DNA from: Candidatus Zixiibacteriota bacterium | Lineage (GTDB): Bacteria; Zixibacteria; MSB-5A5; GN15; FEB-12 | Reading direction: 5' to 3' | NCBI GenBank assembly: GCA_020351995.1 | Contig: CP070674.1 | Location: 1,413,307-1,477,306, forward strand | DNA: 64,000 nt | In this document: one piece after another, positions 1-64,000 of the stretch | Numbering within the stretch: position 1 is the first letter of the stretch | How the letters are laid out: every line of letters starts with the position of its first letter | Notes under the pieces: model-generated | Seen by the model: the letters and a program-made list of their open reading frames with translations, nothing else | Told to the model about the DNA's origin: nothing | Database searches by the model: none | Program-made: the position numbers and the translations under genes

Positions 1-530
1 ATCATCTCATGGGCCGCCTCGTCCTCGCTGATTCCCCAGGCAAAGAAGTACGTCTCCGGAAAGAGAAAACCCTCCAGACCCGGTATATCATGCCGCGACA
101 GAAATATGGTGTCATCATCGAGACCCACGAAGGCGGCTGAGTCGAGGGGAAGTTTCTCGGTGACCAGCGCGGCTACCTCCCATAGACTGGCGCCCTCGGG
201 TATCGTGACTTTGATCCTTACAAAATCCGCTGACTCGAGCTTCTTCAAAACCGAACGGCACGAGTTCTCACCCGTGAAATCGTAACGACCCGGGGTAAGT
301 TTTCTATCGAGACTCATCAACCGGGCCGGATAAACGAGCATCGTCCGTGAATACACCACCCCCTCATCTACGAGCTGCTGGGCGATATGGCTGAGAGCAT
401 CTCCCTTCTTGATGATAATGGTAACGACGCGATCGCCGATATCAACCCCCTCCGTGTAAATCCGGACGAGATAGACAACGGTAACAAGCAGCGCGACTAT
501 GATTAAGGAAACTAAGGTCTTGAATCTCAT
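1..530 (-). CDS. mltG: Endolytic murein transglycosylase MltG/YceG family (5' part of gene; 3' end lies beyond the left window edge)
   Basis: Truncated by the window edge, so absent from the ORF track. My minus-strand translation from ATG (530..528) reads MRFKTLVSLIIVALLVTVVYLV (TM anchor)...VTIIIKKGDALSHIAQQLVDEGVV...LTPGRYDF...IKVTIPEGASLWEVA...GLEGFLFPETYFF, the YceG pattern. Classical ruvX-mltG adjacency. Confidence 0.8.
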   Translation of the reverse strand, partial: MRFKTLVSLIIVALLVTVVYLVRIYTEGVDIGDRVVTIIIKKGDALSHIAQQLVDEGVVYSRTMLVYPARLMSLDRKLTPGRYDFTGENSCRSVLKKLESADFVRIKVTIPEGASLWEVAALVTEKLPLDSAAFVGLDDDTIFLSRHDIPGLEGFLFPETYFFAWGISEDEAAHEM

Positions 531-626
531 CTATACACCTGTAACATTCACCACTCTCCCCTGAACATATATACCCGCCTGCCCAGATTTTCAACTTAAA
601 ATGTCCGGGGAAACTGTGTGGGAAAA

Positions 627-1061
627 TCAACCCGCCGGATTGTCATCGAGATACCGCTGAAGAATGATAACCGCCGCCAGCCGGTCTATCCGCTTTTTGT
701 CCTTGCCGGCTTTCTTGCCATGGGCATGGACTATCCCGGCCGCCTCCTGCGAGGAATACTGCTCATCGACCCGTTCGATCGGACCTTCAAAAATACCCCC
801 CAGTTTCTCAACAAAACTGTCAACCTCACGACATTTGTCACTCTTATCACCCGATGTCAGGACGGGGTATCCGATTATTAGCCGGTCCGGCTGATGCTCT
901 TCAAGGATGTCCCTAATCTGCGATAAAGCATCCTTGTCCGACATCACCTCAAGCGTCGTCAGTGCCGACGCGATGGTTCCGGTAGGATCGCTCTTGGCCA
1001 GGCCGATTCGCTTTGAACCATAGTCAATAGCGATGAAAGTTCGGTTATAATCTGAGGGCAT
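627..1061 (-). CDS. ruvX: Putative pre-16S rRNA nuclease / Holliday-junction-resolvase-like YqgF (RuvX)
   Basis: 144-aa ORF with the N-terminal FIAIDYGSKRIGLA motif of YqgF RNase H-like nucleases. Lies directly upstream of mltG. Confidence 0.9.
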   Translation of the reverse strand: MPSDYNRTFIAIDYGSKRIGLAKSDPTGTIASALTTLEVMSDKDALSQIRDILEEHQPDRLIIGYPVLTSGDKSDKCREVDSFVEKLGGIFEGPIERVDEQYSSQEAAGIVHAHGKKAGKDKKRIDRLAAVIILQRYLDDNPAG

Positions 1062-1106
1062 AGTCGAAATCTACAGGATTATATATACCCGGTCAAGGCG
1101 CCGATT

Positions 1107-2366
1107 TCAGGTCTTGCGCTCTTTCTTCTTGGCCGCCGGGAAAAGAACATTGTTGAGAATCAGCCGGTAGCCCGGCGAGTTCTTGTAAAGAGCTAAATCG
1201 GTCGGCGGATCGTGAACCATGTGCCGGTAATCTTCCGGGTCGTGCCCCGACAGAAAAGTGAATGTACCCCGCCCCAGGTTCCCGTGAATATACCGCACCT
1301 CATCGAAATTATCCGGCTGAGCCATCACCGTAACGAACTTCTTCAACAGCGACTTGCGAAACCCTGTCGTCTGCCCCATAAAACCGTCGATAGTGTTCAC
1401 ATGATTCTGCGTTAGCATGGTCGGGACCGGGTCCAGCTTGGCCGCGAAATCGAACAGGTAGAAAAAGTCATCATCCTCGCGAGGAAAACGAATCTGACGG
1501 TCGGGATAGGTATCGATATTCGAGTGATGATAGAGCAGAGGATCGATTGATATTCTAAAATTCTCGAAAGCGAAGGTTTTTTCGAAATCAAGCATATCCT
1601 GGCAGCCGGGATCAACCGGGTCACCGTCAAATTCACGCGGCACTATATCGACACCTTCAGCGGCAAGGGCAATATCGATTGTCTCCGGCGCCGAACACAT
1701 CGTAAAGAAAAAGCCGCCTCGGGTAACGTAGTCCTTGACAGTCCTGGCCACATCGAGCTTCATCAGCGATACCTTGGTGTAGCCGAGTTTCCTGGCCATT
1801 TGCTCGTTGGCCGCTACGTCGGACTGGTACCACAACTGGTGACTGAAAGCGGCGTAGAATTTACCATACTGGCCGGTGAAATCCTCATGGTGGCAATGCA
1901 GCCAGTCGTAATCATCGAGTGTTCCCGAAAGCACTTCCTCGTCCCAGATGACGTCGTAGGGGATTTCGGCATAGGTCAGCGCCAGGGTAACGGCGTCATC
2001 CCAGGGCTGCATCGACGGTGGCGAATAGACAGCTATGGACGGCGCTTTCTCCAATTCCACGCGTTCCATATTTTCGACCTCGATCACCCGGTATATATCC
2101 GCCACCTGCCCTGAGCTTACCTGCTGGTTCGCTACTCCCATCAGAAGGCACATATTGACTACTTCCTGGGAATAATCGATAAGGAACGAGCCTCCCTGGT
2201 AGTTCAGTAGCCATTCGGCTTCGTATCCTTTATCGAGGGCTTTATAGACCACTCCATAGGCTTTCAGATGGTCAGTTTGGGACTCATCCATCGGTATAAA
2301 CACCGACGCCCCCATCACGGGCAGCGGGAGGAGTAGGATTATAACTGAGACAATCAAGCGTTTCAT
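1107..2366 (-). CDS. Exported protein of unknown function
   Basis: 419-aa ORF with a signal-peptide-like N-terminus (MKRLIVSVIILLLPLPVMGA). Long, uninterrupted and protein-like in composition. Contains a WLHCHHEDFTGQYGKF block that I cannot assign to a family with confidence. Confidence 0.6.
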   Translation of the reverse strand: MKRLIVSVIILLLPLPVMGASVFIPMDESQTDHLKAYGVVYKALDKGYEAEWLLNYQGGSFLIDYSQEVVNMCLLMGVANQQVSSGQVADIYRVIEVENMERVELEKAPSIAVYSPPSMQPWDDAVTLALTYAEIPYDVIWDEEVLSGTLDDYDWLHCHHEDFTGQYGKFYAAFSHQLWYQSDVAANEQMARKLGYTKVSLMKLDVARTVKDYVTRGGFFFTMCSAPETIDIALAAEGVDIVPREFDGDPVDPGCQDMLDFEKTFAFENFRISIDPLLYHHSNIDTYPDRQIRFPREDDDFFYLFDFAAKLDPVPTMLTQNHVNTIDGFMGQTTGFRKSLLKKFVTVMAQPDNFDEVRYIHGNLGRGTFTFLSGHDPEDYRHMVHDPPTDLALYKNSPGYRLILNNVLFPAAKKKERKT

Positions 2367-2780
2367 AAGCTGTAAACTACGAAGTATCCTCTATCAGGCA
2401 ACTATAGTTTTAACGAATAAGGCTGGTGCTGGTTGCATGATATCGCCCCCTACCGCTCCACCCTGCCGAACGCGTCCGCGGCAGATGCCCTCAATAGATG
2501 GTCCTCCCCCGAACGGATCCCGCTTAGCCACACGGGTACGGCCCGGATCACCTCGCCTGAAAGCGATTTTCCGACACATACACGGCAATTTGCTCCCTCC
2601 GCGCCATAGATAAAGACGATTCCAGACTGACATGAAAGCCGGGACAGATGAAAAACAAAAAAATAACGAAACGAACCCAAATCGCCATAAGTTCATCTTC
2701 GAGAAACTCTTATAGCGAAATAACGATAGGGTCAAACTACATTGCTTATAGGAATTTTGTCGAAAGGAGTAGACGAGCCA

Positions 2781-3542
2781 CTACTTCTTCAAGAACTCGG
2801 CCAGCTTGTCTCTGAACTCGTTCTTTTTGATATCGCGGTAAAGGACGCCTTCGAAAGCTATAGATATCTGGCTGGTTTCTTCAGACACGACCACAACGAT
2901 GGCGTCGGAGACCTCACTTACGCCGATGGCCGCCTTGTGGCGCATGCCATACAATTTGCGATAGCGGGGATTATGGGAAAGCGGCAACGAGGCCGCCGCG
3001 GCCACGATGTATTCGCCGGAAACAATCACGGCGCCATCGTGAAGAGGTGTATATGGAGTGAAAAGCGTGATAAGCATCTCAGCCGACAGTTCCGCGTTGA
3101 GTTCTTTGCCGGTCTCGGCGAAATTGCGCAGCCCGGTGCGGCGCTCGATTACAATCAGGCCGCCGTGCCTCAATTCCGAAAGGCGAAGAACGGCGCGGGA
3201 GATTTCTTCCAGGGACTTGCGCTGTTCCAGCGTGACAAATCGCCTCAAAAGCCGGCTCTGTCCCAGCTGCGCCAGGACTGATCGTAACTCGGGCTGGAAA
3301 ACGATAATCAAGACGATAAGTCCGAATGTCGTCAGGTTGGAAAACAGCCAAGTCAATCCTTCAAGCTGGAACCAGTACGCGATAAACGCCACCCCGGCCA
3401 CGAGAAAGAAACCCACGATAATCTGGACCGAGCGCGTTCCCCTGACCAGCTTGAGTACCTGGAAAATGATGAACGACACGATCACAACGTCGATGAGATC
3501 TTTAAAACCGAACCTGATGAAATCAATCTGGAATAATGTCAT
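2781..3542 (-). CDS. cdaA: Diadenylate cyclase CdaA (membrane-anchored c-di-AMP synthase)
   Basis: 253 aa with three N-terminal hydrophobic segments. DisA_N core with PLHDGAVIV and GMRHKAAIGVSE (DGA and RHR-type motifs). ATGA start/stop overlap with folP. Confidence 0.9.
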   Translation of the reverse strand: MTLFQIDFIRFGFKDLIDVVIVSFIIFQVLKLVRGTRSVQIIVGFFLVAGVAFIAYWFQLEGLTWLFSNLTTFGLIVLIIVFQPELRSVLAQLGQSRLLRRFVTLEQRKSLEEISRAVLRLSELRHGGLIVIERRTGLRNFAETGKELNAELSAEMLITLFTPYTPLHDGAVIVSGEYIVAAAASLPLSHNPRYRKLYGMRHKAAIGVSEVSDAIVVVVSEETSQISIAFEGVLYRDIKKNEFRDKLAEFLKK

Positions 3543-4477
3543 ACGCCTTCCCTGATAGCCGAGATTATTTTGATCGCCTCGACACTTTCGGCCACATCGT
3601 GAACCCGGACGATATTCGCTCCGTTCAAGATTGCCGCTACCATCGAGGCAATCGAACCGCCGAGACGCCTGTGCGCCGGGGCGTCCTTGTCATGGAGCAT
3701 ACCTATAAACGACTTTCGCGAGGTCCCCACCAGAAGCGGCACGCCGAAACGCTTGAATTCCGCCAGCCGGGCCAGAACCTCTATATTATCGGACAACCTT
3801 TTTCCGAAACCGATTCCGGGATCGAGAATAATCCGATCGCCGCTTATTCCAACCGTTTCACAGAGCTGAAGACGCTCCTCGAAGAAGTCCGCGATCTCTT
3901 TCACACAATTATCGTAACGCGGTTCTTTCTGCATCGTCAAGGGTGTTCCCAGCATGTGCATCAGAATCACCGGCACTCCCCGCGAGCTTACCAGGCTGGC
4001 CATCTTGGAATCGAAACGAAGCGCCGAAACATCATTGACAATATCGGCCCCGTGATCGAGCGCGGCCGCGGCCACTTCGGACTTGTAAGTGTCTATCGAA
4101 ATCGGTATCCGTGTCTTTCGCCGAAGACCATCGATAACGGGAATTACTCGCTCCGTCTCGTCTTCAACGGAGACCCCGGTCGCGCCGGGACGGGTCGACT
4201 CACCGCCGATATCGATGATATCCGCGCCCTGCTTTTCCATCTCAAGGGCCCGGGATATGGCCCTGTCGGTATTCTCGAAGTTGCCGCCATCGGAAAAAGA
4301 GTCAGGTGTAACATTGAGCACACCCATCACTACCGTACCGGTTAAGCTGAGCTGGCGGCTGTCCTTGAGGCGGATTGCTCCCAGATCTGTCTTCTTTTTG
4401 GCTAACGGCATTAGTCTCAATATCTTGGCTAAATTGGCCTCCAATCGCATATAAATCGATTGTGCCCTTAAAAGCAA
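3539..4477 (-). CDS. folP: Dihydropteroate synthase
   Basis: GVLNVTPDSFSDGG pterin-binding signature, DIIDIGGESTRPG, and ILDPGIGFGK. Start uncertain: in-frame ATGs at 4477, 4450 and 4411. Confidence 0.9.
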   Translation of the reverse strand: MLLRAQSIYMRLEANLAKILRLMPLAKKKTDLGAIRLKDSRQLSLTGTVVMGVLNVTPDSFSDGGNFENTDRAISRALEMEKQGADIIDIGGESTRPGATGVSVEDETERVIPVIDGLRRKTRIPISIDTYKSEVAAAALDHGADIVNDVSALRFDSKMASLVSSRGVPVILMHMLGTPLTMQKEPRYDNCVKEIADFFEERLQLCETVGISGDRIILDPGIGFGKRLSDNIEVLARLAEFKRFGVPLLVGTSRKSFIGMLHDKDAPAHRRLGGSIASMVAAILNGANIVRVHDVAESVEAIKIISAIREGV

Positions 4478-4601
4478 GCAATAAACTCCGGCCCCCGGCT
4501 GTAAGTCGAGCCTGTATAGCGGCTTATTTCAAGGCCTGTCTGACCCGCGCCCGGACGGCAACTGACAGCCCACCAACCGGCCGGAAAGCCCGTCTTTTCC
4601 C

Positions 4602-4630
4602 TTGACATATAAGGGGTTAAGTAGTATACT
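4602..4630 (+). promoter_or_regulatory. Sigma70-type promoter candidate TTGACA-N17-TATACT for gene 4719..7103
   Basis: TTGACA at 4602..4607, a 17-nt spacer, then TATACT at 4625..4630. Lies about 90 nt upstream of the ATG. An AGGAGA RBS precedes the ATG. Confidence 0.6.
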
Positions 4631-4718
4631 TATCAGAGTAGGGCAATATAATACCCTAACCTTTTTACTGCAGTAAATTGCTGTTAAACCGCCATTTCTA
4701 TCAGGAGAGCCATACTTC

Positions 4719-7103
4719 ATGTTAGCGAAGTACGTTATACCTCTCGCGCTCGCTGCCATGTTGGTTTCCTCACTAGCCTACGCAAGCGGCGACTCTCGCC
4801 CCGCTATGAATCTCTCCCACGGCGCACCACTGGTTTTTACATCCAACGAAGGACAGTGGGATGACCAGGTCCATTTTCGAGCGAACATTAACGGGGCAAC
4901 CATCTGGTTCGCCACGGACGGTGTCTGTTATGAGTTCGTCCGGGACGTTTCAGGGAACAACGAAGCTCCCGACAGGCCCGACAAAACCGAAACTGCCCTC
5001 GAATGCCTGATGATCAAAAGCACGCTGGTTGGAGCCAACACGGCTGCGAAAGTATCGGGTGAGGGTCTTCTGGGTTACAAATCCAACTATTTCCTGGGTT
5101 CAGATCCTGCTCGCTGGCGTACCGGCGTACACAGCTACGAGGCAATCGTATACCATGACGTGTACCCGGGAATAGATCTGAGGTACTACTACAACGGCCG
5201 GAAGATGGAGTATGATTTCATTTTGTCTCCCGGTGCCGATCCTTCCGTTATACAGATTCGCTACGACGGTGTGGAATCAGTCGACGTCAATGAATACGGT
5301 GAGCTGGAAATCACCACCGCCTGGGGCACCGTTACGGAAACCTGCCCTTACATCTATCAGCAGGACGATTCCGGACGCCGGCAACTGACCGGAAGTTACA
5401 AGCTTATTTCGGAAAACAGCTTCGCCTTCAATTTAGACGACGACTACAACCCGGAAATGGCTCTGGTTATAGACCCGGTTCTGCTGTACAGCTCTTTCCT
5501 TGGAGGAAACTATACGCAGACCGCGTACGATAATGCTATTGATACCGACGGCTATGTCGTGATTGCCGGGCAGACGAGATCGGAAGATTTCCCGACTGTG
5601 GATCCTTATCAGGGTGAGCTCGCGGGCCAGTCCGACGTCTTTGCTACAAAGATAAACCCCGTCACCAGCGAGATTCTATACAGCACCTACTTCGGTGCCA
5701 CAAATGATGAAGAGGCTCCCAGGGTCGCTTTGGATTCGGAGGATAATATTTGCCTGGTTTTCAGAACCAACTCCCCCGATATGCCGACCGTCAACCCCTT
5801 TCAGTCCACTCTGGAAGGAGATCGCGATGCCTTTGTACTCAAGTTAAGCAGTACTGGTGACGCAGTTCTGGCCGCAACCTATCTCGGCGGAGATCGGGTA
5901 GAGTATCCATGGGGAATCACGGCCGATAACCAGGGCTACATGTATGTATGTGGTGAGACCGATTCTCGCTATTTCCCTCTCGAGAATGCCTATAGTACAG
6001 AAAACGCCGGCGGTGAAACGGATGGGTTTGTCACAAAACTCAGTCCCTCAGGTGATGCGTTGATTTACAGCACGTATCTCGGTGGAAGCGGCTCAACCGG
6101 TCTTACGGTCGCGGACGTCGATGCTTTGTATGATATCGCCGTAAATGACGCCGGAGAGGCCTATGTTGCCGGAGCCACGTACTCGCCAGATTACCCAGCC
6201 GTTAACGCCCTCTTCGAAACCATGATCAACAAAGAAGGTCCTACTGACGCCATAATAACCAAGTTCAGTGCTGCCGGAAACACCCTTGTCTTCAGTACCT
6301 TCCTCGGGGGCACCGAGGACGAGTGGATAAAGGATATCGAGATCGACGCCGACGGCAATCTGGTTATCGTTGGTTCCGTCGAATCGGACGATTTCCCAAC
6401 CTTAAATGCCTACCAGACAGAACGATGCCCTGGACCGGATCTGGGCATGGCCGCTGTTTTTATGACAAGAATGGCCGGCGACGGCAGCGCTCTTTTGTCA
6501 AGCACGTATCTCGGCGGGTGCGATGAGGATTTCGGAGAGGCATTGGGTATCGGACCAACCGGAAACATATTTATAAGCGGTACTACTTACTCAACCGATT
6601 TCCCCATGGTCGATCCCATCTACGGAGCACTCAACGGTGTGTGTGACGTTTTTCTCACAAAATTCGATTCGTCAGGATCAAACGTCATTTACAGCACCTA
6701 CTATGGCGGCAGCTCGGGCGATCATGGCATAGGCCTAAGCGTCGATAATAACGACTGGGCCCACATTACCGGGTACACACGGTCGTCTGACTTACCGCTG
6801 GTCAACCCGACACAAGCCAACGGGACCACCTATCCAAGCGGTAATGACGTCTTTCTAGCCATGATCAAAGGCGGATGCTGTAGATGGCTGACCGGTAACG
6901 CAGATGGTGACCCGAGTGACCGTCTGGACATACTTGATATTGGCTACGCCATTGACTGGCTGTTCCGCCAGGGCCCGGCGCTGCCGTGCGGGGCTGAACT
7001 CGACACCGATGCCAGCGGTCGACTCGATATAGAAGATATCGTGTATTTAGTAAATTACTTTTTCAAGTCGGGACCAGAACCGCTTCCGTGCCTCGATAAT
7101 TGA
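4719..7103 (+). CDS. Secreted SBBP beta-propeller-repeat protein with C-terminal dockerin-like module (subtype 1)
   Basis: 794 aa with a signal peptide (MLAKYVIPLALAAMLVSSLAYA). Many repeats of the pattern YSTY(L/F)GG...(D)..G..Y(V/I).G.T.S.DFP, the SBBP type. C-terminus at 6870..7100 reads GGCCRWLTGNADGDPSDRLDILDIGYAIDWLFRQGPALPCGAELDTDASGRLDIEDIVYLVNYFFKSGPEPLPC. Confidence 0.85.
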   Translation: MLAKYVIPLALAAMLVSSLAYASGDSRPAMNLSHGAPLVFTSNEGQWDDQVHFRANINGATIWFATDGVCYEFVRDVSGNNEAPDRPDKTETALECLMIKSTLVGANTAAKVSGEGLLGYKSNYFLGSDPARWRTGVHSYEAIVYHDVYPGIDLRYYYNGRKMEYDFILSPGADPSVIQIRYDGVESVDVNEYGELEITTAWGTVTETCPYIYQQDDSGRRQLTGSYKLISENSFAFNLDDDYNPEMALVIDPVLLYSSFLGGNYTQTAYDNAIDTDGYVVIAGQTRSEDFPTVDPYQGELAGQSDVFATKINPVTSEILYSTYFGATNDEEAPRVALDSEDNICLVFRTNSPDMPTVNPFQSTLEGDRDAFVLKLSSTGDAVLAATYLGGDRVEYPWGITADNQGYMYVCGETDSRYFPLENAYSTENAGGETDGFVTKLSPSGDALIYSTYLGGSGSTGLTVADVDALYDIAVNDAGEAYVAGATYSPDYPAVNALFETMINKEGPTDAIITKFSAAGNTLVFSTFLGGTEDEWIKDIEIDADGNLVIVGSVESDDFPTLNAYQTERCPGPDLGMAAVFMTRMAGDGSALLSSTYLGGCDEDFGEALGIGPTGNIFISGTTYSTDFPMVDPIYGALNGVCDVFLTKFDSSGSNVIYSTYYGGSSGDHGIGLSVDNNDWAHITGYTRSSDLPLVNPTQANGTTYPSGNDVFLAMIKGGCCRWLTGNADGDPSDRLDILDIGYAIDWLFRQGPALPCGAELDTDASGRLDIEDIVYLVNYFFKSGPEPLPCLDN

Positions 7104-7132
7104 TTATTGGTCCCGGAGATTCGTTCTGACAG

Positions 7133-7162
7133 TCGACAATATAAATTATAGGGTATTAGAAT
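7133..7162 (+). promoter_or_regulatory. Weaker sigma70-type promoter candidate TCGACA-N18-TAGAAT for gene 7274..9616
   Basis: Hexamers read by eye, 5/6 matches each, with an 18-nt spacer. Lies about 110 nt upstream of the ATG. A GGAGGG RBS precedes the ATG. Confidence 0.35.
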
Positions 7163-7273
7163 ATACATTGGAACAAACCTCATCGACGGGAATATTCAGT
7201 ATCATAAGTTCATAATCCTTGTACATATCCAGAGTAACTTTATCGTTACGCTCCGGCCGGAGGGTTCTCAGTC

Positions 7274-9616
7274 ATGTTGCAAAGAAAACTAATCGCCAGC
7301 TCGCTTCTGTTCACGACCCTGCTGCTCATGGTATTATTTAGCGCGGGGCAATTGGGCGCGGCGAGCGACCCGGGACAGAATCAGTCTCCGTTTTTCACAG
7401 AGAACGTTGGCCAATGGGACAGTCACATCAGATTCAAGACTGGTTCCATGGATGCCACAGCCTGGTTTGCCGACGACGGCACCTATTACCAGTTTTCCAG
7501 AGAAATAATCGAGAACAAACATCCCGACGCCATGAAGACGCCTGTTCGCGAGAGCATAGACTTCGAATGCTTGATGATCAAGGCAAGCTTCATCGGAACG
7601 AGCGCCGCTCTCAAGATCGTCGGTGAAGAAATGCTGGACTACAAATGTAATTACTTCCTCGGCAACGACCAGACAAGATGGCAAACCAATGTCCCTAACT
7701 ACAGCTCCATTCTTTATCGCAATATTTATAACGGAATCAATCTCAGATATTATGGCAACGGTTCCGAGTTAGAATATGATTTTATAGTAGCTCCCGGGGT
7801 CGATCCGTCACAGATACAGATTCGCTACGACGGGATCGAATCGCTGGCGGTCAACGGCGATGGAGAACTTGAGGTTACCACACTATGGGGCACTATAATC
7901 GAATCCTGCCCGTATATCTATCAGGTCGACGGCGACGAGCAGATTGAGCTTTCCGGAAGCTACGAGCTAATTTCGGATAACAGCTTCGGTTTTGCCGTAG
8001 ACGCGATCTATGATGCCAGACTCCCGGTTGTAATCGACCCGATTCTGACCTACAGCACTTATTTCGGGGGGACGCGCGCTGACTATGCCGTGACCCTTGA
8101 AATTGACGATGCTCGCAACGTATACATTGCCGGCGTTACCTCGTCATCGGATTTCCCTCTTCTATTTCCATACCAGGCGACCTATGGCGGATCCATAGAT
8201 GCCTTCGTGACCAAGATGGAGCTCGACGGCACCCTGCTGTTCAGCACCTACTTTGGCGGAGTCGGTGCCGAAGAGTGGCCTACCATGGCCCTCGATGACG
8301 AGTTTAACATTTACATCTCGGGCCGGACATTTTCAAGCGACTTCCCGGCCTACCTCGGGTATTCCAACGAGATGAACGGTAACTCGGATCTATTCGCCTT
8401 CAAACTCAATAGCACGGGCGATCAACTGATCTACAGTTCCTTTCTGGGCGGCAGCGCTGACGAATACGCGGGCTATGTGGACGTTGACCCAAACCGCAGA
8501 TTTTATGTTTTTGCCATCACCGAATCCGATGATTACCCGCTGGTGAATCACTTCCAGACCTATCCCAGCCAGAACCCGGTCTCCTATGATCTCTGCCTGA
8601 CCAGATTCAATACCGCCGGGAATGACCTGGAATACAGCACCTATCTGGGCGGGACTGAAGACGAGTCCGCCCTGGGTATCGCGGTAGATGCAGCCGGCTG
8701 CGCCCATGTCTGCGGTTACACTTACTCACCCGAGTTCCCCGTAGAAAACCCTTATGATGCCGTTCAGGAAGGATGCGATGGCTTCATCACCAAGTTCAGC
8801 CCCGAGGGGAATAGCCTGATTTTTGGTACATTCTTCGGCGGAACGGAAAACGACTGGATTGAAGCCATTGACGTGGACGGGGAAGGCGGCGTATATGTGA
8901 CCGGTTCAACGAGGTCGGACGATTTCCCGCTCGTAAATCCCTTTCAGTCAGAATTTCGCGGAGGCGTCGATCTCATCACTGATTTATTCGCTTCCAAGTT
9001 TAACAGCACCGGCACAACCCTCATTTACAGCACCTACCTCGGGGGAACCGGTGACGACTTTGTCGAAAAGATCCTGATTGATGACCTCGGGGTCGCTATC
9101 ATCTCCGGATATACTTACTCGGCGGACTTCCCGCTTGTCAACCCGCTGTTCAGCGACCTCAATGGTATATACGATGCGAGCTTGAGTGCCCTCGGGCCAA
9201 CGGGGAACGAACTCACCTTCGGCACCTATCTCGGTGGCAGTGAAACGGAAATTGGCTGGGATCTTGCCGTCGACGAGGTTCGTAATGTATATCTCGTAGG
9301 GTTCACCAAGTCGCCGGATTTCCCTCTCGTCGACCCCATCCAGACCACGCTGAAAGGAACATTCGACGGTTTCGTGGCAATTATTGAACTGGGTTGTTGC
9401 GTCGGCATGTCCGGCAACGCCGATCATGATCCCGATGACCTGGTTTCGATTCTCGACGCCGATTACCTTATAAGCTGGATGCATCGAGGCGGTCCGGAGC
9501 CTTTATGCTTCGGAGAGGCCGACCTCGATGGCAGCGGCGCATTGAATATTCTGGATGTTGACTACTTGGTCAACTACTTATTCAGGGATGGACCTCCACC
9601 TGTCATTTGCGAGTAA
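7274..9616 (+). CDS. Secreted SBBP beta-propeller-repeat protein with C-terminal dockerin-like module (paralog of 4719..7103)
   Basis: 780 aa, collinear with the upstream gene. The N-terminal domains match (FTENVGQWDSHIRFK vs FTSNEGQWDDQVHFR) and the SBBP repeats are shared. C-terminus at 9389..9613 reads LGCCVGMSGNADHDPDDLVSILDADYLISWMHRGGPEPLCFGEADLDGSGALNILDVDYLVNYLFRDGPPPVIC. Confidence 0.85.
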   Translation: MLQRKLIASSLLFTTLLLMVLFSAGQLGAASDPGQNQSPFFTENVGQWDSHIRFKTGSMDATAWFADDGTYYQFSREIIENKHPDAMKTPVRESIDFECLMIKASFIGTSAALKIVGEEMLDYKCNYFLGNDQTRWQTNVPNYSSILYRNIYNGINLRYYGNGSELEYDFIVAPGVDPSQIQIRYDGIESLAVNGDGELEVTTLWGTIIESCPYIYQVDGDEQIELSGSYELISDNSFGFAVDAIYDARLPVVIDPILTYSTYFGGTRADYAVTLEIDDARNVYIAGVTSSSDFPLLFPYQATYGGSIDAFVTKMELDGTLLFSTYFGGVGAEEWPTMALDDEFNIYISGRTFSSDFPAYLGYSNEMNGNSDLFAFKLNSTGDQLIYSSFLGGSADEYAGYVDVDPNRRFYVFAITESDDYPLVNHFQTYPSQNPVSYDLCLTRFNTAGNDLEYSTYLGGTEDESALGIAVDAAGCAHVCGYTYSPEFPVENPYDAVQEGCDGFITKFSPEGNSLIFGTFFGGTENDWIEAIDVDGEGGVYVTGSTRSDDFPLVNPFQSEFRGGVDLITDLFASKFNSTGTTLIYSTYLGGTGDDFVEKILIDDLGVAIISGYTYSADFPLVNPLFSDLNGIYDASLSALGPTGNELTFGTYLGGSETEIGWDLAVDEVRNVYLVGFTKSPDFPLVDPIQTTLKGTFDGFVAIIELGCCVGMSGNADHDPDDLVSILDADYLISWMHRGGPEPLCFGEADLDGSGALNILDVDYLVNYLFRDGPPPVICE

Positions 9617-9666
9617 AGCCCGGCGATCGCGTTGCTGCGAGCCAGCCGGACCACTGTAAATAGATT

Positions 9667-9705
9667 CCCCGCAGTGACCTTGAGTCACTGCGGGGTTCTA
9701 CTTTT
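9667..9705 (+). terminator. Intrinsic terminator candidate after 7274..9616 (hairpin lies between convergent genes)
   Basis: Perfect 12-bp stem ccccgcagtgac / gtcactgcgggg (9667..9678 and 9684..9695) with a 5-nt loop, followed by ttctacttttcgg. Confidence 0.65.
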
Positions 9706-9724
9706 CGGATGCTGTCACTCTATT

Positions 9725-11674
9725 TTATGAGTCCGGGGTAGGAGCGGGTTTCTCCTTTGCTTCAACGTCACCCGCCGAGCTCCCGATTATTTCATCAACT
9801 TCCTTGCTGTCGATGATCTCTCTCTCCAGAAGGGCCTTGGCCAGATCATGAAGTTTGTCGAGGTTCTTTTCGATTATATTCCTCGCTGTCTGCTCAGCAT
9901 TATCGATAAAAGCTCTAACCTCCCTGTCGATGATAACCGCCGTTGCCTCGGAATAATCCTGATGTTGCTGAATTTCTCGACCGAGAAATATGTGTTCTTC
10001 CGTTTTGCCGAAAGTCACCGGCCCAACTTTCTCGGACATGCCCCAATTGCATACCATCTTGCGAGCGAGACGCGTGGCACGTTCCAGATCATTTCCGGCG
10101 CCGGTATCGAGTTGATTGAACACTATCAACTCGGCGACTCTGCCGCCCATCAAGACCGACAGCACGGTTTCGAGATAATCCCGCGAATGGGTGTGCCGTT
10201 CATCGACGGGTAGTGACTGGGTGACGCCCAGGGCCATGCCCCGGGGTATAATGGTCACCTTGTGAATCGGATCGGCTTTCGGCAAGAACTTGGCTACTAA
10301 CGTATGCCCGGCCTCGTGATAGGCGATAATCTTCTTTTCCTCGTCAGTGATAACAAGAGACTTCCTCGCCGACCCCATCATCACCTTATCCTTGGCTTCC
10401 TCGAAATCATCCATGGTCACAGCGCTGCGGTCTTTTCGCGAGGCCAAAAGGGCGGCCTCATTGACCATGTTGGCCAATTCGGCGCCTGACATGCCCGGTG
10501 TTCCACGGGCAAGGATGGGCAGGTCCACGTCCTCGGCCAGCTTGATCTTGCGGACATGCACGCTCAGAATGCCTTCGCGGCCCTTGACATCGGGGGTAGG
10601 CACGATAATCTGGCGGTCAAACCGGCCTGGCCTCAACAGAGCCGGGTCGAGCACATCGGGACGGTTGGTGGCGGCGATCAGTATAACACCTTCATTCGAT
10701 TCGAAACCATCCATCTCCACCAACAACTGGTTGAGTGTCTGCTCCCGCTCATCATGACCACCGCCGAGCCCGGCACCGCGGTGGCGACCGACCGCGTCAA
10801 TCTCGTCTATAAAGATAATACAGGGGGCGTTCTTCTTGCCCTGGTCGAACAGGTCGCGAACACGGCTGGCGCCAACGCCGACAAACATCTCGACAAAGTC
10901 GGAACCCGACATTGAGAAAAACGGCACTCCCGCCTCACCGGCCACAGCTCTGGCCAGAAGGGTCTTGCCCGTTCCCGGAGGCCCAAGCAGCAGAGCACCT
11001 TTGGGTATTTTGCCGCCGAGCTTCTGGAACTTTGCCGGCTCCTTGAGAAACTCTATGATTTCCTGCAGCTCTTCCTTGGCCTCGTCGGCTCCGGCGACAT
11101 CTTTGAAAGTAACTTTTGGTCTATCCTCACTGAGAAGTTTCGCTTTGCTCTTGCCGAACGAGAACAGTCCTTTGGGACCACCACCCCCCTGCATCTGCCG
11201 GATGAAAAAGAGCCAGAAGAGAATGAGAATTATCCAGGGAGCCGCAGCTGCCAGGTATGAAAACAGATTCGGGCTTTGATCCTTCGCGGTAACTTTAGCA
11301 CCGTTATCCTGAAGCCGATTAATCAACTCGTAATTATAGTCATTGAATGGAATCCGCGTCTTGAACTTGCTGAAAGAATCGGGTGAGTTCACCGATGGAA
11401 ACCGCTGAGGTTCCCTGAGGACACCCTCCACCTTACGCTCCTCGAAAGTAGCCTCAAGTATGTTGTCACGTTCAAGTTCCGCGTAGAACTCGGAGTAAGT
11501 GATTTCCGGAGCGTCCTGACCGAAGTTGTTGTAATAGGAATAGGAAAGAAACACTATCAGGAATAGGGCCATCCAGAAAATGAGTGACTTGCCCGGGCCT
11601 CGCCAGCCCGTGGGTTCCTTTTGTTTATCCCCGCGATTCTTTCCTGATTGTCCCCTGTTATCCGAACTACGCAC
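9725..11674 (-). CDS. ftsH: ATP-dependent zinc metalloprotease FtsH
   Basis: 649 aa with two TM segments. Walker [17 protein letters not shown], and the zinc site [12 protein letters not shown] start. Confidence 0.95.
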
Positions 11675-11763
11675 GTGATTCTTACTCCAACATTACGGTT
11701 ACTCTTAATTATACAAGAAAAAGTCCATCATATTCATATTATATCGGTCACGGGGCTGAATAA

Positions 11764-12315
11764 TTAGACGTCTATGACCTTGCCGATGAACGGCAGGTTG
11801 CGGTATTTCTGAGTATTATCCAGTCCAAAACCGATTACGAATTCGTTCCCAATAGAAAAACCTTTAAAGGCAATATCCAGTTTCGTCCGGTGACTGCCCG
11901 GTTTGTCAACCAGTGTAACAATCTCAACCGAAGCCGGTTCCATCTTCGTCACCAGGTTGAGGATAGCCGAAACGGTACGACCGGAATCGACCACACCTTC
12001 CACAATCAGCACGTGTCGATCCTTCAGCGGAATATGGCTGGTGCTGCTAAACAGAATTTCGTCATCCGGGGTGGTGCCCCGTCGATACGAGGCCGCCGAG
12101 ACAAATTCGACTTCCAGCGGCAGCTTGATATAGCGCATCAAATCAGCCAGAAATACAACGCAGCCCTTCAGAACTCCCAGCAACACCGGATTTCTGTTCT
12201 TGTAGGCCGCGGTGATGTCGCGGCCGAGTTCGGCGATGCGCCGGGCGATGGTCTTCTGATCGAGAAGCAGCTCAAAGGGCTTCAACTCAAGATTCTTTTC
12301 GCCTGCTGAATCCAA
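11764..12315 (-). CDS. hpt: Hypoxanthine phosphoribosyltransferase
   Basis: 183 aa with PRPP-binding VLIVEGVVDSGRT and C-terminal LPFIGKV. The start at 12315 is TTG and overlaps the tilS 3' end, so the exact start is uncertain. Confidence 0.85.
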   Translation of the reverse strand: MDSAGEKNLELKPFELLLDQKTIARRIAELGRDITAAYKNRNPVLLGVLKGCVVFLADLMRYIKLPLEVEFVSAASYRRGTTPDDEILFSSTSHIPLKDRHVLIVEGVVDSGRTVSAILNLVTKMEPASVEIVTLVDKPGSHRTKLDIAFKGFSIGNEFVIGFGLDNTQKYRNLPFIGKVIDV

Positions 12316-13675
12316 TTTTCAGGACCTTTCTCGTTGTACTGTCAACTTTCGCGTGGTCGGAAATCTCGAATCCAACCAGCCACACAACTCCCCTGCTGTC
12401 ACAAACCAACGGTATTTCATCCCTGTAAACAGGGTGGACTTTTCGATCGGTGAGATAATCTCCTACTCGCTTGCTTCCTTTCATCCCGAGCGGCCTGAAC
12501 CGATCGCCCCGTCTGATATTACGAACCTCAAAAGGAGGAACCAATTTCTCATAGTCAACCTCCACGACTCTTGCCCGCCTCCGCCGGGTGGAAGGCTTCG
12601 TCCGCCGGTTATGCACCGACATACGCAAGTTTAGACGCAATGTTCGCAAGCAACATACTTTACCCGGCTCAATAGCAACACTATAACCGGTTCTACCACG
12701 ATGGTACACAACGGCTCTGTCGCCGGCCAGAGCAGCCTGAATCCCATCCGGTAAGGACAAGCTCTTGCGTCCGCGTTGACAAAACTCGTCCAGACGCTCA
12801 ACGACCGCCCTCTCGGGCATCATATCCGACGCTGAAAGTTTTGCCAGACAATACCTTAGCAGTCGGCGTCGGAACCATTTATCATAACGATTATATTTAT
12901 TCAAATCAAGCTCAATTTTCCCGCCGACGGTTTCGCTGATTATTCCCTTGATACGTTTGAGAAGATACTCCTGCAAGAATGCTTCATCCTCAACCGCGAT
13001 TTCCGACAAACTCAGCAAGGCCCGGTCAACGGCCGGGTTGAGCTTCTGGCGAATGTCGACCAGCAGGCGGTTGCGGATGAAATTTCGGTCGTATTCTTCA
13101 CTCAGGTTGGATTGGTCGATACAATAAGACTGTCGCTTCCGCCTGAGATATGCCAGAATCTCTTCCTTTGTAAGATCATAAAGGGGGCGAACGATTCGGC
13201 CACGCACTGGTGGTATTCCGCGCAGCCCGGCGGTCCCGGTCCCGCGGATTATCCTGAAAAGGACGGTCTCCACCCTGTCGTCTACATGATGTCCGAGGGC
13301 TACTCGCTGGGCCTCATACTGGTTGGCCAATCTTTCAAACGTCTCATATCGGAAATCGCGGGCTGTCTGCTCGATACTTTGGCGATTCGCTTTGGCCAGC
13401 GCGGGAATATCCTCAGCAACCAGCAACAGTTCCACGCCCAGTTTTCCGCACAGCCGGAAGCAAAATTTCTCTTCTTTTCTGGCTGCTTGTTTGCGGATGT
13501 TGTGGTTTATGTAGACGGCCCGGATAGTCAACTGATATCTCGCCCTGAGTCCCTGGAGAAGGCGCAGCAACGCCACTGAATCCGGTCCTCCCGAAAGAGC
13601 CACAATCACCGAGTCGCCCCGCTGGAGCATATGATACCCAACAATTGTCTCAAGGACTTTATTCTCAACGCTCAT
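12287..13675 (-). CDS. tilS: tRNA(Ile)-lysidine synthase
   Basis: 462 aa with the PP-loop VALSGGPDSVALL. Sits in the classical tilS-hpt-ftsH order. Confidence 0.9.
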   Translation of the reverse strand: MSVENKVLETIVGYHMLQRGDSVIVALSGGPDSVALLRLLQGLRARYQLTIRAVYINHNIRKQAARKEEKFCFRLCGKLGVELLLVAEDIPALAKANRQSIEQTARDFRYETFERLANQYEAQRVALGHHVDDRVETVLFRIIRGTGTAGLRGIPPVRGRIVRPLYDLTKEEILAYLRRKRQSYCIDQSNLSEEYDRNFIRNRLLVDIRQKLNPAVDRALLSLSEIAVEDEAFLQEYLLKRIKGIISETVGGKIELDLNKYNRYDKWFRRRLLRYCLAKLSASDMMPERAVVERLDEFCQRGRKSLSLPDGIQAALAGDRAVVYHRGRTGYSVAIEPGKVCCLRTLRLNLRMSVHNRRTKPSTRRRRARVVEVDYEKLVPPFEVRNIRRGDRFRPLGMKGSKRVGDYLTDRKVHPVYRDEIPLVCDSRGVVWLVGFEISDHAKVDSTTRKVLKIGFSRRKES

Positions 13676-13711
13676 AATACCAAGATAATACGACCGCCCG
13701 CCGCGTCGAGT

Positions 13712-13743
13712 AAAAAAAAGACCGCCTCGGTACTGAAGCGGTC
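13712..13743 (-). terminator. Intrinsic terminator candidate after 13771..14844
   Basis: On the minus strand, GACCGC-12 nt-GCGGTC is followed by eight T (the A-run at 13712..13719 on plus). Confidence 0.55.
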
Positions 13744-13770
13744 GCTAACGGGTATTCTCTTTTTTTTGAC

Positions 13771-14844
13771 TCAGTTGTCAGCGATGATCTTTTTCAGCGC
13801 AACTACATCAAGCAAATCCACTCGCCCGCTACCATCAACATCGAACCTCAAATCATTCGGGGTGGCGTCACGCGTATGGAACAGGTAGTTCATCAATACG
13901 TCCACGTCCCCGTTATCAGTTATCCCGTCGGCGTTAAGGTCAGCCCCGGGATAGATATGCACCACCAGATCACCAATCATCTCGAATCTTGTCTTATCGA
14001 GGAACTTCCCTGAAACGGTGTACGCCAGCTCTATATCGCCGGTCAATGGTTCATAGGGCTTGAGAAGATTCTTCAAGGCAACGGTGGCCCGGATAGCCTT
14101 TCCTCCATAGACGGGATCCTGCTGAACCACCATTATGGTCCTCGGTTTTACGGCATCAACCTTCACGGACTTAAGGTCAACGTCGTATACGTCTTTCCCC
14201 CACTCACAGAAATTCCCGAAATAGATGTCCACGAATCCTCTTATCGGCGTTGTAGTGACGATATACCCCGGATCCGCATACGTGAATGGGTCGGGGCAAG
14301 CGTCGCCAATGGTATACTCATATGGGCCTCCCCAGTCAGGCACCACATTTACGTCCCCCCATATCCAGTGGTCTACCGGCGGATAGGAAGACGAATCCAC
14401 GATAATCGTCTTTTCGGCGTGTTCGCTATCGATCGGCCCTATTGTGATAGTATAGGCCGGTTCGTCAAAGAACGGCGGCATCCCGGTACCGATCACGTCC
14501 ATGGCGACAAAACCTACCGTGTCGGCTACGGAACCGTCGCAACTGAACGTCAATAAACCGATTGGACCGGTAATATAACGGGTCAGGCCATCGGGAACCG
14601 TGTCAGGAACGGTAGCCGTCCACTCCGCACCATCGGGCGAGTATACCCTGAACCCATTGTCAAGAATCCGATGATAGTCCTCATCGCCGGTAACGTGAAG
14701 AACGAACTCTATCGTTTCACCGAGCTTGAGAGTGCCGTCGGGGTTGGTAGCCTCCACGTCCTCAATCCAGATTGACTGACCCCATGCCGCACTGCCGAAA
14801 AACATAAACAGGACAAACACGAGAAACAATCCTGCCAGTCTCAT
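13771..14844 (-). CDS. Secreted protein, third member of the family with 15091..16770 and 17193..18344; C-terminal dockerin-like module (subtype 2)
   Basis: The ORF track starts at 14856. I prefer the ATG at 14844 because ATGGGAGGTATTATG places a GGAGG just upstream of it. Signal peptide MRLAGLFLVFVLFMFFGSAAWG. C-terminus at 13774..13950 reads DLNADGITDNGDVDVLMNYLF...FDVDGSGRVDLLDVVALKKII. Confidence 0.8.
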   Translation of the reverse strand: MRLAGLFLVFVLFMFFGSAAWGQSIWIEDVEATNPDGTLKLGETIEFVLHVTGDEDYHRILDNGFRVYSPDGAEWTATVPDTVPDGLTRYITGPIGLLTFSCDGSVADTVGFVAMDVIGTGMPPFFDEPAYTITIGPIDSEHAEKTIIVDSSSYPPVDHWIWGDVNVVPDWGGPYEYTIGDACPDPFTYADPGYIVTTTPIRGFVDIYFGNFCEWGKDVYDVDLKSVKVDAVKPRTIMVVQQDPVYGGKAIRATVALKNLLKPYEPLTGDIELAYTVSGKFLDKTRFEMIGDLVVHIYPGADLNADGITDNGDVDVLMNYLFHTRDATPNDLRFDVDGSGRVDLLDVVALKKIIADN

Positions 14845-14926
14845 AATACCTCCCATTGAATCAGGTTTAAAGGATTAGTGTTTTTCCCAGCAGCGTCAAT
14901 TGTGAGGGGGGCTACGCTGCGACCGC

Positions 14927-14955
14927 AATATAGCTGGAGGCCCCCGTCTTGTCAA
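14927..14955 (-). promoter_or_regulatory. Sigma70-type promoter TTGACA-N17-TATATT for 13771..14844
   Basis: The minus strand reads cgTTGACAagacgggggcctccagcTATATTgc, with -35 at 14950..14955 and -10 at 14927..14932. Confidence 0.65.
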
Positions 14956-15021
14956 CGATATGCCCGGACAATCTGCCACAAATTGCGGCCTTTCGACACA
15001 AATTCGCCGGGCGTAAGCCAC

Positions 15022-15051
15022 AAAAAAACCCGCCCTGTAAAGGGCGGGTTT
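15022..15051 (-). terminator. Intrinsic terminator after 15091..16770
   Basis: The minus strand reads AAACCCGCCC-tttaca-GGGCGGGTTT followed by a T-run (the A-run at 15022..15028 on plus). Confidence 0.8.
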
Positions 15052-15090
15052 GTATTCTGATGCCTGAACGAATCAGACAACTCAGTTCGT

Positions 15091-16770
15091 TTACTGCATG
15101 ACGATATCAATGATAGCGCGAACGTCGAGCAGGTCGATACGCCCACTGTCATCGACATCCATGCACTCATCCATTCTCTCGCCCCAGAGCGTAGCTCTCG
15201 GGCCACCATTGAACAACCAGTCTATCATGAAGACTGCGTCTTCGATGTTGGTCACGCCGTCAAAGGTGACGTCGCCAACATACATCGTCAGGTTGAACAG
15301 GAACGTGAGCGTCTGATCGCCACCGGACTTGTAATCATAGTAGACCGGGCAGGGTCTATCCTGATAACCATCCGACGGAACCGGGCGCATACCACCGGCA
15401 CCAAGGAAGCGCATAATGAAACAATCCGTCACCAGCGCTGAATCATCTCCAAAATACTCTATTTGAGGATGATCAGCGGAGTAGGGCGGGATGTTGAACA
15501 CGCGGATGGTTCCCCAGTCAATGTCTTCAAAATCATCGCACCAGATACGAACGTCAAGTCTTCTCTCATTCTCAAGCGCTTTGAGTTTGGTCGTCTCCGG
15601 GAAGCAAGTAGCATAAGGGTCACAGCCTGAGACCGTAATCGTAAAGTCCTCGTCATCGCTCAACCCGGCAGTGTTGGTAGCGGTAACCGTAACCGCATGA
15701 ACACCAACCGCGGCGGTCCAGTCGATCACGCCGGTCACGGGCTCAATAGTCATGCCGGCGGGGCCAGCGATTGAAAAGGTCGGGGGAATCGGATAGCCGA
15801 CTTCGTCGAGTTCGACGTTATAAGTGAACGCCGCACCCTCGGTGGCTGTTTGGTCATCAATCGCGGTTATAACCGGAGCCTTATTGACCACGATCACGAA
15901 CTCCTCGGTTGCTTCGCTCGGGCAGTCGTTGGAAACTCTGACGGTTACGGGGTGGGTGCCTTTAACGCAGGTCCAGTTGATTAGGCCGCTCACAGGGTCA
16001 ATAGTCATGCCGGCCGGAGCGCCGGGGTCCAGCGCGAAAGTAATAGGAGCGTCACCGGTCGCGTCAACATCGTAGGTAAAAGCGTCGCCATCCAGGTACG
16101 GGCCGGCTGGAGCGGTCGTAGCAATCGCCACATCTTCACAGCCACCTGGCTCGAACTGAAACACGTACGGGCCATCCCAGGCGATCGAATCGCCAACGGC
16201 GGTCCAGAGCCAGAAGTTGCCCGGCTCCCAGTACGTGGTATCCAAAACCAGTTGGGCCTCCGCGGCGCCCGCGACACTGGCAACGTTCAAGGAATAAAGC
16301 CAGTTATTGAATCCCGCCGGCAAACCATCCCCTTCGTTAGACACACCGGCGATACCCAGACCACCAAGACCCTTGGTAAGGGCGGCAGCTCCCCAGTACA
16401 TGTCGAACCAGGAATAGCATCCTTGGAACGGGTAGCAGCCCGCCATGAACGCGCACTCCATTTCGAATGGGTAAGTGCAGTTCTTTCCCAGGGTCACTCC
16501 GCCAATGGTAACACCATCCGGAGAATCGAAGTAGAAGCCGTTCGAAATCGCGGTGCGGACCTCATTCACGCCATCACGATTTAGATTTAAGAAGTAAATT
16601 GGAATTACCAGATCACCACCAGCCAGGGGAATCTTTCCCTCGGCGGTCAGCCCTGTCACCTCGGCGAGATCTACATAGACCCTGCAGGAGTCTACTTGGG
16701 CGGTTGCCAGGCTGAATGAGGCAATTACCAAAACAGCAAGCAATGCTGTCACTTTGATGGGTGCTCTCAT
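15091..16770 (-). CDS. Secreted protein: family N-domain + two He_PIG/cadherin-like Ig domains + pre-dockerin module + dockerin-like module (subtype 2)
   Basis: 559 aa with signal peptide MRAPIKVTALLAVLVIASFSLATA. Ig-type repeats include FTYDVDATGDAPITFALDPGAPAGMTIDPVSGLINWT and FTYNVELDEVGYPIPPTFSIAGPAGMTIEPVTGVIDWT. C-terminus at 15094..15279 reads GDVTFDGVTNIEDAVFMIDWLFNGG...DVDDSGRIDLLDVRAIIDIV. Confidence 0.85.
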   Translation of the reverse strand: MRAPIKVTALLAVLVIASFSLATAQVDSCRVYVDLAEVTGLTAEGKIPLAGGDLVIPIYFLNLNRDGVNEVRTAISNGFYFDSPDGVTIGGVTLGKNCTYPFEMECAFMAGCYPFQGCYSWFDMYWGAAALTKGLGGLGIAGVSNEGDGLPAGFNNWLYSLNVASVAGAAEAQLVLDTTYWEPGNFWLWTAVGDSIAWDGPYVFQFEPGGCEDVAIATTAPAGPYLDGDAFTYDVDATGDAPITFALDPGAPAGMTIDPVSGLINWTCVKGTHPVTVRVSNDCPSEATEEFVIVVNKAPVITAIDDQTATEGAAFTYNVELDEVGYPIPPTFSIAGPAGMTIEPVTGVIDWTAAVGVHAVTVTATNTAGLSDDEDFTITVSGCDPYATCFPETTKLKALENERRLDVRIWCDDFEDIDWGTIRVFNIPPYSADHPQIEYFGDDSALVTDCFIMRFLGAGGMRPVPSDGYQDRPCPVYYDYKSGGDQTLTFLFNLTMYVGDVTFDGVTNIEDAVFMIDWLFNGGPRATLWGERMDECMDVDDSGRIDLLDVRAIIDIVMQ

Positions 16771-16812
16771 AATTTCTCCCTCAAATAGAGTTGAAAAGTT
16801 TATTGGGTTGTA
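16771..16812 (-). repeat. Conserved ATG-proximal leader block shared with 18345..18386
   Basis: By hand alignment, 38 of 42 nt are identical to the block upstream of the paralog. It contains the GAGGGAG RBS. Confidence 0.8.
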
Positions 16813-16961
16813 AACGGTAGTATTCTCCCAAAAATGCTGCGTCTAATCTTTTGCGACGATTTAGTGTGTCGTCACAAGTATTCCAAGCCACCCGGGTTAG
16901 CTAACACTTTTGATAAAGGCGGCGGAAGTAAACGGAACAGTAAGATTAATTCGTACACAAA

Positions 16962-16990
16962 AATATATCATCCGCAACCCATTTTGTCAA
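16962..16990 (-). promoter_or_regulatory. Sigma70-type promoter TTGACA-N17-TATATT for 15091..16770
   Basis: The minus strand reads gcaTTGACAaaatgggttgcggatgaTATATTttt. This implies a leader of about 185 nt. Confidence 0.65.
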
Positions 16991-17115
16991 TGCCAAAAAC
17001 GCGTCCTGACGGCAATTCTTTTCACAATACTTTATTAAAGTTTAAGGGATTAGCAAAAGCCGATATATTTTCTCCTATATTGCTGAGTTGCGGCGCAGGT
17101 GCCCCGGGACCACCG

Positions 17116-17148
17116 AAAAAAAACCCGCCCCTTTAGCAGAAGCGGGTT
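17116..17148 (-). terminator. Intrinsic terminator candidate after 17193..18344
   Basis: AACCCGC / GCGGGTT stem (17122..17128 and 17142..17148) followed on the minus strand by an 8-T run. Confidence 0.6.
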
Positions 17149-17192
17149 CTTATTCAGATTCCTGAAGCTATTCGATAGCTCAGACGCCTGTC

Positions 17193-18344
17193 TTAGTACA
17201 CATACTCGATCAGCGCCCGAATATCGAGCAGGTCAAAGCGACCACTCTGGTCGAAGTCCATGAATTCATCCATCCGATAACCGTCATAGGTGCAGGGCTC
17301 TCCGCCGTGGAAGAGGTAGTCAATCATGAAGACTACGTCATCGTTATTGACGGCGCCGTCAAAGTTCACATCGCCCTGGCTGATCATCTGAAGGAAGTCG
17401 CCATACAGAGTGTTTTCGCCACCAGCTAAATAGCTGTACGTGACCCAATACTCACCGGTATAGTCATCGGCAGGCAGCGGACGGAAGCCACCTGAGCCAA
17501 GGAAGCGCATCAGGTAGGCGTTGGTAACGACTGAGTCACCTTCGACCCAGGCCAGACCCTCATTAGTGTAGCACGGGATCTTGCCGAAGATCTTGACCGT
17601 GCCCAAGTCAACCGCATACGGATCATCTTCGCAATGAATCGAAACGTTCAGAACGCGGTCATTGTCATTGACACCGATCTCAAACGGGTTAGGCCAGCAA
17701 GTGGTAAACGGCCCTTCCGGACACGGGTCAAAACCACCCACGAATAGCGGGTCTGGAGGGGTCCAGCCCACATTAGCGCCAACACCGGTCCAGAGCCAGA
17801 AGTTGCCCGGTTCCCAGTAAGTAGTATCCATAACCAGCTGGGCCCCCAGCGGGCCGGAAACGCCCCAAGCCTTGATGGCGTAAATCCAGTCATCAAATCC
17901 CGGGGGAAGACCAGTACCCTTTTCCGCCAGGCCAGCAATACCCAGACCACCAAGACCCTTGGTAAGATCGGTGGCCGAGAAGTACATGTCAAACCAGGAA
18001 TAGCAATTGAACGGCTCGAATGGATAGCAGCCATTCATGATCGCGCACTCAAGGTCAACATTGTACACGCAGTTCTTGATAAGACTCAACGAATCAATGG
18101 TGACGCCGTCGGGCGATAAGAAGTAGTACCCGTTCGATACCGCGGTACGGAAATCCTCGGCGCCACTGGTGTTAACAAAGTGGATCGGAAATTCGAGGTC
18201 GGCGCCGACATCAGGGATATTGCCCTCTCCGTCAAGACCCGCAATCTCGCTATTAAGCACATAGACCTCTTGCCCCTGTGCGAAACCGAACGAGAAGAGT
18301 ACCATAACAGCAAGTAGTACTGTTGCTTTGAAGGGTGCTCTCAT
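17193..18344 (-). CDS. Secreted protein, short paralog of 15091..16770 (no Ig insert); dockerin-like module (subtype 2)
   Basis: 383 aa with signal peptide MRAPFKATVLLAVMVLFSFGFAQG. The N-domain is collinear with the paralog (LTKGLGGLGIAG, DTTYWEPGNFWLWT). C-terminus at 17196..17378 reads GDVNFDGAVNNDDVVFMIDYLFHGG...DFDQSGRFDLLDIRALIEYVY. Confidence 0.85.
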   Translation of the reverse strand: MRAPFKATVLLAVMVLFSFGFAQGQEVYVLNSEIAGLDGEGNIPDVGADLEFPIHFVNTSGAEDFRTAVSNGYYFLSPDGVTIDSLSLIKNCVYNVDLECAIMNGCYPFEPFNCYSWFDMYFSATDLTKGLGGLGIAGLAEKGTGLPPGFDDWIYAIKAWGVSGPLGAQLVMDTTYWEPGNFWLWTGVGANVGWTPPDPLFVGGFDPCPEGPFTTCWPNPFEIGVNDNDRVLNVSIHCEDDPYAVDLGTVKIFGKIPCYTNEGLAWVEGDSVVTNAYLMRFLGSGGFRPLPADDYTGEYWVTYSYLAGGENTLYGDFLQMISQGDVNFDGAVNNDDVVFMIDYLFHGGEPCTYDGYRMDEFMDFDQSGRFDLLDIRALIEYVY

Positions 18345-18386
18345 AGTTTCTCCCTCAATTAGAGTTGAAAAGTTTTATGGGTTGTA
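18345..18386 (-). repeat. Conserved ATG-proximal leader block shared with 16771..16812
   Basis: See 16771..16812. Confidence 0.8.
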
Positions 18387-18533
18387 GTTACAAACGAACA
18401 AATATGCTACGCCTTACTTTGGTGCTTAAAGGTTATTCTTCAGGCTCAAGCTAAAGTTCTCAACTTACTCAAACGCTATTTCAGCTAATAAGTAAGGAAT
18501 AAAGAAGTAAACTTCGTTTCGCTGTACGTCGGA

Positions 18534-18562
18534 AATATAACAATAATCGACCTGGCTGTCAA
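18534..18562 (-). promoter_or_regulatory. Sigma70-type promoter TTGACA-N17-TATATT for 17193..18344
   Basis: The minus strand reads ggTTGACAgccaggtcgattattgtTATATTtcc. This implies a leader of about 185 nt. Confidence 0.65.
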
Positions 18563-18663
18563 CCTATTTTTGGGCCTAAGACTCAGGCCCGTAGGCCATT
18601 TGTGCGCAATCTGGACAGGTTTTGAGGTGGCGAACAGACGTCTGGAAGAGTGCTCGAAAAGTA

Positions 18664-18686
18664 AACAGGATATATTCTCTCCTGTT
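18664..18686 (-). terminator. Hairpin overlapping the stop codon of the K+ channel gene (weak terminator candidate)
   Basis: AACAGGA-9 nt-TCCTGTT. On the minus strand it is followed by TACTTTTCG. Confidence 0.35.
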
Positions 18687-19710
18687 ACGTGGTCAGTTTC
18701 TTGCTGAGATCCTCAAGGCCCTGCATCTTGCCTATCAAGACCAATATGTCGTTCTCTTCGAGCACAGTTTCCGGGCCGGGGGCGATTACCATCTCCCGGT
18801 CTTCCTTCTTCACGCCGATTATGGTTATTCCAAACTCTTTTTTGAGGTTGGACTCAACGAGACTTTTTCCAGCCAACTCGCAGCCACCAGGGACGACCAT
18901 TTCCTCGATGGTCAGGTCGCTCTCACCCAGAGAGGTAGCGCTCATGAAATCGAGCACATTCGGCCTCAACGAGGCCATGGCCATCCGGATACCTCCGAGC
19001 ACGTGAGGTGTTACAACATGATTCGCTCCGGCCCGCATGAGCTTCTTGACACCTTCTTCGTAGTCCGCTCTCGCGATGATCTGAAGGTTTCTGTTCATGT
19101 CTCGCGCGGTCAGGGTCAGGTAAACGTTGTGGGCTTCGTCGGGCAACGTAGATATGAGCGTTCGGGCCAACTCGATCCCGGCTCGCCTGAGGGTATCATC
19201 GTCGGTGGCTTCACCCTGAATGAACAGAAAGCCGTCCCGGTGCAGTAATGAGACCGCCTCCTCGTCTTTCTCGATCACCACGAAATTGACCTTTTTCCTT
19301 TGAAACTCCATGGCCACCTGTCGCCCGACTCGGCCGAAGCCGGCAATTATGAAATGGTTCGAGAATTTTCGTATCTTATTCTCCATCTTTCTTCTCCCGA
19401 GTATTTCTTTGAATTGCCCTTCCAGGACGATCTGCCCGATTACAGTGGCCGTAAAGCCGGCCAGGGCCACCCCGAAGAGAATCAGGAATATGACAAATAC
19501 GCGCCCCTCAGGGTGAAGAGTTTTTACCTCCCCGAAGCCGACCGTTGACAGTGTTATGATCGTCATATAGAGGGCATCGAGCGGATCCATTCCTTCCAGC
19601 AATATGAAGCCGGTGCTCCCGAGCACTATCGCGATCATCAATCCCCCCAGAGCCAGGTTCAGCTTTTGGGTAGCCGTAAGGGGAATACCGGCATTTTGAT
19701 CAACAGCCAT
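18685..19710 (-). CDS. Two-TM potassium channel with cytoplasmic RCK (TrkA-N/TrkA-C) domains (MthK/Kch-like)
   Basis: 341 aa. Selectivity filter TLSTVGFGE. Rossmann motif IIAGFGRVGRQVA. C-terminal TrkA-C-like segment. Confidence 0.85.
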   Translation of the reverse strand: MAVDQNAGIPLTATQKLNLALGGLMIAIVLGSTGFILLEGMDPLDALYMTIITLSTVGFGEVKTLHPEGRVFVIFLILFGVALAGFTATVIGQIVLEGQFKEILGRRKMENKIRKFSNHFIIAGFGRVGRQVAMEFQRKKVNFVVIEKDEEAVSLLHRDGFLFIQGEATDDDTLRRAGIELARTLISTLPDEAHNVYLTLTARDMNRNLQIIARADYEEGVKKLMRAGANHVVTPHVLGGIRMAMASLRPNVLDFMSATSLGESDLTIEEMVVPGGCELAGKSLVESNLKKEFGITIIGVKKEDREMVIAPGPETVLEENDILVLIGKMQGLEDLSKKLTT

Positions 19711-19930
19711 AACGGCAATAACCTATTAAATTTTGACTGTCTTATCTACAAAAATATTGAGTGCCACAAATCACCGTATCAATCGGCGGCTTGACCCACC
19801 CTCGCACCTTCCGCCACCCGGTAGCTTGGTTGGCGCGAAAGGGGTTTTAGTTGACGAAGAGCATGCGGCCTATTAACAAAGGTAAGTTTAAGCCAGGGAG
19901 TCCAAACTGAGAAGTACCCATCGCTTTCTG

Positions 19931-20320
19931 TTGTATCATCTGCCGATGATTCTGTATGCGGGAATGATAATAGCAGTCTCTTCCATCCCGCATCTGAGAG
20001 GTCCGTCGATAGAGATACCAGGCGCCGACAAGATTGTCCACGGTATCGAATACGGAGTCTTCGCATTTCTGATATTCAGATCGTTTTTCAATTTCAGCGA
20101 CAACTTTTCGTTGAGAGGAACACTTGCCTGCGCGGCAACATTCATAGTGATCTTTGCCGTCTTCGACGAATTCTATCAGCGATCCGTCCCGGGACGTCAA
20201 TTTGATGTGAGCGATATGATCGCCGACATAATAGGCGCCCTGCTCGTGCTCTTGATTATAGGGATGCGCAAACGAAGAGCAAGACGGGCCGCGGGTCGGT
20301 CCGGTCAGACCGCGCTTTAG
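19931..20320 (+). CDS. VanZ-like family membrane protein
   Basis: About 125 aa with four hydrophobic segments. Motifs DKIVHGIEYGVFAFL and FDEFYQRSVPGRQFDVSDMIADIIGA are typical of VanZ. Start is either TTG 19931 or ATG 19946. Confidence 0.75.
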   Translation: MYHLPMILYAGMIIAVSSIPHLRGPSIEIPGADKIVHGIEYGVFAFLIFRSFFNFSDNFSLRGTLACAATFIVIFAVFDEFYQRSVPGRQFDVSDMIADIIGALLVLLIIGMRKRRARRAAGRSGQTAL

Positions 20321-20462
20321 CACTGAAGTCAGCGACTATTTGTTCCCGGGGCGAGCCAACGCCCGCACATATTTCCGCTTTTTTGTTTATTTTCTGTTGA
20401 CTTATACATATATTGCACGCAATCACATCGACTATTTGGGTTTATAATTCTTTAGGAACACC

Positions 20463-21467
20463 GTGCCACTCCAGATAAAAGTCGCGGGCAAAACTGATGT
20501 CGGCCTGGTCCGTACGGCTAACGAGGATTGCCTGCACCTGGATGAAAAAAACAGAATCTTCGCCGTCTGTGACGGCATGGGCGGGCATCAGGCCGGTGAG
20601 GTTGCCTCGATGATGTCGGCGGATATCATTGACATTATCTTCAATCATTTTCAGGATGAGATTCAGCGTGACGAACGACTTTCGTTTGGGCACGCATTGC
20701 CTCAGAGCGGCGAAATCCTGATCAAGGCCATACGAATCGCAAATCGGGCCATCTTCAATACCGCCGTGGAAAAACCCACCCTCCTGGGTATGGGCACCAC
20801 CGTTGTGGCGCTGGCCCTCGAGGGAGATGTGCTGTCGGTCGCCCACGTCGGGGACAGCCGCGCCTATAGGCTCAAGGAGCGGTCACTCGAGCCACTCACT
20901 GTAGATCACTCCTGGGTAGCCGAAATACAGCAGAATCAGAACCTGTCACATCAGGAGGCGGCCTCGGTGGTGGGAAAGAACGTCATAACCAGGGCCCTGG
21001 GCGTTCGCGAGAATGTCGAGGTCGATTACCGCCTGGTTAAAGTCGGGCCGGGCGACAAATTCATGATCTGCTCCGATGGCCTGTGCGGATTCGCTGATGA
21101 CGATGAGATATTCCATACCATGAACCGGGTTCGCGACGACAATGAGCATATCGTCACCGAACTGGTGCAGTTGGCCAATGATCGAGGTGGTGCCGATAAC
21201 GTCACGGTCGCTGTTCTGGAGGTGATCGACGTTGAGGCTTCCGACGCCCCGGAGATCGAGAGATTGACGATTCCGGCTGAGACAAACGAGATTCTCAGTG
21301 TCGAAGACGGGTGGCTGGAGAAATTGAACGCGTTTATCGCCCGCAGAAACGAAACACCTGAGATTGTGCCGCCCGAGAAACCGGTAAATAAGGCCACGGT
21401 AATCGTTATTTTCGTAATCTTCATTATCATCGCCGCTGTAATCATCTACTTCTCCGCCGTTCGTTGA
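20463..21467 (+). CDS. PP2C-family Ser/Thr protein phosphatase with extreme C-terminal TM anchor
   Basis: 334 aa. Motifs: TDVGLVRTANEDC, VCDGMGGHQAGEVAS, VGDSRAY, ICSDGL and GGADNVTV. The last about 25 aa are hydrophobic (ATVIVIFVIFIIIAAVIIYFSAV). GTG start. Confidence 0.9.
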   Translation: MPLQIKVAGKTDVGLVRTANEDCLHLDEKNRIFAVCDGMGGHQAGEVASMMSADIIDIIFNHFQDEIQRDERLSFGHALPQSGEILIKAIRIANRAIFNTAVEKPTLLGMGTTVVALALEGDVLSVAHVGDSRAYRLKERSLEPLTVDHSWVAEIQQNQNLSHQEAASVVGKNVITRALGVRENVEVDYRLVKVGPGDKFMICSDGLCGFADDDEIFHTMNRVRDDNEHIVTELVQLANDRGGADNVTVAVLEVIDVEASDAPEIERLTIPAETNEILSVEDGWLEKLNAFIARRNETPEIVPPEKPVNKATVIVIFVIFIIIAAVIIYFSAVR

Positions 21468-21519
21468 CATCCCGATCATATCACTGTCTCCTCACCGCAT
21501 TCTCATTCGGAAAATTCCC

Positions 21520-21549
21520 TTGACTTTTGAGTCTGATACGCCCTATTTG
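21520..21549 (+). promoter_or_regulatory. Promoter candidate for tRNA-Arg (TTGACT-N18-TATTTG)
   Basis: A -35-like TTGACT lies at 21520..21525 and an AT-rich -10-like hexamer ends about 12 nt before the mature tRNA 5' end. Confidence 0.35.
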
Positions 21550-21561
21550 GACTCGAAAAAT

Positions 21562-21635
<74 letters not shown>

Positions 21636-21674
21636 TTTTCTTATTGCAGATTTTCCAGATTTGCCGGCCCGGCG

Positions 21675-22397
21675 TCAGTGGAGAAAAGCGGCGACACGCC
21701 GGGCGATTTCGAAATTCTTGAAGGGCTTGGTTATATAACCGTCAGCGCCCGCCTCCAGAACATCGTGCTTATCGTAACCGTAAGTCTTGCCGGTGACTAT
21801 AAGCACCGGGATTTTGCGGGATTTCTCTTTTATGGCTTTGAGCAATTCCAGGCCGTTCATGCCAGGCATCTCGAGGTCCGAAATAACCAGCCCGATCTTC
21901 TTTGAATCAAACAGTTCCAGGGCCTGTTCGCCGCTCTCGGCTTCTTTCGTCTTATATCCCTCACGCTCGACGATCTTCTTAAGCAGGCCTCGCATGAGCG
22001 GATCGTCATCGACAATCAGAATCGTCTTCGTACTGTTTTCAATCAGGTGCTGAATTTTGGTGATAAGGATTCTGGCGTCGACCGGTTTGACAATAAAATC
22101 CTTGGCCCCCAACTCAATGCTTTTCATGACTGACTCGCGGTCGTGCTGAGCCGAAACCACCAGTACCGGGATCTTGTTGTACCGCTGGTTGGTCTGCAGG
22201 TACTCCAGAAACTGAAAGCCGTCCATACCGGGCATGTAGATGGTGCAGATTATGGCATCAAAAAAACGGTGCCCATTGAGCTCATTAATAGCCATTCGTC
22301 TGGAGTTGGCGATGACTACCTCGTATTCGGCCGCATCCAGGGTGGTTTTGATGGTTTTCAGCGTGACCGGATCTTCTTCGACCAGTAAGATTCTCAT
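21675..22397 (-). CDS. Stand-alone tandem receiver protein (REC-REC); first receiver lacks the phospho-acceptor Asp
   Basis: 240 aa. REC1 reads MRILLVEEDP...FFDAIICTIYMPGMDG, with Thr52 at the acceptor position. REC2 is canonical: ILIVDDDP...IGLVISDLEMPGMNG...ITKPF. No output domain. Confidence 0.85.
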   Translation of the reverse strand: MRILLVEEDPVTLKTIKTTLDAAEYEVVIANSRRMAINELNGHRFFDAIICTIYMPGMDGFQFLEYLQTNQRYNKIPVLVVSAQHDRESVMKSIELGAKDFIVKPVDARILITKIQHLIENSTKTILIVDDDPLMRGLLKKIVEREGYKTKEAESGEQALELFDSKKIGLVISDLEMPGMNGLELLKAIKEKSRKIPVLIVTGKTYGYDKHDVLEAGADGYITKPFKNFEIARRVAAFLH

Positions 22398-22547
22398 GAA
22401 GCAATACTCTCAAAAACCGGGTTGCTCGGTTGATAATCCAACCACGAGCCACATTGTCACAGACAGGGCCGATTACCCTATCTATAAGCTTATAATCGGC
22501 CAAATTGTCCTGTGGATTAGCCTTATGCCGGTGTAAGCCACTTTCCC

Positions 22548-22568
22548 GGTGTTCAACACCTGAACACC
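22548..22568. promoter_or_regulatory. Inverted repeat GGTGTTCA-N5-TGAACACC (candidate operator), copy 1
   Basis: Perfect 8-bp arms in the 523-bp divergent intergenic region between the REC-REC gene and the pilin cluster. The same GTGTTCA-N5-TGAACACCGA occurs at 32389..32410. Confidence 0.5.
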
Positions 22569-22920
22569 GATCAACCACCAGCAGCGGAAGATTCGACTCT
22601 AAAGTCACCGGACTCAATCCCGCTCTCCCGTAGATATCCGCCTTGTAGCGGCTCTCTAACATGGACAGAATTATCTTACCATTGCCTATGCTGTCCCCAA
22701 TGTCGGATGTCCGACAGTATTCAACGGGACTAATCCATCCCGGCTGCCATGACTTGACAGGGGCGGCGCAAGACGCTTTATAACAAACAATTACGTTCAG
22801 GCCTCGATGGCTGACGCCGGGACGACAATCTAAAGGTTTGGCCCCTGAAGCCGATATTTTCTTAAAGGACCGGCAGTGCCGGTTCCGCCCTACCATTTAT
22901 TAGAAAGGACTATCGGGGTT

Positions 22921-23352
22921 ATGTACCACATTACAGGATACCATTGGAAAAACGACCGCGGCCTCAGTCTACTCGAAGTGCTGGTGGCAATGATTGTGCT
23001 CGCGGTCGGTATCTTAGGACTGGCACCTATGGTTGTGTTATCTATCGAAGGAAACAGTATATCGCGCGACTTCATCGTCGCCACCGAACTGGCTAAGGAG
23101 CAGCTTGAGCTATATGAAGCGCAGGATGTATTGATGAAGGCCAAGCCGGCACCCGCGCTTCCCACTGATAGTCTCAGTGATACCTTGATTTACTTACCCG
23201 ACGTTGACGGCTATTCGCGCACCGTTACCATTCAGGCCGCTGAAGGAATCAATCCGCCGAATCTTGTGAAAGTGACAATCGACATATCCTGGACAGACAA
23301 GTTAGGCAAGGTCCGCGCGATAAGACACTCAACACTGATGATGAATAACTGA
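22921..23352 (+). CDS. Type IV pilus minor pilin, PilV-like
   Basis: Prepilin N-terminus MYHITGYHWKNDRG/LSLLEVLVAMIVLAVGILGLAPM, the class III signal with Glu at +5. The ORF track starts at GTG 22876; I prefer ATG 22921. Confidence 0.75.
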   Translation: MYHITGYHWKNDRGLSLLEVLVAMIVLAVGILGLAPMVVLSIEGNSISRDFIVATELAKEQLELYEAQDVLMKAKPAPALPTDSLSDTLIYLPDVDGYSRTVTIQAAEGINPPNLVKVTIDISWTDKLGKVRAIRHSTLMMNN

Positions 23353-23368
23353 GGGGGGCAGGTTGAAA

Positions 23369-23986
23369 ATGAATACAAAAGAGAAAAAGCTCATTGGCGG
23401 ACACGCCGGTTTCACTCTTATAGAGCTTCTTATAGCGGCTCTCATTACGGCGATTCTGGCCGTTGCGGCGTTTCAGTTCTATGTCACCATGCAGCAGCAG
23501 GTCACTTCTCAAAAAGAGATTTCGGACATGCAGCAGATAAGCCGCTCGTGTCTCCAGGAAATCAGCAAAACTCTCCGCATGGCGGGCTACATGCTTCCCG
23601 AGGGCCACCCTGCCTTTGACACGATAAGCTCTGCCGAAATATGGGTATACATCGGGACCGGTGACCTGAGTGCCCTGGACCCGGTCGACACGACCAAATA
23701 CTACCTTCAGGAGTTTGATGCTGCTCAGTATGACAAGGTTCCGGGTCTCGCTGCTGGCATGAAACTATACAATCTGATTAAGGAGTCCGAAGAGCCCGGC
23801 TGGACACAGCCCGAAATCTTCGCCGACTACATAACGTCGCTATCCTTTCTGCCTATTGGTTCGTCAGAAATAGCAGTCACCATAGAGGTGCAAACCTCGA
23901 AAAAGGATGAAACCTTCAACGCTAACAACGGCTTTCGAACCTTTGTCAACACCGAGCGCGTTAACATGCGCAACCTGACGATATGA
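23369..23986 (+). CDS. Type IV pilus minor pilin, PilW-like
   Basis: MNTKEKKLIGGHAG/FTLIELLIAALITAILAVAAFQFY prepilin cleavage/methylation motif. The gene order V-W-X matches the classical fimU-pilVWXY1E order. Confidence 0.75.
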   Translation: MNTKEKKLIGGHAGFTLIELLIAALITAILAVAAFQFYVTMQQQVTSQKEISDMQQISRSCLQEISKTLRMAGYMLPEGHPAFDTISSAEIWVYIGTGDLSALDPVDTTKYYLQEFDAAQYDKVPGLAAGMKLYNLIKESEEPGWTQPEIFADYITSLSFLPIGSSEIAVTIEVQTSKKDETFNANNGFRTFVNTERVNMRNLTI

Positions 23987-25188
23987 GGAGGATCAAGTTG
24001 AAGAAGCTGATAAATGACAATAGTGGCGGGGCGCTTGTTATCGTCCTCGGTTTAATGCTTCTGCTGACAATAGCGGCCATACTGGCGGTGCATACCGCCC
24101 AGACCGATATAGACCTGTCTTTCAATCAGGTAGACTACGACCACGCCTTCTACATCGCCGACGCCGGCCTGAAAAAGGCCTTCAATGAACTGAACAAGGA
24201 CAACTTCTGGTCAGCCGGCTACCTTGAAATGGCCTTTGAGGACGGCGCGTATACCGTCATCACGGAACGGGATATCCCCGTCACCGATTCGGCCTTCGAC
24301 CCGATCACCGACAGGGTGACCCTGCGATCAACGGCCAGCTATCGGGAGTCTCAGGCTAACCTGAGAGCAGTGGTGGTACCGGAATTATTCTACCCCTTCA
24401 AATACGCCGTGTATGGAGAAGATGGGATTCTCATGGACAACAATTCGGAAACCGATTCCTACAACTCCGATGACGGGGCTTATGTTGATTCGCTCGCCGG
24501 GACAGAAGGCGATGTCGCATCTAATGGAACTATAGTCCTGGAGAACTCAGCGTTGGTAAACGGCGACGCCAGTAGTTCCCTGACCGGTGGTGTCAGCGTT
24601 TGTGCCACGTGTGGCGTCACGGAAGATGTTAGCGATGCAGCCGAGCCTTTCGAAATTCCGCCGATACCGGATTCGGTGTTCACTTACTATGAATCAAACA
24701 ATGACAACATTACCGGTGTTGATCCGGTAACCAGCATGATTTACCCCGGGCCGGATCTGATCCTGGCCATCGCCGACACGATAACCCTGACAACCGGCGT
24801 TTACTACTTCAACGACATAACGATGAACTCAAATTCGGTGATCATTCTGGATCCGACAGATCCAGACGTTGAGGTAAAGATATATATTCGCGGAACACTC
24901 ACCCTGGACAATAACACCACCATAAACCCGAATAATGACCCGACGGATTGCCTGATCTTCTCCGACGGCCAGATAGTTACAATCGGCAACGATACTGAGA
25001 TTTATGCCGCGTTCTACGGACCGGATGCCGATGTTGATCTGGGTAACAGCTGCGATTGGTACGGTTCGATAATAGCTGAATCGGTGAGCATGGTCAATAC
25101 GGGAAGCCTTCATTATGACGAAGCGCTGGCACCGATTCCGATCACTACCACCGGCAATATGCTCATGATATCCTGGATCGAGGATTAG
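23983..25188 (+). CDS. PilX-N-domain pilus assembly protein with C-terminal beta-helix-like domain
   Basis: 401 aa. N-terminus GGALVIVLGLMLLLTIAAILAVHTAQTDIDLS is PilX_N-like, with no Glu5. ATGA overlap with the PilW-like gene. C-terminal block FYGPDADVDLGNSCDWYGSIIAESVSMVNTGSLHYDEAL. Confidence 0.7.
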   Translation: MRRIKLKKLINDNSGGALVIVLGLMLLLTIAAILAVHTAQTDIDLSFNQVDYDHAFYIADAGLKKAFNELNKDNFWSAGYLEMAFEDGAYTVITERDIPVTDSAFDPITDRVTLRSTASYRESQANLRAVVVPELFYPFKYAVYGEDGILMDNNSETDSYNSDDGAYVDSLAGTEGDVASNGTIVLENSALVNGDASSSLTGGVSVCATCGVTEDVSDAAEPFEIPPIPDSVFTYYESNNDNITGVDPVTSMIYPGPDLILAIADTITLTTGVYYFNDITMNSNSVIILDPTDPDVEVKIYIRGTLTLDNNTTINPNNDPTDCLIFSDGQIVTIGNDTEIYAAFYGPDADVDLGNSCDWYGSIIAESVSMVNTGSLHYDEALAPIPITTTGNMLMISWIED

Positions 25189-25420
25189 CACTTTTGGCCC
25201 GAATCGCCTCACAGGCACATGGGAACTATAGCAGTATGTGAGGCACGACCGACGGCCCGGGCCCGATGAAAAGGTCGTCGATATTGAGAGTCAATTGGAC
25301 TCGAACGCTTTTAGACAGGTAACATGCGAGGGGCCTTTCTTCCTGGCGGGGGCTGACCAGCCTGCATGACATCAAGCGTGTTACAACAAGATAACGCTGT
25401 AATACGAGGAGTGTGTAGCC

Positions 25421-26587
25421 GTGGGACAACTACACATCAGTCAGCAAGGCGGGGCATTGCTCATCGCTCTGGGCATCATGTTACTGCTCACTATCGCAGC
25501 CCTCATAGCCGTGGATACCGCTCAAACCGATATGGAGCTATCCTTTAACCAGGTTCACTCCAGCCAGTCATTCTATGTCGCCCAGGCCGGGCTTATCCGG
25601 GCTTTCAACGAGATTAACAATGACAATGACTGGACGGCGGGCTTTCTGAACGAGCCGTATGAGGGGGGCTATTACACCGTCATCGTGGTTGACAGCACGG
25701 TCGAGGGTGCTCTGGTAGACACTGTCATTCTTCGCGCCACCGGTAAGATCGGCGACGCCAACACTAATCTCGAGGCACTGGTCGTTCCCGAATACTGGCG
25801 ACCATTTCAGTATGCTATGTTCGGAGACAGCGCCATAGTGATGGACAATAACACCTGTACCGACTCCTATAACTCGGACTCAGGCGACTATGCCTCCACC
25901 ATGGATCTAATCAATGGTGATGTCGCCTCTAACGGCGACCTGGAGTTCATCCATACCGCCGTTGTCGGCGGCGACGCCTCGAGCGCGACCGAAGGAGGCA
26001 TCTTTGTCTGTGCCACCTGCACCGTTTATGGAGATACCACCAGCAAGATCGATCCTCTCCCCGTTCCACCGGTACCGGATTCCGTTTACGATTGGGCACG
26101 GTCGGTCAACGCCGCTCCCGGCGGGCTTTCGGATCCATCCATGTACGATGGCGTCACTCATGCTTTAAACATGAATCTCAACTCAACGCTGACTCTATCC
26201 GGAGGCGTCTATTATTTCTCCGAAATCACAATAGAGAACAATTCCCGGCTGCAGGTTGCGCCTGGCGAAAGCGTCGAAATCTACGTGACCGGCGATATAT
26301 CTATCGGGCAAAACGCGTATGTCAATACTGACGGCGATCCGGCCGACATGGTGATTTTCTCCGATGGCGACTCCCTGCAGCTAGGCATGAGCACGGTGGT
26401 GCACGCCGCCTTTTATGGGCCTTCGGCAATTATGACAATGGAGAACAATTGTCAGTACTATGGATCAATCGTAGCCTACTCCGGCAGCGCCGTAAATGCC
26501 GCCTGTATACACTACGATCGGGCACTCCGGGAAGTGGAAGGCGGAAAAACCGGCGTGATGCATATGATCGCCTGGAAAGAATTATAA
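25421..26587 (+). CDS. Second PilX-N-domain protein (paralog of 23983..25188)
   Basis: 388 aa, GTG start. N-terminus GGALLIALGIMLLLTIAALIAVDTAQTDMELSFNQV. Collinear with its paralog, including the VCATC and FYGPSA...YGSIVA...IHYDRAL blocks. Confidence 0.7.
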   Translation: MGQLHISQQGGALLIALGIMLLLTIAALIAVDTAQTDMELSFNQVHSSQSFYVAQAGLIRAFNEINNDNDWTAGFLNEPYEGGYYTVIVVDSTVEGALVDTVILRATGKIGDANTNLEALVVPEYWRPFQYAMFGDSAIVMDNNTCTDSYNSDSGDYASTMDLINGDVASNGDLEFIHTAVVGGDASSATEGGIFVCATCTVYGDTTSKIDPLPVPPVPDSVYDWARSVNAAPGGLSDPSMYDGVTHALNMNLNSTLTLSGGVYYFSEITIENNSRLQVAPGESVEIYVTGDISIGQNAYVNTDGDPADMVIFSDGDSLQLGMSTVVHAAFYGPSAIMTMENNCQYYGSIVAYSGSAVNAACIHYDRALREVEGGKTGVMHMIAWKEL

Positions 26588-26596
26588 CAAAACAGG

Positions 26597-26630
26597 AGGC
26601 CGAGGCGACAATCCACTGCCGTCTCGGCCT
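26597..26630. terminator. Hairpin between convergent genes (PilX-like 2 and the giant gene)
   Basis: AGGCCGAG...CTCGGCCT 8-bp stem. On the minus strand it is followed by CCTGTTTTG; there is no T-run on the plus strand. Confidence 0.45.
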
Positions 26631-26659
26631 GCTATAATCAACTCTAATATCAAAGAAAT

Positions 26660-29600
26660 CTATGGCACGTTGATTGTGTAACTCTGGTAGTCGGTGCCAT
26701 AGTCATTGGTCGCCTCAATCACGACATCGTAATCGCCCGAAGAACCGGGCGTAAACTCCACTTCGCCGGTCACAGGGTCTATGGTCATCCCGCTCGGGTA
26801 GGTTGTCAATGCGTAAGTTGGGGCGGGATACCCGCTGGCGTCAGCGTCGTACGTGTACAGTACACCGACGGACCCGGTCGTTATCGGCGTGGACGTAAAC
26901 GACGGCGCAATTCCAACTACCGTAATAGCAAATGACTGAGTGTCGCTGCCGTAAGAGTTGATAGCAACAACCGTGACGTCATAATCACCAACATCAGCCG
27001 GGGTCCACTCGATCACGCCGGTATTGGCATCGACTGTCATACCCGACGGCTTTGTCGTCAGCGCGTAAGTCGGGGCCGGATAGCCATCAGCTTCAACATC
27101 ATAGCTGTAAAGTTGACCGTAGGTACCCGTTGTGACCGCCGTGGAAGTGATTGTCGGGACCTCGACGATGGTCAACACGAAGTCATCAGTATCGGTGCCG
27201 TAAGCGTTGGTAGCTTCAACGACTACATCGAAATCACCCACTCCCGTCGGGGTCCAGGCAATTTCCCCGGTGATGGGATCAATCGTCATTCCCGTCGGGT
27301 AAGTCGTCAGCGAATAGGTTGGAGCAGGGTAACCCGTGGCATCGGCATCTTCAGTGAAACCTACGCTAAGAAGCTGTACCTGATCAGGGATATCAGCCAG
27401 GAAAGGCGCCACGCCCGATACACTGATAGTGAACGGCTGCGTATCGGTGCCATAAATATTGGTAGCTTCAACAACCACATTATAATCGCCTATATCCGAC
27501 GGTGTCCACTCTACCACACCCGTATTGGCGTCAATTGTCATACCTGTTGGGTATGTTGTCAGTGAGTAAGTTGCCGCCGGGTAGCCTCCGGCCTCGGCGT
27601 CATAGCTATACAATTGGCCATAAGTACCTGTCGTCACCGGCGTTGACGTAAACGCCGGGGCAACACCTGTCACCGAGATCGTGAAGCTCTGGGGTGTCGT
27701 TCCAGCGGAGTTGGTGGCTTCAATGACAACGTCGACATTCCCGGTATCAGACGGCGTCCAGCGAACCAAACCCGTACCACTATTGATAGTCATTCCCGCG
27801 GGGTACGTAGTAAGAGAATATGTCGGCGTCGGCTCACCGGTAGCGTCGGCGTTGTACTCATAGAGTACATTATAGGTACCGGTGGTTATCGGAGTCGAGG
27901 TGAAGGTCGGCGGTATTCCTACAACGGTAAGGATGAAACTCTGGGTGTCGGCGCCATTAACATTAGCCGCTTCAACCTCCACATCGTAATCCCCGATACT
28001 GCCCGGGGTCCAAGTAATTACACCAGTGGTGGCGTTAATCTTCATGGCCGAAGGAGACGTTATCAAATCGAACGTAGGTGCCGGATTTCCCGTAGCCTCG
28101 ACATCATAAGTGTATGGTTGGTCAATCGTGGCAGTCGTAACCGGTGTTGATGTTATCACGGCTCCAGCCGGGGCCGCCGATACACTGATCGTGAAATTCT
28201 GGTATGCGGTTCCATAAGTGTTAGTGGCCTCGATTTCGACATCGTAGTCACCCTCCGAATCCGGGGTCCATTCCACAAGACCGGTTCCGCTATTAATCGT
28301 CATTCCGGTCGGATAGGTGGTTAGCGAATACGTCGGGGTCGGATAACCATCGGCATCCGCGTCATAGGAATATAGTACACCGGTTACTCCGGTAGTGACC
28401 GGCGTCGAGGTAAAGCTCGGCGCGACACCGCTCACGGATATGGTAAAGCTCTGATAATCCGTGCCGTAAATATTGGTAGCTTCCACCACAACATCGGCAT
28501 CGCCGGTGGCGTCTGGTGTCCATTCAATGACACCGGTGTTGCCATCGATGGTCATCCCGGTCGGGTACGTTGTGAGAGCGAATGTCGCCGCAGGGTATCC
28601 GCTGGCATTGGCATCATAGCTGTAGAGCTGACCGTAAGTCGCCGTGGTAACAGGAGTTGACGTAAACGCTGGAGCCACACCGGTGACACCGATAGTATAG
28701 CTCTGCTGTGTACTTCCGGCGGCATTGATCGCTTCGATAACGACATCGACATCACCCGTATCTGCGGGCGTCCAGCGTACAACACCGGTTCCACTATTGA
28801 TTGTCATACCGGCTGGCCCATCGAGCAGGGCGTAGGTAGGCGTGGGATCGCCCGTGGCGTCGGCATCATACTCGTACTGTACACCGTAGGTCGCCGTAAG
28901 AATCGGCGTGGAGGTAAAGCTTGGAGCAACTCCCGACACCGTCACCACGAAACTCTGGGTGTCGGCGCCATTGACGTTAAGAGCCTCCACTTCAACATCG
29001 AAGTCACCGACAGACCCCGGTGTCCAGCTGATAAGCCCGGTCGTTGAGTTGATGTTCATGCCCGACGGCGAGGTAATGAGGTCAAACGTCGGGGCCGGGT
29101 AGCCGGTAGCCTCAACGTCGTAAGCATACGCCTGCCCCACCGTCACGCTCGTGACAGGTGTAGAGGTAATCACCGGTGGTTCCGGGGTTCCGGAAACCGA
29201 TATGGTGTAATTCTGAATATCAAGACCGTAGGCGTTACTGGCTTCGATAGTAACATCAACATCACCCTCTTCGGTCGGTGTCCACTGCACCACACCGGTC
29301 GCCGGATCAATCGTCATACCGGTCGGGAATTCTGTAAGGGCGAACGTCGCCGCCGGGTAACCGTCGGTCTCGGCATCATAACTATATAGCACTCCAACCA
29401 CACCGGTCGTCGGAGGACTTGATATAAAAGTCGGGGCAATGCCGGCCACCGAAATAGTGAAATTCTGAATGTCCGTTCCATAAGCGTTTGCGGCCTCGAC
29501 GATGACATTATGATCGCCATCATCATCCGGTGTCCACTGAATAAGGCCGCTCGCCGGGTCAATCGTCATTCCGGTGGGGAAGGTTGTCAGCGAGAACGTA

Positions 29601-32182
29601 GCCGCCGGGTAACCATCGGCGTCGGCATCATAACTATATAATTGTTGATATGTTCCGGTGGTGATCGGGGTCGAGGTAAAGGTCGGCGCGATTCCGGCTA
29701 CCGATATGGTGAAGCTCTGCGGATCGGTACCCGAACTGTTACTGGCTTCAACCACAACATCGTAATCCCCTACGTCACCAGGCGTCCACTGAATCAGCCC
29801 CGTAGCCGGGTCGATGGTCATCCCGGTAGGGTAAGTCGTGAGCGCGAAGGTTGGGGCCGGATTGCCGCTTGCTTCAACATCGTATGTGTATAATTGATTG
29901 TACGTCCCGGTGAGAATAGGAGTCGAGGTGATCACTGGCGCCTCGGCAGGCAGGACCGAGATTGTGAAATTCTGCGGCGTCGTGCCGGCCGAGTTAGTGG
30001 CCTCCAGAACAACGTCGTAGTCACCGTCCGAAGGCGGAGTCCACTGGATAAGACCGGTAATAGGATCGACAGTCATTCCGGCCGGAAAGGTAACCAGAGA
30101 ATAACTGGGCACCGGATACCCGTCAGCATCGGCGTCATAAACATATAGTTCACCGGAAACACCTGTCAGGGGTGGGCTTGTGGTAAACGAAGGGGCGATA
30201 CCGCTGACCGAGATGGTATAGGGCTGATAATCATCGCCCCACGTATTCGAAGCGTTAATGGTAACATCGAAATCGCCAACGTCATCCGGCGTCCATTCTA
30301 CGAGGCCGGTAACCGGATCGATAGTCATTCCCGGCGGTGCCAAAGTAAGTGAGAAATCCGGATCTGGGTCGCCATCGGCGTTGGCGTCATAGCTATACAG
30401 CACACCGTAAGTAGCCGTCGTTACTGGAGTGGACGTGAACATGGGCGCGATTCCGCCGAGGGGACAGTCGATTGGAGCGGGGCCGCCGCGGTGCAGGTAG
30501 TCGATCAAATAGTCAACATCGAGAATATCTACCTGGTCATTGTCATCGGCATCGGCCTCCTGCTCGCAAATCGGTGCCGAGCCGTCTCGAAAGAGATAGT
30601 CGACTATAAAGTCCAGGTCAAGAAGATCGAATTGACCGTTATGGTCGGCATCGCCACGCAATTCACAGCACTCCAGCCATTCAAGCTCGGTGTTGACGTA
30701 TAAATACATTCGCTCACCCACAATTGAGTCAACCCGCACATAGATGCCCGAATAACCATAGTAACTGTCACTGCTCGGATAAGTCTGCGGACCAAACTCG
30801 CTCTGTCCGGGGACATCGGACGAAAAAAGCGCCCCTTTTCTGGTCTCCCAGGGATACCACCATTGGGCGCTGTCGGTCAAACGGCCTTCAGGGTTATAAG
30901 TATAATCCTTGAGCGGGTTGTAACCGGCATCCTCGACGCACACGGCATAGTGGGGATCTAAGGGCGTTCCCTGGTTGAGTGATATAATCTCTTGGGGGTC
31001 GACCAGCGAATCATCAATATGTGTTATCAATAGTCCGCGGTCCAGCACGTCATAACCGAACGTGAGATTGGGATAGAACCATGAGCAAAAATCGGAGTCG
31101 AATTTATCGAACTTACCTGCTGACTGCGGATTTCGGTACTCGAGTAAGAAGTACTCCAGGTCGCTGTCATTGATGGGTATTCTATATAATGAAGAATCTG
31201 CGGTTGTCTCAACATTGTATATGACGAGATCATGATACTCGCCCTCAAGAATGATCGGCTCGATATACCCCAGCCGCACCTTGTTCCAGCCGCAGTAATG
31301 ATTGGCGCTTACCCCGCCCAGCGACAAATAACCGTAGCCATAGTAACCCATTGGATCCCAATCAACAAGCGGATGGTCGTTCTGGTCGTTCGCAATATTA
31401 TAGGTCGATGTCACCAGTTTGCCGTCGTAGTCGTACAGGTCTGCCAGGCCGATGTTATGGCCAACTTCGTGAACAAACACGCGGATACCGCTCCGTACAG
31501 TCTCTCCGCTGAACTGCACCGGGTATATGGGGTCCCGCAGTGGTTTGAGCTCCGGACAGGTGTTCCAGGCGTCCACCTGGACCCGGTCATAGCGGCCCCA
31601 GCCCTGATCACTGGCAGCGGCATAGGACCAGATATCGAGAGGATCCTGGGAATCTTCTTCTCCGACACCGGAACGGATGAAACAGATCGCGTCGGCCTTC
31701 CTATCCTCGTTGCCATCATATAGAGAATAGTCAATGTACGGATCTAATATCTCAAACAGCGAACTGAATGGAAAATACTTTCCAAATGTGGGGCCGGCGT
31801 TGTACCAATCAAATACATCGCCGGTAAGCTTCACCTGGCCATACGAAACCTCATGGATGTAATCGGCCAGAGAACCCTCGGGAAGAACGTCGCGGGAGAA
31901 GAGCAAAGTATCGAAAGCCTGCCATGGTAACGTCCCGGGCCGATCTCCCCATTCCACCAGAATAGCCAGCAGCCTGAGACTGTCTCCCTTAAAGCTTGCC
32001 GCTGAGAGGAGGTCAGCTTGTGTCCCGGCATATCCGTGCCAGGGAAGTCTGCCCCATTGAACCTGGACCTGTGATTCGGGCATATCGAAGACGAGAAAAT
32101 AATCGGGGTCGGAAGCCAGCGCGGGCACGCCAAGGAGTAAGACAAGGCTGCCAATTAGAAGTTTTCTGGGCATTTTCTTCAC
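26660..32182 (-). CDS. Giant secreted protein: M6/InhA-like metalloprotease domain + internal dockerin-like module + 15 tandem He_PIG/cadherin-like Ig repeats
   Basis: 1840 aa with signal peptide MKKMPRKLLIGSLVLLLGVPALA. Zinc site FVHEVGHNIGLADLYDYDG, with HEVGH at 31457..31471. Dockerin-like CCELRGDADHNGQFDLLDLDFIVDYLFRDGSAPICEQEADADDNDQVDILDVDYLIDYLHRGGPAPIDC at 30455..30673. Repeats span 26663..30454. Confidence 0.9.
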   Translation of the reverse strand: MKKMPRKLLIGSLVLLLGVPALASDPDYFLVFDMPESQVQVQWGRLPWHGYAGTQADLLSAASFKGDSLRLLAILVEWGDRPGTLPWQAFDTLLFSRDVLPEGSLADYIHEVSYGQVKLTGDVFDWYNAGPTFGKYFPFSSLFEILDPYIDYSLYDGNEDRKADAICFIRSGVGEEDSQDPLDIWSYAAASDQGWGRYDRVQVDAWNTCPELKPLRDPIYPVQFSGETVRSGIRVFVHEVGHNIGLADLYDYDGKLVTSTYNIANDQNDHPLVDWDPMGYYGYGYLSLGGVSANHYCGWNKVRLGYIEPIILEGEYHDLVIYNVETTADSSLYRIPINDSDLEYFLLEYRNPQSAGKFDKFDSDFCSWFYPNLTFGYDVLDRGLLITHIDDSLVDPQEIISLNQGTPLDPHYAVCVEDAGYNPLKDYTYNPEGRLTDSAQWWYPWETRKGALFSSDVPGQSEFGPQTYPSSDSYYGYSGIYVRVDSIVGERMYLYVNTELEWLECCELRGDADHNGQFDLLDLDFIVDYLFRDGSAPICEQEADADDNDQVDILDVDYLIDYLHRGGPAPIDCPLGGIAPMFTSTPVTTATYGVLYSYDANADGDPDPDFSLTLAPPGMTIDPVTGLVEWTPDDVGDFDVTINASNTWGDDYQPYTISVSGIAPSFTTSPPLTGVSGELYVYDADADGYPVPSYSLVTFPAGMTVDPITGLIQWTPPSDGDYDVVLEATNSAGTTPQNFTISVLPAEAPVITSTPILTGTYNQLYTYDVEASGNPAPTFALTTYPTGMTIDPATGLIQWTPGDVGDYDVVVEASNSSGTDPQSFTISVAGIAPTFTSTPITTGTYQQLYSYDADADGYPAATFSLTTFPTGMTIDPASGLIQWTPDDDGDHNVIVEAANAYGTDIQNFTISVAGIAPTFISSPPTTGVVGVLYSYDAETDGYPAATFALTEFPTGMTIDPATGVVQWTPTEEGDVDVTIEASNAYGLDIQNYTISVSGTPEPPVITSTPVTSVTVGQAYAYDVEATGYPAPTFDLITSPSGMNINSTTGLISWTPGSVGDFDVEVEALNVNGADTQSFVVTVSGVAPSFTSTPILTATYGVQYEYDADATGDPTPTYALLDGPAGMTINSGTGVVRWTPADTGDVDVVIEAINAAGSTQQSYTIGVTGVAPAFTSTPVTTATYGQLYSYDANASGYPAATFALTTYPTGMTIDGNTGVIEWTPDATGDADVVVEATNIYGTDYQSFTISVSGVAPSFTSTPVTTGVTGVLYSYDADADGYPTPTYSLTTYPTGMTINSGTGLVEWTPDSEGDYDVEIEATNTYGTAYQNFTISVSAAPAGAVITSTPVTTATIDQPYTYDVEATGNPAPTFDLITSPSAMKINATTGVITWTPGSIGDYDVEVEAANVNGADTQSFILTVVGIPPTFTSTPITTGTYNVLYEYNADATGEPTPTYSLTTYPAGMTINSGTGLVRWTPSDTGNVDVVIEATNSAGTTPQSFTISVTGVAPAFTSTPVTTGTYGQLYSYDAEAGGYPAATYSLTTYPTGMTIDANTGVVEWTPSDIGDYNVVVEATNIYGTDTQPFTISVSGVAPFLADIPDQVQLLSVGFTEDADATGYPAPTYSLTTYPTGMTIDPITGEIAWTPTGVGDFDVVVEATNAYGTDTDDFVLTIVEVPTITSTAVTTGTYGQLYSYDVEADGYPAPTYALTTKPSGMTVDANTGVIEWTPADVGDYDVTVVAINSYGSDTQSFAITVVGIAPSFTSTPITTGSVGVLYTYDADASGYPAPTYALTTYPSGMTIDPVTGEVEFTPGSSGDYDVVIEATNDYGTDYQSYTINVP
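26663..30454 (-). repeat. 15 tandem coding repeats of 246-258 nt (82-86 aa Ig-like units)
   Basis: Repeat boundaries counted by hand. Consensus: G(V/I)AP.FTSTP.TT.TYG.LYSYDADA.GYPAPTY.LTTYP.GMTID..TG...WTP...GDYDVV.EATN.YGTD.Q.FTISV. Confidence 0.9.
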
Positions 32183-32318
32183 TGTTGTTGTCCTGTTCTT
32201 AACTGGTGTGTACGTAAGTGTCAGAGTTCTTAAGTAATCGGAGTAAATCTCTCACCCGGACGGGGGTCCTGGGGCGAATCGGGTAAAGTGCTACTCGACA
32301 CGGTGATTAACTGGCCTA

Positions 32319-32347
32319 AATATAGGCTACAAAGTCTTTTTTGTCAA
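32319..32347 (-). promoter_or_regulatory. Sigma70-type promoter TTGACA-N17-TATATT for the giant gene
   Basis: The minus strand reads gtgTTGACAaaaaagactttgtagccTATATTtagg. This implies a leader of about 130 nt. Confidence 0.65.
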
Positions 32348-32353
32348 CACTTT

Positions 32354-32407
32354 GTCTTCCTTCAGAAGACATTATTTCCGATCGGAAAGTGTTCATATAA
32401 TGAACAC
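32354..32407. promoter_or_regulatory. Three back-to-back inverted repeats immediately upstream of the giant-gene -35
   Basis: GTCTTC-N5-GAAGAC at 32354..32370. The perfect 14-bp palindrome TTTCCGATCGGAAA at 32375..32388. GTGTTCA-N5-TGAACAC at 32389..32407. Confidence 0.5.
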
Positions 32408-32674
32408 CGAAAAACGTCCTCCTGTATCCGGCAAACATTCATTGTTATTTCTGTCTTAATTATCGGCCGCAAGACCATCTACCTGCACCCGCAAAATCAA
32501 GCGAAGGCGATAAAGCCAAAGGCCTTACGCTTGTCACGTGAGGCTCAATGAGAAGATCTTGTTTCTTCTCAAAGGTGAGGTTATTTGCAGTGACGGTGCC
32601 CCGCTTATGGCATCAGCCCCCTGCCATACGTGCTAAACACGTATATGGAAGGCTCCATAAGTCGTATTAAATAT

Positions 32675-32762
32675 TGGTGCCGAAGGGGGGACTCGAACCC
32701 CCACTCCCGTAAAGAGAACTGCGCCCTGAACGCAGCGCGTCTACCAGTTTCACCACTTCGGC
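32675..32762 (-). tRNA. tRNA-Leu (anticodon CAG), CCA encoded
   Basis: Folded by hand. Acceptor GCCGAAG/CTTCGGC, anticodon stem CTGCG/CGCAG with loop TTCAGGG, long variable arm, T arm GGGGG-TTCGAGT-CCCCC, discriminator A and CCA. Confidence 0.9.
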
Positions 32763-32912
32763 ACACGGTGAACCGCGCTAATAATAGTCCAAGACACTAA
32801 GGTTGTCAAGCAAGTTCGCGCGCAGACGCATAAACCCGATATAGCACAACGCCTTTAAGTTACAGAAAAAAGGTTGCCCTCACTCACAGCCAGCCATATA
32901 CTTAACGACTAA

Positions 32913-33923
32913 ATGGATAAGAGACAGGGAACGACGGCAATGAACCTTATGCGCATATGTTGGCGCTGGCTCGGTCCTATCCTTCTGATGCTTATGACCC
33001 ATAATTCCGTTGCGGGTGACGAGGAAGTAATAATCAGAGATCGGGGTTTTGACCGGGAATTCAAAATAAAATATCCTGACGAATGCATATCGTACCAGTT
33101 CGACATCGATTCGCTGCCGTACAGCAAGCTATCCAACATCACCTATTCCGAAAAAACACTTAACGATACATCCGGATTCATTGATGGCGACGGTATTGCC
33201 ATGACCAAATACAGGGGTCGGCTCTACTACCACCCTGTAAACATGTGCCACCGGGCATTTCAGATAGTGGCCGCTTACCGCGAAACCGGGGATTCAACGT
33301 ATCTTCATTTGGCCGAGCGACATGTAAAACGGCTAATAAAGGAAAGCCACGAGTACGATGGAGCTATATACTATACCTATGCGATGAACCACAAGGTTCA
33401 CAGTCAGAACAGAGCCTTGCTAACAGCACCCTGGTACTCCGGTATGGCCCAGGGTGAAATTCTCGGACTGATGGTGCGGATGTTCTGGGCCACCGGTGAC
33501 TCAATATATGTTGAGTATGCACGCAGAACCTTCAGGTCCTTCCTCAGGCCGCGCGGGGGATTCGAGCCCTGGACGGTGTTCGTCGATCATACTGGATGTT
33601 ACTGGATTGAGGAATATCCCACCGAGGATCCGAGCAAGACACTTAATGGATTTATCTATGCTCTCTACGGTGTCTATGATTATTATCTACTGACAAACGA
33701 CGACCAGGTTAAGAAAGTCCTTACCGATTGCCTGAGCACGCTAAAGAACTATATTCCTTCTTACCGGCGTCCCGGACAGGCTTCCTTCTACGGTCTTGAG
33801 TTCCGACATTGGTCTCAGCCCTATCACAAAGTGCACGTTAGGCAGCTCAGACAGCTATATAAGATTAGTAAAGATCAGTTCTTTAATGAGTGGGCCAACA
33901 TTTTCGAGCAGGATTTCCACTGA
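32913..33923 (+). CDS. D-glucuronyl C5-epimerase C-terminal-domain family protein (exported)
   Basis: The blocks APWYSGMAQGEILGLMVRMFWATGD and YWIEEYPTEDPSKTLNGFIYALYGVYDYY match my recollection of the animal heparosan C5-epimerase motifs (WYSAMAQGQ..., EEYPT..., VLNGFMYSLIGLYD). A signal-like segment follows the alternative start at 32940. Confidence 0.75.
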   Translation: MDKRQGTTAMNLMRICWRWLGPILLMLMTHNSVAGDEEVIIRDRGFDREFKIKYPDECISYQFDIDSLPYSKLSNITYSEKTLNDTSGFIDGDGIAMTKYRGRLYYHPVNMCHRAFQIVAAYRETGDSTYLHLAERHVKRLIKESHEYDGAIYYTYAMNHKVHSQNRALLTAPWYSGMAQGEILGLMVRMFWATGDSIYVEYARRTFRSFLRPRGGFEPWTVFVDHTGCYWIEEYPTEDPSKTLNGFIYALYGVYDYYLLTNDDQVKKVLTDCLSTLKNYIPSYRRPGQASFYGLEFRHWSQPYHKVHVRQLRQLYKISKDQFFNEWANIFEQDFH

Positions 33924-34040
33924 GGTGACCGTAATCTCGTACCTGTTGGGAATACGTGGCGTTAAGAGTTAATATCCGCATGAACGGAACCACGGATCGG
34001 GGCCGACAACTTATCTGCTGTCGGGCAATCTTCTTTAGAT

Positions 34041-35207
34041 GTGGGGTCGATTGCTATGATTGAAGTTGCACTTCTTATCGTTATTCTGATGTTCAAATTC
34101 GGCCGCGACCTTTCTGGCCTCTCGTATGATTGGTTGGACCGGGCCCTGATCGGCCTCGAATCTCGCATGCGCATGGTTGGTTGGACGCTGCTTCTCTCGC
34201 TGCTGCTTATTGCCCTGGCTACGGTGTATGCTCGTATCGCCGTCGAATGTACCTATCTCGGTAGGCACTATGCCGCGTTGGCAGAGAACCCCTTTGCTCT
34301 TGGCAGCTCAAACCCGGTCTCATATCGCATATTGACTCCCCTTATCAGCTACTTGATCGGCCTTCGTGGCCAGGGAATCATCATCACCAACCTGCTAATA
34401 TCGGTGGTAATGGTAGCATGCGTTTACATGTATTTCCGCAAAACTGCCCCCCGACCTGGAGACGCTTTTCTGATGTCTACTGTGATCACCTTCTCTCTGG
34501 TGGTGCTGACCTCCATACACTGCGGAGGATACTGCGACATCATGTCCTATCTCCTGATTTTTCTCATGTGGTGGTTTCGTAAGCACCGGACGTTGTTCTA
34601 CCTGATGTTCCTGGCCGGACTCCTTAATCGAGAATCCGTTCTGTTTCTGCTGCCGTGGTTCATTGTTATAAGCCTCGATTCTGACAGACCATGGTATCTT
34701 AGGATTGTGGAGATGATATTTGGCTTCGGCATTACTATCCTCGTTTACTACTTATTCCGTCAGTGGGTAACCTCGGGTGCCGAGATAAAGTACTCTCTGA
34801 GCTATTATCTCGAGCCGTTCGTCACGAACCCACTGCAGAGACTCAAACGGACCGTTTATTATCATTCCCTGGGTCTCTTCTCAGTCTACAAAGTTCTCTG
34901 GGTCTTCCCCTGTGTTGCAGCGCTATCCTGGTGGCGCAACCGGAAGTATGCCTCGCTCGCAAACGTTCTCATCCTATTGTTGTGCGCATGGGCACAGCTT
35001 TTTCTCGCCATTGACACATCCCGTATGTTCACATTAGGTTTCATGGTTATGATTGTTGCCGTGGATGACTTGCTCAAGACCGACTTCATGCACTTTCGAC
35101 GGTGGGCATTCTGGGCCGTGCTGTTTAACCTGATGATTCCTCAAGTCTATACTGCGGGTAAAGTGGTAGAAGTGTGGCAGACTCTCACCACGCACATTTC
35201 GTTATGA
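34041..35207 (+). CDS. Polytopic integral membrane protein, unknown function
   Basis: 388 aa with about 9-10 hydrophobic segments and no soluble domain. GTG start at 34041; an ATG lies at 34056. Confidence 0.6.
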   Translation: MGSIAMIEVALLIVILMFKFGRDLSGLSYDWLDRALIGLESRMRMVGWTLLLSLLLIALATVYARIAVECTYLGRHYAALAENPFALGSSNPVSYRILTPLISYLIGLRGQGIIITNLLISVVMVACVYMYFRKTAPRPGDAFLMSTVITFSLVVLTSIHCGGYCDIMSYLLIFLMWWFRKHRTLFYLMFLAGLLNRESVLFLLPWFIVISLDSDRPWYLRIVEMIFGFGITILVYYLFRQWVTSGAEIKYSLSYYLEPFVTNPLQRLKRTVYYHSLGLFSVYKVLWVFPCVAALSWWRNRKYASLANVLILLLCAWAQLFLAIDTSRMFTLGFMVMIVAVDDLLKTDFMHFRRWAFWAVLFNLMIPQVYTAGKVVEVWQTLTTHISL

Positions 35208-35234
35208 CTGCTCTAAGAATCCAGTTGATCCTGA

Positions 35235-37541
35235 TTAATCGAAAGTATAGAGTTCAGCTATTAGACGGTCGCGGTGAAGGAAGCCCAGCGAAAATCTGAG
35301 CGCGTCAGTCAACCGTGGCGCAGCTCGACAACAGTAGTAAAGGTCCGCCTTCTTCCATTTGTAACTGGGTGGGTCAGGATAGAAATCGAAACTGAGTTCC
35401 TTACCGGTTTCGCCCCGAACCTGAAGCGATATTTTGAGGGTGTCGTCAAGATCATACCGCGGCTGAAAACAGAAAAGGAAATACGTTGAGTCGTTGTCAT
35501 TAACCACAAAACCTGCAGGCATGGAAATACTGTCACCGAAATCGATAGCTCTGTCCGTAATACGCCTCCAATCCTTCATACCAGTGCCAAGGTATTCACT
35601 GACAAGTGTTTGTCCGTCCGGATCGAGAAAAGTTTGCAGGTGGGCAGCTCTGACTAGAAAAGCCAGACTATCCCTTTGCGAGGTGAAGCGCGGACTGGTC
35701 CACTCAATACCCTGCACATCCGGAATGTCCACGACTTTGTACCGGCAAGGCACGCCAACGTTCTGAAACAGGCGGGTGTCCGAAACCACGGCCTGATCGA
35801 TCCTGAAGATCCTCGTGGTGAAACGATTAGGGTAATTACTCAGATTAGCATATACCTCCAGATTCCGACCCTGCTTACGCGGCAGATAGTAGTCAACCGT
35901 ATCGAAAACGTTGTGTCGAAGACCAATATTGAATAAACAAGGATCTGACAGGTCATGAAGAAGATAAAGCAGATTGTGCCTCTCCAGATACTCACACGCG
36001 GGATGACCATAATGCTCATTACGGGCTATGAATGTGTACACCGGATGAAAAGAGAATATCCAGTCGTAGCCGGACAGAGCTACTCTGCCTGTTATATCAG
36101 CACTCAACTCGTCCTCCAGCGGCACGGGTGGCAGGGTCGTTTTCCGGGCGACCTGGATGTCCTTATCGGTGGTATGCGCGTGAAAATTGTGGATGAAGAC
36201 GAGCAGAAGAACCGCCGCCAGTACGACCATGACGTTGTTTCTTCTGTTCCTCCATATGTTGGACCTTACAAGTGCCGCCGCAGCCAGACCGATGAAAGGT
36301 CCGCCGGCCATGGCGACGAACTCCCTCGATTTCACCAGATTGATCGGCCTGTCGATATAACCAAGCAACGAGCCCGCCAGAAAATATACAACCACGCTTC
36401 CTATCAACAGGAGCAATCCTTTGTGAAGTGAGCGGCGGGAGCGACGTAATGAAAAGATCAGTGCGGCCAGAAACAAAATTCCCGGTAGCGTGAACTCCAC
36501 AAAGGGAAAATCCAGTCCCGGCGATCCCAGGTGATGCCAGCCGCCGCGGGAGCGGTCTATCCCGTTTTCAATGATGGATCTCAGAACCGGAAACCAGTAG
36601 ATAGCACTGACCAACGCCGATACCGCGAGTACGCCGAGAGCATTCACAAATCTGAAGGGATGATTATCCTTTAAGAAAGTCCACCCCCTCAGTATTGTCG
36701 TTCTGATCAGTAGGAGAAATGCGCCTATGAAAAAAGGATAGAAATATGTCATGAACAAACAGCCCCCGATCAATCCTCCCGCCAGATAGTATTTCCAGTT
36801 GCTCCTGGGCCGTCTCACCCGCTCAATATAGTAGAGCCACCAGGGGACGAATAATGTGTTGGCGAGAAATGCATGCGGAGCCTTGAACGGGAATATAGCC
36901 GGCAACGAACAGAACAAGTAGGTCGCGAAGGTGACCATGATGGCTTGAAACGGGGTCACGAGCCTTCGCCACATGTAATAAAGCAGGAAAGGACCGATCA
37001 GGTAAATCCCCATCGAAGCGATTTTGACCATCTTGTAGTTCTCAACCGAAAACAACCGGGAATAGAGTGAGAGAAGATAGTAGACCACGGGAGGATAGAA
37101 CGCCGGCAGATCTCGGTAATAAAAATCTCCAAGATGCTTGAATGTCGCGAATTTCAGAATCATGGTCATCCGGAATCCCTGATCGCCGGAGTAACCGTTG
37201 AGTCCAAACGGCGTGCCATCAAACATTAAGCTAACTGTAATAAAACCATACAGTGAAAATGCAATTGCCAGTAAGAACGATTTCAGCCTCCAGCTGACCC
37301 TGGCCACCCAGAGTGTTATAACAATCAAGAAGAACGACAGACCCCAGGCATCAAGCAGAATGAGGTCTCTGATCAGGACGTCTTCGTGAAAAACCTTTGG
37401 GACGTGCGAATATCGGAAAAGATAGAGGGCAAAATAAAGATATCCTATCGCCAGGATTAGTGGCAGAACCGTCACTTGAGCCTGCAGCTTCTGTTTAAGG
37501 GATGCCGTCCAGCGAAAACGACTCTTATTCATCGCCCTCAT
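35235..37541 (-). CDS. Large polytopic membrane protein, probable GT-C-fold glycosyltransferase (AftA-like by recollection)
   Basis: 768 aa with more than 10 TM segments in the first about 440 aa and a C-terminal soluble domain. The block YSGDQGFRMTMILKF...YYRDLPAFYPPVVYYL resembles the N-terminal motif I recall from mycobacterial arabinofuranosyltransferase AftA. Unverified. Confidence 0.55.
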   Translation of the reverse strand: MRAMNKSRFRWTASLKQKLQAQVTVLPLILAIGYLYFALYLFRYSHVPKVFHEDVLIRDLILLDAWGLSFFLIVITLWVARVSWRLKSFLLAIAFSLYGFITVSLMFDGTPFGLNGYSGDQGFRMTMILKFATFKHLGDFYYRDLPAFYPPVVYYLLSLYSRLFSVENYKMVKIASMGIYLIGPFLLYYMWRRLVTPFQAIMVTFATYLFCSLPAIFPFKAPHAFLANTLFVPWWLYYIERVRRPRSNWKYYLAGGLIGGCLFMTYFYPFFIGAFLLLIRTTILRGWTFLKDNHPFRFVNALGVLAVSALVSAIYWFPVLRSIIENGIDRSRGGWHHLGSPGLDFPFVEFTLPGILFLAALIFSLRRSRRSLHKGLLLLIGSVVVYFLAGSLLGYIDRPINLVKSREFVAMAGGPFIGLAAAALVRSNIWRNRRNNVMVVLAAVLLLVFIHNFHAHTTDKDIQVARKTTLPPVPLEDELSADITGRVALSGYDWIFSFHPVYTFIARNEHYGHPACEYLERHNLLYLLHDLSDPCLFNIGLRHNVFDTVDYYLPRKQGRNLEVYANLSNYPNRFTTRIFRIDQAVVSDTRLFQNVGVPCRYKVVDIPDVQGIEWTSPRFTSQRDSLAFLVRAAHLQTFLDPDGQTLVSEYLGTGMKDWRRITDRAIDFGDSISMPAGFVVNDNDSTYFLFCFQPRYDLDDTLKISLQVRGETGKELSFDFYPDPPSYKWKKADLYYCCRAAPRLTDALRFSLGFLHRDRLIAELYTFD

Positions 37542-37761
37542 CCCGCATTATCGAATGCCGCATTTCATCACCCTGATATATAAAATTCGCCCTTCTTGGT
37601 TAAAACACTTTTGGACTGTGGCTGGAGGAGACAGGGGTCGTATTCGCGCCACACCAATTTCACAAAAGTAAACTCCCTTCACTTAATGCTGTCAAGAAAA
37701 TACTTACCTCAATCTGTACTGCAGCCTCATGCCGCCCGGAACTGGCCACTGAGTTTAACGC

Positions 37762-37790
37762 TTGACAGAATCACCGGCGATCAGTAATCT
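37762..37790 (+). promoter_or_regulatory. Promoter candidate TTGACA-N17-TAATCT for the 37961.. operon
   Basis: Hexamers and spacer read by eye. Lies about 170 nt upstream of the small ORF. Confidence 0.35.
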
Positions 37791-37960
37791 ACTGTGCAAT
37801 GGTTGCTACGCCGGTTAACTTTAATCAGCGACACCCTCGGCGCCGGTCTGCAATCTGGAATCGATTGACATATAATGCCAGCGATGGCGGCTTACTATTG
37901 ACGCCTTGGTATTCGCCCCGCACAAGAACAGTTGCCGAAAGGGAGGAGAGTAATAGATTG

Positions 37961-38191
37961 ATGACGCGAAGAATAATCTACATCACACTGGCCTCAGGGG
38001 TGATAGTAATAACAATGCCCGACCATGCCCACGCTTATATAGACCCATCAACTGGCAGCTATATTCTGCAGATCCTGCTCGCGGGACTACTTGGTGCTCT
38101 CTTCACTCTCAAAATCTTTTGGAGAAATATCAAGGGATTCTTATCCAGATTTCTCGGTAAAGACAGACAGCACGATGTCGGAGCAGACTGA
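37961..38191 (+). CDS. Small membrane protein (76 aa): signal-like segment + IDPSTGS motif + TM + basic tail
   Basis: A GGGAGGAGAG RBS lies 10 nt upstream of ATG 37961. Sequence: MTRRIIYITLASGVIVITMPDHAHAYIDPSTGSYILQILLAGLLGALFTLKIFWRNIKGFLSRFLGK... The 3' end overlaps the methyltransferase start by 17 nt. Confidence 0.5.
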   Translation: MTRRIIYITLASGVIVITMPDHAHAYIDPSTGSYILQILLAGLLGALFTLKIFWRNIKGFLSRFLGKDRQHDVGAD

Positions 38192-39560
38192 AAATCAAGT
38201 CAACGGTTCCTTTCGCGACCCCAGTGGATTCGTATTCTCAAGATCCGGGACTCTGTACCGTCAGGTCAATGCATGCTACAGCCAAAATTATGATCTCTTG
38301 ATGGATTCAGGGCTGTACGCAAGACTTGTGAAAGATAAGCTGCTCGTGGCTCACGAGGAGATCGAAGACCACAGTGAGCGTAAGGAACAGGTCTACAGGG
38401 TCTTAAAGCCGACGCGGGTCAACTTCATATCATACCCGTTTGAGTGGTGCTTCGGCCAATTGAAGGATGCTGCCCTGGCAACACTTGGAATTCAACAGCG
38501 AGCAATGGAATATGGAATGGTGCTGAAGGACGCCAGCGCCTACAATATTCAGTTCGTTGAGGGAAATCCCCTACTGATTGACACGCTGTCCTTTGATCGA
38601 TACGAAGAAGGCCATCCCTGGATTGCGTATAAGCAGTTCTGCCAGCATTTCCTGGCGCCGTTAACACTCATGAAATATTGCGACGTCAGGCTGGGTCAGA
38701 TGCTGCGAACCCATCTGGACGGGATACCGCTCGATTTGACCAGTAGCCTGCTACCGAGAAAGACCTGGCTATCTTTCCCACTGTTAACCAATATTCACCT
38801 TCATGCCAGGAGTCAGATAAAGTACGCGTCGAAGTCCCGCGGCACCAGAGTAAATGGGATGAGTCGCCGGGCTCTTATGGGACTTATCGATACCCTTCTC
38901 TCCGCCGTTAAGCGTCTCAGTTGGCAGATAAAAAATAGTACCTGGGCCGACTATTACGAAAACACCAACTACGAGATCCAGGCGCTTGAGCAGAAAGAGA
39001 AATTGGTTGCCGATTTCCTCGATCTTATTAAACCCAAATTGGTTTGGGATTTGGGCGCGAACACCGGCCGCTTCAGTCGTATAGCGGCCCGCAGAGGAAT
39101 AAACACTATAGCTTTCGACTTTGACCCGGCCGCTGTCGAGATCAATTATCGCGAGTGCCGGAAAAACTCGGACACCAGGGTCCTTCCACTGGTGATCGAT
39201 CTAACCAACCCCAGTCCCGGGATTGGCTGGGAACACAGAGAGAGGATGTCACTTATCGACCGCGGTCCTGCTGACTGCGCCATGGCACTGGCCCTGATAC
39301 ACCACCTCGCCATAGGCAACAATTTGCCCCTGGGTCGAATAGCTCGATTCCTCCGTTCAATCTGCAGCACGCTGATAATAGAATTTGTCCCTAAGGAAGA
39401 TTCGCAGGTGCAGCGATTGCTCAGGTCGCGCGAAGACATCTTCCCACAATACACCCCTTCCGGCTTCGAGCGCAGTTTTGAGCCTTTCTTCTCAATCGAA
39501 AAAAAAGCCGGCATCTCCGACAGCAGCAGATCCTTATACTATATGAAGGCAAGGCCCTGA
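38175..39560 (+). CDS. Class I SAM-dependent methyltransferase (461 aa, long N-terminal extension)
   Basis: SAM-binding block VWDLGANTGRFSRIAARRGINTIAFDFD and N-terminal FRDPSGFVF motif. I chose ATG 38175 (MSEQTENQ...) rather than the ORF-track start at 38091. Confidence 0.8.
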   Translation: MSEQTENQVNGSFRDPSGFVFSRSGTLYRQVNACYSQNYDLLMDSGLYARLVKDKLLVAHEEIEDHSERKEQVYRVLKPTRVNFISYPFEWCFGQLKDAALATLGIQQRAMEYGMVLKDASAYNIQFVEGNPLLIDTLSFDRYEEGHPWIAYKQFCQHFLAPLTLMKYCDVRLGQMLRTHLDGIPLDLTSSLLPRKTWLSFPLLTNIHLHARSQIKYASKSRGTRVNGMSRRALMGLIDTLLSAVKRLSWQIKNSTWADYYENTNYEIQALEQKEKLVADFLDLIKPKLVWDLGANTGRFSRIAARRGINTIAFDFDPAAVEINYRECRKNSDTRVLPLVIDLTNPSPGIGWEHRERMSLIDRGPADCAMALALIHHLAIGNNLPLGRIARFLRSICSTLIIEFVPKEDSQVQRLLRSREDIFPQYTPSGFERSFEPFFSIEKKAGISDSSRSLYYMKARP

Positions 39561-39561
39561 C

Positions 39562-41526
39562 ATGAAACACAAACTACCCGTACATCCAATTCTGTTCTGC
39601 ATTTTTCCCGTGCTCTTTCTTTATGCCCAGAACGCCACTGAGATGGAACTTGGTGACCTGATATTACCGCTTCTGCTCATCTGCGCCAGTACCGTGGCAC
39701 TCACCGTTGTTATCGGCCTTTTGTTGCGCTCTCTTATGAAAGGCGCTCTGCTCTCCACGGTGATAGTCTTTCTGTTCTTTTCGTTTGGGCATGCCGTAAA
39801 AATTATTCCCGAGTTCACACACCAGATGGCGGAATCCGTTTTCGGGCCAAGTTTGCTGGTACTGATAACCTTTATAGTCATCATTTACCTGACATCTCGA
39901 ATCATCTCACGGACACGCCGAGACCTCGGTTCCGCTACAGCGTGCCTGAATTGGCTCGGCACACTGCTGGTAATTTTTCAGGTCGTTCACATAGGGTTAA
40001 CGGTAGTTCCACGCCAGAGTAACCCAGCCAATACGGATGAGACAAAGATCTGGACGGAGAATGCAGGCAGAACAGCTACCGCTCCCCAGAACTCCTATCC
40101 CGACATTTACTATATTGTACTGGACGGCTATGGCCGTAGTGACATCCTCCGCGAAATATTTGCCTTCGACAACTCCGATTTTATTGACCGACTTCGCCAA
40201 CTGGGCTTCTATGTAGCAGATAGCAGTTATGCCAATTACCCACAAACGATATCTTCCCTTGGCGCATCATTGAACATGGCTTATGTCGATGATCTGGGAA
40301 GCTTTCTACGGACCTCCGGGGACAGGGTCCCGCTGATGAACAAACTTCAGAAAAATGCAGTGGTCAAGTATCTAAGAGAGGCCGGCTATGTCGTGGTCTC
40401 ATTTGAATCCGGGTACAGCGCCACCAAAATGAAAGAAGCTGACACGGTCCTTTCACCGGATTGGAGTTCCAGTGAATATCAGAATATTCTTCTTTCTACA
40501 ACGCCTCTTCCGCTATTCGCTGAAAGCCGACAATCACCGTTTTTCCAGCATAGACAGCGCATTCGGTATATTATGGACAAGCTGGCGGTCCTATCAGGTA
40601 TGAACTTCCCGAAGTTTGTTTTCGCCCATGTCGTTTCCCCTCACCCGCCATTTGTGTTCGATGCGGACGGCAGTCCGGTAAGACCCAAACGTGAATGGTC
40701 CCTTAACGACGGTTCGCACTTGATAAAGGACTCTCTGGACAGGATCGAATACATTGATGGGTACAGACGTCAGATCACACACATGACACAGGTAATTTTG
40801 GAGACAGTAACGGAGATACTCGAAGTGTCCGGTGATAACCCGCCGGTGATTATCCTCCAGTCCGACCACGGACCCGGCTCCGGACTTAACTGGTATTATG
40901 CCCGACAGACCAACCTTCGTGAACGCCTCTCTATTCTTAATGCCTATTATATTCCGGGCCTTCAACCCGGTGTCATTTACGATGAGATCACCCCGGTGAA
41001 CACCTTCCGTATAGTGTTGAACAAGTGTTTCGGTGCCAATCTGGATCTCTTACCGGATAAACACTTCTACGCATCATGGAATCAACCCTACACCTTTCAA
41101 CCCGTTTCAAAGCTGTTAGGCGGCAGCGCATACGAGCATCTATTGAAGCAATATTCGTACCTCTGCCCCGATACCGTGGCTGCGGAGGAATTACTTGAGC
41201 CCGTCCAGTACGATGCTAGAATAAACGACGAAAATATACATTTCATGTGCGAGGCAGGACTATGTATAGCGTTCAATTTCAAGCAGCGGACTTCACGATT
41301 TGAAGTCAGCATTGACTATGACGACGATTACGAGTTTCAGTTTCGAGCCGGACAGAAGGTATTGGCTGTCGATACGGTACGTCATAGGTGGATTAAGGCG
41401 AAGGGGATCCGCATTGATACTGTATTGGTGCCCCAGGATGCCTCAAAGCATGGCTTCGACAATATTGTCATATACCCCTCCGGTGGCAATGGCTGGTACG
41501 CCATTGGACATCTCATGCCAATCTAG
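39562..41526 (+). CDS. Membrane-anchored alkaline-phosphatase-superfamily transferase (LtaS/sulfatase-fold)
   Basis: 654 aa with about 5 N-terminal TM segments. Then DIYYIVLDGYGRSD (metal-binding Asp), YPQTISSLGASL (candidate Thr nucleophile), VVSPHPPF and ILQSDHGPG. Confidence 0.75.
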   Translation: MKHKLPVHPILFCIFPVLFLYAQNATEMELGDLILPLLLICASTVALTVVIGLLLRSLMKGALLSTVIVFLFFSFGHAVKIIPEFTHQMAESVFGPSLLVLITFIVIIYLTSRIISRTRRDLGSATACLNWLGTLLVIFQVVHIGLTVVPRQSNPANTDETKIWTENAGRTATAPQNSYPDIYYIVLDGYGRSDILREIFAFDNSDFIDRLRQLGFYVADSSYANYPQTISSLGASLNMAYVDDLGSFLRTSGDRVPLMNKLQKNAVVKYLREAGYVVVSFESGYSATKMKEADTVLSPDWSSSEYQNILLSTTPLPLFAESRQSPFFQHRQRIRYIMDKLAVLSGMNFPKFVFAHVVSPHPPFVFDADGSPVRPKREWSLNDGSHLIKDSLDRIEYIDGYRRQITHMTQVILETVTEILEVSGDNPPVIILQSDHGPGSGLNWYYARQTNLRERLSILNAYYIPGLQPGVIYDEITPVNTFRIVLNKCFGANLDLLPDKHFYASWNQPYTFQPVSKLLGGSAYEHLLKQYSYLCPDTVAAEELLEPVQYDARINDENIHFMCEAGLCIAFNFKQRTSRFEVSIDYDDDYEFQFRAGQKVLAVDTVRHRWIKAKGIRIDTVLVPQDASKHGFDNIVIYPSGGNGWYAIGHLMPI

Positions 41527-41584
41527 TCTTCCCTATAACCCGGGGGTGACCGCTTCCGGTATTGAGTAGCATCGGAGCCCCCAC

Positions 41585-41611
41585 AAAAAAACCGCCCCCA
41601 AAAGAGGGCGG
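41585..41611 (-). terminator. Intrinsic terminator after rpoD
   Basis: On the minus strand, CCGCCC-tcttttgg-GGGCGG is followed by seven T. Confidence 0.75.
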
Positions 41612-41637
41612 CTCAATGTCCTAAAAGCAAACTAATC

Positions 41638-42492
41638 TCAGTTCAGGTAGGCCCGTAGCGAACGGCTGCGCGAAGCATGCCGAAGTCGACGAATGGCCTT
41701 CTCCTTAATCTGCCGCACCCGCTCACGGGTCAGCGAAAAACGCGCGCCAATCTCCTCGAGCGTCAGCGGCTTCTCGTGATTAAGCCCAAAATACAGATTG
41801 ATAACCTCGGCCTCGCGCGGAGTCAGCGAGTCAAGGGCTTTCTCGATCTCGAGCTTGAGCGAGCCGCTCAGCAAAGCCTCGTCCGGAGACGGCTGGTACT
41901 CATCTTCGAGCACATCAATAAGTGAATTATCCTCCGAAGATGAAAACGGCGCGTCCAGCGACAGGTGCGAGTTCGATATCTTCAGCGTGTCCGATACCTC
42001 ACCTTCCGACAACTCCAGCTCTTTGGCAATTTCTTTGGGCGAGGGAATTCGTCCCAACCCCTGCTCTAACTGGCTGGACACCTTGCCGATCTTGTGAAGC
42101 GTTCCGACACGGTTCAACGGCAGGCGCACAATGCGGCTCTGTTCCGCAAGCGCCTGAAGGATCGCCTGGCGAATCCACCAGACGGCGTAACTGATGAACT
42201 TGAACCCGCGGGTCTCGTCAAATCGCTTGGCCGCCTTGATCAATCCGATATTACCCTCGTTAATCAAGTCCGCCAGCGAAAGCCCCTGGTTCTGATACTG
42301 TTTTGCCACCGATACAACGAAGCGCAAATTGGCCTTGGTCAATTTCTCCAGGGCTCTCTTATCGCCCTGCTTTATACGTCGTGCCAGGCGCACTTCCTCA
42401 TCGGCGCTGATGAGAGGTGTTTCCCCGATCTCACGCAAATAAAGGTCTAACGACCTGTCTTCGTCGCGATACTTTAGGGATTGTTTAGCCAC
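41638..42492 (-). CDS. rpoD: Primary-like RNA polymerase sigma-70 factor (short form lacking region 1.1)
   Basis: 284 aa. Region 2 reads [12 protein letters not shown]...[17 protein letters not shown]...[13 protein letters not shown]. Region 4.2 reads [32 protein letters not shown] start with a GGAAGGAG RBS. Confidence 0.9.
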
Positions 42493-42579
42493 AGTCTAAG
42501 ACTTACTCCTTCCATCATATATACTGTTGGTGACCGCCTTTATGCAGTCGTAATATCAAAAAACGCCAATTTTCTTACT

Positions 42580-44082
42580 CTATGGCCGAATCACCTTTCG
42601 GGCAACGGTGCCATCGGGCTCCACGACTATCAAAGCCACTCGCTCCTTGACAGGCAGTTCCCGGCTGATGCGGTCAATATCTTCAATCGACGAAACCGAC
42701 TTATTATTCACCTGCACGATCACCGTTCCCATGGAAATCGACGACCGGTCGGCTGGTCCGCCCCGGGCAACTCGGCGCACATAGACACCGTCAATTCGCT
42801 CGACTGCCAGCGCCTGGGCAACCGCTTCCGTAAACGTCACCAGTTCCATCCCCAGCCAACTTTTAACCTCAAGATTACCTGAGGCATCCCCCTCTGTCGA
42901 GCCGTCCATGGAGGCCAGGAAACTGTCTCGGTCACCGATCACCGTCTTCAAGGTCATCCTTTTACCGTTGCGCACAATCTCTACCGGATAGGGTTGACCG
43001 GCGCGCAACTGCGAAACCGCCACCGAAAGCTGGCTGATGTTGTCAACCGGATGATTATCCACACTCAGTATGATATCACCGGCCTTTATACCAGCCCGCT
43101 CCGCCGGAGAGTTCGCAAAAACAGAATCGATCTTCACACCACGCATGGCATCCAAACCCTGGCGCCGCGCCTCCTGTTCCGTCAGATTGCCCAGAATCAC
43201 ACCAAGCCATCCCCGGCTGACTTTGCCGGTAGCAATCAAATCGGGTACCACCGTCCGGGCCAGATTGATCGGAATCGCGAATCCAATTCCCACCGAGCCG
43301 CCCGTGGGACTGGAGATAGCCGCGTTGACCCCGATGCACTCGCCGCGAATATTGAGCAACGGACCCCCGGAATTCCCCAGGTTGATCGAGGCATCGGTCT
43401 GAATATAATCCTGATAGGTCGGTGTTTCCCGCCGACCGAAATTCAGGTTGCTTCGACCCTTGGCCGAGACCACACCCACCGTCACGGATCGAAATAGACC
43501 CTGCTCAGGAAAAGGATTACCGATAGCGATCGCCCAACTTCCGACTTTGATGGCTTCCGAGTCGCCGAAAGGTATAACTGTTATCTGCTCTTCCGGTTCA
43601 ATCTTTATCACGGCCAGGTCTGTCAGCGGGTCAGCACCGACCAACCGCGCCTCATACTGATAACCGCTGGCTGTCGTTACATTGATCTGCTGGGACCCCT
43701 CAATGACATGGTTGTTGGTGAGAATGTAACCGTCATCGCGAAAGAAGAAGCCCGAACCCGCCGACGTTGAATAAGACGGGCCATGATGCCACCACGGTAA
43801 ATCCTCCAGCTTGGTACGAGCCGATATGTGAACAACCGCCTGCTGGGCATTCTCGACCACCGCTACGAAAGGCGACTCCAGATCACCGCCGACATTTACC
43901 ACCGGATAAGCCAGAAATGAATCAGGATCCACGGGATCCTGGGCCACCGATTTGGTGGTCAGGTCGAGGTTGGAGGAGATAATAATCCCCGCGACGAGGC
44001 AAACGGCCGCGACGATTATGACAACAAGAAAGCGTTGCCCCCTGGATGCGCTGTTTTCAGGGGAGAGAGAGCGCGAGTTCAA
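42580..44082 (-). CDS. htrA: HtrA/DegP-family periplasmic serine protease with two PDZ domains
   Basis: 500 aa. The catalytic triad context is intact: TNNHVIEG, LTDLAVIKIE and GNSGGPLLN. TTG start in the ORF track, so the start is uncertain. Confidence 0.9.
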   Translation of the reverse strand: MNSRSLSPENSASRGQRFLVVIIVAAVCLVAGIIISSNLDLTTKSVAQDPVDPDSFLAYPVVNVGGDLESPFVAVVENAQQAVVHISARTKLEDLPWWHHGPSYSTSAGSGFFFRDDGYILTNNHVIEGSQQINVTTASGYQYEARLVGADPLTDLAVIKIEPEEQITVIPFGDSEAIKVGSWAIAIGNPFPEQGLFRSVTVGVVSAKGRSNLNFGRRETPTYQDYIQTDASINLGNSGGPLLNIRGECIGVNAAISSPTGGSVGIGFAIPINLARTVVPDLIATGKVSRGWLGVILGNLTEQEARRQGLDAMRGVKIDSVFANSPAERAGIKAGDIILSVDNHPVDNISQLSVAVSQLRAGQPYPVEIVRNGKRMTLKTVIGDRDSFLASMDGSTEGDASGNLEVKSWLGMELVTFTEAVAQALAVERIDGVYVRRVARGGPADRSSISMGTVIVQVNNKSVSSIEDIDRISRELPVKERVALIVVEPDGTVARKVIRP

Positions 44083-44420
44083 CTAAACCAATCCTCCAGA
44101 CACTTAGCCTTACATAATACGTAATTGCGGTAATGTAGTCAAGAGAAATATCCCGGCTTCCATTGCCTAATACTTTAAACGCAACAGAAATACGATTGAT
44201 TCAAAAAATTTTCCCCATATTTAAGCCTCGCTTTATCAACAACTTATGTCAAACCACGGTATTCTCCGGCCAAACCCTTGCCAGCCTCACAGATAACTCA
44301 AACCTGGCACTAAGTTGCTGACCTACAATAAATTAAGGCTTGAGCGACACTGCCGGGGTGTCGGGCGTCATGCTTAGTGGTTGACTTTCCCTGAATCAGC
44401 GTCTAACTTCCACTACGATT

Positions 44421-45089
44421 ATGGCGCTACCCACTAATTTTGTTGACGAAATGATCGAAGTCGGCCGGCTGTTGTATGACCGCGGCCTGATCGCAGGTAC
44501 CGAGGGCAATATCTCTGTCCGTCTTGATGAACAGCGAATACTGATCACGCCGTCAGGTCTGCCCAAGGGCCGTCTTACGGCCGACGACCTGGTAGTTGTG
44601 GACAGCGAAGGTCGCCAGCTGGAGGGACGCAAAGCCGCCTCATCCGAACTACCCATGCACCTGAAAGTTTATAAGAAGCGGTCGGAAGTCAATGCCTGCG
44701 TGCACTCGCACGCCCCTTACGCCACCTCGTTCGCAGTAGCGGGCGTGGAACTTACCGGCAACATCCTTCCCGAGGTCGTCCTGTTTGTCGGTTCTATATC
44801 ACTGACCGACTACGCCCCGCCCGGTACCGATGCCGTGGGTGACTCACTCGAACCCTTTATCGGCGAAAGCACAGCCTTCCTGCTCAGGAACCACGGCCTT
44901 TTGACTATCGGAAGGGATTTGCGGGAGGCTTTTTACAGACACGAAACCGTTGAGCAGTATGCCCGAATCATTCACCATGCCCGCCAGTTGGGCAATATCG
45001 ATTCGATACCTCCGGAGGATGTTGCCAGACTCGAGCGAATTCGCCGGCGCATGGGACCCGACCCGGCCGGTCAGCAGCGAGACCTATAA
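44421..45089 (+). CDS. Class II aldolase/adducin-family protein
   Basis: 222 aa. Motifs: GTEGNISVR, ILITPSG, the metal ligands in CVHSHAPYAT, and LLRNHGLLTIG. Confidence 0.8.
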   Translation: MALPTNFVDEMIEVGRLLYDRGLIAGTEGNISVRLDEQRILITPSGLPKGRLTADDLVVVDSEGRQLEGRKAASSELPMHLKVYKKRSEVNACVHSHAPYATSFAVAGVELTGNILPEVVLFVGSISLTDYAPPGTDAVGDSLEPFIGESTAFLLRNHGLLTIGRDLREAFYRHETVEQYARIIHHARQLGNIDSIPPEDVARLERIRRRMGPDPAGQQRDL

Positions 45090-45091
45090 AC

Positions 45092-46270
45092 ATGATTATC
45101 AAAAAGGCCGTTATCGACAAAGCCAACCGGCTCTATCAACTGCCCCCTGACATATTCTCCTTCACCCGGGAGAGAACCCGTCCGATGGCTATAAAGAAGG
45201 TTGACCTGCTTGATCTGGCCCGGTTCAGATGGCCGGTGTCGATGGAACCGGATAAGCTTCCGGCCAAGTCCGACTTCGAGCCCGCCGGCAAGTCAGAGCT
45301 AAGCAAGCTAAAGGGCACCCTGGTCGAGTGGTTCTCATCTTTCGCCGGTGTCAAGCTTAACGATACTAAAGAGGTATTCATCGGTGGTGGTATATCGTCC
45401 CTGATTTTTGCAACTACGCTAGCCTTTATAGATAATGGCGATATCGTTTTTGTCCCGGAACTGGCCGTGCCTCTGTATAAGAAGGCTACCACCGCTTGTG
45501 GGGGCGAGCCGGTCCATTATTCCGTCTCATTCAAGGACGATTGGCGTCCAAAATTCGATCGCATTAGCACCCGGCTCGGCCGGGTAGCGCGGCTACTGTT
45601 TTTGAACTCACCTCACAACCCGACCGGTGTTTCCCTCGACGAAAAGGAGATGGAGGACCTGATATGGATGGCGGCCAGAGAGAACATCGTCATTATAAAC
45701 GATGCCGCCTACCGCTCGGTCAGCGCTCGTCCGCCTGTTTCGCTGCTTAGTGTGGAGGGTGGCAAGAAAGTAGGAGTTGAAATATACTCCTTCGCTTATA
45801 TGTTCGGACTGCCGCCAATGCCTTTTGGCTTCGCGGTTGGAAACCGGGACGTCGTCAGCGGCATGGAAATGGCTTCAAGTCTGGTGCCGGCCCATATCCC
45901 GAAATATTTCGTTGACCTGGCCTTAACGGCTATCCGCCAGTATCCGAATCAGCAGCTTCGGACTATGAGACAACACCTGGAACGAACCGAGGCGGAAGCT
46001 ACAAGATTTCTCGGTTTGCTCTCGCTGGAAAAGTGCGGGTATGACACCGTGCCGTTCGTCTGGGCAAGTATTTCCGGACGTAAGAGTTCCCGGACCCTGG
46101 CCAGCACGCTTTACCGCCGAAGCCGCGTTCTGGCTGCGCCCGGCACGGCCTTCGGCGATACCGGCGAAGGGTTTCTCAGATTCTCATTGACGGCCCCTGC
46201 GGCTGACTATCAGGCCGCTTATGACCGGGTCAAGCGCAAGATCAACTTGCTGAAGGCTGGAGAGCAATAG
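45092..46270 (+). CDS. PLP-dependent aminotransferase, class I/II
   Basis: 392 aa with LFLNSPHNPTG and downstream YSFAYMFGLP blocks. The substrate cannot be called from sequence. Confidence 0.75.
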   Translation: MIIKKAVIDKANRLYQLPPDIFSFTRERTRPMAIKKVDLLDLARFRWPVSMEPDKLPAKSDFEPAGKSELSKLKGTLVEWFSSFAGVKLNDTKEVFIGGGISSLIFATTLAFIDNGDIVFVPELAVPLYKKATTACGGEPVHYSVSFKDDWRPKFDRISTRLGRVARLLFLNSPHNPTGVSLDEKEMEDLIWMAARENIVIINDAAYRSVSARPPVSLLSVEGGKKVGVEIYSFAYMFGLPPMPFGFAVGNRDVVSGMEMASSLVPAHIPKYFVDLALTAIRQYPNQQLRTMRQHLERTEAEATRFLGLLSLEKCGYDTVPFVWASISGRKSSRTLASTLYRRSRVLAAPGTAFGDTGEGFLRFSLTAPAADYQAAYDRVKRKINLLKAGEQ

Positions 46271-46671
46271 TGAAGGACGTCATCAGGCTGAGCGGATTAT
46301 CATTCTACGGATACCACGGCGCCACGGCCGCCGAGAAGGAAACCGGCCGCGTATTTGAGGTGGACTGCGAATTGGAGGTAGACCTGGCCGAGGCTGGACG
46401 AACCGACCAACTGGCCGATACTATTGATTATAGACAGGCTTATGACGTTATTAAGGAAACCGTCGAGGGACGGGCCTTTTCCCTGCTGGAGGGACTGGCT
46501 AGCCATCTGGCCAAGAAAATGCTGGAGGTTTTTCCGGTCTATCGGGTCACCCTGCGGGTACGCAAAATGAACCCGCCGATACCCGGCCAGATCGAGTCTA
46601 TCGAAGTCGAATTGACCCGGTTTCAGCAGGACACGTCTAAGCTAATCGGCAACGACCAGCGCAAGGAGTAA
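46270..46671 (+). CDS. folB: Dihydroneopterin aldolase
   Basis: 133 aa with LSFYGYHGATAAEKETGRVFEVD and DTIDYRQAYDVIKE. The GTG start overlaps the preceding stop by 1 nt. Confidence 0.85.
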   Translation: MKDVIRLSGLSFYGYHGATAAEKETGRVFEVDCELEVDLAEAGRTDQLADTIDYRQAYDVIKETVEGRAFSLLEGLASHLAKKMLEVFPVYRVTLRVRKMNPPIPGQIESIEVELTRFQQDTSKLIGNDQRKE

Positions 46672-46680
46672 ATAACGATC

Positions 46681-47190
46681 ATGACTGAAACAGTATATAT
46701 TCTGCTCGGCTCCAACATCGGCGACCGTGAAAAGAATCTGACTCATGCCCTCAATGCCATTGAGCAGATTGCCGGCCTGGAAATTGTGGCCACGTCGTCA
46801 ATCTACGTTTCCGAGGCGGTGGATATGGAAGGTGAGAATCCATCGTTCATGAACCAGGTGATCATGGCCGAATATCAGTTCACACCCAATGCTTTGCTAT
46901 CGGAACTGGAAGCACTGGAGAAAGCGATGGGACGTACCGGTAAAGGCCAGAAACTGCCCCGGGCCATGGACCTGGACATCCTTATGTTCGGTGACCGAAT
47001 CGTGGATACCGATAACCTGGTCATCCCGCATCGCGAACTGTTGAACAGGCCTTTCGCGATGGTGCCGCTTCTGGAAATCATGCCCGAGTTGATACACCCG
47101 GTCACGGGTACACCAATAGCTGACCATGTCAGCGAACAGGACAAACAGGAAGTTATCCTGTATAAGGAACATGTCGCCCGAGTCTTTTGA
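46681..47190 (+). CDS. folK: 2-amino-4-hydroxy-6-hydroxymethyldihydropteridine diphosphokinase
   Basis: 169 aa with ILLGSNIGDR, LPRAMDLDILMFG and IPHRELLNRPF. Confidence 0.9.
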   Translation: MTETVYILLGSNIGDREKNLTHALNAIEQIAGLEIVATSSIYVSEAVDMEGENPSFMNQVIMAEYQFTPNALLSELEALEKAMGRTGKGQKLPRAMDLDILMFGDRIVDTDNLVIPHRELLNRPFAMVPLLEIMPELIHPVTGTPIADHVSEQDKQEVILYKEHVARVF

Positions 47191-47833
47191 AGCGAAATAT
47201 ATCGCCGTCGAAGGCGTTATAGGCGTCGGCAAGACCACCTTCGCCCAGATGCTGGCGGAGAGAATCGACGCCGAGTTGATCAATGAGGAAGTCCTGGAGA
47301 ACCCTTTCCTGATCGACTTCTACAAAAACCGCAAACGCTTTGCTTTCTCCTGCCAGCTGTATTTTCTCATTTCCCGTTTTCAGCAGCAGCAAGGCTTGAT
47401 GGTTCGCGACCTGTTCGCCCAGCGAATAGTGGCTGATTACCTGTTCGCCAAGGACTCCATTTTCGCCTCTGTCAACCTTTCCGACAGAGAGCTGGCACTC
47501 TACAACAGGATCGCTCCGGTTTTGTTGAGCGACATACCCAGGCCGGATCTGGTCATTTACCTTCAGGCATCGACCCCGACTCTTCTGAAACGCGTTCAAC
47601 GACGGAATTTCAGCTTCGAGAAATCCATCGACTATGACTATATCGAGGTCCTCAATAAAGCCTACGATTACTACTTTTTCAATTACACCGAAACACCGCT
47701 GCTGGTCGTCAAAACAGACCAGATCGATTTTGTCAATAATACCACGCACTTCGATGATCTTATCGAGCAGATAAGCAAACCCATTTCCGGCAAGAAGTAT
47801 TACGCTCCCGCCGGAGATCTAGCCGGGAGATAA
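47171..47833 (+). CDS. Deoxynucleoside kinase family protein
   Basis: P-loop YIAVEGVIGVGKTT, then ENPFLIDFY and a C-terminal LID-like RRNFSFE. I chose ATG 47171, a 20-nt overlap with folK, over the ORF-track start at 47126. Confidence 0.8.
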   Translation: MSPESFEAKYIAVEGVIGVGKTTFAQMLAERIDAELINEEVLENPFLIDFYKNRKRFAFSCQLYFLISRFQQQQGLMVRDLFAQRIVADYLFAKDSIFASVNLSDRELALYNRIAPVLLSDIPRPDLVIYLQASTPTLLKRVQRRNFSFEKSIDYDYIEVLNKAYDYYFFNYTETPLLVVKTDQIDFVNNTTHFDDLIEQISKPISGKKYYAPAGDLAGR

Positions 47834-47838
47834 CCGAA

Positions 47839-48660
47839 ATGTCTTCCACCAGGAACAAGAACAAGGTCACTGTTGAAACGATAACAGCCAAGAAGGCCCG
47901 GGGCGAGAAGATAACCATCCTGACCGCGTATGATTACTTCATAGCCAAACTGATTGACGACGCTGGCATTGACGCCATCCTCGTCGGTGATTCGGCCAGC
48001 AACGTCATCCACGGCCATGATTCCACACTCCCTATATCAATGGACATCATGGTAGCCCACACAGCGGCTGCCGCTCGCGGAACCAAACGGGCGCTCTTGA
48101 TAGCTGATATGCCTTTTATGTCATTTCAGCCATCTGTCCAGACCGCCATTGAAAACGCCGGGAGATTTCTGCAGGAGGGCAACGCCGAAGCTGTGAAAAT
48201 CGAAGGCGGTATCGAAATGGTCCCCACTGTGAAACGAGTGATCGAATGCGGCATCCCGGTGATGGGACACATCGGCCTGACCCCTCAATCCATACACCGC
48301 TTCGGCGGACCCAGAGTTCAGGGCCGGCACGAAAAATCGCGGGCCTATCTCATGGAGTCCGCCCTGGCCCTCCAGGAGGCCGGCTGCTTCTCAATGGTAT
48401 TGGAGCTCATGGAGGCCTCTATCGCCGCCGAGATAACCAAAGCCCTCGACACCATGGCCACCATTGGCATCGGCGCCGGAACCGACTGCGACGGCCAGGT
48501 TCTCGTAATCAACGATATTCTGGGGCTAAGACCGGAAGGCTTCAAACCCAAGTTCCTTCGCGAATACGCCAACCTCTCCCCCATTATCAGCGAGGCCGTG
48601 AAAAAATACATCGACGACGTCAAGACCGGGCGATACCCTGGAAAAGACGAGTCCTATTAG
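47839..48660 (+). CDS. panB: 3-methyl-2-oxobutanoate hydroxymethyltransferase
   Basis: 273 aa, collinear with E. coli PanB as I recall it: ILTAYDY, ILVGDS, GHIGLTPQS, GIGAG and YPGKDESY. Confidence 0.95.
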   Translation: MSSTRNKNKVTVETITAKKARGEKITILTAYDYFIAKLIDDAGIDAILVGDSASNVIHGHDSTLPISMDIMVAHTAAAARGTKRALLIADMPFMSFQPSVQTAIENAGRFLQEGNAEAVKIEGGIEMVPTVKRVIECGIPVMGHIGLTPQSIHRFGGPRVQGRHEKSRAYLMESALALQEAGCFSMVLELMEASIAAEITKALDTMATIGIGAGTDCDGQVLVINDILGLRPEGFKPKFLREYANLSPIISEAVKKYIDDVKTGRYPGKDESY

Positions 48661-48981
48661 GCCCCTCGGTCCACAAAGACGGCTTGACTGCCTCCGTCGC
48701 ACTCAATTATAGAGTTTATCGACAACGGCAATGACCTTGCTGGTGTTGCCGGGAACAAAGCCGCGGGGAACGATGTTTTCAGGCTAAATCTATCGCAGAG
48801 AAAGCTTACAATGCTCCGAAAGACCTCCTCGCAGGAAGCATCTTTCGGCCGATGGCAGGCGCATATCGGAACTTTAACGGAGGGCGCTCAGGTAACTTCT
48901 GTTTTTAACCTTGCAAGAATTATTAGTGGATTCAATAGAATCTTAATCCCTTAATCTAACATTCACGGGAGTAATTTCAAA

Positions 48982-49449
48982 GTGGGCATGATCAAAGAAT
49001 TCAAAGAGTTTGCCGTCAAAGGCAATGTAGTTGACATGGCCGTGGGAATCATCATTGGCGCCGCGTTCGGCACCATTGTTAAATCCCTCGTAGCGGATGT
49101 AATTATGCCACCCATAGGCCTGCTTCTGGGCAACGTCGACTTTTCCAATCTGTTTATCGTTTTGAAACAGGGTGCCGAAGTGGCCGGGCCGTACGCAACT
49201 ATGGCCGACGCGCAGACGGCGGGCGCGGTGACCCTGAACTACGGTATGTTCATCAACACCGTTATCAGCTTCCTGATCGTAGCATACGCCGTCTTCCTCG
49301 TCGTTCGCAGTATGAATAAGCTTAAACGAAAAGAAGAGGCACCGGCACCGGCCGAACCAACTATGAAGGACTGTCCTTATTGTGCTTCCGAGATCTCAAT
49401 CAAGGCCAGGAAGTGCCCGAATTGCACATCGGAACTCGCCACATCTTAG
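48982..49449 (+). CDS. mscL: Large-conductance mechanosensitive channel MscL with C-terminal zinc-ribbon extension
   Basis: [46 protein letters not shown] is near-identical in pattern to E. coli MscL. The C-terminus reads [18 protein letters not shown] (49372..49425). Start is GTG 48982 or ATG 48988. Confidence 0.9.
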
Positions 49450-49474
49450 AAATAAACAATAGGAGGTAGTATCA

Positions 49475-50389
49475 ATGACCAGCACTCTCAGAGCGTCCTT
49501 TGTCCTCACTCTGCTGCTTTTGGTCGCTTCCGGGGCATCGGCCGCCGAAGAAGACAGCACCTTTGTCGGCTGGAGAAAATCACTCACAGCCGACATTACC
49601 GTCACCCAGACTGGCTACTCCGACTCATGGACCGGTGACGAAGTCAGTTCGTTCAACTGGGTAAGCAATCTCAACGGCACCGCCGAGAAACAACTCGCCC
49701 CATGGTTCGACTTTAAGTCTACCCTGAAAATCTCCTTCGGGCAGACCATAACACAAGACACGACCTCCGACGGTGGCCGCGAGTGGGGCGACTGGAGAAA
49801 ATCCACCGACCTTATCGACTGGGAAAATGTCGGACTGTTTACACTGCACCAATTTGTTGATCCTTATGTCGCTTTCAGACTGGAGACAAGGTTCTACGAC
49901 GGTAGTAACGCCGATAAGAAGCTCTGGTTCTCGCCACTCCGCCTGACAGAATCGGCCGGTATCGCCCGCAAGTTCTATACGAAGGAAGATGATTTCGTCC
50001 TGAGCCGCCTGGGCCTGGCCGTAAGAGAAACATTCATATCATCGATCGCCGACCCGGTAACCCTCAAAACCACCGACACAACCCTTACTGACGGCGGGCT
50101 TGAAAGCGTTACCGATGTCAGTCTTACACTTCACCAGAATATTCTCTACACCGCGAAATTGACGCTTTACAGGGCCTTCTTTTTCTCCAGGAGCGACGAG
50201 GTGAAAGGAACTGAGTACGAGGATTTTTGGAAGGCGGTCGATGTCGCGTGGGAAAATATACTGGCCGCCCAGGTTACCAAGTTCGTCACCGTTAATCTTT
50301 ACACCCAGATCCTTTACGACAAAGAAATATCCAGGAAAGGCCGTTTTAAAGAAACCGTCGCGATCGGTCTGGCCTTCAAGCTGATCTAG
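49475..50389 (+). CDS. Probable outer-membrane beta-barrel protein (DUF3078-like by recollection)
   Basis: 304 aa with a signal peptide (LLLLVASGASAA). Alternating amphipathic beta-strand pattern and an aromatic C-terminal strand (IGLAFKLI). Lies 25 nt after mscL. Confidence 0.5.
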   Translation: MTSTLRASFVLTLLLLVASGASAAEEDSTFVGWRKSLTADITVTQTGYSDSWTGDEVSSFNWVSNLNGTAEKQLAPWFDFKSTLKISFGQTITQDTTSDGGREWGDWRKSTDLIDWENVGLFTLHQFVDPYVAFRLETRFYDGSNADKKLWFSPLRLTESAGIARKFYTKEDDFVLSRLGLAVRETFISSIADPVTLKTTDTTLTDGGLESVTDVSLTLHQNILYTAKLTLYRAFFFSRSDEVKGTEYEDFWKAVDVAWENILAAQVTKFVTVNLYTQILYDKEISRKGRFKETVAIGLAFKLI

Positions 50390-50422
50390 AATTCCCTTGG
50401 GACCCGTATCGGGTAGACAGGC

Positions 50423-50449
50423 AAGGGTGAGTCGGCATGGCTCACCCTT
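50423..50449. terminator. Hairpin between convergent genes (49475..50389 and 50465..51364)
   Basis: 9-bp stem AAGGGTGAG / CTCACCCTT with a 9-nt loop. There is no clear T-run on either strand. Confidence 0.4.
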
Positions 50450-50464
50450 CTGTAATATCACCGG

Positions 50465-51364
50465 TTATTGATCATCCTCGGTGCTCCAGAAGGGAGCATG
50501 GTAGCTGCCGTCAAAATCCGATTCATAAAAACGTCCGTCCGGACCCTGGTAGATTAGCTGGTTGAAATCCAGCAGGTAGGGTTTCACGTGACCGGTCTGG
50601 GCGATAAAGTTCTTTGTTTGCGTTCCGACCTGCCCGGTGAAAACCAGGTTCGCGTCATCCCGTTGCTCCACGTAAACGTAGCGATTCAGGGTCGGCTCCA
50701 TACTCAGCCACCGAACCTTACCCTCGGAGGTAATGGTTACAAGCGTATCAACCGTAATCTCAGGACCTTCTTCGATGTCAAAATATCTTAATCGGCACAC
50801 ATCCCAGACACCGTTGTCGCGCTCCGACAGGGTAATAACCCGATCGGCCGAGTAATAGGTGGGGTCGGACCCGTTAACATCAAGCTGGGAAACACCGGGA
50901 TTCTCAATATTGATCAGGTAGAGAAGCTTTCCCACACAACCTATCAAAAGGCTATCATCGAGGAACGCGATTGCATGATAATTTCCGGTTACACCCGCTG
51001 TTGACACCGAGCCACTGGCAAAGTCGAGAACGTTGAGGGTCCCTCCGGTCAGAAATGCTACACCCGATCCGTCAGGAAATTGCACCGGCGAATGAAAACC
51101 GAATCCATAGAGAATCTCTTCTCTGGCAGGGCTCGTCACGCGCGCACGATATATACCGTTCTTATCCGCCAGGAGAGTATCACTGGTTATGTAATAGATA
51201 TACTCGCGATCCGTCGAAAGAGACGGTTCAAGCTCCGTTGAGTAGTACGAAGGCTCGTTTGGGAGATTGGGCGCGTTGGTCCCCGAATTATTATTGTTGC
51301 ACCCTGACGCGAAAACGAGTGCCAGACCGACCAGAAGACCTCCATACGCGAATACTTTGAACAT
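50465..51364 (-). CDS. Lipoprotein, beta-propeller-like, unknown function
   Basis: I chose ATG 51364 (MFKVFAYGGLLVGLALVFASGC, lipobox FASGC) instead of the ORF-track start at 51529, whose first 55 aa look non-coding. Confidence 0.65.
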   Translation of the reverse strand: MFKVFAYGGLLVGLALVFASGCNNNNSGTNAPNLPNEPSYYSTELEPSLSTDREYIYYITSDTLLADKNGIYRARVTSPAREEILYGFGFHSPVQFPDGSGVAFLTGGTLNVLDFASGSVSTAGVTGNYHAIAFLDDSLLIGCVGKLLYLINIENPGVSQLDVNGSDPTYYSADRVITLSERDNGVWDVCRLRYFDIEEGPEITVDTLVTITSEGKVRWLSMEPTLNRYVYVEQRDDANLVFTGQVGTQTKNFIAQTGHVKPYLLDFNQLIYQGPDGRFYESDFDGSYHAPFWSTEDDQ

Positions 51365-51470
51365 AACAAATCCTGAAAACCGCTCTTTGTATCTAATATA
51401 ACACCGAACAGATAGAATCCATTCCGAAAAAATGCCGGTAAAACCGAGAGTTTTGTGGGATAACGGGAAG

Positions 51471-53180
51471 TTAAGGGATGATATTGGCGACGTAGAGCAC
51501 TGCCAGGATACCGGCCAACAAGCCGGCACCGATGGTCACGTACATCCAGAGACGACCGTTCTTGCCGGTTGGCGCGTCCGGTTCTTCTTTGACAACCGGT
51601 GCCTGCTTGCGAGCCTCCCGCTGATGCTCATACTCCTCGAAATCCAGCAGGAACTCGTCGCAGGATTTGTAGCGACGCGTCACTCTGATCGCCAGAAGCT
51701 TGGCCAGCATCCTCTGAACGTCTTCAGGTAACTGCATCTTAACGTCGTGGAGAAGCAGGTTGCTGGCTGTGTCATAACTGGGATTTCGACCGGTTATCAT
51801 CTGATGAGCGATAACGCCCAGACTGTAAATGTCTCCCTGGCGTGTCTTCTTACGTTCAGGGGGCATATACCAGTTCTTCTTGCGGGGATTTTCATAGTGA
51901 GCCGGCAGGCCAAAATCCGTGATCTTCACAACGTCATCGGCATCAAACAGAATATTCGATGGCCTCAGGTTACCGTGAATTATGTTGTTCTTGTGGGCAT
52001 GGTGAAGTCCTGAGGCAACCGCCGTGATAATTCCAAAGGCCTTGTCCCACCGATACTTACGCACCATCCGATCTGCCAGAGACCCCCCCTGGGCGTAATC
52101 AATAATTATGACCGTGGACTTAGTGTCACCACCGGAACCGTAGATATCAATAATGTTCGGGTGCTTGAGCGTGCCGAGTACTTTCGCCTCCTTGCGTCCG
52201 GCTTCGCCCTTGCCGTGTTTCTTGATTACGTAGAGTTTCTTGTTTACCCGGTTCTCCACCAGAATGGTGGAACCAAACCTCGTTTCTTTTATCGTATCCA
52301 GATATCGGCATTTGCCCAAGAATGAATCCGTTCCCTCAAGAGAAAGGCTATCGGTCTTGGCGCCGGATTCATCGCGAATGATCACATTGAGTACGGCATC
52401 TTTCAATTCCACTGCTCTCTGGTAACGATCCTTGGCCTCCTGGGCCAGGCACTTCAGGATGATTTCATCAAACTCTTTGGGCAGCTTGCCATTTATCTCG
52501 GACGGAAGTTTGAAATGCCCCTGCGGCTTGTTACCGACGAGGATCTCATACAGCATCACACCTACAGCATAGATGTCGGTCGTCTGGTCCACCCGGGCAG
52601 AACTGATTTTTTGCTCCGGTGACATGTAGGCCAGGGTCCCCATGATGATATCCGATGACGTCATCTCGCTGTCGGGCGCGCACACCATCTGAGCTATCCC
52701 GAAATCACTCACCATGGCATTGCCCTGACGATCCACCAGAACATTGGTAGGCTTTATGTCCCGATGGATAACACCGTTCTTATGGGCATAGTCGAGCGCC
52801 TTGCACACCTGTACAATCATCTCGAGCTTCGTCCTCAGCAGTATCTTGGGACTATCGATTACTTCGCGCAGCGAGGTACCGTTGATGTACTCCATGACGA
52901 AGTAGTAACGACCACTGGCCTTGCCCCGATCGATGATGTGGACAATATTGGGATGATTGAGCCGCGCGATTACCAGCGACTCCCTTTCAAATCGGCGCAC
53001 GATATCCTGGTCCTCGGTCATCTTGGAGGACAGGATCTTTATGGCCACGTCACGATCCAGCGATTCCTGCCTGGCCTTATAGATCTCAGCCACACCCCCC
53101 CGGCCGATCTTGCCGGTTATGACGTAATCGCCAATCTTTACCGCTTTCTTGGGCTGCGCTACCTGTGCTGTTTCAACCAT
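51471..53180 (-). CDS. Tail-anchored Ser/Thr protein kinase with tandem kinase + pseudokinase domains
   Basis: 569 aa. Domain 1 has GKIGRGGVAEIYKA, VAIKIL, HRDIKPTNVLV, DFGIA and YMSPEQ. Domain 2 (51636..52310) has a degenerate G-loop, YVIKK, IIHGNLRPSNILF (HGN at 51969..51977), DFGLP and YMPPER. A single TM sits at aa 545-566, with only about 3 aa beyond it. Confidence 0.9.
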   Translation of the reverse strand: MVETAQVAQPKKAVKIGDYVITGKIGRGGVAEIYKARQESLDRDVAIKILSSKMTEDQDIVRRFERESLVIARLNHPNIVHIIDRGKASGRYYFVMEYINGTSLREVIDSPKILLRTKLEMIVQVCKALDYAHKNGVIHRDIKPTNVLVDRQGNAMVSDFGIAQMVCAPDSEMTSSDIIMGTLAYMSPEQKISSARVDQTTDIYAVGVMLYEILVGNKPQGHFKLPSEINGKLPKEFDEIILKCLAQEAKDRYQRAVELKDAVLNVIIRDESGAKTDSLSLEGTDSFLGKCRYLDTIKETRFGSTILVENRVNKKLYVIKKHGKGEAGRKEAKVLGTLKHPNIIDIYGSGGDTKSTVIIIDYAQGGSLADRMVRKYRWDKAFGIITAVASGLHHAHKNNIIHGNLRPSNILFDADDVVKITDFGLPAHYENPRKKNWYMPPERKKTRQGDIYSLGVIAHQMITGRNPSYDTASNLLLHDVKMQLPEDVQRMLAKLLAIRVTRRYKSCDEFLLDFEEYEHQREARKQAPVVKEEPDAPTGKNGRLWMYVTIGAGLLAGILAVLYVANIIP

Positions 53181-53364
53181 ACTAAGTGCAATTTGTCGCA
53201 GACAGCCGATAATCCGGCTATCCCTATTATAGTCGGCACAATCAAAGGGATGGTTTATTGGGCTGAGGCTATTTTTTGGGGATGGGGGCAGGACCCGTGC
53301 ACACGGATTCTATGCCCCGTGCCGGGACCAGTGTGGGCCCGTATGGAGCTGCTATCGCGGCAAT

Positions 53365-54822
53365 TTAGTTCCAGTGAGTCTTAACGTTTACGAAAAGAGT
53401 CTTGTTGTTTCGCCAGACAAAGAAAATGACTTCGGCCGGTTTCGTCTCCTGGACCTCATCCATAATAGGTTTTATATCGTCTATCGTCTCAACCGCCACA
53501 TCTCCCACCTTCTGGATAACATCACCAATAGCCAGACCTTCAAGCGCGGCCAGCCCGCCCTGTTTGAGTTCTGAAACGACGACCCCGTGAAAGGTCTCGG
53601 GATCCTGATTATAGAACAGGTAGTCCGCGAAAACCAGGTCGCGCACCTTGAATTCCAGGGCTTCACTTTCGTACTCGGGAGCGTCAGCGGCAGCCAGCGG
53701 GGCCGCCTCCAGGGTCGCGAGCACCCGAAGCGTGTCTACCCGATCATCACTAACCCGAAGAATCGAAAATTCGACCGCTGTCCCGGGTCCCAGGTCGGCT
53801 ATGAATCGCTGGAAAACAGGTATCTTCTCATCCTTGTCGACCTCAACCGGTTGACCGTTGACTTCGTAGACAATATCCCCAATCTCCAAACCGGCCTGTT
53901 CGGCGGGGGAACCCTTTACGACATCATTGACGATTATCCCGCTGGAAGTCTCCAGCCCCCAGAAGTCGGCAATGTCTTCCGTTAACGCCTGAAGCGTAAT
54001 GCCCAGCCAGCCCCGGTCGATCTTTCCCTTTTCAGGGGGGTCAGCAATTAGTTCGGAAAGTCGATCCCCGGTCACGACTCCCAGTAAAGGCATGCCGAAT
54101 CTTTCAAAAGAGTTCATCATACCACCGGGATCAATGCCGGATACGGCCGGGTCTTCGAGTTGGCCAAGAACGCCGACTGGCTGTAAGGCCTCGTTGAATA
54201 GAACCGAGGCTATCTGAAGAGAGCTGAAGCCAACGGTCAGGGGGAAATACTCCGGTGACTCCACGATGGTCGATATCATACCGACATCAACTGCCAGCGG
54301 CGGACTCACAAACTCCGGCAAAAGCATAAAGAGCGCCAGCCACCGGCCGGTATTGAATTTCTGAGTGGTCGTGAAAGTTATCGGTACAAATTCGTCCGGT
54401 CCGACACCCTCAATCCGCAGGAAGCCGATTTTGGTGTACCGGTCGACGCCCACGTACTCGCCCGTGAAACTCCGGCCGTCAAGGGTTGTAACCTCTATAT
54501 TCGTTGGTTTCGTCCTTATCGAGAAACCGGCAAACGACGACGAGGAGTTATCGGTCGCCAGAGAAGCACCATCGAAAAGAACCAGCCCGTCACTCGATAC
54601 GATCGTGCCGAGCAGACGGTCCTCCTGTTCATTCACATGAACGCCGAACGAGATCTCTAACTTCATGTCGATTACGACCGTGTATCCCTTTATGGCCTGC
54701 CCGAGCTTCTCAAAATCAAAATTCTGCGAATAACTGGACTGCCATAGTGCCGCCGACACCAGACCGAGGGCAAGGATTGTTGCTCGGAGAAGAACCTGCA
54801 CGCCAGATTTACTGCTCATCAA
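53365..54822 (-). CDS. HtrA-like protein lacking the catalytic triad (pseudoprotease) with two PDZ domains
   Basis: 485 aa with a signal peptide. The HtrA-like N-half carries FDGAS in place of TN.HV, YTKIGFLRI in place of TDIAVIKL, and no GNSGG. The PDZ blocks are retained (RGWLGITLQ...GSPAEQAGLEIGDIVYEVNG; LAALEGLAIGDVIQKVG). It overlaps the upstream active HtrA by 14 nt. Confidence 0.8.
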   Translation of the reverse strand: MMSSKSGVQVLLRATILALGLVSAALWQSSYSQNFDFEKLGQAIKGYTVVIDMKLEISFGVHVNEQEDRLLGTIVSSDGLVLFDGASLATDNSSSSFAGFSIRTKPTNIEVTTLDGRSFTGEYVGVDRYTKIGFLRIEGVGPDEFVPITFTTTQKFNTGRWLALFMLLPEFVSPPLAVDVGMISTIVESPEYFPLTVGFSSLQIASVLFNEALQPVGVLGQLEDPAVSGIDPGGMMNSFERFGMPLLGVVTGDRLSELIADPPEKGKIDRGWLGITLQALTEDIADFWGLETSSGIIVNDVVKGSPAEQAGLEIGDIVYEVNGQPVEVDKDEKIPVFQRFIADLGPGTAVEFSILRVSDDRVDTLRVLATLEAAPLAAADAPEYESEALEFKVRDLVFADYLFYNQDPETFHGVVVSELKQGGLAALEGLAIGDVIQKVGDVAVETIDDIKPIMDEVQETKPAEVIFFVWRNNKTLFVNVKTHWN

Positions 54823-56182
54823 CTATTTCTCCCGTTTTTTCTTCAATCTTAATCGGCACAAAGCGCGTGGCGCCACCCCTCCTTATGGTCAGAAGAGCTT
54901 TTTCGGCTTCCTGCCTCGTCAGATTATTGTATGCTTCCACAAAGTCGGCCAGGGAATTGATCGTACTCTTATCAACCTTTTTCACCACGTCGCTGCGGCG
55001 CAGGCCTCCTTCATCAGCTGTGCTGACCGCTTTTACACCAATCACCATCACACCGAGAGTGTCCTCAAGTTGATTATCAATTTGCATCTGCTTGGTGATT
55101 GCCTTAACCGTAAATCCCCACCCTTTGCATTCGAAATCTTCACCCTGGAGATCCCCAAGTTCTTTCGTAACTACCTTGAACTTGTGATGCTGGTCGCCCC
55201 GCAGGACTTTCAGCGTTATCTCGGAACCGGGTTCTCGATGCGCGATCAGGCTGTAGAAGGCCGGAAGTTCCTCGACAAATCGCCCCGCCACCGGCTGATC
55301 GTCAACTTCGAGTATAACGTCACCGGCTTTCAAAAAACTCTTCTCCGCGGGCGAACCGGGATCAATGGATGAGACCAGCACGCCCACATCCCGATCGGTA
55401 CCGAAGTAATCCTCCAGCTCCTGAAGGGCCTGACAGTGAACACCTATCCAGCTACGTATCACTTTGCCCTGAGATAGAATCGAGGCGGTGGCTTCTTTAA
55501 CAATGTTTATCGGTATCGCGAAGCCGATATTATTGGCGAACCAGGTTCCTCGCGAGTTTATGCCAATTACGCGACCGGACAGGTCAACCAGCGGGCCACC
55601 CGAATTGCCCGGGTTAATGGCCGCGTCGGTCTGAATCCAGAGGTTGTATTGACCCGTGCGTTCACCCGTGGGAAGGCGAACATCTCCACTGAAATAGCGG
55701 TCCTTGGTGGAGATGACACCCGCCGAAACCGACCTGGAGAGGGCCAATGGTGAACCCATCGCAATCACATACTGACCCACTGCGATCGAATCGGAATCGC
55801 CAAATTCCGCCACCATCACCTCTCCCGTGTATTCAGACAAATCCAGTTTGATTACAGCGATATCGGTCAGCGGGTCGCCGCCCACAAATTCAGCCGGGAC
55901 AATCTCGCGGTCGGCAAGAGTGCACAAAATCCGCTCGGCTTTCGCGGTCACATGATAGTTGGTTACGACATACCCGTCGGCATGGAAAATTACGCCGGAT
56001 CCGACCACTTGCTGCTTTTCCAGTTCACCGGTATTGTAATTCTTCACCACCGGTTGAATATGAACGAGTGCTGGCATCACCCTGTCCCTGGCAAAATATA
56101 TCTCATTCTGAACCGTTCCGGCACGCGCGACGGCCGTTACCATTATCGGGACCAAAAGAATGATAAGTGTAATTCTAGACAT
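54809..56182 (-). CDS. HtrA/DegQ-family serine protease with two PDZ domains (catalytically intact)
   Basis: 457 aa with TNYHVTA, LTDIAVIKLD and GNSGGPLVDLSGRVIGINS. Confidence 0.9.
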   Translation of the reverse strand: MSRITLIILLVPIMVTAVARAGTVQNEIYFARDRVMPALVHIQPVVKNYNTGELEKQQVVGSGVIFHADGYVVTNYHVTAKAERILCTLADREIVPAEFVGGDPLTDIAVIKLDLSEYTGEVMVAEFGDSDSIAVGQYVIAMGSPLALSRSVSAGVISTKDRYFSGDVRLPTGERTGQYNLWIQTDAAINPGNSGGPLVDLSGRVIGINSRGTWFANNIGFAIPINIVKEATASILSQGKVIRSWIGVHCQALQELEDYFGTDRDVGVLVSSIDPGSPAEKSFLKAGDVILEVDDQPVAGRFVEELPAFYSLIAHREPGSEITLKVLRGDQHHKFKVVTKELGDLQGEDFECKGWGFTVKAITKQMQIDNQLEDTLGVMVIGVKAVSTADEGGLRRSDVVKKVDKSTINSLADFVEAYNNLTRQEAEKALLTIRRGGATRFVPIKIEEKTGEIVDEQ

Positions 56183-56382
56183 TGACTTTCCTGGATATGT
56201 TGGTTCTTCGCATCTCTTAAACAGAATTTAGCTGTGCTGGTTCAAAAGTAAACTAAAAAACCGCCTGCTGCCGGCTACAGGAGCGTCTTATAACCGTCAA
56301 CAGGCGATGATTTCAGCGTCGGGAATACCGGCGCCGGTCTGCTGCCTCTCTACCTATGTCAGCCGGCGGTCAGGGCACCGCT

Positions 56383-57231
56383 TCATTTCCAGTAAACATC
56401 CACTGAACCCAGACCGACCGAGATTTCGAGAGTTATTCGCGTATTAGCTCCATCGAAATCGTCGGACTCGTAAACGTCATCGTCCACTTCATCCATGTCA
56501 CGGTTGTGGAGATCGACCGAGGATAACCAGTTGTCGCCCTCGGTTTCGATACGGAAAGGAACACCATCGGGCAGAGTAATATCCGCCGAGCCAAGGCCTA
56601 TGTCGACACTTATCACCGATTCGCCGGAATACTCGCCCCGGAGATCAAGTTCAAAGGAACCTGCCCCACCGTCGAAATCAAAATACTCGAAATTGGCGTT
56701 GCCCACGCTGTGAATCTCAACGGAGGACGCCCCGGCATCAATATCGATTTCTTCCAGCCGGATAGGGTTGGGCTCGGAGAACTCCAGCACAGCCGAGGCC
56801 GCGCCAACGTCAAGCGAAAATTCCTGAAGAGGTATTCCTCCCAGGTCAATGTCGGCGTCACAGGCCCCAATATCCATCTCGATAGATGTCGGATACTTCT
56901 TGGATAACACAATGTCCCAGCGATTATCGTCCGTGTCGATGTTGGTCGATGAACGATGTTCACTTTCCAGGTCTATAAAGCAGGTACCTCGTTTCTCCGC
57001 GTAATCAACCAAATATTCGACCCGGCGCGGATCATAGGTGATATCAATTACGGCTGCCTCGGCCATGTCCTTCGACCGAACCGTAAACTCTCCTGCCCCC
57101 AGATCGCATCGAACGAATACTTCATCAGCATTCTTTAATTCTACTGTATCGCTGACGTGCTCTTTTCTGTCAGCCACGACCGAACCGGAAAGAAGCATAA
57201 TCGCCGCAAGAACAACAATCCATCTATTCAT
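56383..57231 (-). CDS. Exported Toastrack-type (DUF2154/DUF4097-like) beta-rich protein
   Basis: 282 aa with a signal peptide. Repetitive D/G-rich short strands are typical of the LiaF/PspC-associated Toastrack fold: DIGACDADIDLGG, DVGAASAVLEF, IDAGASSVEIH, FDGGAGSFELDL and DIGLGSADITL. Confidence 0.55.
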   Translation of the reverse strand: MNRWIVVLAAIMLLSGSVVADRKEHVSDTVELKNADEVFVRCDLGAGEFTVRSKDMAEAAVIDITYDPRRVEYLVDYAEKRGTCFIDLESEHRSSTNIDTDDNRWDIVLSKKYPTSIEMDIGACDADIDLGGIPLQEFSLDVGAASAVLEFSEPNPIRLEEIDIDAGASSVEIHSVGNANFEYFDFDGGAGSFELDLRGEYSGESVISVDIGLGSADITLPDGVPFRIETEGDNWLSSVDLHNRDMDEVDDDVYESDDFDGANTRITLEISVGLGSVDVYWK

Positions 57232-57276
57232 AGCCTAATCTCCCAAAATTGATATTCTACTTGCCTTTATATAAGA

Positions 57277-58521
57277 TTACGAGCCGGCAGGACCGGAGGT
57301 TTCATCCTCATTCTCCCCGTCGAAAACCCCGGGCGTAGGTTCCGGGGGCGTCTTGGGAATAGGTGGCGGAGCCGGGGTTACGGTTGCTCCGGCTCGCCGC
57401 TGACGCTCTTTCCAGGGAATGTACACTTTGAAGCCGAACCGCGTCATTACTGCTCCCCCAACACCAGTCAAAATAGGGTAAGTACTCAGAACTATTGAAA
57501 CCACCAGGAAGAAAACCCCAAAACCGCGAGCTACGTCGGCGCTTGCCCTCAGCAGGGCCGCCGTTAAGAACCACAGCGCCATGAACGCCAGTATCCCCAC
57601 CATTGACCGTAGTAACACGTTAGATCCGGGGCCCTCAAACCTCGCCAGAACCACCCGGCCAACATCTTCACCAAATGCGACTACTCCGAGTAAGATCGCA
57701 AACAGGTAGACAAAAGGTACAAACGGTAAGAGTACTACACCGACGATGGTAATTGCCACCAACACCAATATGAATGGCATCAGCAACATGAAGAAAAGCC
57801 CGATAAGATAAGCCTTGAGCCTGTTCTCAGAGAGACAGGTCTTGAAATTTGCGGTCTGACGGGGCAAAAGCGTCACAATCAAAAAACCGAAGAATAAGAA
57901 GACACTGGTGAATATCACGATCAGAATCATCCCGACATCGGAGCCGGGCGGCGGTATGTAATCTCCCGGATCGATGTCAACGATCACCCGCTCACCCAGA
58001 ATTTGCCCCCCCGGTTTGACCACGATTTCCGAGGCAGTAACGTCCCCATCGACCCTCCCGCCTCCCGCAATCAGTACCCGGTTATTTATGGATGTTACAT
58101 CGCCTTTGACCCACCCCCGAATCGTTACCCGACCCAGCGCGATGATATTCCCATCGACATACTCGTCATAGTCAATCACAATCCGTTGGACGACCGGCTT
58201 TACTTTCACCTCCCGCGAGTCACGTTCCTCGACCGGAGCATATACATCACCCAGCTCGTCGGGGGCCTCGGGCGCCTCGACATCCTCACCATCGCCCGGA
58301 ATTCCGACTACAAAGACGCCCCTGTCAAAGTCGTAGTACCAGTCATAGCCGGCCGTGTCAACGGCCGCGACGCCGTCTGCAGTCAGTGTTATTTCATTGA
58401 AAACGGTGTCGGAAGGCGCGTATTCGCCGGCCTCGTCCTGCGCCCGCGATACGGCCACGCTTGCCGAAAGCAAAAGGACGGAGGCAAATAGCACCTGTGT
58501 GCCCACCGGGGGGATTCTCAT
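57277..58521 (-). CDS. Membrane protein with exported bactofilin-like (DUF583) beta-helix segment, about 5 TM segments and a Pro-rich tail
   Basis: 414 aa with signal-like MRIPPVGTQVLFASVLLLSASVAVSRA. The block GNIIALGRVTIRGWVKGDVTSINNRVLIAGGGRVDGDVTASEIVVKPGGQILGERV follows the bactofilin repeat pattern. The C-terminus reads TPAPPPIPKTPPEPTPG. Confidence 0.6.
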   Translation of the reverse strand: MRIPPVGTQVLFASVLLLSASVAVSRAQDEAGEYAPSDTVFNEITLTADGVAAVDTAGYDWYYDFDRGVFVVGIPGDGEDVEAPEAPDELGDVYAPVEERDSREVKVKPVVQRIVIDYDEYVDGNIIALGRVTIRGWVKGDVTSINNRVLIAGGGRVDGDVTASEIVVKPGGQILGERVIVDIDPGDYIPPPGSDVGMILIVIFTSVFLFFGFLIVTLLPRQTANFKTCLSENRLKAYLIGLFFMLLMPFILVLVAITIVGVVLLPFVPFVYLFAILLGVVAFGEDVGRVVLARFEGPGSNVLLRSMVGILAFMALWFLTAALLRASADVARGFGVFFLVVSIVLSTYPILTGVGGAVMTRFGFKVYIPWKERQRRAGATVTPAPPPIPKTPPEPTPGVFDGENEDETSGPAGS

Positions 58522-58549
58522 CGTTACATCCTATGTATTCTGCCGATGC

Positions 58550-59464
58550 CTAGTAAAGCACAACATCGACATCACCAGTGCCCGAGGAAAGCGATATGGT
58601 CGGCCCGCCGTTTCCAAACTGACCCACCAATCGCTTGCCCGATACAGATTTTATCGTCACTGGTATTTGCGTACGTATTTCTCCGGCTTCGGTTTCGATA
58701 TCCAGCAAACCTGATGATGATACCGGCACCGAGAAAGTAATAGAACCGCTCGCTGTCTCAACAAAATAGTCTTTGGGGCTGTCCAGTTCCGTCTGGACTT
58801 TTACCTCGCCCGCCGACGTGGAAAGGTCAATAGCCCCCCGAACCTGTATGATGGAGATCGCGCTGGACGTCGACTTGACTCTGATATCCCCTTCAATCCA
58901 GTGCAGGTCAATTTGCCCCGTCGGCTGTACCAAGGCCACTGATCCAAATATGTACTCGCCGGTAGTCGTACCACCCGAATTCTCCACAACCACGTCTCCC
59001 TCGACGGAGGAAATACTAACATCACCGTTCATGCTCACAATCGATACCGACGAGTTAATCGGCACGGTAATCTGAAAATCAACAGCCCCGTACGAGTCTT
59101 TGCCGGCTGTGCCAAGCAGACGGCTCCAGAATGAGCGACCGCGGTTAAGCATTTTCAGATAATGCGTTTCGATTTCTACGTGTCGGTCGTCCGATTTCAC
59201 TTTGATCTCAACGTGATCAGCAACTTCTTCGGCCTCATCCCGGTTTGAACCTCGTACTTTCTTAATAGCCTCGATAATGACACGACCATCGCTGCCACCG
59301 GTGACAGTCACATCACCCTTGACGGAATACAGGTCCAGCTCCACGGGTTCATCGATTTCAAGAATCTTCTGATATTCAAACGAGAATTCCTCACCGCTGA
59401 CCGGCAGACCCAGACCAAAGACAATTACCGCTGCGGGGAGCAGCCTGATAAGCAACCAACGCAT
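58550..59464 (-). CDS. DUF4097/Toastrack-domain protein with N-terminal signal anchor
   Basis: 304 aa. It starts directly with a hydrophobic segment (MRWLLIRLLPAAVIVFGLGLPVSG). Repeated G(D/S)V.V strands follow: KGDVTVTGGSDGRVIIEA, NGDVSISSVEGDVVVEN and GTGDVDVVLY. Confidence 0.65.
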   Translation of the reverse strand: MRWLLIRLLPAAVIVFGLGLPVSGEEFSFEYQKILEIDEPVELDLYSVKGDVTVTGGSDGRVIIEAIKKVRGSNRDEAEEVADHVEIKVKSDDRHVEIETHYLKMLNRGRSFWSRLLGTAGKDSYGAVDFQITVPINSSVSIVSMNGDVSISSVEGDVVVENSGGTTTGEYIFGSVALVQPTGQIDLHWIEGDIRVKSTSSAISIIQVRGAIDLSTSAGEVKVQTELDSPKDYFVETASGSITFSVPVSSSGLLDIETEAGEIRTQIPVTIKSVSGKRLVGQFGNGGPTISLSSGTGDVDVVLY

Positions 59465-59490
59465 AATCTTTGCCGTCCTGTTTTCACCGG

Positions 59491-60057
59491 CTATACCACC
59501 GATTTCAACCTTTTCTTTAGCAGCTCCCGGGCTCTGAAAATCCGGGCTTTGACGGTACCAACCGGTATACTCAGTAAATCGGCTATTTCCTCGTATGATT
59601 TATCGTCTTTGTGACGGTAAATTATTACCTCACGGTACTTATCCGGCAGAGAGGCAATGGCTTCTTCGATATTATAGCGCTGCTCCTTTCGCTCCAGTTG
59701 CTTTTCGGGGTTGAACGAATGGTCGGCTACCTCAATCCCCACCGCTCCGTCCTTAGTCTGAACTTCCTGATCCAGTGACAGGGCGCTGATGCGCTTCTTC
59801 CGGAGATAATCGATAGAGCAGTTGGCCGCGATTTTGTAAAGCCAGGTCGAGAATCTGTACTCGGAACGGTAGCTGCCGAGCGAAGAAAAGGCCTTCATAA
59901 AGGTCTCTTGTACCAGGTCATGGGCAGTCTCGCTGTTGCGCACTATCTTGAAGATAATGTGATAGATGGCCAGGCGATGCCTTTCGGTCAGGTTTTCATA
60001 GGCCTTTTGGTTGCCTTTCAAAGCCTCGGATATAACTTGTGTCTCGTCGTCGTACAA
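59491..60057 (-). CDS. ECF-type RNA polymerase sigma factor
   Basis: 188 aa. Region 2 reads AHDLVQETFMKAF...FSTWLYKIAANCSIDYLR. Region 4 reads EIADLLSIPVGTVKARIFRARELLKK. TTG start in the ORF track with an AAGGA upstream. Confidence 0.9.
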   Translation of the reverse strand: MYDDETQVISEALKGNQKAYENLTERHRLAIYHIIFKIVRNSETAHDLVQETFMKAFSSLGSYRSEYRFSTWLYKIAANCSIDYLRKKRISALSLDQEVQTKDGAVGIEVADHSFNPEKQLERKEQRYNIEEAIASLPDKYREVIIYRHKDDKSYEEIADLLSIPVGTVKARIFRARELLKKRLKSVV

Positions 60058-60249
60058 CCGAATCCTTCTGCCCGTTTTGTTAATCCACTTCCCTGGCTCG
60101 ATTTAGCCGGTATATAATAAGCAACCTGAAATCTACTCACAAGGGAAAAGTCTGAACGCAGTCGGAACACGCAAGCGCTTGAGGGAAACTAAAGAATGGT
60201 TCAGAATGAAACACTCGCCTCAACATCGGTTTAACCGATTAGCATCGAG

Positions 60250-61440
60250 TCAATCCGTCGCTCCAGTAACTTCTCTAAAGTGCTCAGGGTCGGTATCACC
60301 CTCGGTATTGAAGACCAGGATTGTTGAATCGGATCCGATTTCCAATCGCTCTTTGGCTTCCGCCAGCTTCTCCGCCGTCGCAAGAGCAATCAGGGCCGCC
60401 AGGCCGGCGGCTCCGGATTCTCCGGATATAACCCGAGGATCATCACCGACAGGGTGGTAGAATTGCCGCATGGCCTTGCGGCATGACTCGTCTGATATCG
60501 CCACAGCCAAGCGAAAGCCGTCCCGAATGAGCGGCCATGCGTTCAGTGATGGTGTGCCGCAATTTAGCCCGGCCATAATGGTCCTGAGACTCCCCCGGCT
60601 CGATCTGAGCTCGCCGTCGCCATGGCGAATCGATTCCAGAATGCAGTCAGCCTCGGTCGGCTCAACCCCGATCAGAAGCGGTGGGTTTCTCTTCTGCAGG
60701 TAATACCAGGCGGCCGCCCCGGCAAAACTACCCACGCCCACCTGGAATATGGCATGACTCGGCGGTGTTTCGGCACTGTCATCTAACGCCCGGTCAATTT
60801 CTCTAAACATGGTTGTATAAGCAGCCATAATCCAGGCCGACACCTCCGTGTATCCCGGGTACGAAGTATCCGATATGACGTGCCAGCCCTGTTCCTCGGC
60901 ATCCTGAGCCATCCGCTTGAGCGTCTGGTCATAGCTGCCATCCACCACGACTACCTCCGCACCTTCCTTCCGGATATTGTCAATCCGGGCTTTCACGGCA
61001 CACGAGGGAATGTAGATAACGGCCCGCTGGCCGATCTTGTTGGCGAACCAGGCTACCGCTCGGCCATGATTACCATCCGTCGCGGTGCAAAACGGACGCA
61101 GATCAATCTGAGCCAGCAGGGCAGGATCATAAAGATTCGCTATCTCGAATTTGACGCCAAAACGATTTTCCCACACTCTCTTGATGAACCTGTAAATGGC
61201 ATAAGACGCTCCCATCGACTTGAATGCCTTGAGGCCGAACCGATGAGATTCGTCTTTCACCAGAATCTCCCGGACCCCGATTTTACGGGCTAAACAGGAA
61301 AGGCGCACCAGTGGGGTAAAACTGTACCCCGGCACGGAACGATGGAACTCTTCAATGTCTTCGCTCAGAAACGCGGTGTATTCCGGGTCGCTCCAGACAG
61401 GGTTGTCGGTCACATGCCGGTTGAGGCTGTAATCGCACAT
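60250..61440 (-). CDS. dpaL: Diaminopropionate ammonia-lyase (PLP-dependent)
   Basis: 396 aa, collinear with E. coli YgeX as I recall it: ILVKDESHRFGLKAFKSMGASYAI, TATDGNHGRAVAW, RVISGESGAAGL and NTEGDTDPEHFREV. Confidence 0.85.
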   Translation of the reverse strand: MCDYSLNRHVTDNPVWSDPEYTAFLSEDIEEFHRSVPGYSFTPLVRLSCLARKIGVREILVKDESHRFGLKAFKSMGASYAIYRFIKRVWENRFGVKFEIANLYDPALLAQIDLRPFCTATDGNHGRAVAWFANKIGQRAVIYIPSCAVKARIDNIRKEGAEVVVVDGSYDQTLKRMAQDAEEQGWHVISDTSYPGYTEVSAWIMAAYTTMFREIDRALDDSAETPPSHAIFQVGVGSFAGAAAWYYLQKRNPPLLIGVEPTEADCILESIRHGDGELRSSRGSLRTIMAGLNCGTPSLNAWPLIRDGFRLAVAISDESCRKAMRQFYHPVGDDPRVISGESGAAGLAALIALATAEKLAEAKERLEIGSDSTILVFNTEGDTDPEHFREVTGATD

Positions 61441-61684
61441 AGTCTCAAACTACGGTTACAGTGGGAGGTTTTCAAGGCCTTTGTTGATACGTCGCCTTGA
61501 GTGGTCCGACAAACAGCCGGATACACTCCAGCCTCGACGCGACCGCGCCGACCTCGACAGCAGCCGCCATGGCAAAAAACGATTACCTTCCTCAATCCGG
61601 GGACTGAGGTCTATTTTTCACAAGGAGCTTCGCGCAGATACTTCGAGAATTAATGCCGCCCTTTGAATCGCTGAACGAGCGGCA

Positions 61685-62089
61685 CTAATACTTAATCACA
61701 CGAGGTAAAGTCTTGGCAGTCTCGACCCAGGTCGCAACAGTCGTACGGGATGGTACTTGCCGAACCAGGTTTTTTTGCTCATTGACATCGATCAACACGT
61801 CGTAAAGGTTCTCCGGGTTGCGCTTGGCCATCTCAGGGACCGTGTCGATTCCCGCGGCCTCCAACAGATCCGAGTATTCTTCCCCGATCCCTTTAATCCT
61901 GAAGAGGTCCGACAGGTTTACCCAGCGCAGGATTCTCTCCTCACCGATGCCGGTCATCTGAGCTATTTCTTTTCTGCCTTTGGGAGTAGCTCCCCTTTCC
62001 AGCAGAACCTCTGTCGTGGTAATGCCGGAACTTTTGAGCTTCTCGACAAAGGTCGGTCCAATGGCCTCGATTCTGTTGAGCTTTGTCAT
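61685..62089 (-). CDS. DUF4332-type helix-hairpin-helix protein
   Basis: 134 aa with IEAIGPTFVEKLKSSGI and FRIKGIGEEYSDLLEAAGIDTVPEMA (tandem HhH-like). Confidence 0.6.
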   Translation of the reverse strand: MTKLNRIEAIGPTFVEKLKSSGITTTEVLLERGATPKGRKEIAQMTGIGEERILRWVNLSDLFRIKGIGEEYSDLLEAAGIDTVPEMAKRNPENLYDVLIDVNEQKNLVRQVPSRTTVATWVETAKTLPRVIKY

Positions 62090-62254
62090 GGTGACTCTCC
62101 TTGGTTTGTTTTTCTTTGATACCCTGCCGCTCCGCTGTCGTCACCCCTGAATTCTCTCACCCTGTCGGCCGACAGCAGAGTCCTTAAGAACAATGCGGTA
62201 TATATACGATGTCCCCTGTTCTTTGGAGGGGAACTGTTTGAGCCTCTTGAGCGC

Positions 62255-62279
62255 AAAAAAATAGACCCGCGGGGGGTCT
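62255..62279 (-). terminator. Intrinsic terminator after 62338..63780
   Basis: On the minus strand, AGACCC-cccgc-GGGTCT is followed by a T-run (TATTTTTTT). Confidence 0.7.
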
Positions 62280-62337
62280 CAAAACACCCGCAGATCCATA
62301 AGAACTTGGCCGTGTATGGCCAGATCGCCGCCGCGAA

Positions 62338-63780
62338 TTACTTGATTAACAACATCTTACGGTTTTCGACGTATTGTCCGGCAACCAGCCGGTAGAGATA
62401 CAACCCACCTGCTACCACGTCACCCACGTCATTGCGCCCGTCCCAGGATAGGGCGTGGTCTCCCGCCGAAAACGACCTGTCGGCCAGCACACGGACCTTC
62501 TGCCCCAGTGCATTATATATCACCACCGATACACTCGACCGGTTGGGCAAAGAGAACGCAATAATAGTGTTAAGGTTAAACGGATTCGGGTAATTCTGCC
62601 CGAGGGCGACCGAGGCCGGCAATGCATCGTAGCCTATACCATCATCTATGCCCACCAGAATATCGGTTCCATTTAAAAGGATTGTTACGGTGTTGTCATC
62701 AAAGTTCGTAATTGCCAGATCATTATCCATGTCGCCGTCAAAGTCGGCGCCACAAACCGCAGTGGGGCCAAGACCGACGGGATAGTCCAACGCCGGCTGG
62801 TCAAAATTTCCGCTGCCCAAATTCATCAGAAGCGCGACCTCATCCGAGGTATTTGTAACGGCCGCCAGATCAAGATCGGTGTCGCCGTTGAGCTCAACCG
62901 CACAAATCCCCCGCGTCGCCGCTCCCGCTACCAGGTAGTTGCTGGCGGTGCCGAAAGTGCCATCACCATTATTCTTCAGTACCGAAACGTCGTGGGTGGC
63001 AGAATTCGCCGTCGCGATATCATAGCTCCCATTCCCATCAACATCGGCTGTCGTTATGGCTCGCGGAGTACCATTAACAGCGTAGTCAACCGGGCCGGTA
63101 AAGGTGCCGCCACCGGCATTAGTGAAAATCGAAACACTATTGAAACCCGAGTTCGCCACGGCTAAGTCGACTGAACCGCTCCCGTCAAAGTTGGCGGCAC
63201 AAATCGCAAACGGGGTTGAACCCAGACCGGTACTATAGGTGACATATGATGGAAAGGTCCCATCGTCATTGTTAATCAGAACCGTAATGCTGTCGCCCCA
63301 CTCATCAGCCACCGCCAGGTCAATCAATCCGCTGCCGTTGAGCTCAGCCGCACATATTGCCCGCGGGCCAATCCCGTCCACGCCGACCGCGTAACTAACC
63401 GGTGCCGCAAAAACCCCTAAGCCGTCGTTTTTTAAAATCGTTACATCATCGGACATAAAATTCGTGACTGCCAGGTCAATATCGCCGTCGCCATCAACGT
63501 TGGCGGCACAAATTCCGGAAGGCTCCGTACCGGCATCGTAACTCACAGCTGCCAGAAATGTGCCGTCACCCACCCCCAGTAGCACCGACACATTGTTCGA
63601 ATTTGTGTTCGCCACGGCCAGATCAAATTCGCTGTCGCCGTTAAAGTCAGCAACGCAAATAGCGCGTGGACCCTGGCCTACCGGATAATCCACCCGAGAA
63701 GCGGAAAACGGGGTATCAGCCAATACCGAAACCGAGACAACGCCAATCGTCATCACAATAGTGATTAACAGTAAACGCAT
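62338..63780 (-). CDS. FG-GAP/VCBS-repeat beta-propeller protein with T9SS-type (Por/FlgD-Ig-like) C-terminal sorting domain
   Basis: Seven repeats of the pattern (F/V)DGDG..D(L/I)AV.N...(N/D).V(S/T)(V/I)(L/F).N.G.GTF. The C-terminus QNYPNPFNLNTIIAFSLP...VVIYNALGQKV...SWDGRNDVGDVVAGGLYLYRL...KMLLIK is the classical T9SS CTD. I chose ATG 63780 (MRLLLITIVMTIGVVSVSVLA). Confidence 0.85.
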   Translation of the reverse strand: MRLLLITIVMTIGVVSVSVLADTPFSASRVDYPVGQGPRAICVADFNGDSEFDLAVANTNSNNVSVLLGVGDGTFLAAVSYDAGTEPSGICAANVDGDGDIDLAVTNFMSDDVTILKNDGLGVFAAPVSYAVGVDGIGPRAICAAELNGSGLIDLAVADEWGDSITVLINNDDGTFPSYVTYSTGLGSTPFAICAANFDGSGSVDLAVANSGFNSVSIFTNAGGGTFTGPVDYAVNGTPRAITTADVDGNGSYDIATANSATHDVSVLKNNGDGTFGTASNYLVAGAATRGICAVELNGDTDLDLAAVTNTSDEVALLMNLGSGNFDQPALDYPVGLGPTAVCGADFDGDMDNDLAITNFDDNTVTILLNGTDILVGIDDGIGYDALPASVALGQNYPNPFNLNTIIAFSLPNRSSVSVVIYNALGQKVRVLADRSFSAGDHALSWDGRNDVGDVVAGGLYLYRLVAGQYVENRKMLLIK

Positions 63781-63917
63781 ACAAACCTCCTCGCGGAGAA
63801 AAAGGTTCAGCACAAGTACGACCCTTCCAGTCGCAACGCCTGGCTTTACTTTGAGATAACCGCATACACCGGGAAACTCCGGTGACCAGATCGCTGGCTC
63901 GCCCGATCTTCTGCCTG

Positions 63918-63946
63918 AATATGCTCAGCAACAACAATGATGTCAA
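63918..63946 (-). promoter_or_regulatory. Sigma70-type promoter candidate TTGACA-N17-CATATT for 62338..63780
   Basis: The minus strand reads aacTTGACAtcattgttgttgctgagCATATTcagg. This implies a leader of about 130 nt. Confidence 0.5.
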
Positions 63947-64000
63947 GTTTGTGCGGACTAATCCAACAAGAGCTGCTGGAATCGTCAAATATGGTTATCT

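Follow-up and report, generated by a model that had tools for sequence, protein, structure and literature searches.

Regarding ECF sigma factors, the closest characterised relative of the one studied here is SigW of Bacillus subtilis, which belongs to ECF30, is controlled with RsiW through PrsW/RasP-regulated proteolysis and recognises promoters of the consensus TGAAAC-N16-CGTA. In the E. coli rpoE-rseABC system with DegS/DegP and the M. tuberculosis sigE-rseA-htrA system, a sigma operon is combined with a membrane regulator and one or more periplasmic partners, and HtrA-family proteases are associated. An anti-sigma factor can also be a multi-pass protein with no class I domain, as with Caulobacter NrsF. 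The core sigmaW regulon of B. subtilis includes the Toastrack operon yvlABCD (PMC3498285; Toastrack assignment, PMC11237479), and operonic linkage of Toastrack proteins, argued to be intracellular, to a sigma factor has been mentioned in general terms (PMC11237479). In the ECF43 systems, Vibrio EcfP/PknT and Xanthomonas EcfK/PknS, the sigma factor has no partner with an anti-sigma domain and a Ser/Thr kinase is encoded nearby, the EcfP/ECF43 signature being loss of the acidic DAED motif together with a phospho-acceptor Thr (PMC8999054).

Investigation of a 64-kb stretch (the window) of a genome of ~3.6 Mb belonging to the Zixibacteria revealed all eight minus-strand genes of the initial annotation at the positions first given, and ORF, domain and gap checks confirmed the genes, their domains and their spacing; the intergenic gaps from the sigma gene to g7 measure 26, 28, 45, 200, -14 and 184 nt, in agreement with the earlier figures wherever one was given. 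The genes had been treated as a single same-strand cluster, but a strong intrinsic terminator (56252..56317, minus strand), a long GC-rich hairpin with a T-run, lies in the 200-nt gap 3' of g4, where relatives often carry GGTTTTTT-type k-mers; the cluster thus does not form a single operon. It is made up of three adjacent, separately transcribed units: unit 1, the ECF sigma factor with g2, g3 and g4, closed by the terminator; unit 2, an HtrA (g5) and a catalytically dead HtrA (g6); and unit 3, a kinase-pseudokinase (g7) and a lipoprotein (g8). The four-gene sigma operon is best read as the functional core of the region. All 60 Zixibacteria species representatives have the sigma-g2-g3-g4 core, 38 of 44 loci keep the HtrA pair and 25 of 31 the kinase, so that the conserved gene order was borne out as a supra-operonic synteny across Zixibacteria, while the genes 5' of sigma, unlike those 3', vary. 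A literature search found no description of the module, in line with its initial annotation as undescribed.

The sigma factor (59491..60057, minus strand) is a SigW/RpoE-like protein of 188 aa with Pfam domains Sigma70_r2 and r4_2, and its orthologues are 68-89% identical across Zixibacteria. The best NCBIfam model is SigW (176 bits, under the equivalog cutoff of 209) and the best PDB match is SigW (5wuq, 2.8e-34), followed by AlgU and RpoE (E ~1e-28). The claim that it has no recognisable anti-sigma partner withstood domain searches of the operon and the window: no operon ORF has room for an extension that would add a cytoplasmic anti-sigma domain at its N-terminus, no zf-HC2-like ORF was detected in the 64-kb window, and no canonical anti-sigma was seen beside the sigma gene in 60 Zixibacteria genomes. 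Unlike SigW-RsiW, the system thus has no zf-HC2 anti-sigma domain. Across Zixibacteria, unit 1 has no gene for the usual inhibitor and its constant companion is the uncharacterised multi-pass membrane protein g3.

Regarding transcription of the sigma operon, a promoter scan identified a sigma70-type promoter (TTGTGA-17-TATTAT; 60114..60142, minus strand), and CTTGTAA...TATTATA k-mers recur 5' of sigma in relatives. In 38 of 60 relatives an ECF-type autoregulatory element, TGAAAC (at most one mismatch)-N15-18-CGT[A/C/T], is also found 43-54 nt 5' of the sigma start, with the same consensus, TGAAAC-N16-CGTA, as in B. subtilis SigW; it has been lost in the window, where a degenerate remnant, TCGAGC-N16-CAAA, persists (60076..60101, minus strand), and in L011. 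An internal ECF-type promoter for g4, the exact match TGAAAC-N17-CGTA, lies inside the 3' end of g3 (57278..57304, minus strand); similar sites occur 57-86 nt before g4 in 46 of 60 relatives, most others having near-variants, against a background of 2/61 before g2, 1/46 before HtrA and 1/32 before the kinase. These sites indicate that the sigma factor drives its own operon in most relatives and, separately, g4, the regulon thus including a Toastrack gene as does that of SigW with yvlB (PMC3498285). The proposal that the sigma drives the effectors of the cluster consequently stands for its own operon and the second Toastrack and is not supported for HtrA, which has a sigma-type promoter in 1 of 46 loci and a sigma70-type promoter instead in about 20; in this the HtrA gene differs from those of the rpoE and sigE systems. 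Since in the window the sigma70-type promoter is kept and the autoregulatory one is gone, activity of the sigma factor should be controlled post-translationally.

The two Toastrack proteins, g2 (58550..59464, minus strand; Pfam DUF4097, full length, E 3.4e-9) and g4 (56383..57231, minus strand; Toast_rack_N, 30 bits against a cutoff of 22, and LiaF-like_C, 28.7 bits, just under the cutoff of 29), carry domains known from LiaFSR/Psp, although the cluster encodes neither a LiaRS two-component system nor PspA/LiaH or PspC. Orthologues of g2 begin with classical signal peptides, after which the mature N-terminus is acidic (E-Y-T-F-D-Y-Q-K), and those of g4 have signal-peptide-like N-termini with AxA sites. 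From these N-termini both look like proteins with cleaved signal peptides, so that g2, annotated as a signal-anchored Toastrack, keeps its Toastrack domain and probably not its anchor. The signal peptides place both proteins, by prediction, in the periplasm, in contrast to the intracellular location argued for Toastracks (PMC11237479), and as exported proteins they cannot contact the sigma factor. SigW-RsiW also differs from this operon with its two exported Toastracks.

Besides the sigma factor itself, only g3 offers cytoplasmic surfaces among the operon proteins, namely two basic loops and a tail. The protein (57277..58521, minus strand) consists of a signal peptide, a small beta domain, a bactofilin beta-helix (Pfam Bactofilin, residues 112-177), a 5-TM DUF8173 domain (PF26514, reported on members of the g3 family) and the cytoplasmic tail. 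Its topology is N-out/C-in with five TMs and follows a positive-inside pattern over 37 members (mean K+R per segment 0.9, 2.9, 0, 2.9, 0.2 and 4.1). In the AF2 model the TM domain has pLDDT >90 and the Pro-rich tail is partly disordered; no PDB match to the DUF8173 TM domain was found. The tail contains the motifs TRFGF and PAPPPI, of which T360, R361, G363 and P383-A-P-P-P387 are invariant in the alignment. No recognisable anti-sigma domain was found in g3, the cytoplasmic parts of which are short loops and the tail. What we take to be the RsiW sequence has Pfam zf-HC2 and a sub-threshold Bactofilin match, and it aligns with the g3 family at an hhalign probability of 89%, so that both membrane partners appear to expose a bactofilin-like beta-helix outside the cell; g3 differs in having five TMs and an inverted layout, with the sensor domain N-terminal and the cytoplasmic part C-terminal. 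NrsF provides a precedent for a polytopic protein controlling an ECF sigma without a canonical anti-sigma domain, but shares neither sequence nor fold with g3, with its large exported beta-helix and DUF8173 TM domain, and the operon resembles the rpoE and sigE systems in its overall logic, but g2, g3 and g4 are likewise not homologous to RseA, RseB or RseC of the rpoE system.

The g3 family lies downstream of an ECF sigma gene in every context examined, sometimes after an intervening gene. Bare sigma-g3 pairs occur in three loci (L072, L073 and L074), with 63-69% identity between their sigmas and that of the window, and in L071 sigma is followed by DUF4097, a g3-Toastrack fusion and a further Toastrack. 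In Gemmatimonadota (L068-70) a small multi-TM protein with an anti-sigma-like AGFAxRVM motif is encoded between sigma and g3, and in L075 a canonical zf-HC2 protein precedes the g3-like gene. Since these proteins hold the anti-sigma slot, g3 may in both cases be an accessory factor or target and not the anti-sigma. To judge from topology, motifs and gene order, g3 is most likely the membrane regulator of the sigma factor in the Zixibacteria, a putative non-canonical anti-sigma or signal transducer.

In unit 2, g5 (54809..56182, minus strand) is an active periplasmic HtrA/DegP-family protease (Trypsin_2 and two PDZ domains; TIGR02037, 330 bits) and g6 (53365..54822, minus strand), overlapping g5 by 14 nt, is a pseudoprotease with PDZ domains only, 26% identical to g5 over 394 aa. 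Their annotation as an active HtrA with a dead paralogue is upheld by the triad H77/D107/S194, conserved in 46/46 g5 orthologues, and by the corresponding columns of g6, which are never H/D/S in 42 orthologues. Unlike the proteases of the rpoE and sigE systems, this HtrA is of the DegP/Q type, with two PDZ domains, and is paired with a pseudoprotease. In unit 3, g7 (51471..53180, minus strand) is indeed a tail-anchored Ser/Thr kinase-pseudokinase with two Pkinase domains: domain 1 keeps K48/D141/D159, HGN replaces HRD in domain 2 of 25/26 orthologues, and a conserved C-terminal TM anchor (residues 550-568) tethers the kinase on the cytoplasmic side of the membrane. In 25 relatives the kinase lies behind a T9SS-substrate gene, ~1.2-2.8 kb long, and a conserved hairpin of 11 bp with a T-run; in the window a relic of this deleted gene remains (53200..53281, minus strand), comprising the gene's 3' end, a TGCCGA box and a decayed terminator hairpin, a mutated copy of the hairpin/T-run region. 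The kinase-pseudokinase looks like a neighbour that has been conserved and has transcription signals of its own, not a direct switch of the sigma, although some functional tie to the cluster is possible, given the synteny.

We give about an even chance to an explanation that joins the three units, the sigma operon as core, regulation by g3 and the kinase as mere neighbour. The SigW-like sigma would recognise TGAAAC-N16/17-CGTA promoters, autoregulating its operon in most relatives and separately boosting g4, the last gene of unit 1. At the membrane g3 would hold the sigma inactive while exposing its bactofilin-type beta-helix to the periplasm, where the exported Toastracks may bind or shield it, g4 providing sigma-dependent feedback of the kind that RseB exerts on RseA. 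On envelope damage the sigma would be set free, plausibly by proteolysis, and the adjacent HtrA/pseudo-HtrA pair suggests itself for this step.

If g3 were a main regulon output, it would be co-transcribed with sigma just as well, and it may be that there is no anti-sigma, the sigma being set by its own transcription (sigma70-type promoter and autoregulation) with g2, g3 and g4 as its principal effectors, beta-solenoid proteins that stabilise the envelope. Some ECF groups are known to have no anti-sigma factor (PMC7826278, PMC8999054), the operon encodes no anti-sigma domain, g4 has its own sigma-type promoter like a target gene, and L075 and the Gemmatimonadota place g3 after another protein in the anti-sigma slot; we nevertheless consider this unlikely, as the housekeeping-type promoter kept in the window and L011 would leave the sigma permanently on, strict sigma-g3 adjacency, bare pairs included, is the classic sigma/regulator arrangement, and the invariant cytoplasmic motifs of g3 have no obvious effector role. 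A conventional anti-sigma encoded elsewhere, with the operon proteins as unrelated cargo, would agree with the class I anti-sigmas used by SigW, AlgU and RpoE and with the small part of the genome that the window covers, but is very improbable because anti-sigma genes almost always adjoin their sigma gene (PMC7826278), the neighbourhood of this sigma in 60 Zixibacteria genomes showed none, and the window has no zf-HC2-like ORF.

The initial annotation instead had the tail-anchored kinase activating the sigma by phosphorylation in the manner of EcfP/PknT, reversed by a PP2C. The kinase lies on the same strand in the loci that keep it, kinase-associated ECF groups typically lack an anti-sigma (PMC7826278), and in the window sigma T-A-H-D stands in place of DAED, with the loss of two of its three acidic residues. 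Yet D47 and E51 are invariant, the first position is Thr in 37/61 orthologues and A, V or I in 20/61, and close sister sigmas carry Glu there (E-T-E-D, E-T-R-D or E-A-A-D); unlike in ECF43, the sigma-2.2 acidic motif is only partly altered and a phospho-acceptor at the EcfP-type position is not conserved. Also unlike in ECF43, the kinase neither adjoins the sigma nor shares its transcription unit, being six genes away and, in most relatives, behind the T9SS-substrate gene and conserved terminator; it is absent within 5-7 kb of the sigma-g3 modules of other lineages (L068-L075), no extracytoplasmic sensor domain was found in it, and the sigma is far closer to SigW/RpoE than to the kinase-linked groups tested. 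The PP2C ORF (20463-21467) is real, but a distance of ~30 kb and the opposite strand separate it from the cluster, and nothing beyond the shared 64 kb ties the two together. The scheme as a whole is highly improbable. Somewhat less remote, but still doubtful, is an indirect role in which the kinase phosphorylates the g3 tail (e.g., the invariant juxtamembrane T360) or another component and so releases the sigma, a route known for PknB and the anti-sigma RseA of M. tuberculosis; that ECF sigmas are freed once PknB has phosphorylated their anti-sigmas is described in PMC8999054. The retained synteny beside variable genes 5' of sigma and the cytoplasmic side of the kinase would suit this; against it, TRFG(T/F)R is kept in lineages without an adjacent kinase and ~6 of 31 Zixibacteria loci have none nearby.

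The last gene, g8 (50465..51364, minus strand), encodes a putative lipoprotein (lipobox LVFASGC) without a family match. Its start is most likely 51364 (MFKVF...LVFASGC) and not 51529 as earlier assigned, and orthologues follow the kinase in about nine loci, one with a faint PD40 match.

All eight open reading frames of the minus-strand cluster were recovered at the coordinates of the initial annotation, and domain searches characterised their products. The sigma gene (59491-60057) encodes a two-domain ECF sigma factor and is followed by g2 (58550-59464), a DUF4097 Toastrack protein over its full length, g3 (57277-58521), with a Bactofilin domain at residues 112-177, g4 (56383-57231), with Toast_rack_N and LiaF-like_C domains, the HtrA/DegP-type protease g5 (54809-56182), with two PDZ domains, g6 (53365-54822), in which only PDZ domains were found, g7 (51471-53180), with two protein-kinase domains, and g8 (50465-51364), which gave no family match and most plausibly starts at 51364, with the lipobox LVFASGC. 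The intergenic distances from the sigma gene to the kinase gene are, in order, 26, 28, 45, 200, -14 and 184 nt. Signal-peptide and topology calls were based on sequence rules; hydrophobicity analysis gave a single N-terminal hydrophobic segment in each of g2, g4, g5 and g6, a signal peptide plus a block of transmembrane (TM) helices in g3, and one TM segment, at the C-terminal end, in the kinase. Genes and coordinates of the earlier description therefore stand, with the refinements that the cluster is not one operon and that g2 and g4 have the appearance of secreted proteins whose signal peptide is cleaved.

Regarding the sigma factor, members of the ECF group (sigma-70 group 4) consist of the sigma-2 and sigma-4 domains only, lack region 1.1 and region 3 and have a length of approximately 170-200 aa. 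The 188-aa product combines Sigma70_r2 and Sigma70_r4_2 and belongs to this group according to the TIGR02937 sigma70-ECF model (126 bits, cutoff 42.9). Its top curated model is SigW (PRK09641, 176 bits, where the equivalog cutoff is 209), TIGR02948 gave 152 bits (cutoff 243), and the runners-up are two 'RNA polymerase sigma factor' models (148 and 141 bits) and RpoE (127 bits); the closest solved structures are SigW (2.8e-34), then AlgU and RpoE. On these profile comparisons SigW is the nearest family, but its curated membership threshold is missed. No zf-HC2 or other anti-sigma domain was detected with Pfam and NCBIfam in any operon protein or any open reading frame of the 64-kb window, and no open reading frame near the sigma gene could supply a cytoplasmic anti-sigma domain, which bears out the earlier view of a sigma factor without a recognisable anti-sigma partner. 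The linker between sigma-2 and sigma-4, which is variable in ECF sigma factors as a rule, is unusually conserved across Zixibacteria (residues 90-125, window 59683-59790; A92-L-S-L-D96, T101 and D112-x-S-Y-x-P117) and could be a regulator-contact surface.

The g3 protein is 100% identical to one encoded in a Candidatus Zixiibacteriota MAG, and almost every homologue of the sigma factor in the 70-89% identity range comes from Zixibacteria. Scanning a genome collection with the g3 alignment gave 62 loci from species representatives, again essentially all Zixibacteria, onto which the eight window proteins were mapped for gene-order counts. The gene order proves to be kept in these relatives: sigma-g2-g3-g4 follow one another on one strand in every locus of sufficient length, the HtrA/pseudo-HtrA pair (g5 and g6) comes next in 38/44 loci with enough sequence, and the kinase next in 25 of 31. 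Since the genes upstream of sigma vary from locus to locus, the order downstream of it is specifically maintained. Among orthologues, evolution is slow in the sigma factor (68-89% identity) and in the kinase (59-81%), and fast in g3 (34-57%).

Upstream regions from 60 loci were compared for promoters. A sigma70-like element, CTTGTAA...TATTATA, precedes sigma in most loci (in the window TTGTGA-17-TATTAT, 60142-60114), and in relatives this element is followed by an ECF-type promoter, a perfect TGAAAC-N16/17-CGTA that 38/60 loci carry 43-54 nt ahead of the start codon of sigma. At the homologous positions the window (60076-60101, minus strand) reads TCGAGC...CAAA, with both -35 and -10 mutated, so that the putative autoregulatory ECF promoter of sigma is decayed here, as it is in one relative (L011). 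The TGAAAC/CGTA motif is also found 57-86 nt before g4 in 46 of the 60 loci, with near-variants in most others, and the window has retained an exact TGAAAC/CGTA site before g4 (57278-57304) despite the loss before sigma. Relatives contributed 83 conserved sites, upstream of sigma or g4, to the consensus TGAAAC-N16/17-CGTA; as background, the motif occurs before g2 in 2/61 loci, before HtrA in 1/46 and before the kinase in 1/32. A relaxed scan of the window returned 4 matches against 4.1 expected by chance; only conserved, positionally fixed sites count, and the window alone gives no regulon prediction. The -35 element of the g4 promoter doubles as Asp-Glu-Thr codons in the g3 tail (residues ~406-414), which accounts for the conservation of 'DET(S)' in the otherwise variable g3 C-terminus of close relatives. 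Because positive autoregulation is lost and the housekeeping-type promoter is kept, sigma activity in the window would be controlled post-translationally.

A terminator after g4 (56252-56317, minus strand), consisting of a long hairpin and T-run, closes the sigma operon, and a sigma70-type promoter, TTGCCGAT-N17-TATACT, precedes HtrA in ~20 loci. A T9SS-substrate gene precedes the kinase in most relatives, and its conserved 3' region comprises the coding end (…KKMVLVK-stop), a TGCCGAT box and an 11-bp hairpin with T-run, with some compensatory changes. With promoters or terminators found before sigma, g4, HtrA and the kinase and after g4, the region is divided into three units, namely sigma-g2-g3-g4, HtrA/pseudo-HtrA (joined by the T9SS gene in relatives), and the kinase together with the lipoprotein (g8). 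Between pseudo-HtrA and the kinase the window retains a relic of the deleted T9SS-substrate (Por_Secre_tail) gene (53200-53281, minus strand), whose last codons are mutated (CCCCAAAAAATAGCCTCAGCCCAATAA in the window, ACCAAGAAAATGGTCCTGGTCAAATAA in relatives) and whose terminator hairpin is decayed, without a T-run. The TGCCGA(T) box, followed by TATAA-like bases, lies just 5' of the terminator hairpin in 32/32 kinase upstream regions (window 53227-53238; 50-100 nt before the kinase start in L001-L065), and the -35 element of the HtrA promoter in ~20 loci is a similar cTTGCCGAt. The sequence conservation of box and hairpin stem is unusually high for a terminator; an Rfam scan of window positions 50000-61000 (E<=1) gave no match, so the conserved hairpin corresponds to no known RNA family.

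The g3 family is broad, with 8079 matches in a profile search at E<=1e-3. Its distant members have in common the bactofilin domain, ITIIGIPVA and LTRFGxR, and in most cases a Pro-rich tail comes after these. Genomic contexts outside Zixibacteria were sampled at eight loci. In three of these (L072, L073, L074) sigma and g3 form a pair alone, with gaps of 18-65 nt and a sigma factor 63-69% identical to that of the window; L071 has sigma, DUF4097, a g3 with C-terminal Toastrack, and Toastrack; in the Gemmatimonadota loci (L068-L070) g3 comes after sigma and a small multi-TM protein whose AGFAxRVM motif is anti-sigma-like, and an ECF-type motif lies just downstream of sigma; and L075 has sigma, a zf-HC2 anti-sigma and g3. 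No kinase was found within 5-7 kb of sigma-g3 in any of the eight. As these arrangements otherwise vary, g3 is the sole constant companion of this kind of sigma factor, which the kinase, the HtrA pair and the Toastracks are not. In L075 and the Gemmatimonadota another protein occupies the anti-sigma slot, and in these lineages g3 may therefore have an accessory role or be a target.

Regarding the structure of g3, the protein has the bactofilin beta-helix (Bactofilin match of 32 bits) and multi-TM domain of its family, the latter covered by PF26514/DUF8173, which is recorded on several members. In the alignment the signal peptide is followed by a small beta domain and then by the bactofilin beta-helix, and a hydrophobic block leads on to a tail with the invariant residues T360-R361-x-G363 and P383-A-P-P-P387. 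The AF2 model (mean pLDDT 77, above 90 in the TM region) has five long helices, with one more, a short one, in cytoplasmic loop 1, and a Foldseek search of the PDB gave a fold match for the bactofilin part only. Mean K+R in successive extramembrane segments, over 37 members, is 0.9, 2.9, 0, 2.9, 0.2 and 4.1, which strongly supports a predicted N-out/C-in topology with five TMs; g3 would accordingly show to the cytoplasm two basic loops of ~17 aa and a tail with one short helix. Two members carry additional C-terminal domains: P0341 (L071:4717-6630) has an extra LiaF-like Toastrack beyond its final TM, in the part predicted to be cytoplasmic, and P0340 (L075:4208-6268) has a second bactofilin block there, nearly identical to the exported one. 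These beta-solenoids had prompted consideration of a C-out topology, which was ruled out by the alternating K+R of the 37 sequences; they hint either that other proteins dock on the cytoplasmic tail or that members differ in topology.

Both g2 (DUF4097, 36.9 bits, cutoff 22.9) and g4 (Toast_rack_N, 30 bits, cutoff 22; LiaF-like_C marginal at 28.7 bits, cutoff 29) belong to the Toastrack family. Their orthologues begin with a classical signal peptide that has an AxA-type site, and those of g2 also have an acidic mature N-terminus, so that both proteins are predicted to be periplasmic and, as such, cannot contact sigma. For the same reason g4 as a cytoplasmic LiaF-like anti-sigma, an idea raised by the fusion protein P0341, was rejected as the main model, and L071 moreover has a separate g4 beside the fusion. 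Toastrack has been proposed to be intracellular (PMC11237479), and the predicted export of g2 and g4 is at odds with that generalisation. As for the HtrA pair, the triad H77/D107/S194 of g5 is present in 46/46 orthologues, and g5 has two PDZ domains, as an HtrA/DegP protease should; g6, 26% identical to g5 over 394 residues, reads VGVLG where g5 has GNSGG. It has PDZ domains, but its orthologues never have the triad, which places it outside the HtrA/DegP proteases.

We give even chances to a model in which g3 is the membrane regulator of sigma, combined with Toastrack sensing, feedback by g4 and proteolytic release. In this model g3 would be a non-canonical anti-sigma or signal transducer working on sigma via its cytoplasmic face, and its exported beta-helix would form the sensing part together with the exported Toastracks g2 and g4. 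As a sigma-induced product, g4 might feed back in the way that RseB does on RseA, and sigma would probably be released by proteolysis, for which the conserved HtrA/pseudo-HtrA pair provides the candidates. The wider proposal, that bactofilin-DUF8173 proteins constitute a new class, widespread and polytopic, which acts as anti-sigma or as signal transducer without a canonical anti-sigma domain, is more doubtful and is offered tentatively; in Zixibacteria, Gemmatimonadota and other lineages the beta-helix (here with the Toastracks) would sense the envelope, and a small cytoplasmic face, made of the basic loops and the TRFG/Pro-rich tail, would control SigW-like ECF sigma factors. Pfam and NCBIfam detected in g3 no Class I/II anti-sigma domain, a cytoplasmic helical unit binding sigma-2 and sigma-4, as would be expected if there were no anti-sigma at all and g2-g4 were effectors; we consider this unlikely, given that g3 is the gene that accompanies sigma even where the two stand alone. 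A canonical anti-sigma encoded at an unlinked site is judged highly improbable.

The initial annotation had instead proposed that the kinase, with a PP2C phosphatase as eraser, controls an ECF sigma factor that lacks an anti-sigma. The kinase has retained K48, D141 and D159 in its first domain, its second domain has HGN for HRD in 25/26 orthologues, and it is a frequent member of the Zixibacteria cluster (25/31 loci), yet 6-7 genes and a terminator separate it from sigma, and the sigma-g3 modules of other lineages lack it. The EcfP/ECF43 mechanism requires that S/T residues take the place of the acidic DAED motif in region 2.2 and that one of them receives a phosphate (PMC8999054). The window sigma factor, aligned to SigW, reads T44-A45-H46-D47 at this position; D47, Q50 and E51 are invariant among orthologues, position 44 is Thr in 37/61 and A/V/I in 20, and the sister sigma factors at 63-69% identity read E-T-E-D, E-T-R-D or E-A-A-D, with Glu where the window has T44. 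Judged from this alignment, the sigma factor is without a conserved phospho-acceptor in place of an acidic contact; T44 is ruled out in this role by its conservation, and the ECF43 signature, in which the acidic motif is lost and a conserved Ser/Thr acceptor stands in its place, is not seen. Direct phosphorylation of sigma by the kinase is thus very improbable, and proximity of a kinase gene alone does not amount to an EcfP-type phospho-switch, a tempting over-reading that is corrected here. Action of the kinase on g3 or another component, in the style of PknB on mycobacterial RseA (PMC8999054), is slightly less improbable. The PP2C (20463-21467, plus strand) is real, but it lies ~30 kb away with nothing linking it to the kinase; its neighbours are a TrkA-type channel gene and one for a double-receiver response regulator, and positions 21675-22397 (minus strand) were noted along with it.

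Among known systems, SigW-RsiW resembles the window module in its sigma factor and promoter, and differs in that an RsiW-type zf-HC2 single-pass anti-sigma is absent here and the equivalog threshold is missed. The Bacillus subtilis sigmaW promoter consensus is TGAAAC-N16-CGTA, and the module's TGAAAC-N16/17-CGTA agrees with the SigW/ECF30 target promoter. In an RsiW sequence that had no exact counterpart in the collection searched, zf-HC2 is accompanied by a sub-threshold Bactofilin match in the extracytoplasmic part, and this sequence aligned with the g3 beta-helix at an hhalign probability of 89%, which serves as a lead only; it suggests that SigW-type modules may have had a bactofilin-like sensor outside the cell from early on. 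The Toastrack-containing yvlABCD operon of B. subtilis is in the core sigmaW regulon (PMC3498285; PMC11237479). The rpoE-rseABC/DegS and mycobacterial sigE-rseA-htrA systems are alike in overall logic with non-homologous parts, the module lies outside ECF43 by its acidic motif, and the LiaRS, PspA/LiaH and PspC components of Lia/Psp are absent from the eight cluster proteins. No literature was found linking bactofilin/DUF8173 to an ECF sigma factor or describing the module; it is an ECF envelope-stress module with a non-canonical partner and apparently undescribed.

Signalling through ECF sigma factors is of major importance in bacteria, and its logic is in most cases deduced from the anti-sigma gene next to the sigma gene. 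In the present module, a sigma factor that closely resembles the SigW/RpoE type and its textbook promoter are kept across a whole uncultivated phylum without such a gene, always paired with an uncharacterised bactofilin and DUF8173 family that also trails ECF sigma genes in other phyla. If this family is the regulator, a new anti-sigma class would be defined, a domain of unknown function would gain a function, and Toastrack domains would be seen working in the periplasm.

Two neighbouring genes were noted by eye. An open reading frame at 48982-49449 (plus strand) has an MscL-like N-terminus and, as an unusual addition, a CPYC...CPNC zinc-ribbon-like motif at its end. A large secreted protein at 62338-63813 (minus strand) has repeated FG-GAP-like 'VCAADFDGDGxxDLAV' units and a C-terminal T9SS-type sorting tail; T9SS substrates are common around the cluster in relatives.

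What the first reader, a model, noticed from the sequence alone, without database searches (positions are those of the whole stretch)
53365..54822. Catalytically dead HtrA paralog translationally coupled to an active HtrA
The 485-aa protein keeps the HtrA layout (signal peptide, protease-like beta-barrel half, two PDZ domains) but has lost all three catalytic contexts. Each loss can be compared with its neighbour 54809..56182:
- GTIVSSDGLVLFDGASL vs GSGVIFHADGYVVTNYHV (His lost)
- VGVDRYTKIGFLRIEG vs VGGDPLTDIAVIKLD (Asp lost)
- no GNSGGP (Ser lost)

The two ORFs overlap by 14 nt, implying co-translation and probably mixed oligomers. A pseudoprotease subunit could act as a regulatory or substrate-capture subunit of the HtrA cage.
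Basis: seen in the sequence. Interest (0 to 1): 0.55.

Follow-up and report, generated by a model that had tools for sequence, protein, structure and literature searches.

The report
Dead HtrA paralog coupled to HtrA
This Zixibacteria gene encodes a full-length copy of the periplasmic quality-control protease HtrA that has lost all three catalytic residues, and in every genome examined it sits directly downstream of, and overlaps, an active HtrA gene, so it is probably a conserved non-cutting partner of that protease.

Summary
The product is a signal peptide, an HtrA-like double-barrel domain and two PDZ domains.

- **Triad lost.** Aligned to the active neighbour and to E. coli DegP/DegQ/DegS, the His-Asp-Ser positions are S100, K130 and I203. 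No triad survives in 20 orthologs or 9 distant relatives.
- **Not decaying.** The dead domain is as conserved as its own PDZ domains (57% vs 59-61% mean pairwise identity).
- **Always paired.** In 73 of 73 evaluable GTDB species loci, an active HtrA lies directly upstream on the same strand. The usual stop/start overlap is 8 nt (11 nt here, not 14), with a Shine-Dalgarno-like motif.
- **Own stress-type promoter.** A terminator and then a conserved ECF-type promoter precede the pair.
- **Ancient pair.** Distant relatives (25-29% identity) in unrelated contexts also follow an active HtrA. Dead proteins form one clade and their partners another.

Mixed oligomers remain untested. Dead HtrA homologs are already known (MamO, PflC), so this is a new, undescribed variant: an obligately HtrA-coupled pseudoprotease family. 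Moderate interest.

The parts
53365..54819 (-). Dead HtrA paralog (pseudoprotease), 484 aa plus stop, read from ATG 54819. The TTG at 54822 is the upstream alternative start.
   Evidence: ORF. A 100% identical 484-aa database record is annotated only as 'PDZ domain-containing protein', Ca. Zixiibacteriota. hhalign to the HtrA family gives 99.8%. Foldseek best hits are DegP and DegQ.
54730..54819 (-). Probable Sec signal peptide (residues 1-30), with the conserved xAQ|xFDF junction in orthologs.
   Evidence: Basic N-terminus and hydrophobic 12-mer TILALGLVSAAL. AF2 predicts a helix at 4-25. Identity among orthologs is only 17% here and rises sharply from Q32 onward. Inferred; no signal-peptide predictor was run.
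54034..54729 (-). Degenerate HtrA protease-like domain (residues 31-262). Triad equivalents: S100 (54520..54522), K130 (54430..54432), I203 (54211..54213). It has a 15-aa insertion at 84-98 and an expanded disordered L2-like loop at 223-242. Family signatures are LLPEFVxPP, DVGMIS, PLTVGF and PVGVLG.
   Evidence: Alignments with the active neighbour, distant relatives and E. coli DegP/Q/S. Coordinates checked. The N-domain profile hits only HtrA proteases in PDB. Mean pairwise identity is 57%.
53716..54033 (-). Linker plus PDZ1 (residues 263-368). It carries an intact carboxylate-binding loop, R269-G-W-L-G-I274, equivalent to DegP ELGI 264-267.
   Evidence: Pfam PDZ_6, PDZ and PDZ_2 at E=1e-16 to 1e-18. 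WLGITLQALT is the most conserved 10-mer of the protein, at 0.96.
53368..53655 (-). PDZ2 (residues 389-484). F476 is invariant at the DegP Y444 position, and a clade-specific Trp (W483) lies near the C-terminus.
   Evidence: Second PDZ stretch in Pfam. Columns.
54809..54819 (-). 11-nt overlap ATGAGCAGTAA: the start of the dead gene lies inside the last codons and stop of htrA. The SD-like GGGAG lies at about 54828..54832.
   Evidence: Sequence. The overlap is conserved across 73 loci: 8 nt in 42, 11 nt in 8. An SD-like 4-mer occurs in 60 of 74 loci against 19 of 74 controls.
54809..56182 (-). Active partner HtrA (457 aa) with H77 (55952..55954), D107 (55862..55864), S194 in GNSGGP (55601..55603) and two PDZ domains.
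   Evidence: Pfam and NCBIfam. The triad is invariant in 15 orthologs. Coordinates checked.
56217..56243 (-). ECF-type promoter-like motif GAACC-N17-GTTTAA, about 60 nt upstream of the htrA ATG.
   Evidence: GAAC-N17-GTT(A/T) occurs in 52 of 76 loci, against a shuffle mean of 1.2 and maximum of 6. Spacing is exactly 17 in 51 of 52, at a median 58 nt before the ATG. Function is inferred.
56260..56308 (-). Strong hairpin followed by a U-run: the intrinsic terminator of the upstream LiaF-like gene. It makes htrA plus dead-htrA a separate transcription unit.
   Evidence: RNA fold gives -40.7 kcal/mol, z=-4.6. The terminator scan also finds it.
56383..60057 (-). Conserved upstream neighbourhood: ECF sigma factor (59491..60057), DUF4097 toast-rack protein (58550..59464), bactofilin-domain membrane protein (57277..58521) and LiaF-like toast-rack protein (56383..57231).
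   Evidence: Pfam. The same gene order is found in three Zixibacteria genomes whose dead orthologs are 53-61% identical to the target.

Best explanation
The gene encodes a periplasmic HtrA (DegP/DegQ-type) pseudoprotease. It arose from an ancient tandem duplication of an htrA gene. The downstream copy lost His, Asp and Ser but kept the fold, a peptide-binding PDZ1 and PDZ2.

It is made from the same mRNA as the active HtrA. The stop and start codons overlap, which gives translational coupling and so a fixed ratio of the two proteins. The pair sits behind its own stress-type (ECF-like) promoter.

Most likely it works as a non-catalytic partner of that HtrA. It would bind unfolded or C-terminal peptide ligands through PDZ1 and the former substrate cleft without cutting them. 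It would then act with the active enzyme, either inside mixed HtrA assemblies (dead trimers stacked with active trimers, or mixed trimers) or as a companion holdase that feeds, buffers or tunes proteolysis.

**Shown:** homology, loss of the triad, purifying selection, obligate adjacency and overlap, the promoter-like motif, and a single ancient origin.

**Inferred:** export to the periplasm, translational coupling, ligand binding, physical association with HtrA, and the direction of any regulatory effect.
For: **Homology to HtrA with the triad lost**
- hhalign 99.8%, E=2e-27.
- Foldseek best hits DegP and DegQ, E=4e-26.
- N-domain profile hits only HtrA proteases in PDB.
- Triad columns are S/K/I against E. 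coli DegP H105/D135/S210. No triad is found in 29 family members.
- 0 of 73 species orthologs carry a GxSGG motif.

**Maintained by selection**
- More than 380 relatives, the 120 listed being 53-81% identical.
- The dead domain is 57% identical on average, against 61% and 59% for its PDZ domains.

**Tied to one HtrA**
- 73 of 73 evaluable loci have an active HtrA directly upstream. The overlap mode is 8 nt, with an SD-like motif.
- Distant relatives (25-29% identity in the N-domain) in other genomic contexts also follow an active HtrA.
- Dead proteins form one clade (200/200 bootstraps) and their partners another (200/200).
- A second canonical HtrA elsewhere in the window is not paired.

**Binding and assembly features kept**
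- The PDZ1 carboxylate loop WLGI is the most conserved segment.
- An aromatic residue is kept at the DegP Y444 position.

**Stress context**
- A terminator followed by a conserved GAAC-N17-GTT motif.
- An ECF sigma, toast-rack and LiaF-like cluster lies upstream.

**Precedent**
- MamO, a dead HtrA-like protein, is needed for the activity of the HtrA protease MamE (PMC4794232).
Against: - No test of physical interaction was possible. AlphaFold-Multimer is not available here.
- Operon adjacency and overlap occur between proteins that do not form complexes.
- The dead domain has diverged strongly from its partner: 26% identity, a shortened L3-like loop, a 15-aa insertion and an expanded L2-like loop. 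These could be incompatible with mixed trimers.
- Both proteins are exported separately, so coupling does not guarantee co-assembly.
- The AF2 model is of moderate confidence (pLDDT 75, pTM 0.60), and residue-level structural superposition could not be inspected.
- The role of DegP Y444 in cage assembly is recalled from the literature; the papers were found but not read.
- The sigma factor that uses the promoter-like motif is not identified. The ECF gene's own upstream region shows a sigma-70-like promoter instead.
Confidence: 0.55

Rival explanations
1. It is a stand-alone periplasmic holdase chaperone. The dead HtrA forms its own homo-oligomers and shelters unfolded envelope proteins, as DegP S210A can do. 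It is merely co-expressed with HtrA as the 'hold' arm of a hold-or-degrade stress response, with no physical complex.
For: - Fold, PDZ1 binding loop and cage-related aromatic residue are kept.
- It carries its own signal peptide.
- It has diverged strongly from the partner's protease domain, at 26% identity.
- The protease-independent chaperone activity of DegP is established knowledge (recalled, not checked here).
Against: Adjacency and overlap in 73 of 73 loci, together with retention of the pairing in distant lineages and other contexts, is tighter than co-regulation alone needs. It does not exclude this reading.
Confidence: 0.25
2. It is a signalling component of the local envelope-stress circuit. 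The dead HtrA would act as a PDZ sensor or protector (RseB-like or DegS-like logic) that controls cleavage of an anti-sigma or membrane protein of the adjacent ECF cluster by the active HtrA. Alternatively it would feed the downstream tandem Ser/Thr kinase.
For: - Synteny with the ECF sigma, DUF4097, bactofilin-membrane and LiaF-like genes upstream, and the tandem kinase downstream, is conserved.
- The kinase also follows the pair in the distant locus L006.
- An ECF-like promoter lies before htrA.
Against: - The pair is a separate transcription unit behind a terminator.
- In L004/L005 and L008 the pair occurs without the ECF cluster or kinase.
- No anti-sigma domain was identified in the cluster.
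Confidence: 0.1
3. It is a structural scaffold unrelated to proteolysis, like Campylobacter PflC. PflC is a dead protease-PDZ-PDZ HtrA homolog that forms a lattice in the flagellar motor.
For: PflC shows that this architecture can be exapted as a scaffold (PMC12222027). The oligomerisation-related features are kept.
Against: No flagellar or other machine genes surround it. Universal coupling to htrA points to a protease-related role. No PflC chain appeared among the PDB sequence matches or the listed fold matches.
Confidence: 0.06
4. It is a cryptic protease that uses non-canonical catalytic residues, for example the nearly invariant S205 or the invariant S57 with a Lys or Asp.
For: S57, D178 and R127 are invariant, and S205 and K53 nearly invariant, among the 20 Zixibacteria orthologs.
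Against: - S205 is Gly or Cys in two orthologs.
- S57 is Thr, or absent, in the distant dead relatives (reading of the sequences).
- No His or Asp occupies the canonical columns, and the nucleophile column is hydrophobic in nearly all members.
- To my knowledge no Ser-Lys dyad is known on this fold.
Confidence: 0.03

Closest known systems
HtrA/DegP/DegQ family (MEROPS S1C; NCBIfam TIGR02037 'Do family serine endopeptidase')
   Same: It has the same overall architecture and fold: signal peptide, chymotrypsin-like double barrel, PDZ1 and PDZ2. The PDZ1 carboxylate-binding loop and the aromatic at the DegP Y444 position are kept. It is homologous by profile and by structure.
   Different: All three catalytic residues are replaced (S100, K130, I203). 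It has a 15-aa insertion at the His turn, a shortened L3-like loop and an expanded L2-like loop. It scores 130 bits against the TIGR02037 cut-off of 416, and Pfam Trypsin_2 is below threshold.
MamO / LimO and the degenerate MamE2 copies of magnetotactic bacteria (PMC4794232)
   Same: These are HtrA-family pseudoproteases that arose by duplication next to an active HtrA (MamE). MamO is needed, non-catalytically, for MamE-dependent proteolysis.
   Different: MamO has a TauE transporter domain, a di-histidine metal-binding site and no PDZ pair, and it belongs to magnetosome islands. The target has none of these. No MamO model appears among its NCBIfam matches and no His is invariant. The target is a separate clade whose sister is its own partner clade.
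PflC of Campylobacter jejuni (PMC12222027)
   Same: It is a periplasmic protease-PDZ-PDZ protein homologous to HtrA whose catalytic triad has atrophied.
   Different: PflC is 364 aa and forms the medial-disk lattice of the flagellar motor. The paper does not present it as paired with an htrA gene. The target is 484 aa, has no flagellar context and is always overlapped with htrA. Sequence relatedness to PflC was not tested, because its sequence was not on hand.
ClpR subunits of cyanobacterial and plastid ClpP/R cores (PMC6508832, PMC7966870): a functional analogy only
   Same: It is a catalytically dead paralog retained as a fixed partner of an active self-compartmentalising protease.
   Different: The fold and family are unrelated. 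Co-assembly is demonstrated for ClpP/R (paper abstracts) but is only hypothesised here.

Membership tests
HtrA/DegP (S1C) serine proteases | Chymotrypsin-fold protease domain homologous to S1C | tested here: met
   hhalign 99.8%, E=2e-27. Foldseek DegP 3otp E=3.9e-26. N-domain profile against 1l1j HtrA E=1.4e-8. Distant family members pass the Pfam Trypsin_2 cut-off.
HtrA/DegP (S1C) serine proteases | His-Asp-Ser catalytic triad (DegP H105, D135, S210) with the GNSGGP nucleophile motif | tested here: not met
   S100, K130 and I203 occupy the triad columns. No member of the family keeps the triad. 0 of 73 orthologs have GxSGG.
HtrA/DegP (S1C) serine proteases | One or two C-terminal PDZ domains with a carboxylate-binding loop | tested here: met
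   Two PDZ stretches in Pfam. WLGI aligns with DegP ELGI.
HtrA/DegP (S1C) serine proteases | Curated family score (NCBIfam TIGR02037 cut-off 416 bits; Pfam Trypsin_2 cut-off 27.6 bits) | tested here: not met
   130 bits and 13.7 bits respectively.
HtrA/DegP (S1C) serine proteases | Trimer-based oligomers or cages | not testable with these tools
   There are only indirect hints: a conserved aromatic at the DegP Y444 position and an invariant QxFxF motif at the mature N-terminus.
MamO-type metal-binding pseudoprotease | C-terminal TauE transporter domain, surface di-His metal site and magnetosome-island context | tested here: not met
   No TauE domain or MamO model appears among the matches. No His is invariant. 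The context is an ECF/LiaF-like cluster.
PflC-type flagellar scaffold | Sequence relatedness to PflC and a flagellar-motor context | tested here: inconclusive
   There are no flagellar genes nearby. No PflC chain appears among the listed PDB matches. The PflC sequence itself was not compared.
Translationally coupled gene pair | Stop/start overlap with a ribosome-binding site inside the upstream gene, conserved across species | tested here: met
   The overlap is 11 nt here. Across 73 loci it is 8 nt in 42, 11 nt in 8, 14 nt in 4 and 4 nt in 3. An SD-like 4-mer occurs in 60 of 74 loci against 19 of 74 controls. Coupling itself is an inference.

The most novel reading that the evidence does not exclude
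The pair is an obligate two-component HtrA machine that predates the divergence of Zixibacteria from the unplaced lineages carrying the distant pairs. Dead subunits would co-assemble with active ones into mixed cages. There they would gate, feed or allosterically set the activity of the protease. This would be an HtrA counterpart of ClpP/ClpR and, as far as the literature searches here could tell, the first heteromeric HtrA with built-in non-catalytic subunits in bacteria.
Probability: 0.35. Interest if true: 0.65.

Novelty: new variant of a known kind. Interest (0 to 1): 0.5.

Why it matters
HtrA proteases are the main periplasmic quality-control enzymes. Their regulation by oligomerisation and PDZ-bound peptides is a textbook case of allostery.

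A family of full-length, triad-less HtrA copies that is conserved across the sampled Zixibacteria species and always made together with one particular active HtrA would be a natural experiment in how a dead subunit tunes a cage-forming protease.

It also corrects annotation. These proteins are currently labelled 'PDZ domain-containing protein' or, wrongly, 'serine protease Do'.

The finding is directly testable by co-expressing two genes in E. coli. Dead paralogs of enzymes are common, and dead HtrA homologs are already known (MamO, PflC), so a specialist would be interested rather than astonished.

Tried and rejected
1. **hhalign register for the Ser column (V217).** Rejected in favour of I203. 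The distant relatives (xLGGPVFTxxGxxVGI) and the AF2 strand order show that PVGVLG is the strand after the nucleophile. The conclusion is the same under both registers.
2. **Genome-contig scan with the wide N-domain alignment A3.** Failed because no stretch was conserved enough. It was repeated with the narrower alignment A4.
3. **Taxonomy of the distant dead relatives.** The cluster look-up gave no organism names. The third homolog search, with alignment A5, returned only P0257, P0261 and P0284 plus ordinary HtrAs. These lineages remain unplaced.
4. **C-terminal Trp as a built-in PDZ ligand.** The Trp lies 0-3 residues from the end in about 100 of 120 orthologs, but is terminal in only 27. 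It is not a canonical ligand, so the idea was dropped as evidence.
5. **Same promoter motif before the ECF sigma gene.** Only a GAACC -35-like element was found, with a different -10, plus a sigma-70-like promoter. Autoregulation is not shown.
6. **Rfam search of 53000..60500.** Nothing found.
7. **First bootstrap script.** It timed out and was redone with a faster distance routine.
8. **Decaying pseudogene.** Rejected on conservation.
9. **Mirror-tree co-evolution test.** Considered and not run. Shared phylogeny and operon membership would confound it.
10. **Complex prediction.** Not possible. The structure tool takes single chains only.
Full report
**What is there**

The region holds two overlapping ORFs on the minus strand. 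The upstream one (54809..56182, 457 aa) is a canonical HtrA. It matches Pfam Trypsin_2 at E=3.7e-29 and has two PDZ domains. Its best NCBIfam model is TIGR02037, the Do family. H77, D107 and S194 (in GNSGGP) are invariant in 15 orthologs.

The flagged ORF (53365..54822) starts at a TTG that is followed at once by an ATG at 54819. The ATG is the better start for three reasons:
- The public record for this exact protein is 484 aa. It is annotated 'PDZ domain-containing protein', Candidatus Zixiibacteriota, on a 3.6-Mb contig.
- Many of the closest orthologs have the same 484-aa length.
- GGGAG lies 9 nt upstream.

The overlap with htrA is therefore 11 nt (ATGAGCAGTAA), not 14.

**Is it HtrA-like and is it dead?**

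Pfam sees two strong PDZ domains but only a sub-threshold Trypsin_2 match (13.7 bits, E=0.11). Homology over the whole length is nevertheless secure:
- BLASTP to the neighbour gives 26% identity, E=7e-23.
- A profile of 20 orthologs against a profile of the neighbour's orthologs gives probability 99.8%, E=2e-27, over residues 61-484.
- An AF2 model (pLDDT 75, pTM 0.60) finds DegP, DegQ, HtrA, MucD and DegS as best PDB folds (E down to 4e-26).
- A profile of the N-terminal domain alone hits only HtrA protease domains in PDB (Thermotoga HtrA 1l1j, E=1.4e-8).

I located the triad columns in two alignments. One included distant relatives as bridges. The other included E. coli DegP, DegQ and DegS fetched from MG1655.
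- DegP H105 aligns with S100, which varies S/T/A/G/N/Q/E across the family.
- DegP D135 aligns with K130 (K/N/R/G/Q).
- DegP S210 aligns with I203 (I/L/F/M/K/A).

hhalign alone had put the Ser column at V217. The distant relatives keep a recognisable xLGGPVFTxxGxxVGI segment. The AF2 strand order also shows that PVGVLG is the strand after the nucleophile. Neither register puts a Ser at the nucleophile position.

Other changes in the domain:
- A 15-residue insertion (84-98) sits where the His turn should be.
- The L2-like loop (223-242) is expanded and predicted disordered.
- The L3-like loop is shorter.

None of 73 species orthologs carries a GxSGG motif. Its local His alignment is shifted by the insertion, but the conclusion stands.

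**It is maintained, not decaying**

More than 380 relatives were found, the 120 listed being 53-81% identical. Nearly all are about 484 aa, and nearly all named ones come from Zixibacteria. Mean pairwise identity is 57% for the dead domain, 61% for PDZ1 and 59% for PDZ2. The partner's protease domain stands at 80%. So the domain is less constrained than a live protease but clearly under purifying selection.

The most conserved 10-mer of the whole protein is WLGITLQALT. This is the PDZ1 strand that carries the carboxylate-binding loop, and it aligns with DegP ELGI 264-267. An aromatic residue (F476, invariant) occupies the DegP Y444 position. I recall Y444 as important for cage assembly; papers on Y444A exist but I did not read them.

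The N-terminal domain family is narrow. Only 33 cluster representatives out of 1.84 billion match it at E<=1e-3, and all those inspected lack the triad.

**The pairing with an active HtrA is the striking part**

Three complete or large Zixibacteria contigs, whose dead orthologs are 53-61% identical to the target, show the same gene order:
1. ECF sigma factor
2. DUF4097 toast-rack protein
3. Bactofilin-domain membrane protein
4. LiaF-like protein
5. HtrA
6. Dead HtrA
7. Optionally, one or two genes for Por_Secre_tail (T9SS-type sorting domain) proteins
8. Tandem Ser/Thr kinase

A scan of GTDB species representatives with an N-domain alignment returned 80 loci. Almost all are labelled Zixibacteria, GN15 or FCB-group. 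In all 73 loci where both genes could be evaluated, an HtrA lies directly upstream on the same strand. In 72 of them it carries GNSGGP; the other is cut by a contig end. The stop/start overlap is 8 nt in 42 loci, 11 nt in 8, 14 nt in 4 and 4 nt in 3. An SD-like 4-mer lies 5-17 nt before the dead gene's start in 60 of 74 loci, against 19 of 74 in a control window.

Distant relatives of the dead domain (25-29% identity) show the same pairing in other settings:
- L004/L005: between hisS and recJ-relA-mreB.
- L006: 8-nt overlap, with the tandem kinase after the pair.
- L008: an active HtrA ends 38 nt upstream.
- L009: the upstream gene is cut by the contig end but has two PDZ domains.

In a neighbour-joining tree, all dead proteins form one clade (200/200 bootstraps). 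Their active neighbours form another (200/200). E. coli DegP, DegQ and DegS fall outside both (180/200). So there was one ancient tandem duplication, loss of catalysis in the downstream copy, and co-inheritance of the pair ever since. Only three outgroup sequences were used, so the sister relation of the two clades is provisional.

A second canonical HtrA in the same window (42580..44082) is not paired.

**Expression**

A strong hairpin with a U-run follows the LiaF-like gene (-40.7 kcal/mol, z=-4.6). After it comes a conserved motif, GAAC(C/T)-N17-GTT(A/T)(T)AA. It is present in 52 of 76 loci, against a shuffle mean of 1.2 and maximum of 6. The spacing is exactly 17 in 51 of 52, and the motif lies a median 58 nt before the htrA ATG. 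The window copy is at 56243..56217. The GAAC -35 and GTT -10 pattern resembles ECF-type promoters; that is my knowledge, not a test.

The pair is thus its own transcription unit, probably stress-induced. Which sigma factor reads the motif is unknown. The adjacent ECF gene has a sigma-70-like promoter and only a partial match to the motif.

**How it most likely works**

*Shown:*
- A full-length HtrA fold without a triad.
- Purifying selection on all three domains.
- An intact PDZ1 binding loop.
- Obligate, overlapping pairing with one specific HtrA across deep divergence.

*Inferred:*
- Both proteins are exported. Each has its own signal-like N-terminus.
- Overlap fixes their ratio. It cannot give co-translational assembly, because folding happens in the periplasm.
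- The dead protein binds unfolded or C-terminal peptides without cutting.
- It acts with the active enzyme.

I rate a cooperating, probably co-assembling, non-catalytic partner at about 0.55. The rivals are:
- Stand-alone holdase: 0.25.
- Signalling role in the ECF or kinase circuit: 0.10.
- PflC-like scaffold: 0.06.
- Cryptic protease: 0.03.

Nothing here tests physical interaction. The strong divergence of the dead domain argues against mixed trimers more than against stacking of dead and active trimers through PDZ contacts.

**Comparison with what is known**

Dead HtrA homologs are already documented.
- MamO is a repurposed, non-catalytic HtrA-like protein that is required for MamE-dependent proteolysis. 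Duplicated MamE copies lost their triads independently (PMC4794232).
- Campylobacter PflC is a protease-PDZ-PDZ HtrA homolog without a triad that builds a flagellar-motor lattice (PMC12222027).

The present family differs from both. It has no TauE domain and no metal site, and it has no flagellar context. Its hallmark is the universal overlap with an active htrA. No paper in the library mentions Zixibacteria together with HtrA. No curated Pfam or NCBIfam model captures the dead domain. I therefore file it as a new variant of a known kind: by descent a member of the HtrA superfamily, but not an HtrA protease. ClpR in ClpP/R cores is a functional analogy only.

**Verdict**

Interest is moderate (0.5). 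It is a clean, easily testable pseudoprotease-protease pair with very strong comparative support, in a class of phenomenon that is already known.

Noticed in passing
window 42580..44082 (-) and 41638..42492 (-): A second canonical HtrA lies about 11 kb away (500 aa, with TNNHV, DLAVIK and GNSGGP motifs; 37% identical to the paired HtrA). It sits directly upstream of a sigma-70-family factor gene, is not paired with a dead copy, and so the genome has at least two live HtrAs.
   Followed up: partly
window about 56255..56330 (-), and the same intergenic region in many of loci L010-L089: Inside the terminator hairpin between the LiaF-like gene and htrA, many genomes carry a conserved sigma-70-like element (aaCTTGCCGa, about 17 nt, TATACT) enclosed by the long-range stem. 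Such sequence conservation is unusual for a plain terminator. It could be a second (housekeeping) promoter or a small structured RNA. Rfam finds nothing.
   Followed up: partly
window 51471..53180 (-): A 569-aa protein has two Ser/Thr kinase domains in tandem and a C-terminal hydrophobic segment. It is conserved downstream of the HtrA pair in Zixibacteria, and also in the distant locus L006. The second domain may be a pseudokinase, which would make a second live/dead pairing in the same neighbourhood.
   Followed up: no
window 56383..60057 (-): A conserved four-gene cluster encodes an ECF sigma factor, a DUF4097 toast-rack protein, a bactofilin-domain protein with multiple transmembrane segments and a LiaF-like toast-rack protein. 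It looks like an undescribed envelope-stress module. No recognisable anti-sigma domain was found.
   Followed up: partly
proteins P0263, P0265, P0268, P0269, P0270, not in the window: Shorter proteins (260-320 aa) consist of a triad-less HtrA-like protease domain related to the target's N-domain. They have no PDZ domains and carry acidic or Gly/Gln-rich low-complexity tails. This suggests a wider, uncharacterised set of dead HtrA-like domains.
   Followed up: no
window 53368..53385 (-), C-terminus of the dead protein: A Trp lies 0-3 residues from the C-terminus (KT[DNH]W) in about 100 of 120 orthologs. It is also present in the eight full-length distant dead relatives aligned, and absent from the active partners, which mostly end in acidic residues. 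Its role is unknown.
   Followed up: partly
loci L015, L019, L022, L030 and others: Many MAGs that carry this Zixibacteria-type gene pair are labelled 'uncultured Ignavibacteriales' in their record titles. A few are labelled Calditrichota, Acidoferrum or Deferrimicrobium. These are probably placeholder or erroneous taxonomic labels rather than true occurrences outside Zixibacteria.
   Followed up: no
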